Shown: piece by piece, positions 1 to 64,000 of the stretch
How positions within the stretch are numbered: position 1 is the stretch's first letter
Layout: each line of letters starts with the position of its first letter
Notes under the pieces: model-generated
The model's input: the letters and a program-made list of their open reading frames with translations, nothing else
Databases searched by the model: none
What the model was told of the DNA's origin: nothing
Program-made: the position numbers and the translations under genes
DNA from: Girardia tigrina
Lineage: Eukaryota
NCBI GenBank assembly: GCA_001938485.1
Contig: MQRK01212946.1
Location: 14,853-78,852 of the forward strand
Direction of reading: 5' to 3'
DNA: 64,000 bases

Positions 1-1100
1 ATATATATATATATATATATATATATTTGAATTCTTCTTTAATTATTAGAAACTGAAATAGTCCCAAAGGAGAAGTTAAATTTCCGAAATGGTTTCACCC
101 ATATTTTATCAGTTGGAAACATAAATTTCAGAAACTGACTATAAATAAATTGTGATTATTAATTCAAGAATTTTTCTTACAATTTAAATGAGAATTCAAT
201 TATTTATTTTATTGTATCGAATTTTTTAAGAAAGAGACCATTCAAAAAGGAAATTTTAACAAAACTAATTGGAAGACAGTTTCGATCATATCATTAAATA
301 CACAATATACAAAAAGATCATTTATTGAAATTCATATTAAATAATATAGAGTTATCAAAAATTATATTAATAATAAATTTGAGAAAATTATGCATGTCTT
401 TCAGAATATTTTATCACAAAGTTCGGTTAAATAATAGTTAGGGTCAACAAAAATGTTGCAAAAGTTGCAATAAGAACTAATAAGAACAGTGCAATAAAGT
501 AAACTCTTAAATAAATAAACTATTAAATAAATAATAACTTGATAAAACAAACAACCTTTATGGTGTGTCATCTCTAAATAACATTTTAAAATTCATGTAC
601 AAATTTTATGTGTTTCTTGTGTTTGTTTTATTTGTAACATAAAATGCAATTTTTATGTTTTCTTTGTACGTTTGTTTTACTGTATAAAATATAAAGTAAC
701 TTATAATAAAAAATTGTATAATAAATAAAAAAATTATTAAATTAATTCAAGGCTTATTCTTTCTACTAATAATGAAAGTAAATAACTAAAGTCAGAAAAG
801 AAAAAAAGGTAAGGGTACCGTAATCCCGAATTAACATTTAGTATATTTTGTCATCTATCACCAATACTTTGGTTTGGTCCTGTTTACACATGCCTGAGAT
901 TCAAAGTCTCAGAAATTTTTTTAACTTATTTTTTAATAATTATCGGTATTAAATTATTTATCGTATATCTATTAAAATATTGAAATTAATTATTTTGTCT
1001 AAAATTTTACGTGACATTGTTAACGAAGAAGATTGAAATTTTCTGTCTTGAAGAATGATTTTAATAAAGATACAAATTACTGCTTCTGAAATATTAAACT

Positions 1101-4096
1101 CCGTCTTGAACTGGGCCGCAGGACACCGGAAAATTCCAGGTGGGTCGGTAGCTGCCAACTGTCAAAAGAAAATTATTATATTTTTAATTTTTAAATTATT
1201 TTTCAATTTTAATTTTTTTATTTTTAATTTTTCTTCTGCTTAAATATTTTGTAATACTTAAATGTTATTATTCAATAATCAATAATATTGCTTATATTGA
1301 TTCAATATAAACATTTTTACCATACTTTTTACAAAAAAATATAAAAGAAAAGGTTAGTTAAATATTTTTAATGATTTAATTTAAATCGTTCGGTTAAACA
1401 AATATGGTGGTTTTGGTGGTGCGATAATGGATTATCATTTATATTTATATGTTATTAGTTCAGCAGTGTAACAACATTTAACTTACACATAATTTTTGTG
1501 TTTAAACAAATTTTTCAAATAATTATATTTTATTTCCAACATACATACTCTACCCCACAGAAAAATGAATAAACGAAAAGGAGGAGCTGAGAAAGAACGA
1601 ATAAGAAAGAAATCACTTTTAGAGAACGATGCCCAGAAATGTAAAAAGTTAACAAACATGTTTGCAACATCTTCTAGTACTAACTATATTGCCAATATGA
1701 GTACGGCTAATGAGGCACATAGTTCTAAAATTGAAACAGCAGATAGTTTCGATGATATTGCTGTTAATGTAAACTCATATTCTAACTCTGATATTCAATA
1801 TAAATTGACCACTGTGACCAGTAGCTAATTGCAGCTAAGTGAAGAAACTCATAATGACTATAATTATTTTTCGAAACCACCAGCGGATCGTTTGAAACTA
1901 TTTTTTAAATTTCATCCGAAACAAAACAATTTTGATCTCAACGTTAAACTTAATTACCAGAACGTTTATTTCAGAAACAATAAGCCTTGCCAATAGTTGA
2001 CTTACGACAAAAACAATCAAAAGTTGTTTTGTTCATTTTGTCTGGCGTTTAGCAAAGCTTCAGATTAATCAACGTTCGTTAGTGGTTACAACATCATGAG
2101 GTCCAAGCATATTTATCAAAGAATATCAGAACATGAAGGAAGTGCACTCCATGCAGTCTGCACGGAATCATATGTTTTAAAAATCAATGCCAAAGATATT
2201 GCTAGCATTTATACACACCGACGTGCTGAAGAGGTTAAAAAGAATCATTTAATTTTAAAAAGAATCATAGAAACTTTAAAAGTTATAGGTAAGCGTGGAC
2301 TTAGCTACTGAGGGGCAGAAGAGTCAGGGTTCCCTTTGCTAGATGACAGTGTAGATCACGGAAATTTTTTAGAAATTCTTTTACTTGTTAGCAAATTTGA
2401 TCCATTGTTAGAAGCGCATATAGAAGATGTGGTTCGAAAAAGCAAATCCCATCATGATTCATTTAGCAACCGCAAAGATCGTGGGGACTTGGTCACATTT
2501 CTGTCAAAAATGACTGTTAATAAAGTTATTGATGCTGTATCAATATAATTCAATTTAAGACAACAAAAGACAAATGTAACAAAAGATCAGCTTCAAACTG
2601 AATTATTGGATTTTGCAAGGAAATGGGAAAATTTTCAAACAACTCTTGAAAATGAATATAATTTGATCTTTGAAATGGAAGTATCAGACTCTGTATCAGT
2701 AGTATTACCAGGCAAAAACCACAGAAATAAATGCAAATCTTGCAAAAAATGTATTGTTTGTTGTTATTTTGTTCTCCAGAAGTTTAATTTACATAGTCTT
2801 GCTTATTCAAATTTGTATCTGGCTTACAAATTTGTTTTGACATTATCATCATCACAAGTTGCTTGTGAGAGGTCGTTTTCAAAATTGAAATACATTTTGA
2901 ACAGATTAAGAAATTTGCTGAGCCAGTCAACTTTACAATCATTCATGCTGATGTCTTGTGAGAAGGACCTTCTTCCAAGAATCAATAACAATAAAATCAT
3001 TGATGTTTTAGCATCGACTAGTGAAACGATGAAAAAACTGTCATATTGGTTAATAGTGAATTGAAATTTTAAACTCTAGTGTTTAGATTGTTAAAACTAG
3101 GAGTTATTGAACTATTTAATGTTTGTTTTGCATAATTACGAATTTGAACATGTTACATGTAATAAATAAAAACATTCTTACAACTTAAAGTAGTGTTTTT
3201 GAACTTTAAAATTTCATTATATATGTTGGGAACGTTCATAAATTAAAATTTTTGAATGTTATGAAATTATTAGATAAACAATTACATTCCATAAAATATT
3301 GTTATAAATATGTTAAAATAGATTTTCAGAAATTTAATATANNNNNNNNNNNNNNNNNNNNNNNNNNNNNNNNNNNNNNNNNNNNNNNNNNNNNNNNNNN
3401 NNNNNNNNNNNNNNNNNNNNNNNNNNNNNNNNNNNNNNNNNNNNNNNNNNNNNNNNNNNNNNNNNNNNNNNNNNNNNNNNNNNNNNNNNNNNNNNNNNNN
3501 NNNNNNNNNNNNNNNNNNNNNNNNNNNNNNNNNNNNNNNNNNNNNNNNNNNNNNNNNNNNNNNNNNNNNNNNNNNNNNNNNNNNNNNNNNNNNNNNNNNN
3601 NNNNNNNNNNNNNNNNNNNNNNNNNNNNNNNNNNNNNNNNNNNNNNNNNNNNNNNNNNNNNNNNNNNNNNNNNNNNNNNNNNNNNNNNNNNNNNNNNNNN
3701 NNNNNNNNNNNNNNNNNNNNNNNNNNNNNNNNNNNNNNNNNNNNNNNNNNNNNNNNNNNNNNNNNNNNNNNNNNNNNNNNNNNNNNNNNNNNNNNNNNNN
3801 NNNNNNNNNNNNNNNNNNNNNNNNNNNNNNNNNNNNNNNNNNNNNNNNNNNNNNNNNNNNNNNNNNNNNNNNNNNNNNNNNNNNNNNNNNNNNNNNNNNN
3901 NNNNNNNNNNNNNNNNNNNNNNNNNATATATATATATGAAATAATTATAGAAACTAAAGAAAAATATATGAAAATTAAATTAAATTAAAAATAAGTAGTA
4001 ATATTAAATTATTGAAAAAATTTATATGAAACTAATGATGAAGTGCGCCGCCGCCTTGATCAAATTTCCCGAGCCGGTTTTTTAAGTCCGACTCTG
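1101..4096 (+). mobile_element. Defective hAT transposon (Tip100/ZMYM1-like transposase, internally deleted)
   Basis: 8-bp TSD ATTAAACT at 1093-1100 and 4097-4104; degenerate TIRs; broken ORFs 1565-3064 with a Zn-finger-like FCSFC, a DUF4371-like GNFLEIL block and the hAT dimerisation motif VACERSFSKLK; catalytic core appears missing; spans an N gap. Confidence 0.88.
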
Positions 4097-4792
4097 ATTA
4101 AACTAAACATTTTTAATTATTTTGATTATATTTTTTAATTAAATGAAACATAGAAAAATATAAGGAATATTCAGAATAATTTTTATAATTTATAATTTAT
4201 TTTATAATTTATTAATTTTATAATTTATTTTTTATTATAATAAAATGTAGCTCGAGGCGATTCAAATAATCTCACTAAAACTGAAATCACAGTTTCATTT
4301 TCTTTTGTTGTTTGTAATTAAACTTTAATTTAATTGGATTGTAGAAACTAAGATCAATATGGAAGAGATGACATTCTTTTTGAAATTCTTTTCTCCTCAT
4401 TGGGTCCCTCTTCTATAATTATCATAATATGGGTCTCTAAATAAATAAAAAAAATTTTCATCAACAAATTACAGATGAAAGAACTTTATTTATTTAATTC
4501 AAGACTAATAGGAAATACATGAACAATGATCGGTATTCCGTTCTCAAGTACCAACATTTAGCATTTACTAAATGAGTAAATGATCTTTTTTTCTATCGTT
4601 TCATACTTTACAACGTAACAGAGATATTTCATTGTAATAACAATTTAAAGTTACTAAATCTTAGTCTTCACATTACATAAAAATCTGAAATCCACTTATT
4701 TCTGTACCTATTTTAACCTTCTATCTACTAACGATACTTATAATTACCAATTACTCTAAAACTTTAGGGCGAAACCAATTTTAAGAGAACTA

Positions 4793-6220
4793 GTAGGGAG
4801 AAAATGGGCATTCTGCACCACCACCACCCCATGTGGGTCACTTTGCGATGACAATAATTACCATGGCAACGGTCGCGGTTACCATAGAAACGGTCGAGGT
4901 TACCATAGCAACGGTTCCGGTTCACGTGGCAACGCTTCTGATTGGTCCTTGGTACCTTAACCTAGACAGCAACGGTTCCGGTTCACTTGATAGCACTTTT
5001 CATTTGTTCCCGGTTCCCTAGTAACGGTTCCGATCACCCTAGCCTAGGCAGCAACGGTAACTAAGGTCTTAGTTACCATAGCAACGGTAACTAATGGAAA
5101 TTTTTCATTAGGAACGGATACAGTGATTCAAGGCGGTTGTAACCATGGTGACGGTTACCGTATCCATAGCATTGTGCCTATAGCACATTGACTTATAAAA
5201 GGTGTTTAGCGTTGTGTCAAAATTATATTTTAGTGAAATAAATGTTTATTAAATGTATAATTTATTGTTTGTTTTAATTTATTGTTTTAAATAAATAAAA
5301 ATTGAATAAAATGAACTCTCACAAGGTAAGTAGATGTTGACAATAGGAGTTTTACATGTTGTTTTTACATATAATATTAAAGGTTATGTATCTTAGTTAC
5401 GGTAACCATGCTACTTGTGATTGTTGATGGGGTACATTAGGCGAATCATAAGATATTGTTTGACGGTAAACAACATACATACATCATAGGGATTTCATAT
5501 ATATATACGAAAAAATCGATTTTCGAGCACTTTTTTGATAATTCCAGAAATGTTCGAAAAACTCAATTTATCAGCACTTTTTCGAAAATGTTGATATGGA
5601 ATATGAATGTACTTATATGGGTTCATATTCAAGTACATCAGCACTTTTTTGATATTGTACTTCCTTGTACCTCTAAAATCGATGTGCATTTTGCGTAAAT
5701 TTGCACCTTAAGCTAATTATAGGAAAAACTAATCGATATATAAAAATTCTAATTGCACATTCAGATAGAGAATCAAAATGTGAATTCAAACATATGATAT
5801 TTGAAAAAATTATATGTATTGATTTTTTTCACTTTTGAACATGTGTAGCTTGAAAAGCATTGTGCTAGCACATTAGACATGTTGGGTACAATGTACACTA
5901 TCGATTAGCACATCTTGGCACTGTGCAATGATTGATTAGCACTTTTTTCTATGGTTGCTAGGAAAATGGTCACGGTTGCTATGGATACGGTAACCATAAC
6001 CATGGTTACAACCGCCTTGAATCACTGTATCCATTCCTAATAAAAAATGTTCCTTGGTTACCATTGTTATGGTAACTAAGATCTTGTTTACCGTTGTTAG
6101 GGACCCGGGAACCAATGAGAAGCGCAATCAAGTGAACCGGAACCGTTGCTATGGTAACCGCGATCGTTGTCATGGTAACCGCGACCGGGTGGTGGTCCAG
6201 AATGCCAATTTTCTCCCTAC
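4793..6220. mobile_element. Non-autonomous TIR DNA transposon with X-box-like subterminal repeat arrays
   Basis: TIRs GTAGGGAGAAAATgGGCATTCTGcACCACCAC / inverse at 6189-6220; 8-bp TSD GAGAACTA/GAGAACTT; about 400-bp inverted subterminal arrays of GTTRCCATRGCAAC-like units. Confidence 0.9.
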
Positions 6221-6228
6221 GAGAACTT

Positions 6229-6606
6229 ACAGATTTATTATTAATTTATTGCAATTACAATTTGGATCATCTTTATAACATTCGTAGTAGTGCTTTCACT
6301 CATATTCCTCAATCAAAGTTTAACAATTTTTATCCCAAAATCTGAACTAACTTGAACCTACATATTTGTTTAAAAATAATTACAGTAAACATTATTGGTT
6401 AAAATTTAAAGTACTATTATTCATTCTAAATTTACAGTTATAATAAATTAAAAATAAATTTGAATATTAAATCTAAATTTGAATAAATTAATTTCAGATA
6501 ATAAGAATTAAAATATTAATCATCCATCTGATCAGGAGAGACACAATCCCAAATCAACACACAACATTCAAACACAAAACATCAACATTCCAAATTATAT
6601 TCTCAT
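6229..6606 (-). mobile_element. Degenerate solo LTR of the TGTGAGGAAT family
   Basis: Shares the CATCCATCTG..GGAGAGACACAATCC core with other copies; its 3' tip probably lies left of the 4793 element; no TSD found. Confidence 0.6.
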
Positions 6607-6950
6607 GGTACGTTTTAGAAACAGTTTTTAACTCAACTGTTTCATGATAGACGGCAAGTGTTGTTGGGTTTTAACGAAATCTTAAAATATAAAGTAGTTA
6701 AAAAATTTTGAATATTTATGAATAAATTTTCTGTAGTTCATAATGCAGTTGATAAATAGTTAAAAAAAAAGTAGATCACGTATGACTTTTCACGATTAAA
6801 ATTATAAAAAAAAGTTTTAATTTTTCAAAATATTTCTGAACTTATTATAACATATATATTATTATTATCATTATTATTATTATACTTGCTTTACAAATAA
6901 ATATGTAAAAGATTTAACAAAATACATTTTTAAGTCATTGTTGTTTATAG

Positions 6951-7059
6951 ATTGAAAAAGATAAACAAATTTCCAATGGCAATCAAACGGATAATGTAGA
7001 CATCAAATTTTATGAATTGGACAAACGATGTTACTTTTCCGATGGCATCAGAAAAATAG
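6951..7059 (+). CDS. ANO7: Anoctamin (TMEM16, ANO7-like) exon, first identifiable in window
   Basis: ag|ATT...ATA G|gtttct; encodes IEKDKQISNGNQTDNVDIKFYELDKRCYFSDGIRKI(D), the anoctamin 'YF.DG.R.ID' motif; phase 1 matches the next exon. Confidence 0.85.
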
Positions 7060-7619
7060 GTTTCTTTATTTATTATATCTAAAAGAATCATTAAACATAA
7101 TTTTATATTTCTATTCTAATTAAGTTGATTCATTTCAAAATAAAATCTTTTAAAAATTCATCGTTAAATAAAATAATTGATCCGAAAATAGTTTTTAGAA
7201 AAATATTATGATAAAAAATGATAGAGGATATAATTAATCAAAACCGGTTAGATCGGCTGGTCTATCATTTTTTCATTTTAAGGTTTTTATTACTTATAAT
7301 CTTCAAGATCTGATACGTATTCTTCCTTTATAATCAATTTAAATGTATGCCAATTATTGGTTTGTGAGGTTGGAGTTGACCCCTTTTAGTGTATTTTTAC
7401 TTCATTTTTAAAAATTATGAAATTATTCAACTTTTTATGGGTAAAGTTTTTTTTAATTTTTTTGAAGTTCTTTATTTTGTATTAAGTTTAATGCCTGGTG
7501 TGGATTGATCTGATGATGGAATTTTTATCTCGGAGTACGTTGTTTTATTATTATCCCTTGAAAATAGATAATTATAGAAAATTTAAGAAGGTCATCGGTT
7601 ATTAACGGGGACTAGTAAT

Positions 7620-8170
7620 GGAATGATTATCATTTGTTTAAAAATATCCAAATATTCAGCCATTTTGGAACCAGCAACTCAGACTCTTAAGTCTGTACAA
7701 TTAGACTTACAAGCTGCTGATCAACTCGTTTAGGATTTAATTGAGATATTTTTATTGTATTGAGAAAACTCTGTCGAAAAGAGATTTTTTAAGAATAAAT
7801 CAATTTGTATACAAATTATTCCTCAATATAGAAATATCCATGCGATTTTCCAAGCAAATATATAGAAGTAATTGTACTGGAAAGATTATTATTACAGTAA
7901 TACAGTAAAATGTGTCTTTTCAAACAGTTTTTGAAATATTGACTGTATTTTCTAATTTCACGTTAACTGAACGGCCAAGACGGATCTTGAATTGGAGGAA
8001 CTTCGATCTTAATTTAAGATTCGGTTAAATTTAACGTAATGTTAATTAAGTTTTCCTTTAAAAAATCTCCGGAAATTCGACAAGTTTTCCTAAAAATCAG
8101 TAGAGAATGTTTGACAGAACGTGACAACATATTGAGAAAATTATTTTGCATGAAACGAAAAATAAGAAAA
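7620..8170 (+). mobile_element. Highly decayed hAT transposase C-terminal fragment
   Basis: Fragments such as LEPATQTLKSVQLDLQAADQL; many stops and frameshifts. Confidence 0.4.
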
Positions 8171-11100
8171 TTGTTCCTATTGATTGTTCCTTTATATTTT
8201 ATTGTTATAATTTTTTTGGATTGATATATAAAGAAATAATTGTAATGACCAGTGACTGTAAATAAAAATGTTTCAACCAACACCTTTATCAAAATCGTAA
8301 ACATAACCACACATGACAATCAATAACTCTCCATTTATCATCAGGGGGACTACTGTAATAACCTAAGAATATGGTAATAGTCTGCTGACATCAATTCAGT
8401 TTTTTTGTATGTATTCGTTTCGTTATTTTTTTTTGGTCTTGTGTTGTAATTTTTTTCTTTTGTACGGCTGTCATTCGTATGTGTTAATTTATTTTTCTTT
8501 TGTGCGTGTTGAATAATTTTTGCGTTTTATATTTTTTTATATATATTCTTTGTATGCTTGTGGTTATGAAAGAAAATCTTTAATTTATTCTGAAAGACGG
8601 ATATTTTACAAAACAAATTAATTCCTTAACAATGCGTTCATATTAATTAAGAATGAGACCAATCATCAAATTAATAATTAAAATACTCGAAAATCGAATC
8701 ATTTGTTCATGATTAATAAACGCTTTCTTTAGCAGTTTAGTATTTTTTGTGACCAGAAATTATTGAGATTTAATAAATATATGAAACAAATACATCATCC
8801 ATCAATAATATAATTTTACCGTCGTCAGTTAATGAAAGAGTGAAAGAACATTTTTGGAAAGAAGAAAGAATTTATTTTTATATGAGAAAAAGAGAAAGAT
8901 AATTGTCAAGGCGGAAATTATTCTTATATAAATTAATTATATAACTTCAAATTCAAATTAAAGTTTGAATTTGAAATTATATTGATTGCAGAATTAATTT
9001 ATATGGCCTGCATTATTATATTTAGCTGTTCCGACTTAAAATATACGGAAAGACTGAAATTCTGATTATAATTGTGATCACATAAATTCCTAAATATCAT
9101 CAACGTCTTTGAGTAGCATTTTTGTTACCGAATAACAAAAAAATCATCATCGTGACTGAATCAGCGTGTATCATCCTTTTTGCTCATTTACCGACTCAAT
9201 AGTGATAACCGGTTCCGACAAATATTTTTCAAAATTTAATTACGATTCACATTTCGTCCAATTCTCCAGTTACATTTTTGCAAAGACTTGGTGTAAGAAT
9301 CCGATATCACTTGTACGGTTATTAATAATTAAAATTTGTTTGCTTTACATTGTAAAATTGTTATTTGATTATAGTTCTCTCATTCTCATTGATAAGTTGT
9401 ATCGTCACTGCACTGATCAAGTTGATCAAATTGCATATAGTCATACATAGTTTGGTCAATTTGGTCATTCATTTATTCAGAGTTTAATTATTTTTTTTAT
9501 TATTCTAAACGATTTTAAGATTTCGATTTGAGTTACCTCCAGCAAGACTAACATTTGGTAATATATCTTTGCAAACTGCACTGGTGGTAACTGGATTCGA
9601 TATTCTTATTATTAAAAAAAGTCTAAATAGAGATAATTTATTTGTTAAAGCTCACCCTTTGGCCTACATCTATTAGGGAACAAAGAGTGAGCTTTACAAT
9701 AATGATATTGATCAAAGATAAAACGAAATCCAGATGATAATTTTCTTTTAAAAACAACACATCCAGATATTGATTAAATGGATATTTTTTATAAGGATGA
9801 CTAAACCTGTAGTAAAAAATTCGAATATTTGAAAAAATTAGTAAATACACTTTGAAATATTGAAATTAAAATGTAAAAGTTTATTAAAAAGTGCAACTAT
9901 TATTCAATCATCAATAATTACTGCAAATGTCAAAATATTCCTAATTGTTCTTCCAATTCCTAATTATTCAAACAAATAATTAAATGTTGATTAAATTAAT
10001 TCGTTCTCATGAAGTATTCCTTTTACGTTCAAGATTCATACCAGAACCTTTAAAACTAAAATTCACCCTCCCAGTCCAAGACGTTGGTAATTTCGAAATA
10101 ACATTTATTTAAAATTTGACTATAATAATTTCAAAATTAAACGTTTGAATAAACTTATATTCTAAACTCCTGATTGCAACTGGTTGATTTCTTCGTCTTT
10201 TATGTTAAATATCGATTTCCCCATCTATGAAATTCATGAATAGAAGAACGTTTTCATTTATAGTGTTGGATTTTGGGGAAATATCCAGTAATGAATATAC
10301 TCTTAATTATTTTAAAAGGGTGATTAATTCTTATAAGAAATAAACGAGATACGTCGATAAAATAATTACGTTCCACTAATTTCTGAAATTAAAATAACTA
10401 ATTTCATAAAGGCTGCGTTGAAGAAAGTTTGTGACTCCCTTTATTATATACCCAGATAAAAAGTCCAGATGAAAAGGATACAAGAACATAAACTTGTTAA
10501 CTGGTTATGGCGAAATATTAAAAAAATAAATAAATAAAAATATGAATAAAAATAAATATAAATATGAGGAGGTAATTAATTTTGGTTCGCTGATCAAAAT
10601 TTAAATATTTTTAAAAAAAGATTATTTTGAATTTAAATCAAATTGAAAATTTTAAAAATTAATTAGAATTAATTAAGTATTTTAAATTTGATTTTAAGGA
10701 CATTATTTATAAATTTATTTTGAATTAAAATAGTATCTTAATAGAAAAAATGAGTGATCAAAACAGATAACAAAACAGTAATTTTAAAATAATTTCAATC
10801 CGATTAAAAAAATAATAACATTTACAAAAATGTATTTTCAAATTTTAAATTAATTTTTTATATGATTAAAAAATTAAATATTTTAAAAATAAAAAAATTA
10901 AAGTATCTTTTAAAATAAAACGTATTTTTAAACTTTTTTAAAATAATAAAATATTCAAAAAAGTTTTTTTAAAAAAACGCAAAATTAAAAAAAAAACAGC
11001 ATATAAGATTTCAGTTGAAAAACAAAATTATAAAAAACATTTTAAAGTATTAAAGTAAAAAAAAAACAAATTTTAACATTAAATATTTTTAAAACATTAA

Positions 11101-11699
11101 ATATATATAAAATCATTTTGATAAATATTTTCATTTAAAAATTTAAAAGTTGAATGTTATTTTTGATTTGATGGATGAAAAATTATTTGAAAATAAGGAT
11201 CAACGGATTAATTATTAATTAAGGAAATAGTTGGAAAATTTGTTTGAATGTTGTTTTATAATAAAGATATAATTTGAGTAAAATGACTTCTGATATTGAC
11301 GTTACAAATACTGCTCACACATAAAAAACTATCTCGATGGGTATGAGGACATTTTTCGTCTTTGAAAAGACGGAAGATAAGATTTAATAGATAAAAACAG
11401 TGTAGAGCGTAAAGTGTTCAATATATTACGATTAATTTTCATGATGAAAAATGTCATTATGCCCATTGGAGTATGCTTTTATACATGACAAAATATTTCG
11501 TCATACACAGATTAAAAATGTTTTGCTCGGAACAGATAAGGTCAATTCAAGGACTAAAAAGTTTAATATTGGACATCACCAATATGACTCTCAAAATTTA
11601 AAATGATTTTCTCTTGAAAGAATAAACAAAGAGATTAACCTAAAAAAATTAACCTTAACAAAATAGAATATTATAGAGAATGAAGACCAACATATTTAT

Positions 11700-12136
11700 T
11701 ATTAACAACATCACAATTTGAATGTAAACATTTATTGACAAACACAAACAGATTCTTCACAACAATTTTCAGAGAACATCTTTCTTTGATTGATATAGTT
11801 TTTTGTTTATGTATTCAAATCTTAAAAAAACAATGAATGGGAAAGTTTTTAATATTAATTTTATATTTCTTATATTTTATTGGATAAAAAGACATTGCGT
11901 AATTTTTTAAATAAACATTAATTTTTTAAATATATTAAATTTAAGAAGTTAAAATCGTTTACTAAAAATATTATTAAAATTCATAATTATAAAACTTTAA
12001 TTAATTAGTACTTAAAATTAATATCATTAGATTCAAATAATCAATCAATAAACATATCAATCCCATCTGAGTTGGAGTCAAAAATCAAAACAGCATACAA
12101 ACAACAAACTTACAACATTCCAAATTATCCATCACA
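11700..12136 (-). mobile_element. Solo LTR (TG...TA)
   Basis: 5-bp TSD TTTAT at 11695-11699 and 12137-12141; family core motif. Confidence 0.8.
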
Positions 12137-12342
12137 TTTATACTAAGACATGAATGCCCCCAGTAAACATATCTTAAAAAGATCCTGTAAAGCATTACAT
12201 GATTATACAAATACGATAAATCGTTTCAATTATTATTATTACTAAAGATATTTGAAGATTACATTAATGAATTTAATATATTTTTTTAATTCTTTTTGAT
12301 AAAAATCTAAAAGACTAATTTCAACTAAAATAAAGTACTTTT

Positions 12343-13560
12343 TTATATTTTCTGTAGTTTTGACAATGCAGAAGTGGCACTGTGTAAAACTTGCATGAAA
12401 ATACCAATCACGTAACCCGTATATTGCAAGGCGAGAAAATATAAATAAATAAACCATCCTATAGTCGCAAGAGTATTCGTCAGAAGCACAACAATTAGCA
12501 CTAAAGTATCCTGTAAATCTAATATTAATCTCAAGAAATTCGAGGTGTCTTTTATCAAACCGAATATCGTTCCAAGCAAAGATCTTACGGTATCGTAAGT
12601 TTTGATTAAATTCGATTTTAGTAGGTTCACTTTGACAATTGTAAAACGTAAATTGGCGACTGAAACGAGAACGAATGTGATAAAGGGAGCGATTTCTACA
12701 GACGAAATACTCAATAGGATAAAGAATTGACTAATTTGGTTTTTCGTTAAATTAGCGATGGCATCGGCGTCCATCTTCAGAAAATTAATCGTTTTATCAA
12801 CAGTTGGGAGCAAAATGACGTGACTAAAGAACTGGAAAATCGAATAAACGATCCAGGAAATGAGAAAAAAGAAACCGAATACGACTTGAAAGAAAACGTG
12901 TTTGGTAACGATAAGAATGAATTCGATAAATTTCCATTTGATCCAGAAAAATCGACGAAGTATTTTGTAAACGTGTATGTAGTCCAAATTAATAGTGGGT
13001 AGTTTCATAGAGGAAAAGTTGATACTCTCTACATATCCAATACAATTCTCTAAGTGGCGATTATTGAGGAATTTATCGAGAAACTTTAGAATCAAAACTA
13101 TCGCAATAGTCGTAACGGCGAGAATCTGGATGATTAATTCCGTTCCATAGACCCCGATGAAAGTTCCTATTCTAAAAACGAATTTGAGACAGAATTTCAG
13201 GAAAGAATTTCCGTATTTAGCGATATACATTGCTTCATCTGCTGTAAATTTCATCGCTTTAGTTTTCGCTTTCTTTTTCATTGTTGTTTTCGGAGTACTA
13301 GCCGCGGCTTTCGACAACTTCATCTGAATATCATTTGTTTGAGGTAGTTTTTGGAAGATATTCTTATAGGGATTATTCGATTTCGGACCATTTGCCACAG
13401 AATCATGTTGCCATTGTTTTTCACTATCTTCACTTTCGTCCGAATGTTCTACCGAAACTATCGGATTATTCGATGGTCGAAAACATTTTAAAAGTTTATT
13501 TTTTGTATCTTCTCTCAGCTTTACACAATTAATATTTTCTTCATAATTACTACCAAACAT
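12343..13560 (-). CDS. Orphan 405-aa single-exon ORF, predicted multi-pass membrane or amphipathic protein, antisense within an anoctamin intron
   Basis: ATG-to-stop uninterrupted 1218-bp ORF in very AT-rich DNA; hydrophilic basic N-terminus followed by several long hydrophobic segments; no TE motif recognised. Confidence 0.65.
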   Translation of the reverse strand: MFGSNYEENINCVKLREDTKNKLLKCFRPSNNPIVSVEHSDESEDSEKQWQHDSVANGPKSNNPYKNIFQKLPQTNDIQMKLSKAAASTPKTTMKKKAKTKAMKFTADEAMYIAKYGNSFLKFCLKFVFRIGTFIGVYGTELIIQILAVTTIAIVLILKFLDKFLNNRHLENCIGYVESINFSSMKLPTINLDYIHVYKILRRFFWIKWKFIEFILIVTKHVFFQVVFGFFFLISWIVYSIFQFFSHVILLPTVDKTINFLKMDADAIANLTKNQISQFFILLSISSVEIAPFITFVLVSVANLRFTIVKVNLLKSNLIKTYDTVRSLLGTIFGLIKDTSNFLRLILDLQDTLVLIVVLLTNTLATIGWFIYLYFLALQYTGYVIGIFMQVLHSATSALSKLQKI

Positions 13561-14475
13561 TAGTTTTAGTTTGGTTTTTATTAATTCAATAAATATTTTA
13601 TAATTAAAAATATTGAATGATGATAATACATCATTATATTTTTATAAGATTTTCGGTAATATTTCGATACGTCTATTGAGAAAATTCTTTTATTAAGTTT
13701 CCTTCTTACAAATGCGTTTTTAAATGACTTATTTTTACATCTTATCATAAAAAATGAAAAAGAAGATTTCCAGAAATAACTTATGAGATCAACTGTTTTA
13801 TCTTTATGTATTTAAAATCATTTATTTATCTTTCGAATTAATTCATTTATCAACTGTGTTAATTCATATCCATTAAGAATAGCGACCTAAAATAATGAGA
13901 ACAAAAGAAATTCTGTTCCAATGTTGGCACATTGGCCAATCGTCGAAAAATGCATTTCATCTCAACAAAAATCAAATCTCTTCAGATAGAGAGCAATGAT
14001 ATGATGGTAAAAGAAAATGTTCTTAATTATCAGAAAGAGATGATCGATCGGGTGTCGGGAAAATCCTGAATTAATTACACAGGTAGCTCCCAGAATCAAA
14101 ACAAGCAATATCAACAATTCAGATGAAACACCTGTGGCTCCCAATACATCAATTTACTGGGCAACAAGGAAAGAAGAAGTCGTTCCGTCGGCCTCAGGCA
14201 GTAATAGTGGAACTCGCAAAATATAGGAGCAATGAAAGCAAAAGGCTCCACAATCTAAGATTGAGCTTGAGAAAATTTTATGCAGACAAAAATCTACTTT
14301 GCGAACAAAGTTTTAATTAATAAATAATTTAAAGAAAACAATAAAAAAATAAAAGATTAATATAAACTATTTATAATTTATAAGTAGATCTTTTTCAATT
14401 AACATTGTTCAGAAACTAAGATGGGACCGTTTTTTCCAAAATCTTGAGACCTTAAAAAGTTCTTTTTGATCGAAT

Positions 14476-14580
14476 TTTCACATTATCATTTATTCTCGTC
14501 GAGAATGAGTAAGTGTGCAAAGTTTGAAGAAAATTGTGACAAAATTTCAAGTTGAAATATGTAAAGATATCCTGGGATAT
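14476..14580 (+). repeat. About 105-bp dispersed repeat, second copy at 15800-15906
   Basis: TTTTCACATTATCATTTATT.TC.TCGAGAATGAGTAAGTGTGCAAAGTTTG shared by both copies. Confidence 0.7.
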
Positions 14581-14639
14581 ACATTGAATGCTCAAAGCTA
14601 TAGTCGCTGTATAGAACATCTTTGACTTGTGTTGGAGAT

Positions 14640-15270
14640 TATTCTTATTAAACGGCTACTGGTGCATCTGCCGTGACTGTGCCGGTAAGATCTGTCGTCA
14701 CTGCATTTGAGATCAGAGGATTATATTGACCGATATTATGTTTATGCCATGTCCAGTTGGAATATTTGATATTCGACACGATGCACATTTTTGTTAAATT
14801 TTTTATAGTTGTACCTGAAAGAAGTAATTTTTTTAAGCAGGTTGTCATTATCGGCTGGCCAAGATCCAAAATAGCTGACAACGATTGCTCCTAATATTAC
14901 AGTCCATCCTTTATGAGCCGCCTTTGCATCTGTTAGCAGACTTTTATATTTCTTTTTGTTGTTATTTCTAGCATCTTTAAGTGTCATAAGGGGTTTTTAT
15001 ATCTATAAGTCAAAGTTCTTTAGTTCCATGGTTATAAACTTGTAAATCAATCTGGCTTCCTGACACAGACCAATCACACTCTCGATTCATTATGATTTTT
15101 AAAATTGGTTTCTCTGCAAGTAAAGCATCTGTGACGATTTCTGCGATTGCATTATGTCTCACCTGTATCAGAGTGCTGTTGGCTGTTTACACCAACAAAG
15201 AACATGTATCTATGTTTCTATATATTGACTACATGCCCTGCACATCGATTGTTGTCTTGGTTTTTTCGGC
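14640..15270 (-). mobile_element. NeSL/R2-group non-LTR retrotransposon 3' fragment (CCHC plus restriction-like endonuclease)
   Basis: Across frameshifts: CRAC...ET..HVL..C, RHNAIAEIV, and AR...KKKYKSL....GWTVILGAIVVSYFGSW...ND. Confidence 0.8.
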
Positions 15271-15275
15271 ATATA

Positions 15276-15771
15276 TGTGAGGAATATTTTAAATTGTTTG
15301 AATGTGTAAATGTATTGATGCTGGATGTTGATTTAAGTATGTTGAATTTAGAATGGTGATTCTCCCACCCAGATGGAAATTGGTATTTTTTTTATTTAAA
15401 ATTAAAGTGATTGACTATTCGAAAATAATTAAAATAATCATTTTATTATTTCATATTTTTAATTTAACAACTAAAATTAAGTTTAATATTTTTTGGTAAA
15501 ATTTAAATTAAATGTATTTTTAATAATTTGATGACATTATTATTATTTTGTGATTTATTGAGAAATGGTAAATTAATTGTTTTTAATTAATATTAATTAA
15601 TATATCTAAAAAATGACTTAGAAAAATTGTTCGAATAATGATGATTAAAAAAAGAAAAAAGAAAACCAAATAGAACGATGACAAACGATGAAAGACTTTT
15701 TGAGAGTCATAATGACTCTAAATGTGATTGTAATAAAAGTTCAAACGCGATTTGTCTAAATGTTCTTTATG
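15276..15771 (+). mobile_element. Solo LTR
   Basis: Starts TGTGAGGAAT; TSD ATATA at 15271-15275 and 15772-15776; AATAAA near 3' end. Confidence 0.8.
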
Positions 15772-15979
15772 ATATAATTGGTTTGTAAACTATTAGTCCT
15801 TTTCACATTATCATTTATTGTCATCGAGAATGAGTAAGTGTGCAAAGTTTGGAGAAAATTGATTGAGTAAAAAGCTTGCAAAATAGGTTTCTAAATTCCA
15901 TGGATATATATATATATATATATATATATNNNNNNNNNNNNNNNNNNNNNNNNNNNNNNNNNNNNNNNNNNNNNNNNNN

Positions 15980-16024
<45 letters not shown>

Positions 16025-16539
16025 CATACCTATGTAGAAAGTAAGCTAATAAAAAGAATGGAAAAAAGAAATGTTTATCCCATCAATCAACAATCGAATT
16101 GCTATATCAGTCACCAAAATCAATGATGAATGCATCATTAAGAGACATACATGGTTGGACCTTGAAGAAGAGTTTGAAAATTGGAAAGAAATTAAAATAA
16201 ACTTCTGAATAGTTCCAAAACCATGGGCCACAACGAAGAATAAATTAATTGTACTGAATTTGATGAATTATGCCGATGAATATTTTAGTTACTTTTTTGA
16301 TTTTGTTTTTTTATTCAATGAATCGATAAATAAAATTCTGGGGTTATTTGTACATAAATGTTAATGATATTCAGAAGTAAAATTTTTACAGAAAAAAATG
16401 TAAATAGTTTAAACTTAAACAGATGATAAATTAATAACTGTTAATACGCACAAACATAATAATATGTGACTCAAATGGAAATGTAACCATAATTGATTTA
16501 ACTCTCTAAGTAAAAGCAAGAAACCATATCTATTAAGAA

Positions 16540-17010
16540 AGGAATTGATCCTATGGAACACGGAAGGTGTCTAAATATGTACACTGAAAGATCACTGGGA
16601 TCACTGAGCGCTAGGCCAGTTTGGACGTACCTCCCCCTAGTATTTTTGGAAAACTAGAGCTCTCTTCTCTAGGCTAAAGCGTCCTGAGCTGGGTCATTTG
16701 CTGTTTGAACGGTAGGCAGCCGATGTATCGTTACTGGACTAGCAAATCAGTTTCTTGAAGGCCCAGCTTCAAAACTGAGTGTCATGGCTGTAGAGAGTAG
16801 TGACCCTGCAGTCGCGTGGTCGATTGCATCGCAATGATCCACGGTTTCTAATCTTGATGAGAGGTGTTGTGAAGCCGGTTCGCCGGTGGAGCTTAGGCAT
16901 GTAAATCCCCTCATGGAGAGAGTGCATTTTAAAGCCATAAACGTCTGAGAACCTCGTAAAAAGCCTCAGGCTTAATACCTTTATACGAAGGGAGGTTAAC
17001 ACTGAAAGAA
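16540..17010 (+). mobile_element. LINE 3' end remnant with structured 3' UTR
   Basis: GC-rich block ending AACCTC..AAGCCTCAGGCTTAATACC..GAGGTT, homologous to the 3' UTRs at 27113 and 42163. Confidence 0.55.
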
Positions 17011-17374
17011 AATAGAAGATCAGATATTAATCCATGAAAGATGTCAGATGGAAATTCTTAACGGGGTTTATATCCAATAATATGTTGAGGTAAATAAAAA
17101 AGGATATTTATTTTGTAACATAAGTTAAGTTATATAAGAACTTATAATTATGAAACTGTTTATTTAAAATAAAATATCTTCGAAAACGATCAGGTAATAC
17201 TCACTCCAATATAATAAAAATTATTTGAAAAACATTTAAATATAATTAAATTCGACGGTTAGTTATTCAATTGTGGCAGCAAAATACCTTAATGAACAAA
17301 AGTAAACGTATTAAAATGTGATATTTCTAAAAACATGTTGTGTTAGAAATGTGTATATTAAAATATCCATTTAG

Positions 17375-17502
17375 ATTATATCATAGCGTGGGAAGAAGAG
17401 AAAAGTAGTTGCAATTCTAAAAGCCTTGAAAACATAAAAAATGAAAGTTATAGAAAAAGATTTGAAGAAAATCTCAGTAAAATTTCAGTTGAAATGGAAT
17501 GT
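17375..17502 (+). CDS. ANO7: Anoctamin ANO7-like exon
   Basis: ttag|AT...TGT|gtgagt; (D)YIIAWEEEK...SYRKRFEENLSKISVEMEC, anoctamin dimerisation region. Confidence 0.92.
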
Positions 17503-17799
17503 GTGAGTCCGTTTTAATGTTGTTTTGACATTTTATCTTTCCATAAATGCTTTTAAAAAATCGATTTGCATAATGTTAATGACATTAATTTAATTGTGAT
17601 GATTCATTATTTTTAATTTTGCACAACTTAAACATGAAAGCAGCCATATTCATGTTATCGGTATACATTATGCAGTTATTTTTAAAAATTATATGATAGT
17701 GTTTCTTGAACATTGATTTTAGGAATATGTAACCTAATTAGTAATGCTTTTCATTAATGCTACTCTTTCCTACTAATTTTAGAAATTGGAATACCGAAC

Positions 17800-18560
17800 T
17801 TTAAATGATCAGAATACTCTTGAATCAAGCTATAACAAGCCTGTTCAACCTTCGTGTACTAACGATCGACTATTTTGAATGCAACTACCTTGTGATCTAT
17901 CCATTAAAAAATTTAGATGCTTGATTCAATTCAAGCTTTCAATTTTTTTCTATTTTGAAAGCGTTAGATAATGCAATAAGTTTAAAAGTAATATATTCCG
18001 TACCCAGAAAATTGAAAGCATGTTCAGCAATAAATCTGCAACGCCATTAGGATTGTGTTCGGATCTGATTTACCAATACCCATGTAATAGGTGTAACGCC
18101 ACATACATTGGAGAGAATTCAGGTCATCTCTGTAAGAGAATCCAGGAACACAGTTTCAATGAAGGTAGAAGTAACATTGCAGGGCATTGAAGACATTGTA
18201 AAGGAGATATAAATTCACAACACTTTAAAATTCTGTGCACTCAATTTAAAAATTATTGGGAGAGTGACATGTGAAGCGTTATATATAAGATCTTTGGATC
18301 CTAAAATTAACGTTCAAACTGCATTCTCTACAACTTTGTTGAGAGTTTTTAAATGATGTACTGATTATGTATAGATTGTATAATCATTAACTAAACTATA
18401 TAAGTAAATTTCATTTGAAAAATCATTTGTTCTGACGATGACGATTAAACCGTCGAAATTAATAAAATTTGATTGGCTTACGAATTTTTTATTAAATAAA
18501 TATAAATTATGGAAATTGACCTTTTCTATCATTTTTTACATTGTCCTCTATTTTATTCGA
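17800..18560 (+). mobile_element. Penelope-like element 3' fragment (GIY-YIG endonuclease plus pseudo-LTR)
   Basis: LIYQYPCNRCNATYIGENSGHLCKRIQEH ... HFKIL ... EALYIRSLDPKINVQ, followed by a hammerhead core. Confidence 0.88.
18421..18474 (+). ncRNA. Minimal type I hammerhead ribozyme (Penelope-associated)
   Basis: CTGACGA-T-GACG/CGTC stem II-GAAA-palindromic ATTAAT-A; stem I weak. Confidence 0.7.
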
Positions 18561-18869
18561 AATGTTCCGTTTTTATTCGAAAAAACGTCTGGTCCTCAAA
18601 TCATAATATTTTATAATTCTCAAGTTTTGTATATTAAAATTACTGGGTGTAAGTAACTTACAAAAAATATTTTTTAGAATACATTATCATTAGCCTACTT
18701 GTCTTTGGTGAAAGAACTAAAAGTATTCTTTTAAATTCATGTTTCGAATTGAAAATAATCCCTGGCAATTGAAAAATTATCTAATATTAAGGAACATTAA
18801 GAAAAACCTCTTTTAATAAATAAATATATATTTTTTAAATATTTGTATAATTACCTTGATTTATATCAG

Positions 18870-19335
18870 ACTTTTTCTTCTTCTTTTGGACCTTAGCCTT
18901 TTGACCGTGGGTGGACCCAATTATGTACAAGCTTTCGCCACATCTATCTATATGTAGCCTCTTTTCTCCGACATTCCATGTTCAATCTACTCCATTCTTC
19001 TAAGTCGCTTGTCCATTGTCTCTTTGGTCTTCTTCTTAATCTTTCTCCTTCCACTCTTCCTACAGTCATAACCTTCGCAAAAACTTGTTTTCTTATCTAA
19101 TGTCCGTATAATGTCAGCTTCCTTCTCTTTATGGTCTCTTCTATTAATTTCGGCATTTTACCTAGTATTTCTGATACTCTCTTCCAGACAAAGTCGTTGA
19201 TGTTCTTTTCTTCCCCTGTGATCGACAGCATTTTTGTAGCACTTTATTTTAAAACGCTTTAAGTCTATCCATGCTCTTCTAATTTATTGTCCAATTCTTG
19301 CATCCATAGCAAAGTGTTGCCCAGACAATAGCCTT
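18870..19335 (-). mobile_element. RTE-type LINE 3' fragment
   Basis: IKRRKLTLYGH...GRVEGERLRRRPKRQW..DL ... WRKLV, ending in an (AAG)n tail. Confidence 0.8.
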
Positions 19336-19663
19336 AGTGATTTTTATTCTGATCTTGAGGTTGACTAGACAGATTATTTGACGATTCTCGCAAATTATGA
19401 AACATACAATAAATATCAAACAAACCGTTCGCAAAGTTAACTCTAAAATTAATTCTAAAATTCCAATTTTTATACAATTTATTTTTTGATGGAAACATTT
19501 CGAATTTATTTGAAAAGAAATAAAATGTGTATAAATATAAATCGATCAAGGTTTAAAATAAGATGATTCGATGGAAAGATAAAATTGAGAACAAATCTTT
19601 ACTGTTTTATTCTATCATAAAATATTATTTTTTTAATTTAATATGAAAAGTAGTTTTTTCAAG

Positions 19664-19771
19664 GATGAAGAAGAAAGTGACAAAATTATTATTCATTGTA
19701 TAAAAATTCATATTCCATGGGATTTGCTTTGCCAATATGCAGAAGAAATGAATCTTCGAGCGCCGCTGCAG
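19664..19771 (+). CDS. ANO7: Anoctamin ANO7-like exon
   Basis: aag|GAT...CAG|gtaaga; DEEESDKIIIHCIKIHIPWDLLCQYAEEMNLRAPLQ. Confidence 0.95.
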
Positions 19772-20099
19772 GTAAGAATTACTTTAATTTAGAATTATTT
19801 TTACCAAATGATTTCGAAATATAAACTTTGATATATTTTTAATGAAAATATCTATAAAATAAAATAATTCCAACAATTATAAAATAAATATTTATTTATT
19901 TATTTCTTAAAAATAAAACTCGATTTAGCTGTGAGCAAAAATATCGAATTGCCAAAATCATTTTTTTAAAGCAACATACTTTATTTATATTAAACATTTA
20001 TTTTATTATTATTAATATTAACATGAAAAATATTGTTATTAATTTTTAAATTTAATAAAAAATTTTTTTCAGAAATTATATAATAAAATTATTTTTTAG

Positions 20100-20236
20100 A
20101 TCAGAAATGAAAAAAGAGAAAATAATTCATCGAAAATTTTGAAATTTTTTCATATCCCAAATATTATGGAATTAGACATTTTCCGTACTCCAACCTCCTT
20201 TTATACTTGCAATTTCAAGAAAGGAAATATAAAAAA
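20100..20236 (+). CDS. ANO7: Anoctamin ANO7-like exon
   Basis: ttag|ATC...AA|gtttgt; IRNEKRENNSSKILKFFHIPNIMELDIFRTPTSFYTCNFKKGNIK(K); phase 2 matches exon at 42933. Confidence 0.9.
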
Positions 20237-20290
20237 GTTTGTACCTTTTTATTCTTAGATTATATATATATATATATATTAGGGATAAAA

Positions 20291-20339
20291 ACAAGACGAC
20301 GCGTTTCGAGATAATAAAAATCCCATCATCAGGTCACAA
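20291..20339 (-). ncRNA. Minimal type I hammerhead ribozyme
   Basis: Minus strand GAC-CTGATGA-T-GGGAT/ATCTC-GAAA-CGCG-TC-GTC: intact core, palindromic stem III ACGCGT, GUC cleavage triplet. Confidence 0.85.
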
Positions 20340-21074
20340 ATTACACTACGCAAGTACACTATATGGTAGCTTGCCGANNNNNNNNNNNNNNNNNNNNNNN
20401 NNNNNNNNNNNNNNNNNNNNNNNNNNNNNNNNNNNNNNNNNNNNNNNNNNNNNNNNNNNNNNNNNNNNNNNNNNNNNNNNNNNNNNNNNNNNNNNNNNNN
20501 NNNNNNNNNNNNNNNNNNNNNNNNNNNNNNNNNNNNNNNNNNNNNNNNNNNNNNNNNNNNNNNNNNNNNNNNNNNNNNNNNNNNNNNNNNNNNNNNNNNN
20601 NNNNNNNNNNNNNNNNNNNNNNNNNNNNNNNNNNNNNNNNNNNNNNNNNNNNNNNNNNNNNNNNNNNNNNNNNNNNNNNNNNNNNNNNNNNNNNNNNNNN
20701 NNNNNNNNNNNNNNNNNNNNNNNNNNNNNNNNNNNNNNNNNNNNNNNNNNNNNNNNNNNNNNNNNNNNNNNNNNNNNNNNNNNNNNNNNNNNNNNNNNNN
20801 NNNNNNNNNNNNNNNNNNNNNNNNNNNNNNNNNNNNNNNNNNNNNNNNNNNNNNNNNNNNNNNNNNNNNNNNNNNNNNNNNNNNNNNNNNNNNNNNNNNN
20901 NNNNNNNNNNNNNNNNNNNNNNNNNNNNNNNNNNNNNNNNNNNNNNNNNNNNNNNNNNNNNNNNNNNNNNNNNNNNNNNNNNNNNNNNNNNNNNNNNNNN
21001 NNNNNNNNNNNNNNNNNNNNNNNNNNNNNNNNNNNNNNNNNNNNNNNNNNNNNNNNNNNNNNNNNNNNNNNNNN

Positions 21075-21128
<54 letters not shown>

Positions 21129-21406
21129 TTTTATCCTCCAATAATTATACAATCTTCATCCTCCAATATCTTCATTTCTTACCTCTTGACATGTGAATAA
21201 TTTTTGGTATTTTTTTTCCGGAATATATATAAACGAATACAAAAATTTTAGTATTAAATACTATCCGTATAAACTTTATCGATTTTATTTACAAATTTAA
21301 AGATTATTTTTTCTTGAGATTCGTAATAGTAAGAGGAAGTGTTCATAAAGCTCTGAAAGATCTTCAACACCGCTTTAGACTCACAAATAAAGTTATTGCT
21401 CTACAT

Positions 21407-22018
21407 CAGCGATTCCCAAACTATGGGTCGCGAGAGGAATCGTAGTGGGTCGCAAAAAATTACAAAATGATAATAATTTTAATTTAAACGATTACGAAAC
21501 CTTTTATGATGGCTGTTTTTTAAAAATATTTTTGAAGTATATAAAAACGTGCTTGTTTTTTTAATAAAAAAACGCTGTTTTCGTTTTTTTCGATTATTAC
21601 TCAAACCTAATTATTTTATTAACATTTTTCATTTGTTAAAATTGCATTTGTGTAAATAATATTATAAAAAAACTTTTGGGGGGAATAAAAAGCATTAAAA
21701 TTACTTCTCCCTTTCGCGTCATCTTATAACTGTGAGACTGGATTTTCGGTAATGGTTTCAATTAAAAGGAAATATCGAAATAAGCTGCAACTCTCAAATT
21801 TTGTACGTCTGAAATTATTGCACATTGAGGTTGATGTGAAGTCCATGTTGAAACTATGCAAGAAACAGGCTCATCCTTCTCATGGGCCTCAATGAAAATG
21901 TAAATTAAAATTAATTTATTTCCTTCATTAATGTTTTTACACAGTAAAGTTATGTGGGTCGCCAAAAGCTGGGGTCATAAATAGTTGGTCGCTACTCAAA
22001 AATGTTTTGGAACCACTG
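21407..22018 (+). mobile_element. hAT-Charlie/Buster deletion derivative
   Basis: Perfect 8-bp TSD CTCTACAT; TIR CAGcGaTTCCcAAAC; internal KALKLLLPFASSYNCETGFSVM transposase C-terminus. Confidence 0.93.
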
Positions 22019-22339
22019 CTCTACATAATTCGTTTCTGTTAAGGAGTAAACTTTATGATTGATCAACTGAAAATTCGAAATACTTGTTTTGTAAAGAACT
22101 TTTCTCAATTCTGAATAAAATTAATTGGGAGATTTACGTTCATAAAACTGTAATATTTTAGGACAAGTTTATTTATCCGAGATCAATTTTAATGGAGAAG
22201 AGGAATGTTGTTTATGCATGTTAGGATCAGAAGCCTTCTGGTAAACAGTGGAATAAGGTTTGAGAGATTATCATTTTCAGTAGAAGTAGAACTTAACTTA
22301 ATCGGCAAAAAAGGTGTTTTAATTAGTATTTATAACGTA

Positions 22340-25300
22340 AGTACTTTAAAATCAAAAATACTTACAAAATAAATAAGAATAAATCAAACTTTTCAAAAAT
22401 ATATTTTTAATGACATTTTAAATATTTAAACAAAAAATTATCATGCTTTTTATTTAAATATTTAAATTAAATGTTTATATCATAGACAAATTCTTTATTT
22501 GTCACATTCATCGTCACTCGATGTAGAGGGTAGCCCCGATCGACTCCAACAGTTTAGATTTTGATTTTATTTTCCTGGTTTATGTTGGATGATGAAATCA
22601 AATTCTTGCAGGAACATACTCCATCTTGCCAGTTTGTTATTTTTGGTTTGAAGCGTTTGTAACCATACCATGGGCTTGTGGTCGGTTTTGGCAGTGAGTT
22701 GCTTCCCATATATGTAGTAGTAATATTGCTCAATCGCAAATACAAGGGCATATAGTTCCTTCTCATTAGCTGACCATCTTTGTTGGGTTTCTGTTAGTTT
22801 TTTTAATCGAAACGCAATTTGGTGTTCGATATTGTCATAGAATTGTATTAGCATAGCGTCAACCGCTTGGTCAGAAGCATCGGTTTGAATAATGAACTCC
22901 GGGGAAAGATTGTGTTTTCAATTTGAATCGGAACTTTCGAGATCAATTCCATCGATTGAGGCCATTTCCCGGGATCTTGATTCGGATGGCCCCCGGTTGT
23001 TGTCCATTTTCGGGACGGTTTTTTGTTCGGCAAAATCGAAGATTTTCTCCCTCCAATTCGCTTGTTTTTCTCGTTCGATAAAAAGGATACTTCTAATTTC
23101 TAACTCTTTTTTCTTCAATTCGAATCGATTGCCGTCTTTTAACAATCGAAGACGTGTTCAATTGATTATCGACTTTTCGTGATTTCTTAGGAGTGTTTGA
23201 TTCAATCTCGGGTGCAATTGATTTTCTTCGTTTTAATTATTTCGGTTTCTCGGGTTTCGTTTCCAATTCCAATTTCAGTTCGATTTGAGAAACGGATTCC
23301 GGTACCGATTGATGTTCTGCGCGGATTTCTAATTTGGTAATGATGCTCGATAATGTGTTCGAGTTTCCAATTTCAATATTTGATTGATTTTTCGATTTTT
23401 CTTCGTTATTTCGCGGTGAATTATCGATTTTTGTCGAGTCAGTATTGACAAATTCGATGTGAATTTCGGTCGTTTTAATCAAATCAATATCGACTCTATC
23501 GAGTGTTTCCATTTCGATATCCTCAGTTTCCGCTTTGATTGGTTCATTGATCAAATTTTCCATAATTTCTTCGTTTTTCGTGTTGATTTCGTGTTGATTT
23601 AAACTATCTACCAATTCGATTTTATTGAGATTTTCTTCATGTATTTTTTTGTTTGAAAGATTTTTTTCATCTATTTTTTCTTCACAAAATACTGTAAATT
23701 CGGTCTCGATTTCTTCCGCTATGATATTCTGTGAAAGCGGCGCTCTCTTTTCATTGGATTCTTCATTAATTTCGATAGAGGCGAATTGATTGTGCGTAAA
23801 TTGTCAGAGCTTTCCTGACTTGTTTTGATTCTATTGAATTTTTCGGACGTGTTTTCATAAATTTCCGAGAGAATTCGATCGTTTCCGTGTTGTCGCGATG
23901 GTTTTCGGAGAACAATCAGCGATTTTATCGTTGCAGAATTGTAATTTGGTGATTGGATTTAAATTTATTGTTTCTTCAAGAGTTTTGTTTTCCGTTTCCT
24001 TGAGCTGAGCTGTTTTTGTCTGGTTATTATTGCGCAGATATTTTCTAAATCATTACCCAACAGGACTCCAAGATTAGTTTTCAGAATCACTGCATTCACT
24101 GATACTGGAGTACCTTCAATCTCAAAGTTCATTTTTGCAACTGGGGCTTCTTCGGTCTGGCTGTTCGCTAAACAGACATTAACAATTTTGTCTGTATATT
24201 GATGTTTCTCGACCAACTGGGTGGATAACCGTTGATGATGCTCCTGTATCTCTGACCATTCTGATATTTTTGTTTCCTCTGATATTTCCTGAGAACACAT
24301 ACTTTTTTGGGATATTGAATTCGTCGTTGGTTGCTAAGTTAATATTAGGTTGGTCGAAAAATACTGGTGGTTTTGGGACACAAACTTCAAAGACGTGCAA
24401 ATTCACAGAAACATAAGTTTATTAATCAAAGTATGAACCGTTGGCATCAATACATTTTTGCCAACGAGAAACAAGTTGTTTTATTCCATCAGCATAAAAT
24501 GCATCGGTTCTCGAAGCGACGAATTCTTGGAAAGCATTTTGAGAATCATTTTGGTTTTTGAAATTTTTTTCCCGTAGGAAGTTGTACAAGTGCCTGAAAA
24601 AGTAGAAGTCCGTTGGCGAGAGGTCTGGTGAATATGGTGGATGAAGCAGGGTTTCATAGCCCAACTCATTAAGCGTTTGAAGAGTCACTTTTGAAATATG
24701 AGGTCTAGCNNNNNNNNNNNNNNNNNNNNNNNNNNNNNNNNNNNNNNNNNNNNNNNNNNNNNNNNNNNNNNNNNNNNNNNNNNNNNNNNNNNNNNNNNNN
24801 NNNNNNNNNNNNNNNNNNNNNNNNNNNNNNNNNNNNNNNNNNNNNNNNNNNNNNNNNNNNNNNNNNNNNNNNNNNNNNNNNNNNNNNNNNNNNNNNNNNN
24901 NNNNNNNNNNNNNNNNNNNNNNNNNNNNNNNNNNNNNNNNNNNNNNNNNNNNNNNNNNNNNNNNNNNNNNNNNNNNNNNNNNNNNNNNNNNNNNNNNNNN
25001 NNNNNNNNNNNNNNNNNNNNNNNNNNNNNNNNNNNNNNNNNNNNNNNNNNNNNNNNNNNNNNNNNNNNNNNNNNNNNNNNNNNNNNNNNNNNNNNNNNNN
25101 NNNNNNNNNNNNNNNNNNNNNNNNNNNNNNNNNNNNNNNNNNNNNNNNNNNNNNNNNNNNNNNNNNNNNNNNNNNNNNNNNNNNNNNNNNNNNNNNNNNN
25201 NNNNNNNNNNNNNNNNNNNNNNNNNNNNNNNNNNNNNNNNNNNNNNNNNNNNNNNNNNNNNNNNNNNNNNNNNNNNNNNNNNNNNNNNNNNNNNNNNNNN

Positions 25301-26200
25301 NNNNNNNNNNNNNNNNNNNNNNNNNNNNNNNNNNNNNNNNNNNNNNNNNNNNNNNNNNNNNNNNNNNNNNNNNNNNNNNNNNNNNNNNNNNNNNNNNNNN
25401 NNNNNNNNNNNNNNNNNNCTTGCCAAACGCTTTATTGATATTGCGAGCCGTTTCTGCTGCTTTACGACCCAGTTTAAATTCGTACAAGAAAATTGATCGA
25501 ATTTTAATTTTTTCCATTATTAATTTAGCACCGTAAAAATTCTAAAAAATAACAGCAATATGTAAGTAATGGCCATAGGAATATAAAGCTAGGTATAAGA
25601 TTTCAAATAATATCTAACACTAATGCATTTAAACTTATATACATATCAAAGTAGATAAACAAAGTATAAAGCTCAAAAACCGCCATTATTTTTCGACCAA
25701 CCTAATATTTAGTGTTTTAAAGTTTCTTGACATGTGATTTGCAGAGCCACAGGTGAAGCACTTTCTCCCATCCATTGCTGTGATCCGGATTTTCTCATTG
25801 TGTATAATGTGGGCATTGCAGTATCTATCAGCAGCTTCTGCTATTTTCCTAATATTTGGAAATTCATTTTCTTCTATCTATTTCCTTATTCTTGGGTCTA
25901 GGTTTCGGCAAAGCTGTTTTTCGAATACTAATTCCATAAGACGTTCGGCTGTTGTTGCGTTTCTTGAGTGAACCCATCGATTTAGTTCGGAGATTAGTCT
26001 TGTTAACCATTCAACATGGTTTTCATTTGCTTTTTTTCTTGATGCTCTGAAGGCTTTTCTGTGCTCATCTGGTGTGACATTAAATCTTCTAAATAGGGCT
26101 TCTTTAATGTGCTCGTAGTTTTTGGAATACTCTAAACTAATTCTTAGGAATGTTTCTCGAGCCGAGCCTGTCGACAACGAATGAAGAAATAGCCCCAAAT
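22340..26200 (-). mobile_element. Decayed Gmr1-like gypsy LTR retrotransposon
   Basis: SCAN-like capsid (YEHIKEALFRRFNVTPDEHRKAFR), Zn knuckle CFTCGSANH, protease RDTGASSTV, RNase H (TDASD...EKELYAL...TDHKP) at the 3' end, then a probable LTR starting TGTGAC at 22506; RT and integrase not seen. Confidence 0.82.
24345..25705 (-). mobile_element. Mariner (cecropia subfamily, Hsmar1-like) inserted in the gypsy element
   Basis: TA-flanked TIR TTAGGTTGGTCGAAAAAT; MEKIKIRSIFLYEFKLGRKAAETARNIN and HPPYSPDLSPTDF; middle is an N gap. Confidence 0.95.
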
Positions 26201-26224
26201 CATTTTTTATTGATTGTAGAATTA

Positions 26225-27180
26225 TTTACAATGTGTAGGTCGAGATGAATGAATATCCAGGAGTGGTAATGCAAATCTATGAACGCAAACTTATTGGAGG
26301 GAACCAGATAAGCGGACGACGGAAGCAACATCTGGATGAATATCTCAAGGTGGATATGCACTGGCTCTTCGGAGACCAGTATAGCATTAATGATTTTTAT
26401 AGAGACATTCAGCAGAACAGCCTACTAACAACAGAGGTAAGAATAGAGAAAGTCATCAAGCTAAAAAAAGTGGAGAGAAGAGTAAACGAGAACACGATGC
26501 GATTAATTCTCCCATGACTCAAAGAACACAGTTGCCCAATGGAAGACTGCTATCGTCAATTCGTGGAGATCAAAGAATTGAACAGACATCTCCGGCGGGA
26601 TCATATCGGAGCTGAGCCAATACCGAGAAAACAGAGACAGAAGACAGCCCAGCCACGACAGAAGAAAGGAGTATACAAGTGTCTTCACTGCCCAAATGAA
26701 TACATGTGCGCAGAATGGCTGAAGATCCTCTTACAGAAGAATCACTAAGAAGAACCAGAGCAATCCAACACCCAGAGAGACGACAACTTGCTAAGAGAAA
26801 AAGATGAAGAGCCGAAAACAATCCAACCAAACCCTTAGTTTCTGCACGATACTATTGGTATGCCGGGGACCCAGAACTAACAAGACGCTGAGAAACACAC
26901 AGAGACCACCGATTACCCGATATGAAGGCAAAAGGAAATTTTCAGTGTCCATTTCTCGGTTGTTACGTGTCCACCGTAACAGCTAAAGACATGTATGGCC
27001 ATGGTACCAAGTTCCATGGTAGGTCATTCGTCACTGGAAAGCCGACTGCTCAGAGGCGGCAAGCCACTGACCTTATAGGAGGCCTATCGGGGGGCCCTTA
27101 AAGACTTTAGTTTGGGTGGACCCTCTAAAGAGCCTTTGGCTCAATACCATTGAAAGAGATGGGAGGCCCATGATTATTTC
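26225..27180 (+). mobile_element. LINE 3' portion with C-terminal C2H2 fingers
   Basis: CPMEDCYRQFVEIKELNRHLRRDH, YKCLHCPNEY, FQCPFLGC...H...H; conserved 3' UTR; TAT-type tail. Confidence 0.78.
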
Positions 27181-27363
27181 TATAACTCCTATCAGATACT
27201 CTAATTTTAGTTATTCCAAACCGACACTTTTTTTAGAATATCCATGTAAGAATCTTACAAATTGATAGAGATAATTTAATTATTTTAGTAGTACATCTGA
27301 ATTGCTTTTTCAGTATCTTATTATATTCTGTATATCTTCTGTGTCTATATTTAGATTATATAT

Positions 27364-28227
27364 ACGGTAACCATGGTACTTGTGATAGATGATGAAGTAC
27401 ATTGAGCGATTCATGTAGTATTGTATGATGGTAAACAACACATATATATCATATGGGTTTCATATATATACGAAAAAATCAATTTTGAGCACTTTTTTGA
27501 TAATTTCAGAAATGTTCGTAAAAATCAATATTTCAGCACTTTTTCGAAAATGTTAATGCGGAATCAGAATGTACGTATATGGGTTACTATTCAAGTGTAT
27601 CAGCACTTTTTTGATATTCTGCTTTCTTGTTCATCTAAAATCGATGTGCACTTTGTGCAAATTTGCACATTATGCCAATTATAGGGAAAAATAATCAATA
27701 TATGAAATTTCTAATTGCACATTCAAATAGAGAATCAAAATGTGCATCAAACACATGATATCGATTTTTGACACTAGTACTTTTGAAAAATTTTATGTAT
27801 TGCATTTTTGCACATGTGCAACTTAAAAAGCACTGTGCTAGCACATTAGAAATGTGCGGCAAAATGTACACTATCGATTAGCACATCTGGGCACTGTGCA
27901 GTGATCGATTAACACTTTTTTCTACGGTCCTTAGTGATAGGGTCACGGTTGCCATGGATATGGTAACCGTTACCATTGTTACAACTGCCTTGAACCACTG
28001 TATCCGTTGCTAATAAAAAACATCCTTTAGTTACCGTTGCTATGGTAACGAAAATCATGGTTACCGTCACCAAGTGAACCGGAACCGTTGCTATGGTAAC
28101 CGATAACGTTGCTATGGGGATCGCGACCGATGCTATGGTAACCGCGACCGTTGCCATGGTAACAGTTGTCATGGCAATGGCGTCCCCCCCCGGGGGGGGT
28201 GAGGGAGAACATACATTTTTCCCCTAC
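27364..28227. mobile_element. Truncated second copy of the X-box-array transposon family
   Basis: Aligns with 5399-6220; right TIR ...TTTTTCCCCTAC; 21-bp-phased GTTGCTATGGTAAC units. Confidence 0.88.
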
Positions 28228-28981
28228 TAACCAAATACTAAAAATAATTACAGCAACCGACTTTTCAGTGAAAAAGAAATCTATAAAAACCAATTACCCA
28301 TTTTTTTAATTGTGATTAAATATGAATAAATATTTAATCAAAATAAATTGAAATAAAGTCAAAATGAAAATTATTTGTAATGAAATTAGTTAACTTTTAA
28401 ATAGAAGCATCAACGAAATGCATTTAAAATAATTTGAAATGAATTTGTAACACCAGAAATAAATTTATATTATAGATCAAGTTGGTTGTAAAAAATTATT
28501 TAATAAACGTTTTAAATTGTTGAGATAAACAATGAATCTTTTCATTTCCTGTTCAAATATCGAATGAAGAGGGCGATAGGGATGCATAAAATTGGCCTCG
28601 ATTGTTTTGCTATCGTCTGTCACTTTAATAATTGCTAAATCCTTTCAATTTCGATTACGTTTTCCCTTTGTAATTGAAAATACTTGTTAATATTTATCTA
28701 ACAATTAGATTTTCCCAACAATTTCATACATTTAATAACCACATTTCCCTCATTTCTAATAAATCTTTGGTAGATTTTTGTATCTATATGTATATATGAA
28801 AGTGGTTAATTAACATAAAATGTATAAAAATATTTGTAATTTATAAATACAATTAGGATCATTAGATCTTAATTGTATCTATTAACGATTACAAAAATTA
28901 GTGGAAGCCAAAATTTTATTAATTAAGGTGGTCGGATTTATAAAAAAATAAAAGTAAAGGTACGGAGTAAATGGTTTAATT

Positions 28982-30290
28982 TTAAGTAAAAGTAGTTCTT
29001 ATGTGGCCTTCAAACCAGGAAGAACAACATTGTGAACTGCTTGGAAAGCTTGAGTGCGCAGTTTCTGTGCAAGGATTTGGATGTTGGAATCCAGGAAAGG
29101 ATGAGTCGAAGAATACTTGTCCAAGTGGAGTTGACGGAACTTTGAAGTGGCTTACTTCCTTAACAGTTAGTGGATGTTGTTCAAGTGTTTCCATAGTAAG
29201 GAGTGGCTCAAAGGGGAGACTTGTTATGTCTACTCTGGATAAGCAATCGGCCACTACATTGTCAGCTCCTTTGATACGTTTCATCTCTATGTTGAACTGG
29301 GAGAGGGGGCTGATCTGTCGCTGTTGTCTTGACGATGATATCTTCAAAGTAATAAAATACAATAGAGTCTTGTGGTCTGTATACACTGTGAGGAATATTT
29401 TAAATTTGGAATGTTGAAATTGGTTTGTTGAATTTTGTGTGTTGAGTTTAGTATTTGGAAATGTGTTTCTCCCACCCAGATGGAAAATTGATATTTTGAA
29501 TGTTCACGATAAATAATTATTCGAGTGTAATTTTCATTTTAAAGACAGCATAAGATATTTAAAAACATTAAAAATATTAAATCATTTCAAATTTTCATAT
29601 TAAAATTTAAATAAAATAAATAGTTTTAACGAAGTTTTGAATTAAATAAATGTTCTTTCTTTAAATAAAATAATTTTTAAATAAAATTAATATGTAAATA
29701 AAATTAATACTAAAATTACCAAATTTGAACTGTAAAAATAAAATCTGAAAATAATGAAAAATTTGTTCGAATTAACAAACATTAACAAAAAATTATCAAT
29801 TTAGAACGATGTCGAATAACGAGAGTTTTGCTGAGAGTTGTCCAAAAGACAATTCTGATTGTATTGAAAATAAAAGTTTGAAAACCCATGTTGGTGTTCT
29901 TAATATACACTATGGCAGTTCTGACGATCAAGATGTGTTCGAAGTGTCACACAGAACAATACAGTCCAAGGAACTCGATATCAAATTGGAATATCGTATT
30001 TGTGAGAGGTTCTGAGAGAAGAACGCAAGAGACTCTGGATTATATCCTGTATTTACATGAGAACAGCACCTAGTGTTGTATTGGAAGCGTCTGTCGTGAG
30101 TGTCAGTGTCAATGATTTGTCGAGAAAATGGATGAATGACATTGAAAGCATGTCCTGGTTGACCATTTTGTATGCTATCAGCTTTATTGTTCCATGGTAT
30201 CTTCGATTTCTTTGGTTTGGATGAGAATGCAATGAGATTAGAGAGAGTGGCAGACAAGTTTGTACATAGAATATCAAACTGGTACTGATT
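28982..30290 (-). mobile_element. Gypsy pol fragment (RNase H region) split by a solo LTR
   Basis: LTTDASNTTLGAVL...LAFFSQ...VRHFEHILIVRTAIV|YTDHK...KGADNVVADCLSR; frame is restored when 29387-29910 is removed. Confidence 0.88.
29387..29905 (+). mobile_element. Solo LTR (TG...TA)
   Basis: TSD TACAC at 29382-29386 and 29906-29910. Confidence 0.85.
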
Positions 30291-31179
30291 CATATCTATT
30301 TTAATTTTTCAAGAAAACCCGCTTTAGACTAGTCGATGAACATTCGCAATTCTTCAACATTAGGTTTAATGCCTAGGCCACAAAATCTATCGGTACAGAA
30401 GTAAATGCTGCTACTCATTTAGAAATTTTCAACGATAATTTTATACCATTAGTACAAGCAAATGAAAGTCTTTTAAACAAGAACCAAGAATTGGGCTTTT
30501 AAGATTTATTACAAAGTCACAAAGTTCGCCAGGAGAATTTCTTTCACAAATTTCTAGAAATATTGAGTAGTTTATAGTTTATTTAATATATATTACTAAC
30601 AAACGCAAAATAAAAACTAGCAGAATTATCTAGTAAGAATTATCCGCCAGATCAGTTTGGTAAAATTAAAAAAATTCTTCTGAGAAAGCTTTACTTTTTT
30701 GAGGTGATTTTTAATTATGGATACAATTTATTTAGATGACATAAAATATTAGTTTTCCAAAGACTCTTCATGTGACTTGCCATTTTCGCCACACTTTTAA
30801 GAGAAAGTGTATTTTTTAAAAATTTTTAAATGTTATACATTTTTAGTTATTAAATAAGAATATTTTTTTAACTCAGAAACTTTCTGGATTATATTTTTTT
30901 TAGAGTTTAGACAAAAATATGTGTCCATGAAGCTGTAGTAGCGTTCAAAGAAAGATTCAGTTGTTTATCTAATAGTTCAATCAAATCCATTACATAAGGA
31001 ATATAAATATGTTTTGTTAGATTCGGATACTTGATAATTGTAGTAAATATTACCCTATTTTAGATCTATTTCGCTAGTCTTAAATTTATGCTGAACTTCC
31101 TGTCAGTGCAAGGATCCCTTTATATTTATATAATAAATTTCTCGAATCAAAATATAATTTTATTTTATCACATTCTATA

Positions 31180-31578
31180 TATTAACAACTTCATTTTGAG
31201 TTTTACAACATTTATTAATATCCCAAGAGTATTCACTATTAGACATTTTTCTTGATCAATATATTTCTGAATTCATACTAATTATTTTCAATAAATGAAA
31301 ATCTGTTAATAAAAATTATTAATTATAAAGAATCTAATTGGTTAAAATTAACTCTAAACATTTTAAAAAGTACATATTAAATTATAATATTAAAATTTTA
31401 AATTACATTAAAAAATAAATGATATATTCAAAAAATATTTTAAATCTTTTTACTTTAAAATTAAATTATTTTTAATTAGTAGGAATCAAAGAAAATACCA
31501 ATCATCCATCTGTGTAGGAGAGGCACAATCCGAAACAACATGCACAATATCAACACACAATTCAAAACATTCCTCACA
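31180..31578 (-). mobile_element. Solo LTR (TG...TA)
   Basis: TSD CTATA at 31175-31179 and 31579-31583; close match to the 37724 copy. Confidence 0.88.
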
Positions 31579-32809
31579 CTATAAAAACTTCCAAAGATCG
31601 AAGAATTTCTTAAATTGAAATGTTATTTACCGTGTAAAATAAGAAGTGATATAAAAATTTCATTCAAAACAAATAAGAAAGCCGATTTTTAAAATTGGGG
31701 CTGGAGCCGCGTTTCTCCTCCAATCAATATTTGTGGTCCTTACGAGGTCCATTTCTCGTTCTCTTTCATTTTCATTTCCGTTTCCTTACACTTTTCTAGT
31801 AATAGCTCGAATTCGCTTATTATTTATTATCGATCCGAATATGAAATTATTGATGCGAACATATATTCCTTACAAAATCCTTCATCTAAATTCTTGAAAT
31901 CATTGTCACTCCTTTGCTGAAAATCAGCGCGTGGAGACTTTATCTCGACATTATTTTTTGACGCTGTCAAATTACAGAAATGACAAGAATTTATTTTGAT
32001 CAATAATTTTTATTTAAAAAATTGCGTGGTGATTCCGCTTTTTAACATTTCATTTAAACAATTGTTTTTTAAAAATTTAAAAAACAACAACTTGTTAAAT
32101 AATTAACGCACACTTCTTTAACAATTAATAATTTAAATAATAGTTTCTTTACTTAACAGTTAATAGTTATTTCTTTGATAAAAAATACAGATTTTATCAA
32201 AGTTCATCTCAAAAACGGATTTTTAATTTACATATTAAATATTAATTTTGCTTATTTATTATTAAATTACTCATTTTAAAATTTTAATAAAAACATAAAA
32301 ATTAATTAATTTAATTAATGGCAGATATGCCTCAGATTCGGTCAATCATCCAAAAAAAATTTCCAGGACTATTATCCCATTTCGTTCAAGAAAACAAAAG
32401 TTGCTAGCTTTATTGTGGCGACACAATCCAATTATCACTAGTATTAGTTCACATGGATCACTGAAAACTACATATGGTAGCTAGCATGAGGAACCCATGA
32501 AACCTAAAGTGATATTGTTGTATCAAAACTTTAGGTGGGAGATGGACTGAAAAGATCAATTTGGATTTTTGTATTGATGTTATGTAAAACATTATAATAG
32601 TTGGGACATTTATTTTCTTGGGAGTTGAATGATTCTCTGGAACGTACAAAAGAAGCTTAAAATATTGTGAATTCCTGAAAAATCACTACTCACGACAGTT
32701 TCCACTCTCGATACATTGTTTATGCGATCTTTTTTCTGTGAACAAATCAAATTCATATGTAAATTTAAAGGAATAACATTCGATCACGATTTCTGTATCT
32801 TCAATATAT

Positions 32810-32859
<50 letters not shown>

Positions 32860-32863
32860 AATA

Positions 32864-34143
32864 TTGGGTTGTTCGGAAAGTCATTTAGTTTTTTTGTATT
32901 AAAGTAAAAGACAAATTTTTATTACGGATAAATACTTTATTGAAATACATATTGACCATTGTGGTCCAATACCTTCTTCCATCTTCCTGGCAGTGACATG
33001 ATTTCATGTTCATAAAATATTTGTTCTTTACTGCTAAAAAACTTTTCCAGGTGATTTTTAACATCTTCATTTGATCCAAAAGTGTTACCATCTAAATAAT
33101 TTTGTAGAGACTGGAACAAATGATAATCAGAAGGTGCGAGGTCTGGAGTATATGGTAGATGAGGCATGATGTTCCAACCAAGCTGTAAAAGCTTTTGGCG
33201 AGTTACCAAACTTGTATGAGGTCTGGCATTATCTTGGTGAAACACTAAACCTTTTCTATTGATCAATTCTGGCCTTTTATGTTTAAGGGATTCATTTAAT
33301 TTGTCCAGCTGATGACAGTAGACGTCCGAATTGATCCTAGTTTTGTCTGGAAGAAGCTCATAAAATACGATTCCTTTGAAATCCCACCAAACAGATAACA
33401 TTACTTTTTTTGATGAATGTCAGTTTTCGAAGTGCTTTGAGCAGGTTGATCTTTTTTACTCCAAGATCTCTTGCGTTTTACATTATTGTAGACTACCCAT
33501 TTCTCATCTCCAGTAACGATGCGCTTCAAAAATGGATCATTTTCTTGACGTTTGAGAAGCATATCGCAGATGTCTAAACGACAGCATAAATTTCGTTCGG
33601 TAAGATTATGAGGAATCCATGTGTCCAGTTTTAATGTAAAACCTAGGCACTTCAAATGATCATGGACGGTCGAATTAGATAAATGTAATGTATGGGCAAT
33701 TTCGCGAGTTGTTATTCGCCGGTTTGAATCAATTAATGCCTTTATTATGTCTTCGTTGACTTCAATGGGCCTTCCGGAACGTGAAGAATCTTCAACATCA
33801 AAATTTCCGGATCAAAATTTTTTAAACCAGTTTTGGCATTGGCGTTCTGTCAACACATCTTCTCCATACATTTCGCATAATTTTCTTCCTGCTTATACAG
33901 CATTTTTACCTTTTCGGAAGTAAAAAAGTAATACATCCCGTAAATGCTGATTCTTTCTTTCCATCTTTGATAGGTCAAAATCAAATATAAATGTTTTTAA
34001 TTATTCCAAAATTTTCCAAATCTAACCTTGATTGCCAACTGGTAAAATAAATAATATAGTCAATGATTATTAATGATTATTAATATAAAAAATACATTTA
34101 AAACAAGTATTAAAAAAACGAAATGACTTTCCGAACAACCCAA
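32864..34143 (-). mobile_element. Full-length defective mariner (mellifera-like)
   Basis: TA-flanked TIR TTGGGTTGTTCGGAAAGTCATTT; WIPHNL, TGDEKW, HQDNARPH, YTPDLAPSDY; frameshifts and stops. Confidence 0.95.
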
Positions 34144-34329
34144 TAGTTAGGTTTTACAACCATAATTTTATTGGATTATTTTAAAATAGTCACCAAAATT
34201 CAAATCCAATTAAAATTTTTATTTTTAATCACAAATCAAATTTTAAAATTAAAATTATTTTGAATTCTTACAAATTTATTCCGAAAAACTCTAATTATCT
34301 CTTAAAATTTTCGAAATACAATCAAATTA

Positions 34330-35487
34330 TTAGGGTGAGTCATAAGTTGTGGGGCACTCTTTCCAAAGTAATTATCTTTAATTACAACATGAATTGTCGA
34401 ATCGATATTAATTGAATTTGTATATAAAGCTCATAAACTGAAGTTTCAGTATTTGTAAGAAAATCATGATTTTATGTTCATTCTAATTTTTTAAACATTT
34501 TAGAAAATTATGGAAAAATTTGAAATTAGAGTAATTTTAAAGGGAGGGCTTTGTCTCCAAATCTTCGGCAGCAAGATGGTTTAAAAAATTTAACGAAGGT
34601 GACATAAGCCTCGAGGATCAAGAACGACCGGGACGACCGCCAACACTGGATTCTAAANNNNNNNNNNNNNNNNNNNNNNNNNNNNNNNNNNNNNNNNNNN
34701 NNNNNNNNNNNNNNNNNNNNNNNNNNNNNNNNNNNNNNNNNNNNNNNNNNNNNNNNNNNNNNNNNNNNNNNNNNNNNNNNNNNNNNNNNNNNNNNNNNNN
34801 NNNNNNNNNNNNNNNNNNNNNNNNNNNNNNNNNNNNNNNNNNNNNNNNNNNNNNNNNNNNNNNNNNNNNNNNNNNNNNNNNNNNNNNNNNNNNNNNNNNN
34901 NNNNNNNNNNNNNNNNNNNNNNNNNNNNNNNNNNNNNNNNNNNNNNNNNNNNNNNNNNNNNNNNNNNNNNNNNNNNNNNNNNNNNNNNNNNNNNNNNNNN
35001 NNNNNNNNNNNNNNNNNNNNNNNNNNNNNNNTGATCAACTAGATGGAATGTATACCGCTTTAGGTAAAAAATATCCGGCATTGATAAACCGAAAGCAGGT
35101 GATACTGCAACAAGACAACGCATCTCCCCACACCGCTGCTTTGACACGTCATAAAATAGAAGAACTCGAAGCTATCGAACGTCTTCCACATCCTGCCTAC
35201 AGTCCTGATTTAGCGCCTTCGGATTTTCATCTTTTCCAAGCTATGTCGCATTTTTTGAAGGGAAGGAGCTTTTCCGATATCGACGACGTCGATAATTGGC
35301 GTCGAGAATTTTTTGCTTCTAAAGACAAAACATGGTATCGACGCGGAATAGAACAACTTGCAGAACGTTGGGTACAATGTATTGAACATAATGGACTTTA
35401 TTTCGAATCATAATCTTTATTGTGCGTTGTTTTATGAACATTTTAATTTTTAATAAAAAGTGCCCCACAACTTATGACTCACCCTAA
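34330..35487 (+). mobile_element. Mariner element
   Basis: TIR TTAGGGTGAGTCATAAGTTGTGGGGCACT; QDNASPH and HPAYSPDLAPSDF; N gap inside. Confidence 0.93.
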
Positions 35488-35629
35488 GAAGAAGATTGAT
35501 AATATATCACGTATCAAATTCACTCGTAGTTATGTTACAAACGTTACAATTTTTTTCAAAAAAATAAAATCCAAACAAGGCTTTGAACATGTCATAATTA
35601 AAATTTTTTCAATGTAAATTTTTTTTGGT

Positions 35630-37050
35630 TGGTCAGTCTATCATTTTTCTAGTGATGGTCTTCAATCAGAATACAATTTGTATGTTATTTGGAAAGCTTA
35701 AATAGTGTGAAACTTCATTTGATAGCTACAGCGATTATTTTACGTGTATGACTCATTGAGACCAAAACTTATAATTATTTCAATTTTTAAGGAGCAATGG
35801 TTTGTTAAAAAGTATTTTATATTGTGAAATATGTAGAAATTTACAACAAATGTTATAAATCTCTTAATGTAAACAAATTAAAATACATTTCGATTCGGAA
35901 AAATTCGTTTTTCGAAGTGTGAGGAATATTTTTGAATGGTGTTTATTGTGTGTTGTTTGGTATGTTGTTTTAGGATTGTGTTTCTACCACCAAGATGGAA
36001 GATTGATATCTTAAATATTTTAAAACGTCGAGTTTAATCAATTATTAAAAGTTAAATAATCACTTTAAAATTAAACTAATATTTCATAAATAATATTTTA
36101 ATAATAATTTCTTAAAATAAATAAAAATTATTTTAAATTTCAATTATAAATAATTTTTGTAATAATTAAATTATAATTTAAAGTATAAATTATTTTTGTA
36201 ATGATTAAATTGCATTTTAAATTTGTTTGAATAATAAGACGTTAAAGAATATTATTAAAGATTATCAATCAAGAACGATGACGGAGTTTTTACGGAGAAT
36301 TGTTGTAGTGACAATTCAAATTGTGATAATAATAAATGTAAAGGAAACTAAATTAATGTTTTTAATACGAAGAGTTTACAGTGGAATCAATAGTTGTTTT
36401 TTGGGTTTGTTTGGATTGGTTTTTAGATCAATCAACGTCTTATTCTTATAAATTCCACAAAATTTCACGATGTTGTGTTATAAAAATTTATAAAAATTAA
36501 GAATTAAATATGAAAAATACTTTATTGAAAATTCAATTACACTCGGTGAAAATGACATTATTTGCCAAATTGATGAGTCAATGTTTAGATACAAAAGAGT
36601 CACGTTGGGCGAGTCAACAGTGATTATAAGTGGATTTTTGGAATTGTTGACATCACGACTTCACCCTCAAATTATTATGTTGAACTTGTTGAAAATCGTA
36701 GAAGAGAAACGTTGATGCCAATAATTATTGGCAATAATTATGCCAATTATAATTGAAAGAGTTTGTAGAGATGGAAGTATTATACACAGTTATGAATTAA
36801 TAGAATGATTAATATGATTAAATTAACACATCAAAATGTAAAACACAGTCTGTTTTTTGTTGATCCACTTACAGTTGTGAAAACACAGTGTGGAATCCTT
36901 ATGGAATAAGTTGAAAATCAGATCGAAAAAATGATGGGTATTAAACATGATGCCTTGCCTAAATTTTTACAAGAATGGATGTTTAAAAATAATATTGCTA
37001 AAAATGTTGTTTGATTGTTTATTTTAATAAATTATTAAAAATTGTATTTT
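35630..37050 (+). mobile_element. Decayed Merlin (IS1016/ISXO2-like) transposase, interrupted by a solo LTR
   Basis: SIRKNSFFE|EF..., ICQIDESMFR, WIFGIVD, VENRRRETLMPII, GSIIHS, HQNVKHSLFFVDP; ends approximate. Confidence 0.85.
35918..36367 (+). mobile_element. Solo LTR (TG...TA)
   Basis: TSD CGAAG at 35913-35917 and 36368-36372. Confidence 0.88.
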
Positions 37051-37499
37051 TTATTTTCATTCTTGTTAAATACTGAAATTATGATATGAAAATGTTGAAT
37101 GGTTTTTAATAAATTAAAAAAGTGTAGTAGGAGAAAAAGAATGTTTATTATAGTACCGGATTCCTCCGAAAATAATCCCAGTTAAAATACGCTCATGGGA
37201 TTACTATCGGAAAGTTTCTCGAAATTACTTTTTTTTGAAAAAAAGTACATTAGATTTTATAAAATTGTGTCATTTTTACTTTGTACAATTGCCTATTTCT
37301 CGAAAATATATAAGATTTTTCGAAAGATGTTCCAGGGATTATTTACGGAAATAACCAGTAGTAGACAAAGACTGTTTGGACAATAGGGGAAAAAGACTAG
37401 GTCTTAAAGTTTGTACAAGTATTCTTTTTGATACAAAACTTTAGTTAAAAATATCGTAAATTCGTTCATATTCAAATTCATAATAATTGCAGGTTCGTT

Positions 37500-37718
37500 C
37501 AAACAAAATCGATTTTTAAATCTCGATTAAATCAATCAGACATATTTGATTTCACAATATCGTCATTTAAAGTCGTATTTTTAAAAATAAATTGTCGTTC
37601 AAAATAAATTTGCTCAAAAAATAAATTGTCGTTAAAATTAGATGAATACCGTCTTTTAAATTCGTTTTTCAAAAATAAATCATCGCTAAAACAAATTGTC
37701 GTTCCAAAAAATGTCAAT
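37500..37718 (+). repeat. Degenerate short tandem array (AAAATAAATTGTCGTT-like)
   Basis: Repeated units; appears to continue after the solo LTR at about 38140-38280. Confidence 0.5.
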
Positions 37719-37723
37719 GTCCA

Positions 37724-38136
37724 TGTGAGGAAATTTTTGAATTGTGTGTTGATATTGTGCATGTAGAATGTTGATTCGGATTGTGCCTCTCCTACACAGA
37801 TGGATGATTGATATTTTCTTTGATTTTTACTAATTAAAAATAATTTAATTTTAAAGTAAAAAGATTTAAAATAATTTTTGAATGTATTATTTATTTTTTA
37901 ATGTAATTTAAAATTTTAATATATTAATTTAACATGTTCTTTTTTTTAAAAAAAATGTTTATATTTAATTTCAACCAATTAGATTCTTTATAATTATTAA
38001 TTTTTATTAACAGATTTTCATTTATTGAATATAATTAGTTTGAACTCAGAAAAATATTGATCGAGAGAGATGTCAAATAGTGAATGTGCTTGTAATATTA
38101 ATAAATGTTTTAAACTTCATATTGATGTTGTTAATA
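37724..38136 (+). mobile_element. Solo LTR (TG...TA)
   Basis: TSD GTCCA/GTTCA. Confidence 0.85.
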
Positions 38137-38879
38137 GTTCACGAAATCGAAAAATTAACAAATTTATAATTGTAAAATTAAGCAATTGTTAATAATAAAA
38201 TTCGATCTTAAAAAAATATCATTCGGCAAAATTGATGATCGCAAATCGAAATTCGAGTAATTGTGATTTAATTCGTAACATTTTTGTTATCTCACAAGAA
38301 TTGCTCGGATTGGTCTACAAATCAGAGAGACTAATTTAAATCAACTAAATCTAATTTAAATCAACGAAATATCATATATAATTACTATAAATTAAAAGCT
38401 TTAACTTAAAGTTTTAAAATTTAACAATGGCGTAGTTTTAACCAGAACAAATAGAACTATTAAAATAATCGTTTTTATCTTCAATACGTAATTCATTGCT
38501 TTTATCAAACTTACATATACTAAAATGATTTTTTTGCAATATTAAAAAATCTTTGTTACTGCGCTTAACATCATTATTAAAACAATTAATATGATTTTTA
38601 TAAAGTAAATTTTAAAAATTTAAAAATTCCATGCTTTTATTTAAAATAAAGAAATAAAATTATATTTCAGTTCATTTTCATTTAGTTTTTTTGTTTTCAT
38701 TTTACTTTGGAAAAAATGTTAAAACAGAATACCATTCCAGCAATAAAATAATCCATACTTTAATAAACATAGATTTTAGTTTTATTTATCTTATTTCTAG
38801 TATATATATATTCAATTATTAACAAGATATTTTATTAAAATTTTTCCCATTAACTACAATGAAAATCTTATTTATTATA

Positions 38880-41800
38880 AAGAAAAGGGAACAAGAAATG
38901 ATATCAACAATTACCGAGGGATATTCTTGCTTGAAGTTGGAGGAAAGATAATCTCTCGGTTTATAGTAAATAGACTTATCCCGAAATTGAAAGAGAAATT
39001 GATGAACGACAATTTAGTTTCTAGAGCCCAGGGGAACGCAACACGCAAAATGTGTTATTCGGAAGATTCTGGAAGAAGCAATATACAGAAACCAAGATGT
39101 ATATGTAATTTTCATAGTGGACCAAGAAAGGTGCTTTGGACATGCGTAAAGAAATTTGGAATAAATGGCAGAATAATCAACATGATTACCCAATTTCAAG
39201 ATTCAAGGGTTAAATTGGTGAACAAGAGTTCACAATGTTCAAAGGTGTAAAACAGGGTTGTGCCTTGGGACCAATATTGTGTTTGCCAGAGCACTGAAAC
39301 TAGCAGAAAAAAATGGGATGACATAAGGGGTACAACTACGAAATGAGGACGGAACCGAACTGAAGACCAATCATTTAGCGTATACTTTTTGTCTCATTGA
39401 CAAGGACTATAATGAGTTAACAAGAAATCTGCGTAATCTAAATGGGGTGCTCCAGTAACTAGGTCTACAGATTAAAATAAAAAGACCAGGATTATGAATC
39501 TAAATGGTGATGCAAAAATACAAACGCTAGATTGCAATATAATGTCAGGATGACCGAGTTCAGTTACATTGGATTAATAATATCTTCATACCAAACTTCT
39601 GAGGCAGATATCAGAGAGAATATAAGGAAAGAGTATGGCAAACTACGAACTATGAAGCCTATCCTGAAGTGTCCAAAACTAACGATCCGAAGTAAGCGAA
39701 AATTGATTGAGAGTTGTATATTACCTGTAGTATACTATGGGTGTAAAAATTGAAGGACTACCGATACACTGATAAAGAAATTAGAGAGCCTACACAATTA
39801 TGGTACTCGCCTGGTGTTGGGGATAAAAAATATCAGAAGATCAGAATGGATATTGTAAAGGGAAGAATTACACATATTTCTGTTCTGCCAATGAGGTTGT
39901 GTTGTCTGTAAGTCTAATACTGACTGTGCTACGTGATTCATGATTTTAGAGAAGTTTGTATATGTATATGCATGTCCTGTGTTGCTCATTGTTGACTTCT
40001 CAATGTCTTGTGTGAATTTTATTTTTTGATGAATGAGTTTTTTTTATTGTCGAAAATCGGAAATACATTTGCCGACGTTTGACGTGGTCGTTAGCAATTT
40101 TTAAATGAACGAATGTGTGCAATTGGTGATTGACGATGGAATGACATAACAGCCGTCCTACTCGCACTCAAACACAATTAATATCAAGCGAAAAAAGCAT
40201 TCCGTATTTGAAACCGTTTTGTCTACCAAGAAATATTTAATTATTTTGGTTTTTATTGTGATAAAGGTATCAGAACAACTGTTGTTCATAATTGCGTAAC
40301 CAGCCCCTTATCTTAAACTAATGAACATTGACGTTATCAAATTAGTTCAAGAAAGTTTCAATGTCACAGAAATAAATAAAATTGTCCGAAATTAAGGAAA
40401 AAGAAAGAAAAGAAAAAAAACAGTCCAATCGTCTCGATGAATCGTCAATCATAATATATATATATATTTACATTTATCAAAGACTAATTAGCTAAAATTA
40501 GAGAGGAAATGTTCTGATAATTGTCTAAAATGTTATAATATTTAAACTGTAATGATAGCCAAAATGTGAATTTGTAGAAAGTAAGCCAAAGGAAAATATG
40601 TCAATCAAACGTTACTTTAGAGTTTTTCTAAAGATTCAATCAGCTTTAAACAAAAAAAAGAAAAATTAAAAAAAACGTCTCCTGTCGATTTATAAATATA
40701 TTTCCTGACAAAATTAATATTAGTCAGTTGAATTATAATTAAGGCGAATTATAATTAATTCCCTATGGAAATTATAATTCAAAAATGAATATTTAATCAC
40801 AAATAAAATATTTACTAAGCGAATTCAGACTGAAATATTCTGTTACGCTATAAAATGCCAATTCCAAATTAGACATATTACTCGACGATTTTTCCGATTT
40901 CATATTCGCTGCTGTATTACGACATTCGACCTGAGATTCCTACCTCATTAGTACTAAAAAAATAACTTTTCATCGATATCTGAGCAAATTAAACGTCCAA
41001 CACTTACCGGTTATAATTATTACTTTGTACATACTTTTGTTGTGTTTATCATTTATCAACAATACATTTATTTTGAAAATTTATTTAATTTTTTTTATTT
41101 TTATTTGGGAATTGCTAAGTTAAGCTAATCAACGTGTTAGGTTAGCTTAGTAATTTCCTTAACATATAGAATAATTCACACATCGCTCAGTCATTCAGAT
41201 AAGTGAATCATTCTATATAGATATAATCCCAATTTGGTTACCTCACCAAATGGACATTCTAGTTAAGAGACGGCTCCCGTTCCACGCTCTCATAGCTACA
41301 AGCAATGAATCGACGATCCTGAAGAGTCATTAAACCCTCCATGACAGATGGTAAGAAAATCTCAGTAAGAAAGAAGTGACAAATCAGAGAATGCTTGAGA
41401 GTTGATGCGGAATGGCTTTTGTGAGAAACCACCTCCTTTGATGATTTTTTAAAAGTAATTCAGCAGGAAGGCGGTCGACCCAAGATGAAAGATAGAATCG
41501 ACTCAATTATATGTGAGAGGCACATACTTGGGCGGAGATCAAAACTCATACCAAAATTCATCAGACTGCGGATGAAACTGTTTCAGTGTTCATAAGAATC
41601 TTGTTTATGGTAATTTGCGGAGCAGACAGAATTGAATCGACACGAGAAACAAGATCATACACCAAGATTCCCTCAAGAAGAATATCCGGAAGGATACAAT
41701 TGCCATCTATGCCGAAAGATTTACAAGACTAAAGGATGTCTCATTAGACATCTCAGAACAGTGCTCAAAATGGAAGAAGAACAATTAGTTCAAATATTTT

Positions 41801-42235
41801 TGAGCACAACCAATCAGTCCATGCAATGAGGAGAAAAAAAGCAACCACTGAACAAGATACCAGAAGAAAATGTAACTCAAATACCCATCATCAGTCCGAA
41901 TGCTACTGCAACAAGAGATTTAGAAGCGAGTCCCTTAGAAGCCCATCCGGACTACCGCCTTACAGATCTATCTACGAGAAGGACCTTCAGATCCCCGTTT
42001 AACGGATTTGTGAAGCTCACGTACACAGCCAAAGGGATGCAGAATCATGGGTCCTCTATCCATGACTGGTCGTTTCTCATTGGGTTGCCAATGCGTGAAC
42101 GGAAGCAAAAGGTTGACCTTCCCGTAGGAGATCTATCAAGGGGCTTATAAATTTATTTGTTTTGGGTGGACCATCTAAAGAGCCTATAGGCTCAATACCT
42201 TTCTTGAAAGAGATGGGATGCCCATTTATTATTTA
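38880..42235 (+). mobile_element. RTE-like LINE (RT plus C-terminal C2H2 fingers) with an internal insertion at about 39870-41190
   Basis: NYRGIFLLEVGGKI, GV.QGCALGP, CILPVVYYGC; then ELNRHEKQDH and YNCHLCRKIYKTKGCLIRH; 3' UTR matching 27113-27170. Confidence 0.78.
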
Positions 42236-42932
42236 ATATCTTTGATCACACTTCACGGAATTAACGCAAGAAATTTAAATGAAATATTTCTTTAATGCAT
42301 GATGGAATGTATATATAATGAAAATAATATAATTAGTCCATTTAAAATAAATTTATTTTGTTAAATAATTTCAACGGTTGTACCGTAACCTTGAGAACAA
42401 TGGATTTTTAAAAAGAGAGTTACTAATATATTGTGCAGTTGTGCAAAAGTCTCTAGAAGAGAAACTCTATCTTGATTGTATCTTTATGATTTTTAAAAAA
42501 TAAACATAATATTTTTCCATTTTAAAACTATTTGGATTCTTTGATTTCAAATGAAATGTTTACTATGAAGTCAGGAAAAGAACAGGAATTACCTTTTTTT
42601 GATATACTAAGTGAGAAATTAACAGCTGCTATAAGTTTTAGATTTACGGAAAAAAATGGACAAAGGTTTTTGCACAACTCCGAACAGTTTCTGGGAATCG
42701 AAATATAATTAAAGGTCTAATTTTCGACTAATTTTGAGGATGTATTAAATACGTAATTACTAACGGCATTATATAAGTAACTTTCTATTTAAAATGATTT
42801 TTTCCATTCATCATTGTTAAAGCGTCACAATTAATACATAAAAAACAATAAATTGTAGTGTCAATGGGCTTAATGATTTTATTTTTAATGACATGCTAAT
42901 CTTTTCAAATGTCTTTATCATTACTTTGTTAG

Positions 42933-43101
42933 ATATCTCGGGAGTAAAAATCAATCAACCTTTTTCTCAACGACCCAAAGACAACAGATCGCATACGAGA
43001 TTCTGGCTACCCAAGTCTATGGTAAACGAAGAAAGGCTGAAATAGGAATCGACAGATTGTTGGAAGAAGGAATATATTCAGCGGCATATCCTCTTCACGA
43101 T
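42933..43101 (+). CDS. ANO7: Anoctamin ANO7-like exon
   Basis: ttag|A...GAT|gtatgt; YLGSKNQSTFFSTTQRQQIAYEILATQVYGKRRKAEIGIDRLLEEGIYSAAYPLHD. Confidence 0.96.
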
Positions 43102-44839
43102 GTATGTCATTTCTGCAAATGTAATATCAAGTAAATTAATAAATTACTTTTTATTTATATCGTCTTTAGGAAATATGAAATGGTGGAGATGAAACACAAA
43201 TGTTTTCTTACTTTAAGAATTGGTTGTTGTATTTTCCTACGTCCTTACAATATATGAATATTTATAATAACATTCTATATATATATATTGATTATTGAGT
43301 ATGTTTTGGAATTTTGTATTCCATCATTAGTAATTATAATTAATATTTGTAAGTTTTCTAAAAAGTTAGTTTTAAGGAAATTATTTTTTTTATTTTAATT
43401 ATTTAATATATTATTGGATTTGTTTTGGACCAAGCCTTTTTTGCTTGGGTTTTTGCATATTTTTAAGTGTATCAGTAGGCAAGTTACCTGGTTGGTTTAT
43501 CCCCTCCCCAGGTATGGATGGCAGTTGTCTCCAAGGAGCTTATCCACCGTTCATCACGTTTTGTTTTTCATCCTGTTGGGTGTCCACACACCCTATTTAC
43601 CCAGGTTGCTCTCCATTCAGGGAGCCGGTTTAATCGCCAAACATCCGACCATGGGACATATAATACATATTTACATGGTACCTGTTGCAAACATGCTTGT
43701 CTGACCTGACCTGAATAACCCCACGTATTCCCAATCGGTCACCCAAATAAGTACTAACACTGTCGTTGGTTGCTTAAATTCAGAGATCGGAAGAGATCCG
43801 GTACAGCCAAACGCGGTCACTGACTATCGGATAATAATGGCAAAATGTTTTAAAATTTATTTTAAGATTTGAAACGGCTTTACTTTGTGTATCAATAATG
43901 ATTCACATAACTATTACTCATAGTTTTTGCTGAAGAATTCTAGATTAAAAAGAAAGAGAATTCGTTCAAGTACGTTCAATGCAGAAAAAAGATAGAAAAA
44001 TTTTGATCTGCCAATTGTGATTAATTAAAATCATGACTGTAAAAATTGACGATAAAAAACTTAATTTTTTTGTAAATTTGTAAAAAGTTAATGTATTAAA
44101 AAAGACATTTATTTTATTTTAGAAAATATTTTTTATAAAATATGATGACTGAATGTCAAAAAAGGAGTTTGTTTTAGCGAAAAAGTGTGTTAGTTTGCGT
44201 TTTTTGTGGCTATTACGACTTGAAACGGTTTCATTTTGGGTTTATGGCGATGTAATATCAATTATGGATAAAGAAATATATGTTTTATGATAAACTTTAT
44301 TTTAATTTATTGGAGACGATAAAATCCACATTTTAAATAAAATTGTTTGGCCATGTCAAGATGGCCGATGTGTGTTTTCATACGAAAAATTAAAATTTGG
44401 AGATTATCTATTTTGGAGCATTTGCGGGGCGAAAATGTGATAAAAGACTACAAACTTCATGATGATTCGGAGATTGATGATGAGATTCTACGTTGTATCG
44501 AGAATTCGTTGCCGAGAGAGACCGACGGACGATTTGTGAGCCGAAGTCAATCGAGTGTGAGATCATTAGAGCTATCGAATATGATAAATTGTTCCTCTTG
44601 AAACCGCAACCCCCCATGACTATAGAGTGCCACGATCGCGCTGCGCTTGCCTTTCTATCACATAGTATAAATCAATGCCATACTCTAAAACAAAAAACTC
44701 ATCCTTTAAAACCGAAGAAATTCTATTTTTACAAATTTGAAGGTCCGAGTGATAATTCCGAGTTTTTAGATCACTTCGTCTTCTCCAACGATTATTCTCT
44801 ACCTCCAACGCCAAAGTATTATTTTGGTCTTTTTTAAAT

Positions 44840-45990
44840 TCATCACGGCAATAGATGAGATCAAGAAAATTCATGATATCTGTCACTTTGGAATCGACAG
44901 AACAAGTGAAATATTGAGGGAAAAATATGGGTCTAATGAAAGCCGGATCAAGTTAAGGAAGTTATCAAACAGTGTGTTGAGTGTTCAAAGATCTGTCCAG
45001 CCGCACGAATTGAGTATCGACATCGGCAGTTGTCAACTGACAAGGTAGAGTACCAACTTTATAGCGATGTGACTTATTTCAACGGTGTCGCGTATCTGAC
45101 CATGGTGGATTCAGCAACAAGATTTTGTATTTGGAGAAAGTTGCGCAGTGAATCCGCCGAGGAAATAGGTTGAGATATAGATAGCGTAAGCTCTGAATTT
45201 GGACCGCCGAAACGTTTCTTTTACGACAATGCGGCTGTCTACCGAAGTGCCCCAGTGAGACACTTGCTAGATAAATGGAGAATCGAGCAAGGGTTCTCCA
45301 TGAGAATGGGATGTGCGAGAGAAATTTAGACAATGGAGGCGAGATCTGCAAAGCCGATCAGCGAATGTGTGTTTTGGTAAAACAGTACGACGGGTCACAG
45401 GGATGCGGGGCCCTATGAATTGATATTCCATGCCAAGTCTCGACTGCCAATGATTGGAGATGAGCGTCAGGTTGAATGCAAATTCATCTCGGAATGCATC
45501 TCGAATGATGAGTATGACGCTACGGAGAAAAAAACCGTTCACCATTGGTGAGAATGTTTATTTGAGAGTCGGCGGGAAATGCGATGAACCATTGGCGGGG
45601 CCNCCGCATGTAATTACATTGTTGAAGTCTGCAGTTAGGGTGGAGCTGGACGACGATGGAATTACGAGACATATAACCCACATCAGGAGAGCAGTGGACA
45701 ATCGACAACTGATGTTAATGGATTCCGATGATCGCATTTCAGACAGTGAAGACAAAATGCGTGGACCGAAAACGCAAGAGGTAGCTACAAATTCCGCTGA
45801 ACGACCGGTGCGGGTACGGAAACCCCCTCAGTATTTGGATGATTATGTGATTTGATCTGGAGATCATGGGGGAGTGTAATTAATTGGATCATCTAATTTG
45901 TTTAAATAATATAGCTTTTTGTAAATCGAAAAAATCTTCTTATTTTACAGTAAATACTAATATAATTTAATTTTTAGGTCACTACAGTCG
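44840..45990 (+). mobile_element. Gypsy integrase, PPT and short 3' LTR
   Basis: HHCC (IHDICHFG...CVEC), SDVTY...TMVDSATRF, YDNAA, NGMCER, C-terminal RPVRVRKPPQYLDDYV; GGGGGAG followed by TGTAAT at 45875. Confidence 0.82.
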
Positions 45991-45996
45991 TTTATA

Positions 45997-47348
45997 TTAG
46001 GTTGGTCGAAAAATAATGGCGGTTTTTGAGGTTTATACTTTGTTTATCTACTTTGATATGTATATAAGTTTAAATGCATTAGTATTAGATATTATTTGAA
46101 ATCATATGCCTAGCTGTATATTACTATAGTCATTATTAACATATTGCTGTTATTTTTTAGAATATTTACAGTGCTAAATTAATAATGGAAAAAATTAAAA
46201 TTCGAGCAATTTTCTTGTACGAATTTAAACTGAGTCGTAAATCAGCAGTAACGGCTCGCAATATCAATAAAGCGTTTGGCAAGGGAACAGCTTCTGAGTG
46301 CACAGTGCAACGATGGTTCCGAAAATTTTCTGATGGAGATGAAAACCTTGAAGAGTTGCTGTGAACAACGACAATTTGAGGACAATGGTGGAAACAGATC
46401 CCCGTACAACAATCAGAGAACTAGCAGATGGGTTGGGCATTAGTCATTCAACAGTCCTGGATCATTTAAAACAACTTGGAAAAATCAAGAAACTTGATAA
46501 ATGGATTCCACATGATTTGAATGAAAATCAAAAGAAACGACGCTATGAAATTTGTTCTGCCAATCATATTCGCAATAAAAACGATCCATTTCTTGATCAT
46601 ATTGTTACCTGTGATGAGAAATGGATCCTGTATGATAACCGACGTCGATCTGCACAGTGGTTGGACAAAGATGAAGTACCGAAACACTTTCCAAAACCGA
46701 AACTAATACCTCGTAAGGTTATGGTGACAGTTTGGTGGTGTGATGCTGGAATCATCCACTATAGTTTCTTGAATCCAGGTGAAACAATCACATCGGAGAG
46801 GTACTGTCATGAAATTGATGAAATGCATAANNNNNNNNNNNNNNNNNNNNNNNNNNNNNNNNNNNNNNNNNNNNNNNNNNATCGGAGAGGTACTGTCATG
46901 AAATTGATGAAATGCATAAAAAATTGAAAACCCTTTGTCCGGGATTGGTCAATCGAAAAAGTCCCATCCTTCTTCATGATAACGCTAGACCTCATATTTT
47001 GAAAGTGACTCTTCAAAAGCTTAATGAGTTGGGCTATGAAACCCTGCTTCATCCACCATATTCACCAGACCTCTCGCCAACGGACTTCTACTTTTCCAGG
47101 CATTTGTACAACTTCCTACGTGAAAAAAATTTCAAAAACCAAAATGATTCTCAAAATGCTTTCCAAGAATTCGTCGCTTCGAGAACCGATGCATTTTATG
47201 CTGATGGAATAAAACAACTTGTTTCTCGTTGGCAAAAATGTATTGATGCCAACGGTTCATACTTTGATTAATAAACTTTTGTTTCTGTGTATTTGCACGT
47301 CTTTGAAGTTTGTGTCCCAAAACCGCCATTACTTTTCGACCAACCTAA
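45997..47348 (+). mobile_element. Mariner (cecropia subfamily), same family as 24345-25705
   Basis: TA-flanked TIRs; transposase from 46185 with WIPHDL, TCDEKW, HDNARPH, YSPDLSPTD; small deletion in the HTH linker. Confidence 0.96.
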
Positions 47349-49076
47349 TATTTAGCTTTAGTAACTCTAAAAAGTATTCCAGGCTGTTATACAGTCGGAT
47401 TCTTCTCATTTATATATGTAAGTCTTCACTTTAAATTAATTAATTCAATAACTTTGTTTTGTGAGTTAAAAAAAAAATTTTTTTTGTTGAAGGTCGACGA
47501 AAAATTATTTGAAAAAAAATAAAATAAAATTTTTTTCGACATTTAATCGATTGATCGCCAATAGTAAATTATGTTAATAATAATTAATTCCAAATATTCA
47601 AATTTATTTACCTGCATCAATTGAATCAATTTGTTGTCGACGCCAATTTGAGGCAATCAATTAGATAGTGTGAAATCGCATCAAAACAGAATTAATTGAA
47701 TTAAAATTCAGTGAAATCGTTAATTGATATTTTGTGAAATTATTTTCCCGATAACAGAAATCCGTTTTTGTTTAAAAATCGAACAAGATAATTTATATTA
47801 TATGCATCTCATTTCATAATTACGATCGACTTATAGTGAAAATGATGTAATTGTTCCAATAAACCGAATCGATAAAAATTTCGTGTTGAAAAATTTCCCC
47901 AAATTTTAATTGATAGAAAATTGATTAATCGATATAAAAATACAGAAAATATTTCTCAGTGAAATCGAATTCGACCTCTAACTCAAATTTAAAGTCCAAT
48001 CGATATCGAGTCGAGATCGATCGAATTTTATTTCTATTTTTTCTTGTTCAAATATGAATTTGTGTCGAGGGAAAAGATTTTTTGAAAAATTTTTTTTCTG
48101 ATTAGTTTTTAAAAATTCAAATAATATGAGTATAATTATTTCATTTAATGATTTCATTTCCTCACTATTATATATAAATCTTGATCGATCTATAGACTCG
48201 ACCTGAGCGGTTCCGGTTGTAGTAGTAACCGATATAAAAATCGGTCGCCGGGTCGACCGTTCCGCTTGTGGGGCGTCCGCAGCACTCTCGATCAGTGCGG
48301 ACCAGATTTCAGCAGTGACCATTTTCTTCGGCTCTATTGAGAACGATGACGATCGCTCAGTCGCTTCGAACAAATAAGGATTCAATAGATACTGTTCATT
48401 GCACAATATCGATTCTTTATCGATCGTCTTCGACAACTGCACACAGATTTTCGCAGGTGACAAGTGCGATTTCTTCGCACAATTGGAATTCACGATTGCT
48501 TTATTCAAGCAAGGGACAGCAGACGAAGAAATAGAAGAATTGTATGAATACGCGCATGCGTTTGTCAATCGGATTTATTCTCGCAAATTCGTCGAATTCG
48601 AGCGCAATTTGTTCGATTTCGATACGGTTTCTTCGATGGACAATTTTTGTTTTCGACTATCTATTATTTGACACGCTTGTCACTTGTTTTTTTTGAAGAA
48701 GAGGAGTGGAAACGGTAAAAGAAGAGTTTTTCGGATTTTTGTTTTTGAAAAAGATCGATGGCATTCCGATGGAGCTGGTTGATTTGCTGAGATTATTGAA
48801 TGATTTTCGCGGATTGGAATTGTTGTTTGTGATTACCATTTTGGAAATTTAATTGATTTAATGGGAGACAAAAAACAAAAAAAATTGATTTTTAAAAAAT
48901 AAGCCAATTCGGCATTTTAAAATTATATTTAATTAGTGAAATAAAACAATACCGTTTTAGCGTATTGCTTTTATTTACATTCTTAAATTATTTTTACAAA
49001 AATAGTTTTTTCAACACACTAAAATAAGTATTTTTTTACATAGAAAAAATAGATTTTTATGTTTTTTGTTACTAAA

Positions 49077-52000
49077 ATGTTGTGGTACACAACACTTACG
49101 AAAAACGATTTTGAATTCTGATAAACCGGATTGGTTAATTATCGGCAATGAATCGTCCGATTTGGACAGTATTATTTCCAGTTTAGTTTATGGATTTTAC
49201 AAGTATTTGCAATGTCACGATTCGTATAATTCCGTATAATTAGCTCTAATTCCAAGCAAAACGTGATGTTAAGACGCGATGTCCTCGAATGGTTGCAACG
49301 AAAGTTTGATATCGATGTCGTCAATGATTATGTTTATTTAGATGGAATAGAGATGTGTTTCGATGATTGTCGATTTTGTGAAAATGTGATGAAATGTGTG
49401 AAAACTCTCGACCTCCATCGAACACGGAACGAGTGGATCGCGTGTCACGTACCAGAGATCATTGATCATCGCGAGATCACAAGCAGATTTCCTCCGGGTC
49501 AGCTGGAGACAGCAAGCATTCAGACAGTTAGTTCCTGTTCTACACTCGTTGCGCAGTGTGTATTGTCTGATATTAGGGTGAACCAAAAGTCTTTTAGTAT
49601 TTTTTATTAACAATTTAAACATAATTTTACAACAAATAAAAACATTTAAGTTTCAAAGTAAAGGCCATTTGAATCTATAGGTTGAACCCATCTATGGGCA
49701 AGTTGTGCGATCCCGCTGCGGTACCAATCCTTGTTCTTAGAAGCGAAGAACTGGTGACACCCGTTTTAGACCTCGGCCAGATTATTGAAGCTACGACCAT
49801 GAAGAAAGTGTGCCATAGAGCGCAAAAGGTGATAGTCGGATGGCGCAAGATCCGGACTATACGCTGGGTGTGGAAGAAGTTCAAAGGCGTCGATTTTTTG
49901 ATTTTTTCCTTTGTTTGTTTGGCGGTGTGTGGTTTTGCATTGTCCTATTGTAGAAGAACTCGCTTTCGATTGATCAAAGCGGGGTATTTCTCGCCAAGTG
50001 CCGCATACATTCGATCAAGTTAGGCGCAGTAAAGGTCAGTATCGATGTTACGACCATTTGAAACCAGCTCGAAGTGAATCACGCCTTCGAAATTCCACCA
50101 AACACACAAAGGTGCCTTTCTTGAAAAACGATCTCGTTTCGCTACCGGTTCCGCCATTTATCCTGGGTACAACCATTGATTTTGTTGGTCTGGATTACTG
50201 AAGTACACCCACTTTTCATCGCAAGTTACAATTCGACGGATGAAACGGTCATCGCGCGGATTTTCAAGCATTTTTTGACAAGTTTCGAAACGCTTTTCGG
50301 CTTGAATTTGTGTCAATTCATGAGGCACTTCTCGACATCGTCTATTGACCTTGTCAAGAGCGTGAAGGTGTCGTCGTACAATGGATGCTTGAGGAATATC
50401 GAGTTCGGCCGACAATCTGCGAGTACATATTGACGGATTTGTCTCGACGGCGTCACGAATTGCTCCGGAATCTACGGTGATAGGTCAGCCTGAACGTGCA
50501 TTGTCGCTGAGGTCAATGTCGCCTTCGTTGAACCTTTTGAACCAATTTTGTACAGTACTGTTGGGGTTCCATAAACTAATAATTAACTTTTAATATTAAA
50601 ATATCATGGAAACAACTTTTAAAATATAAAAAAAATATTTATAAATAAAAGTTAAGATGACTGAGTTGCTTCTCTGTCGTCTATGGTTTGAGCATTATGT
50701 TCAGGGACGATGGACGATCGTCTAGCAACTTTATAATGACATAATATCAATAGTATAATTATTTAAAATTATTAGAATCTAAATATCAATAATATTGCTA
50801 TAATTAATATCTTTATAACTATTATTAATATTAATCATTTGTTTAATTATTATTATTATTAGTATAATTGCTAATTTAATTATTGTCAATAATTATTAAT
50901 TTTATCATTATCATAATTATTTTTACTATTTGAATTAATATTATTATTTTCCTTTTCGACGAGTTTCTCCTTCCTCCTCAGGGACCCATTCATTATGCAA
51001 GTACTCCTGATTTGGGCGGAGAAGTTTGCCAAAGGTTTATCTTTTAGTAAAAATTTATTATTATTATTTTATTGTATTATTATTGTTATTTTTGTAATTA
51101 TAAAATTAGTATTATTATTATTATTTTATTATTATTATAATTAATAAAAATCGTATTATTATTATTATGATTATTATTATTATTAAAAAATAACACTTAC
51201 CAGAAAGGAAAAATTTGAAAAATGAAAATTTTCCTCTTGGGCGATGTATGATGATCGGTTTAACCGACCGTTGTAATTGCATCGCCCAAAGGAATTTAAT
51301 TTGAAAAAATGATCCGCAATCGACAATTAAATCCTTCTGACAAATAAAATCCGCAGTTGGCGGATAACTGGATTTCTGAAAATCAGCACTTAAGAAAAAA
51401 TCAAAATAATTAATTAAAATTGTAATATATTTATTATATATATATATATATATATATATAAAGTAAAAATTGGGTATAAATACCCTTCAAAAAATTTTAG
51501 TCACACAAATAAACTTAAAAATAATCAAAGACTAGAAAACATAAATCTTCAAGGCAATTTTCAATAAATTTTTATTCGGCCTCAATTATTATCATCAAAG
51601 ATCCATGCACAATATATTGAAGAGTATATCTTGTGATTATCAAATATAAATTCCTATGATATTCGTTGTTCATCTCAATTGAAATAAATTTCACAGTATC
51701 AATTATTGAGCTGGGTTCGAGCTACGAACAAGCAACGCAGCCTTCGAATTAAATTGATTCAATTCACAACAATATATTTTCTTTGAACAAAATTATTCAA
51801 ACGACAATTCAATTATCTATACCCAGCAATAAATTTATAAAACTCCAACAGTACGATTTGAGACCACATTATCGCTTTCAACTTCGCATATCTTCTTTGT
51901 TGCTACAGTTGCATTTAAGCCCTGATTCCAGTAATTGCGTAAAAGAACACGAATTTCAAAATTTTATATGATTTTTCTAAAAGACAATAAAAATTATATT

Positions 52001-52350
52001 AACTACTAATTAGAAGTTTTAATATATATTGTGATAGAGCAGTTCAAGAGCATTAAAACATATAACACATGTATATAAAATATCTTTATTTGGTAATAAG
52101 AAACAATTGAACAAAAAGATGTAGAAAATACTAAGACTTTTGGTTCACCCTAATAGATCACTACCACAAATAGAGACTCTGCTGAGGCTTCTTTACGGAG
52201 CGAATCTCCTTGATACGGACTGTCTCGGTCTTAGCAATAATCGAACTACGAAAATGGACATCGGAGTGTCGAGTGAAATCGATCAATTGCTTTCCTTGAT
52301 CAGCGATTCGAAATTGATCAAAAAGAAGACAATTTTCATGTAACGAGTGC
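49077..52350 (+). pseudogene. PRUNE/PPX1-like exopolyphosphatase (DHH family) N-terminal fragment, split by a mariner
   Basis: IIGNESSDLDSIISSL (around 49144), EIIDHR, VSSCSTLVA; resumes in frame at 52156 with RSLPQIETLLRLLYGANLLDTDCL...TTKMD; frameshifts and stops; DHH motif reads DLH. Confidence 0.82.
49573..52153 (-). mobile_element. Mariner with a large internal insertion (about 50560-52000)
   Basis: TA TSD; TIR TTAGGGTGAACCAAAAGTC at both ends; transposase TVQNWFKRF, EVPHEL, TCDEKW on minus strand at 49680-50555. Confidence 0.92.
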
Positions 52351-52720
52351 GAAAGTAATTTTTTATTCCCCCCGACCACAAGGTGTAGCAGCCGCGCTGC
52401 GCACGCTTTTGCATCAGACTTAAATCATAATTTTTGAAACATAATTTTAATAAAAGAATAAGGAAATTTTTGATTTTTTTTCTATATCTTAAAATCTAAT
52501 TTTGTTTTCGGTTTATTGATGCAGAAATGTAACGACCGAAGGCGTTTCTCAATTTTGAATGAAATGAATCTTTAAAAAAATATAATTTCTGTGACAATTA
52601 TTTTATCAGTATTAATATTTAAAAAACACTAAATTTATATTAGTCAATACATTATAATGTAACTATTTAAATTTTATCTGTATATAACTCTTTCCTTAAC
52701 TTAAGACTTTCCTTAACTAC

Positions 52721-53585
52721 TGTTATAAAGACAACCTTTTCAGACACTTGTTTTTCAAAGCAATTAGAATTGTTTTCACAATTCTGTATAACTATTCATC
52801 ATCATACTGAGTTGATATCTAGAAAAAATGTCCCATCTATTTAAGTTATTTGAACAGATCAACTAACGTTATTTTATACATCTAATTTTAATTCATGTCA
52901 TAAATTTTATTCTAAATTCTATTTTATATTATCTTTTATGCTATAATTTTTTAAAGCTTTCGTTTAAAAAATTATAACACACTTAATTTAAAATGTACAA
53001 CCTTAATTTTTTGCAAATTATACTTTAAGAAATTAAAGATATTCCAATAACATTTCATTATGATAAATAACCGTTTGATGTCGAATATATCAGCTAATCA
53101 TCTGAGTTAGGGAGACACAATTCCAAAGAAATGCATCAAACGCATTATTAAGAACACTAATTGGATTTTCAATACATTTATTGATATCACTATTTGATTT
53201 GTTACTAGGACGATTCCCCCAAAAATTCTTGTAACTATTCATCGTTCTTGATTGATATACTTTATTTCTATTTCTAAACGTTTTATTATTTAAACCGATT
53301 TAAATTTCAATTTATTTATAATTCGATTTAAAAAAATTTAATTTAAATTACAAAATAATTTTAATGATTGAAAAAATATTTTAGATATATATTTTTTATG
53401 ATATATTAATTTAATTTTAAAGTTAGTTATTTAAATTTTAAAATTGAATAGATACTCCGACGTTTTAAAATATTAATCTTCCATCTGGGTGGGAGAAACA
53501 CAATCCTAAAACAACATATAATAAGCATCATTAAAAAATATTCCTCACACGCACAAAATACCATTTACCTAAAAAATTCTCCACA
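52721..53585 (-). mobile_element. Solo LTR (TG...CA) containing a nested solo LTR
   Basis: TSD ACTAC at 52716-52720 and 53586-53590. Confidence 0.8.
53146..53549 (-). mobile_element. Nested solo LTR (TG...TA)
   Basis: TSD CGCAT/CGCAC. Confidence 0.85.
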
Positions 53586-54487
53586 ACTACAATAGGTACT
53601 GTTTTGCAAATACTAGTAACTGATTTGTAAAGTTAATAAAAGACAAAGTTAATTATTAATTATAATAAAAATATGTATGGTATCGTTTTGAAGCGGGAAT
53701 AAATTTTAAATTTAAATTAAAAAAATATTTTGGATATACATACTCATTTTTGGTTTTATTTTTGTAATTTTATAAAACTGTTCTACCAATGGACGAACCA
53801 CATCATGATGATCTAATAAGAACGAAAAATGTCGTGAATTGTGAAATAATAAATAGGATTTTTTTGCTTTTCATAGAATCAATTGCGATTATATTAAATG
53901 AAGGTGAAATTAATTATTAATGCCTCACACGAGACTCTTTCTCAAAAAATTTTTAAATTGCTGCATATTATTTTAAAATAATTTATTTCAACAGTTGTTT
54001 TACAGTACCTTTTATGTTCAGCAATATTAGTACTACGCTTAATTTTCCATGATCACTGTTGGGTTATGGATCAAGATTAAAATTCATTAACACCAATTTT
54101 TATTTATAACACAAATAACAGTTATTTAAACAATTTTTCGCCGAGGAACTTTTCTTTCGTTTTCTTTTGACCAGATTTCTTATAAATAAAAATATGGGAT
54201 TATAAATACTGATAAGCTATTTATTAAAAACGTTATTTTCAGAATTGAATTTTTTTTATTCCATTAATTTTATAGATTAACATTCTACTATTTTATAAAA
54301 TTTAATTTAAAATAAACTATAAAATCAGCTGTGCGATGAGATGATAATCGAAAATAATAATTTCGTTAATTCAATTTTTATATTTTGTTTAAATATTCCG
54401 GACTTTGCAAAAAAACGTGTTTTTAGAATTAATACAATTTAGGAACGTGTTATTCATTGTCATTCTCTACAACAAGCTATCCGGGCA

Positions 54488-55039
54488 ATGTCGAACATGA
54501 AATTGATACTTGATTGCCTCGAGAAATTCAATGGGAATCAATCGTGGGAACTATGGAAGAAGCAGTTCGTTTTATTGACGTCGATGCAGCAGATAAAGGA
54601 TGTATTTATATTGATGTCGTTCGTGTTGAGTGGATCGGCTTTCAATATATACATGGAGATTTCAGAGAAGCAACAATCGAATATTGATGAAGTTTTTCGA
54701 GTATTGAATGCAGCGTTTGGATTGAAACCGCGAGAGGCGTATTGTAAATTACAATGTATTAAATATTCAGATTTCAGCACTATTGACGAGTACGCTGTGG
54801 AAGTGTCGAAATTGGAAAAAACGGTCGACAATCTAGAAATCGCTGCATTTTTAGCCGGATTACCAGCGGAAATCGCTTTGCAAATCGAGAAACGAGGAGT
54901 CCGAGAATGGAGTGAAATAGTGGGAGTGAGCCGGACGTATTCAGAGATAATGTATTCAGTCTATTCACAGTATATCTTACAAAACAAGCATAGTCCAAGA
55001 CTATCATGTGCTGAAAACAGTACTAATAGATGCAGATAG
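54488..55039 (+). mobile_element. LTR retrotransposon gag fragment
   Basis: EKFNGNQSWELWKKQF...LSGSAFNIY...L..AFG...TIDEYA, a capsid-like pattern. Confidence 0.65.
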
Positions 55040-55539
55040 GCATAGTCAAGAGTTAAATAAAGGTGGAAATAAAGCTCATGATACATTAATTAAGAAGGTG
55101 TCAAAATGGATCTCACAAAAATTGAAGATATAAGAACATTCAAAAAACCCAAATCTGACATAAGTATATGAAATTATTATAAGAATTTATCAGACTAATT
55201 TTTTGACATCTACGGTATGTTAAATATCAAGAAAGCGAATTCGAAGGTTAATAAAACCTTTTTAGACTTTTTAATATTCCAAAAACCATATAGTTTAATA
55301 ATCTTAGAATTCAAACTGACAGGCTTTTGAATTTGTGTTTTATTTTTTATTTATCATTATTCTAAAAAACATTTTTTTTCCAAAATATGCAACCTTGTTT
55401 TGACTTTGTCAAATAACTTGCAAAATAAAATGACGCCATTTTATGATAAAAAATTTTAAAAAGGTATATATTTCGACAGAATATCAATCATCATCACACA
55501 CTTTAAACTAATTTGATGAGTCATCTGATTGGACATTAA

Positions 55540-57254
55540 TTACTGGATTAACCAATATTTCATGCACAAAAAAATGACTTACATGACTAAATAATTTTAG
55601 CTTTTAATAAATCAACAACTAATTTATCAATCTTGTCTTCAAGATGCATGGACTGGCATCTAGGATTTGCAGAAATTGATGAACCGGTAGTCCGGATTTC
55701 ATGTTTGATTACCGTTGTGTGGCCTAAATAAAATTTTGAAGCCATAAAAATTGATCCATATTCTTTAACAAGAAAAGTTAATGGCAAGTTTGACTTGTCA
55801 ATTAAACTCCTTAACGCGGCAGTAATACGATCATGATTATTAAATTTCAATTCCACTTCCGACGTATCTATAGTATTCACTTCCGTTAATCCTATGCCAG
55901 ACATTCTCATGATATCGATTCCTCCAATAAATCCAGGGGAAATATTTTGCACAATCACTACTCATTTTTCCACTTAACACCGTCCCACAAAATATCAACA
56001 TATATTTTACCTAAACACATTTCAGGACTTGTAGAAAAAATACCTGAAAGTTTAATGTCTGATCTCAGCATATCTGGTCTTCCTATCCGATGCCAGTAAT
56101 CTTCGCTCATAACTGTGATTGAAGCCTCGGAATTCCATAACATTTCAACATTAATTCCATTACAATTCATCAAACTCCATATTCTACCATCTGCCTTCTT
56201 GAACTTCCCCTCTTTCATCACCTGTCTCATTCTTCGTCCTCTATCTCTGCCTTCAATCATATTTACTGACTCAACCCCACCGACGAGATAGACGCGAGGG
56301 GTTGATATCGGTTTTTTTGTCGTTATCTTCTTCAATTTCCTGTAATTTTTCCTCGATCGGGTCATCAGTTTCATCATCATGAATGCACATTATTCGTCTT
56401 GGGGAAATTTGATTTGGTTTTGTTGCCAAATAACAATCTTTGAATCGATGATCGTGCTTACCGCATATTAAACAACTATTTCCCAAGGGACATTCTCTTC
56501 ATTGATGGGTTATGTCTCCACAACAGAAACATGCGCCGGGACGGAGAACCTCCGGATTCGGTGTGGAAATACCTCTACACTTATTATAAAACTCCTTTGT
56601 TATCATTTTCATAGATCTCCGAGGCCTATTATTCTGACCATATCGATCTTCAGACTGACTTTGAAATGGGGTTGTGTGACGCAAATATCTATTATCAAAA
56701 AAACGATCATCATTACCGACAATAGGCTGTGATCTGTCTGGAATTTGGGACGGCTGTCGTACGGAATGACTGGACTGTGTAAACTGACGCGCATATTCTG
56801 GTTTGGTATTTCTGGGTACCATTTCGGCATACTTAAGTTTGACCGCATTGATATCCTGACGCATTGTCAATTTTTCAAAATTGCAAGTCAGTTCTCGGCG
56901 CCTGTCATCACTTAATGAAGGATCCAACGCAAAAGACTCTCTCAATTCGTCACATTTAAGTCCCTGAAATACAAATAATCGAGTCATTTCTTCTGCAGAT
57001 AACTTTAGATTGAAAATGTCATCCACCATTTTCCGAACTCTAACATATCGAATGCAAAATTCAATTCTATGTGGTTGAAAATTGCAAAATCCTTGGTTGT
57101 TTGAATCCAATTTTCAGCCTTATCAGATACGACATCAAAAAATGTTGGTTTAGGAACCAACAACTCTTGTGTCTTCTACGACAAATTGGAAAATATTTTC
57201 TGTCGTTCTTCTCGCTTCGCTCTGATAACTACATTTATTTCGACGTGGTCGCCA
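55540..57254 (-). mobile_element. Gypsy element 5' half (PBS, gag, protease, RT start)
   Basis: PBS TGGCGACCACG at 57254-57244 (tRNA-Arg type); knuckles CFCCGDITH and CLICGKHDHRFKDC; degenerate protease MLWNSEAS; LGHTTVIKHEIRT. Confidence 0.85.
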
Positions 57255-57550
57255 GTTAGAAAATCAGTCATAATCAAATAATTATTAAAACAACGTTTTA
57301 TCTAACTCTCGTAAAAACAGATCAGGAGTATTCTTAACTTTTCAGCTTAACTGAAATTCAAATGAAAAATTATTTAAAATTATTTGTAATAGTAATTTTT
57401 AATGAAAAAAATGAAATTAAAATTCAATGAAAATCTGAAAAAGTAATTATCACAATTATTTTATTTTAGAAATTTAATTTTTTTTGATAAAGTGTACATT
57501 TTTATATTAATTTGTAAAACATTTTTTGCCGATACAATGAATTCTTTAAG

Positions 57551-57716
57551 GGTCCTTTTCAATCATTTAATCAAAACCAAGAAAAGGAAAACAGTAATCA
57601 AAGACAAATACTGTACGAAAATTGGGCAAAATATTCCATGTGGTACAAATATCAACCATTAGATCATATAAGAGAATATTATGGTGAAAAAATAGGAATG
57701 TACTTTGCGTGGCTTG
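57551..57716 (+). CDS. ANO7: Anoctamin ANO7-like exon
   Basis: taag|GGT...G|gtatgt; GPFQ...[40 protein letters not shown](G), hallmark anoctamin motif. Confidence 0.97.
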
Positions 57717-57757
57717 GTATGTAATAATTTATCATAATATATCATAATTATTGATAG

Positions 57758-57848
57758 GAATGTATACGGTTTGGTTGCTTCCGGCATCAGTAATTGGTAT
57801 TTTAGTATTTTTCTATGGATTAATAACTATCAATAAAAATATTCCCAG
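57758..57848 (+). CDS. ANO7: Anoctamin ANO7-like exon (TM1)
   Basis: After a 41-nt intron; (G)MYTVWLLPASVIGILVFFYGLITINKNIP(S); donor gtaaac. Confidence 0.95.
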
Positions 57849-59274
57849 GTAAACCATTTTTGAAAATATTTTTAAAGTATTATCAAAAATATATTTGTAA
57901 ATCTTCAGTTTTGACACTTGAAAAATAGAATATTTCTGCTTAAAATTTTATTGAATATTTTTGCTTAAGGTAGTACTAGTATAACAGATAATCAGGTGAG
58001 ACTAAATCAGTACTGTAGGGCAAGCGAAGTGTAATGTATGATTTTGATAGCTGACTGTTGAGAATCAGTACATTGTAAGATAAATAGTACAAGATATAGA
58101 TTCTCCGCCTCCTTTTCAGCTTCCTGTCTCAGGTTGTATGATTTTAGAGCAGCAGTCGGTTTTGATACAAACACCAATCTTAGCAAAGTCACCGTGAACT
58201 ATGACTACTAAATCCAAAACATAGTGAGCGTGAAATATTTTTTGTGAAATATTGACAACCAAATCATGATTCAAGACCTTCCTCCTTTAAGACTTAATTC
58301 ATTGTACATGAACAACTAGACATATTTCATCCATTGTTATAATTTTTTGCAATTACCAATCTTCCACGCGTTCAGAAATATTCAAGTTTTCCTATAATCA
58401 AATTAATCTGCAATAGAGGACCTCTATTGTTACAAACGTGAAACGATTCTAGAATACAATAAATAGTGTCTGTCGAGTTCATTTGTTGATATTCAGGCTT
58501 ATTGTTAGTTCTCTGGTGGTAATTTACTCTGTTTAAGTTTTCCCGATATTTGTTCACAAATTTCATAAAAGTCAGATATTTAACTACCTCAAAAATATGT
58601 GAACTATTATATAACAGTATCCCGGTTTGAAATTTCTTCATCATAAATAAAACTCAGCTTTTTAAAATAATAAAAAAGTCATTTAATAAAAGAAATATAA
58701 TTATTAGAGGTTCTTGGAACATCGTCGGAATTATTACTATGAGACATTAAAACTTTATTATACCACAAAAAAATTTTTAAATCTAATATTTAAACAAACT
58801 TATTTTTTTGCGAAACAATTTGTTTTACAAATCTTAAACCGATATAAATAAAAATACTTATAAATATTCATATTTGATTTTTTCATTACTTTTATAAATC
58901 AATTTTAAATTACAATAACATTTTAAAATATTTAATCGTTTCATTTAATTTTAATATATTTTTTTAAATCGTTCAACATAAAAATTATACATTTTACTTT
59001 TTATATTATATTAAAACTCTCAAAAAAATTTTATTAGCAATTTAATTGATCTTCTTAATTTTAGTAATTTTATTTTTTTCAAACGTTACATATTTAATTA
59101 TATAAAAATTTTAATTTGTACATATTTAATATAACCTTCTTTCAAAAATTTTCATATCATTTTTAATATCTAACAATAATGAACAAGTATTTTAACATTT
59201 TTATGAAAAATAAGTTACATTTCAATAGGATTATATATTGTATGCTAGACTCATTACTTATTGGGACATGACAA

Positions 59275-60058
59275 GTATAATAAGCCCACCCCGGCTGTGA
59301 TGGATAATTGAGTATTATAAATAATACTCAGAATTGGCGCACAGGGTAGTGGATCATAGGCTCTGTATCGTGTAGAAACCATTTGACAAATACAAAATTT
59401 TCTGATCCTATCACACGGCTTCGTATGCAAGAGTGCAAGCTTTCAATGCACGGGCAAGCTTCGGCTTCCCTCTGAGTGATGACCAGTCATGTTCCTTTCA
59501 TTCCGTGATTCTGAAGACTTTTGACTATATAAAAGCACGTACTGCAACGGGGAAAGGAGCAATAAAACACTCCATTATCCGTTATATTATAAACCCGAAA
59601 CCTTACTCTTGGACAGTCCTCATCAGTTTCACCGACAGACAGCTTATCATGCTCCACCTTCATGGTCTAGTACATACTTCTGTTTATGCTCCAAGTACTA
59701 CTTGGATGTTCATTACCTTGGATTAATAAATGCTGTTTTAGCCATCCTCTAGTTTTATAACTTTTGTGGTAGTTTTCCATGGGACATATGAATGAACCAC
59801 CACCTCTCTGTGTCGCGGGCGCCGTGACCAGTTGCACATTCTTAATGTGTCTTGTGAGTTCCTTCTGCTCAGCAAATTCTTTAAAGCAAGTAGGGAATGT
59901 GCAAGCTAATACTTTGATACGCGACTGAAGTATTTTTAGATATTCTTTCTCGTGATCAACTACGTCTTTCAGTCGCTCAGATATGGTTCCTTTGATCAGG
60001 TGTTTAAATTCTTCATCGTTTTTGAGAACCCTCTTTCGTTTAGACTTTCCCTGCATTC
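59275..60058 (-). mobile_element. LINE 3' portion with C2H2 fingers (same family as 26225 and 38880)
   Basis: CTFPTCFKEFAEQKELTRH, FICPMENYHKSYKTRGWLKQH, FYCSFP...HDWS. Confidence 0.72.
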
Positions 60059-60069
60059 AAAGAAGCTAT

Positions 60070-60515
60070 TAAGAGTTGGATCCAGGATAATGCTGGAATT
60101 CCTTTAAAGAAATTAAAATCGAATCTCAAAAGAGATTATTCGAATAATGTTTTCATTTCTACAATAAATAAAGCTATATTGGGATTTTATTTCTCTATGA
60201 AGAAAACATCTTTGATTTCTGAACTGAGAAATGTGTCAGATAATATACAGAAAAGGGCCGAATATGCAAAAAAGAAAGAATGTGAGACTGAATTTCGAAG
60301 AATCTAGTATTATTTTCATTGATGAAGTTGGTTTCAACATGAGTATGCGACTAGATTTTTGAAAGGAACTAGAGCAGTTTAGACTGTGTCACAATTGAAA
60401 TCTCGAAATATTTCGGTTTACTTTGCAATGTCCAAGCAAGGTATTATCAAATAAGTTGTTCAAGCTCAGGCATTCAATATAGTCTCATTCCTTGACTTCG
60501 TGGATTCACTTTGTT
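60070..60515 (+). mobile_element. IS630/Tc1-like transposase fragment
   Basis: ISTINKAILGFYFSMKK...RN, IIFIDEVGFNMSMR, SRNISV..AMS..G, AFN...FLDF. Confidence 0.7.
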
Positions 60516-60618
60516 CGGTTTTTTTTTTAAATAAATTTTTCGTTTTTTAAATAATTTTCTTTAAATAATTATTTTATCAAAGTAAAAATAAAAAGGTAAA
60601 TTTAATTTTAATATAAAA

Positions 60619-60655
<37 letters not shown>

Positions 60656-62056
60656 TTCTTCATGTTAACGTTTGTTTGAATAATTAAAATTATTATTGGA
60701 AATAGCGATATACAATTGTAATGTTATGAATAAAAATATTGATCGAAATTAGTATTCTCACTAATATTGAAAATTTAAATTTTTGTCAACGAATAAAGAT
60801 GACAAAAATACGGAAATAATTTCCCAATCTTTGTCAGGCAATGAATATTCATCAGTTTCGAATTTAGAAGAGATGGCAGAGTCGCTCCATGTCGACAATA
60901 AGTGTAAAGGATGATCGAGTTCTGTAGTGTCCGAACTTTGTGAATATTTGACTAAAATTAAAGTCGCCAAAAATCTATTCTCAGTGATCCGAGTGCAGAG
61001 TGCGAAAAGTCTTATTAATCTTAAGAAAGTTCGCAAGGATTGCAACCGCCGTGAGGTCGTCAAATTTCCCTCTCACGAGTGTTAGCAGAAATATGAGAAA
61101 TGAATTTGTCGCCGCTCACGAATTGAGACAGCTGAAAAACAAAATCGATTTGATGGAAATTCGCGAAAGCAGTGAACGGAAACCCGCCATCATTAGCGCG
61201 AAAATTATTGACTGCATGCTGAGAGTCCTGACTGAAAGCGATAAAATCGAATTGGCTTTATTCGGCCACAAAAGTATGATATATGTTTATTTATACTTAG
61301 ATAATAATAAAATAAATAATCACAATAATGATAAAGACAAAAATAATAATAATAATAATGATAAGGATAAAAATAATAATAAAAATAAAAATGAATTAAA
61401 TGATAATAATAATAAAAATAATATAGAAAACATGATGATAACGAATGTCCTCTCTCCCTTTCAACGGCATATAAAAAGGCGCGTCCACTGCGCTGCTGCC
61501 GCAACAGCCTTCTTAATGAACTTTGTAACTTAAAAAGCCATTTTATTTATTATATCCGGGTTTTCAAAGGCTCGATCAATATCAGAGTCGATATTGATAC
61601 TTTTAGAAGTGACTGTGATTTTTAATGGGTCATCTGCAAATGCCTTGCTCATCGATCAGGGTGACACCTCCCTCGAATCTTTTAATTATTGCACCTTTTG
61701 ATCACTTCATCGATGCCAGAGTTGAATAAACTAGGTCCCATTACATATCCCTGTCTAACTTCTAACAAGTAAATATTTAAATTGTAAAATAAGTTTTTTT
61801 GTGCCAGATTGGTGTTAATGATAAACACTCATGTGAACAGAAATTAACTAAAATTTTAAGATTTTAAATTTGTCTTATGTGTAATTCGTTTAAAATGTTT
61901 AAAATATTTTTCATATTGTTATTATAATGTTTACATCTTTGAAATCAAAAGTATTTTTTAATAAACTTTAATAGATCTAAATGCAAAAACTCCAAGTACA
62001 AAAATCTAATTGGCAAAAGACCCAAAGAAAACACCCAACATATAATATATTTTTTC

Positions 62057-62104
62057 TAACCCCTAACTTAACCTTAACCCTAACCCTTAAACCTAACTCT
62101 AACC
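62057..62104 (+). repeat. Degenerate (TAACCC)n tract within a foldback-like repeat (about 61980-62690)
   Basis: CTAACCCCTAACTTAACCTTAACCCTAACCCTTAAACCTAACTCTAACC. Confidence 0.65.
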
Positions 62105-62118
62105 GAAAATATTTAAAA

Positions 62119-62600
62119 CTAGTAAATAACCCGTCATGTATGACGGGTAAAATTGAGAAAAGAAATTTCATTTTTTAATTTTAATTTGAGTAATTTTGGA
62201 TGTGGAACAGATGCATTAAAACAAAGAAGACACAATTNNNNNNNNNNNNNNNNNNNNNNNNNNNNNNNNNNNNNNNNNNNNNNNNNNNNNNNNNNNNNNN
62301 NNNNNNNNNNNNNNNNNNNNNNNNNNNNNNNNNNNNNNNNNNNNNNNNNNNNNNNNNNNNNNNNNNNNNNNNNNNNNNNNNNNNNNNNNNNNNNNNNNNN
62401 NNNNNNNNNNTATCTACTTACAATTGTAAGTAGATAATTATATTAATAATAATTCATATGGAAAATTCTGCTAATAATAATTTTCCATATGAATTATTAT
62501 TAATATAAATATCTACTTACAATTGTAAGTAGATAATATGAGCGTTAGTGAGGCAGGCAGGCAGGCAGGCAGTGAGTGACTTGGGCTTTTATAATATATT
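62119..62600 (-). mobile_element. Non-autonomous Helitron
   Basis: Minus-strand 3' end: hairpin ACCCGTCA-TACA-TGACGGGT, 6 nt, then CTAG|T; 5' region TATATTATAAAAGCCCAAG followed by a (CTGC)n microsatellite; 5' boundary approximate. Confidence 0.75.
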
Positions 62601-63706
62601 TAAAATTAAAAAAATGAGCTCCAAAAATTGAATGTTTGGTTATTTTGCTCTTAGAACTTTAACTTTTTGAGTCTTTTGGTATGATGCCCGTTTCACAAGT
62701 TATGTATTTTCAGTTGGGAGTAAATTTCAAATTACAATCACGATTGATTATTGTGTAATTTATTACTTTTTTCACAAATAGTTTGATTTGATTAGACTAA
62801 TAATTTTGGCCAGTTAGCATAGTTTTAAATGTTTTTTTACTCCTTTTTGCCTTACTCCTTTTCTATCACGATATGTGTCCATGTTTTTTCTAAAAATTTA
62901 GAATTCAGTTTCATAATTAACCTTATCTCGATTTTTGAATTTTTTAATGTGATAAAGTATAAAGCTATTTCTACTCGATTCAGCGTGTTCAACTATTCTT
63001 GTACGAATTTAATGATAATGTTTCTCTGTTGAGGTTCATCCTCAAATGATTTATTTTAACTTAATATTATTTTTCTTGTGACTTAATTTTATTTCCTTAG
63101 TTTGTGAAAATTATATTGAATATTTATTGAATAACGACGATAAAAGCGAAAACAAAACTTTAGACGATAATTTATCATTAAAGGAATAAAAAGATTAAAT
63201 CATTCCCAAGGAAAACCTGTTATAAGATCTTTTTAATAACTTTTTACTATAAAATTTCATATGATATTTATTAAAATAATATTTTAATTGAATATTATTT
63301 TAATTTAATATAGTAATAAACTATTTTATATTGAAGATTTCATTCTGAATGTTGTCATATTAAAATTTATTTGTATAGTTACAGCAAACGTATCACTTGA
63401 ATCTTTAACTCTTTCGGTCCTAAATTTGTACCACAAAAAATTAAAATATCTGATAGTCAAGTTTGTTGCATTAAACTTATGGAAATGGTACCAGTCGTAA
63501 TTTTGCCAATTCTGTTTGAAAGTCTAGATTTGCGTACCGCCAGCAGTACGTAAAGTTGATAAATTTTCAAGCATTATATGAACATCGAAAAAGAAAAAAA
63601 ATAACAAAATTATAGAATATTTGTATTCAGAGCTGAAAGGGTTAAAAAATAAATATCAATTAATATAATATATTTCATTAATTAAATAATTTATCCTCTC
63701 CTTTAG

Positions 63707-63873
63707 TATTGAAGTATGCAATAGTAATAACACATATCGAATGTGTCCTTTATGCAATGAGAATATTGGCTGTCCATACTGGTACCTGTCAGACGTATGT
63801 TTTTATACAAAGATAACTTATATGTTTGATCATCCAGGAACTGTGTTTTTTTCAATTTTTATGGCATTTTGGG
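63707..63873 (+). CDS. ANO7: Anoctamin ANO7-like exon (extracellular Cys loop, TM2)
   Basis: ttag|T...G|gtaatt; IEVCNSNNTYRMCPLCNENIGCPYWYLSDVCFYTKITYMFDHPGTVFFSIFMAFW. Confidence 0.96.
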
Positions 63874-63922
63874 GTAATTATTTTATTTTAAGTAGATTGC
63901 ATCATATTGTTAAATTCATTAG

Positions 63923-64000
63923 CTGTATCATTTTTGGAAAATTGGAAAAGAAAGAATGCTTCTTTAGCTTATCATTGGGATGTCATTCATTTTGAAGAAG
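63923..64000 (+). CDS. ANO7: Anoctamin ANO7-like exon (runs off window)
   Basis: After a 49-nt intron; (A)VSFLENWKRKNASLAYHWDVIHFEE. Confidence 0.95.

Follow-up and report, generated by a model that had tools for sequence, protein, structure and literature searches.

X-box-like arrays in the inverted arms of a gene-less mobile element from Girardia tigrina, a possible Polinton derivative

An anoctamin-7-like gene and two copies of a gene-less element

The window analyzed in this study, a stretch of 64 kb of Girardia tigrina DNA, is spanned by a plus-strand anoctamin-7-like gene, the exons of which were mapped with nine named homologues, with the best named matches found in Macrostomum (62%), which, like the low GC of the sequence, points to a flatworm host. 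An internal N-terminal coding exon of this gene (6951-7059, plus strand) aligns weakly when taken alone (E 0.06-0.4) and continues into the exon near 17371; further exons on the same strand lie near 19661, 20118, 42931, 57548, 57754, 63711, and 63922. Since a splice acceptor belongs to the 6951-7059 exon, the alignment of which begins at residue 34-62 of the homologues, an earlier anoctamin exon must exist, for which the plus-strand segment 6498-6607, ending in an ATG before a GT donor, is a candidate. The initial annotation had placed a transposon about 730 bp upstream of an anoctamin exon. This exon is indeed real; however, the existence of an earlier one implies that the transposon either precedes the gene or occupies one of its early introns, so that a promoter location is no more than a possibility. 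Within an anoctamin intron, a hydrophobic open frame of 432 codons was also observed on the antisense strand (12343-13641, minus), for which neither Pfam, nor atlas, nor homologue comparisons yielded a match.

The transposon, referred to as copy 1 (4792-6221), is a complete element of 1,430 bp with long terminal inverted repeats and no genes. Its left arm (4792-5171, plus strand, ca. 380 bp) starts with AGTAGG, its right arm (5977-6221, minus strand, ca. 245 bp) has a final base unlike that of the other two element ends in the window, and both enclose a non-coding core (5172-5976). The arms are inverted relative to each other and share 92% identity in 242 aligned columns, corresponding to a divergence of 8%. 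A second family member, which the initial annotation had missed along with the Polinton-type ends, is represented by its right 866 bp within an anoctamin intron (copy 2, 27363-28228, plus strand); it ends in CCTACT, and its left part is absent from the readable sequence of the window. The cores of the two copies in the 64 kb are 87.5% identical across 545 aligned columns. In line with the earlier reading as a DNA transposon with X-box-loaded arms, the long inverted arms and the flanking duplication identify copy 1 as a genuine transposed element.

Searches for coding content yielded no Pfam match among the 23 stop-free stretches of copy 1. Frames of 85-92 residues are open in both cores; they were rejected as conserved reading frames because of 1- and 2-base indels between the copies, and they gave no matches. 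When the pseudo-frame of the copy 2 arm was used as a protein query, six candidates were returned, none of them at E 0.01, and the comparison of the element with a phage collection and Rfam gave no match. The stop-free stretches scanned across the window (sets of 20, 67, and 131 of 173 long ones, the first two sets including most of the other 42 and all but about seven long ones being covered) contained no Polinton genes, and their matches were to mariner, hAT, retroelement, and zinc-finger pieces.

Two further observations concern the core. The motif AGCAC(A/T) recurs nine times in copy 1 (4991-5937) and seven times in copy 2 (27487-27879), mostly in the core, compared with 0.32 per kb elsewhere. 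In addition, the core of copy 1 contains a TATA box (TATAAAAG) at 5194 and, at 5311-5331, an ATG followed by five codons and the only plus-strand AAG/GTAAGT donor of the window, the phase of which matches that of the 6951 exon; this part is missing from copy 2. Judged from these signals at 5194-5331, a chimeric element-anoctamin transcript could be formed.

X-box arrays in the element arms

X-boxes were scored as matches to a consensus of 14 positions, with a threshold of at least 12/14 per site and 300 dinucleotide shuffles as control. Copy 1 contains nine such sites, compared with 0.08 on average and at most 1 in the shuffles; together, both copies contain 15 sites, compared with a single one in the remaining window. 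The seven 14-mers listed in the initial annotation were all found where it had placed them (7/7), and a search for them with up to two mismatches gave 23 matches in the window against a shuffled mean of 6.3, with 19 of the 23 clustering in 4857-6179 and 27948-28178. The strict X-box consensus RTNRCC N1-3 RGYAAC (PMC2375033) is matched seven times in the 64 kb, each time within the arms of the two copies. The claim of an X-box match far above chance is thereby upheld. The exact 14-mers were not found in a supplement of validated human X-boxes (0/6).

In the left arm, sites are located at 4857, 4878, 4899, (4920), (5012), 5072, and 5139, in the right arm at 5975, (5996), 6063, 6145, and 6166, and in copy 2 at 27969, 28036, 28087, 28129, 28150, and 28165. 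Their distance from the element ends in the window is 42-128 bp. CCAAT, E-box, and YY1-type motifs adjoin the X-boxes, among them a CACGTG at 4923 and CCAAT boxes at 4939 and 6110.

Many of the boxes form tandem arrays with a period of 21 bp and 2.0 to 4.1 unit copies per array. In the left arm, the units (4857-4933, plus strand) consist of an X-box and a 7-bp spacer, with the first box at 65 bp from the end. The number of boxes rose through tandem duplication of this 21-bp unit. Departures in ten units were less frequent in the box (14/140) than in the spacer (15/70; p 0.03, with units that are not independent of each other). Spacer bases are also conserved, with three of seven invariant across the ten units, and the most variable box position (G or A, 4:6) is one at which the consensus permits either base. 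While the 21-bp spacing noted in the initial annotation is therefore confirmed as the period of the tandem unit, its interpretation as helical phasing was not supported, since a spacing equal to the unit period is inseparable from duplication and provides no independent proof; of the twelve spacings between strong sites, five come to a multiple of 10.5 with a tolerance of 1 bp, and seven do not. Two helical turns may still matter, but the spacing itself is no demonstration of this.

RFX factors, which are found in all animals, bind an imperfect inverted repeat and act in the formation of cilia and sperm (PMC5838959). The boxes of the window resemble those of RFX-bound enhancers and promoters, such as those of ciliary genes and of hepatitis B enhancer I, in that seven of them satisfy the strict consensus; they differ in being tandem units within the arms of a mobile element. 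RFX1 is reportedly an activator of the hepatitis B enhancer, going by the title of a cited reference.

Paired X-boxes in other genome contigs

When contigs of prokaryotic genomes were scanned for X-box pairs with a distance of 21 bp, the spacing being imposed by the query and the element ends not being part of it, seven loci (L001-L007) were obtained. Long open frames cover 75-98% of five of these, compared with 9% of L002 and 0% of L004. The five (L001, L003, L005, L006, and L007) were set aside as bacterial, coding-dense DNA. L003 and L006 lie within 21-bp tandem repeats, and L001, L005, and L007 (each at 10001-10035) are bacterial pairs of X-box-like palindromes 21 bp apart, those of L001 and L005 being intergenic and resembling a repressor operator. 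These three pairs indicate that proteins other than RFX can use the motif.

L002 (WPAE01000077.1) and L004 (WPAE01000165.1) are two contigs of one Ignavibacteria MAG, and none of their 97 stretches had a Pfam match; most plausibly, they are eukaryotic repeat DNA contaminating the reference bin. An open frame in L004 (1583-1918) crosses the boundary of the repeat described below and was dismissed as probably spurious. Both contigs share a repeat of ca. 207 bp at 81% identity. Its boundary is sharp: identity is 9/10 over the initial ten bases and 2-4/10 outside, where the flanks align at the level of shuffles. The repeat starts with AGTAAGG in L002 and with AGTATGG in L004, where the start is preceded by AGT. 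When all 18,636 positions of both contigs were compared with the initial 26 bases of copy 1, the two repeat starts ranked first and second; compared with the other two window ends, their ranks were between 2 and 27. As the ends were absent from the query, this is independent, if limited, support for X-box arrays and this type of end traveling together, coming from two loci which were picked from seven after inspection and which each show one end and no genes. The X-box pairs lie no more than 160 bp from the end (133-154 bp in L004). E-box and YY1-type motifs are also present in L002 and L004, which suggests that several host-factor motifs cluster at such ends. Apart from the similar first 26 bases and the X-box pairs, the repeat differs from the window element by more E-boxes and YY1-type motifs and by the lack of an alignable body: blastn of both contigs against the element body revealed no similarity at E 1e-3.

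Element ends and target-site duplication

The termini of copy 1 can be read in three registers, every one of which requires one substitution. In the preferred 6-bp register, the element (4792-6221) has AG ends and is flanked by a perfect target-site duplication, AGAACT, at 4786-4791 and 6222-6227 (6/6). In the 4-bp register (4791-6222), the ends are TAG and the duplication, GAAC, is also perfect. The 8-bp register (4793-6220), which had been adopted in the initial annotation, gives GT ends that are perfectly matched over 12 bp, with a duplication of 7/8. In 200,000 trials with random flank pairs, a comparable match over 6 or 8 bp arose in 0.18%, so that the insertion can be regarded as real in whichever register.

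AGTAGG-type termini are present on two of the three window ends, since copy 1 has one on its left and copy 2 one on its right (CCTACT); the right end of copy 1 is CCTACG. From the three window ends alone, the registers receive weights of 0.48 (8 bp), 0.32 (6 bp), and 0.21 (4 bp). With the ends of L002 and L004 added, and still considering sequence only, the weights become 0.46-0.60 for 6 bp, 0.28-0.39 for 4 bp, and 0.11-0.15 for 8 bp, the last of which falls because an A stands outside the G in four of five ends. The base outside AG is T in four of five ends (G in L002), as a TAG terminus would give. The register thus appears unsettled by sequence alone, with the imperfect 8-bp duplication and its bounds being the least likely of the three.

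Ends and duplications are the basis on which non-autonomous elements are classified (PMC4455052; PMC7805219). According to PMC10045372, duplications are 3-4 bp for AcademX, 8 bp for Merlin, 4-10 bp for MuDR, 6 bp for Polinton, and 6 bp with TA ends for IS3EU. Three further assignments were rejected: a TA-duplication (Tc1/mariner) register has negligible weight, hAT with TAGGG ends yields no duplication, and IS3EU/GingerRoot (6-bp duplication, TA..TA ends) is at odds with the AG ends of the 6-bp register.

Relation to Polintons and alternative readings

Vertebrate Mavericks are described to generate duplications of 6 bp and to carry arms of 46-1,447 bp (402 on average), with (AGT)2 being one of their end motifs (PMC8097293). 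The supplement of the same study contains 36 Maverick rows with an AGTAGG 5′ motif (25 from tuatara, 10 from axolotl, and one from gavial), of which 19 also end in CCTACT and have a perfect 6-bp duplication; one of these is an element of 2,085 bp for which no genes are scored. The window element resembles this AGTAGG//CCTACT type of Polinton/Maverick from tuatara and axolotl in its 6-bp duplication, in the six terminal bases of two of three ends, which are a variant within the (AGT)2 class of the 5′-AG...CT-3′ end motif, and in arms that, at 380 and 245 bp, lie within the range of 46-1,447 bp. It differs in its length (1.43 kb vs. 13-25 kb), in having no pPolB, integrase, or capsid genes, in its invertebrate host, and possibly in a far higher copy number. 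In addition, no X-box arrays are described in the accessible text of PMC8097293. In vertebrates, the median number of gene-bearing Mavericks per genome is 8, with a maximum of 287 (PMC8097293). The two copies per 64 kb hint at a high copy number, and their density may be high for Mavericks. As the element encodes no Polinton protein, we do not file it as a Polinton but describe it as a gene-less element with Polinton-type ends, probably a non-autonomous derivative, whose membership of the family is tentative. Still, the duplication, the ends, and the arm length, together with our own judgement, make a Polinton-type identity somewhat more probable than not. The supplement of a nematode Polinton paper (PMC10748475) contained neither the X-box motif nor any AGTAGG; it therefore probably holds little DNA and is uninformative on Polinton arms. 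Equally uninformative in this respect was the supplement of an adintovirus paper (PMC8502044), the readable part of which opens with maps followed by a network file and contained no match to the motif.

The main rival reading is a non-autonomous AcademX-type cut-and-paste element at 4791-6222 with TAG ends, the boxes of which bind host RFX or a transposase. Its 4-bp duplication GAAC is perfect and of a length made by AcademX (3-4 bp; PMC10045372), a T stands outside AG in four of five ends, and its sequence-only weight is 0.28-0.39. However, two extra flank bases would have to match by chance, L002 has a G at the position outside AG, and the signature of AGTAGG//CCTACT with 6 bp is documented for Mavericks. 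Moreover, a transposase with an XPG nuclease is absent, with no Pfam match in the 23 stretches of copy 1. Academ ends are of the TA type. All in all, we consider this reading unlikely, though not negligible; if the element did belong to Academ or another cut-and-paste family with transposase-bound repeats, it would be an ordinary one. With even less probability, copy 1 is an element of the hAT, P, Merlin, or MULE group with an 8-bp duplication (4793-6220) and transposase sites as subterminal repeats. It has perfectly matched 12-bp ends and a 7/8 duplication, the three window ends alone favor it (0.48), and Merlin and MuDR make duplications of 8 and 4-10 bp, respectively (PMC10045372), but the A outside the G in four of five ends lowers its weight to 0.11-0.15. 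In addition, the end dinucleotides are YA in hAT, CA in P, GG in Merlin, and GR in MuDR, and the GT ends fit none of them.

Two other readings concern the boxes rather than the ends. The palindromes of a Polinton-type element might be bound by an element-encoded protein, or be inert products of tandem duplication, in which case their likeness to X-boxes would be convergent. That the spacers are conserved as well (three of seven bases invariant in ten units) and that bacteria carry like pairs in their genomes despite lacking RFX is consistent with this. On the other hand, all seven strict X-box matches of the window lie in the arms, the most variable position (G/A, 4:6) is one at which the consensus permits both bases, and further host-factor motifs stand alongside. 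We regard this reading as rather improbable. Finally, and compatible with any of the other readings, copy 1 might have been recruited by the anoctamin-7-like gene to serve as an enhancer or alternative promoter under RFX control. The distance is 730 bp to a coding exon and ca. 280 bp to the candidate ATG exon, which is usual for working X-boxes if the start site is near (PMC5838959), and the TATA box, ATG, and in-phase donor of its core would fit such a role. The arms, however, have diverged by 8%, an upstream X-box does not predict RFX control (PMC2375033), and copy 2 lies deep in an intron, as neutral insertions would; co-option has a small chance in our view.

A possible role for host RFX

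The best explanation, which we favor tentatively and with close to even confidence, is a non-autonomous Polinton derivative whose terminal repeats recruit host RFX, the recruitment of RFX having already been proposed in the initial annotation. A Polinton/Maverick would have lost its genes while both terminal repeats remained, and the retrovirus-like integrase of a gene-bearing partner would have inserted the element and thereby generated the 6-bp duplication that is seen at its flanks. Under this explanation, the X-box arrays would be cis-signals inherited from the terminal repeats; host RFX, which is quite likely the ligand of the boxes, would bind the arms, keep the ends open, and aid end-primed replication or inward transcription, in analogy to NFI and Oct-1 in adenovirus, while the partner with genes would provide polymerase and integrase. 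Replication of Polintons is thought to be protein-primed and to involve jumping back at their terminal repeats (PMC8097293), the adenovirus replication complex uses host NFI and NFIII (PMC6141750), and polintons without polB can remain mobile (bioRxiv 10.1101/2025.02.07.637071). The adenovirus inverted terminal repeat, with its NFI and NFIII/Oct-1 sites, would be comparable to the window element in having host-factor sites near the ends of a protein-primed linear replicon; it differs in carrying single sites instead of tandem RFX arrays, and the window element is integrated and gene-less.

A broader and clearly more speculative view, which we consider doubtful at present, is that X-box arrays are an ancient common feature of the terminal repeats in an invertebrate Polinton lineage, kept across distant hosts as an auxiliary origin or promoter like the NFI/Oct-1 sites of adenovirus. 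The tie of RFX to ciliated and sperm-forming cells might then offer a germ-line route, and gene-less derivatives might scatter multi-X-box cassettes at MITE-like numbers. The literature searched contained no report that connects RFX sites with the arms of Polintons or the ends of DNA transposons. Subscription journals and Repbase Reports lay outside this search, which means that the family itself may already be catalogued. The sole paper found with both Polinton and RFX (PMC11464507) names RFX just as a host gene in its accessible text, and the available passages of a planarian genome paper (PMC11410931) mention neither Polintons nor RFX.

The host factors employed by Polintons and the cell types that support their replication are open questions in the field. 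With RFX as a named factor whose sites lie 42-128 bp from the ends, the use of a host factor by Polintons becomes testable. A small, possibly abundant non-autonomous Polinton would moreover be unusual, and such an element would supply ready-made RFX sites and produce false hits when ciliary genes are sought by their X-boxes.

Other features of the window

Next to the two copies of the element, the window contains pieces of several other repeats. A decayed hAT transposase remnant (Dimer_Tnp_hAT) at 1523-3064 was not similar to the element. Three C2H2 zinc-finger fragments that look related to each other (26239-27180, 41614-42234, and 59667-60056), one of them immediately left of the break of copy 2, are probably 5′ parts of a retroelement. 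A dispersed repeat family of ca. 400 bp with a TGTGAGGAA-type end is present at 15276, 29387, 31180-31578, 35917-36367, 37724-38136, and 53146-53550. Mariner-type transposase copies or pieces are found at 24341-25708, 32937-33811, 34541-35413, 45994-47352, and 50158-50484, with two of them being 94-97% identical.
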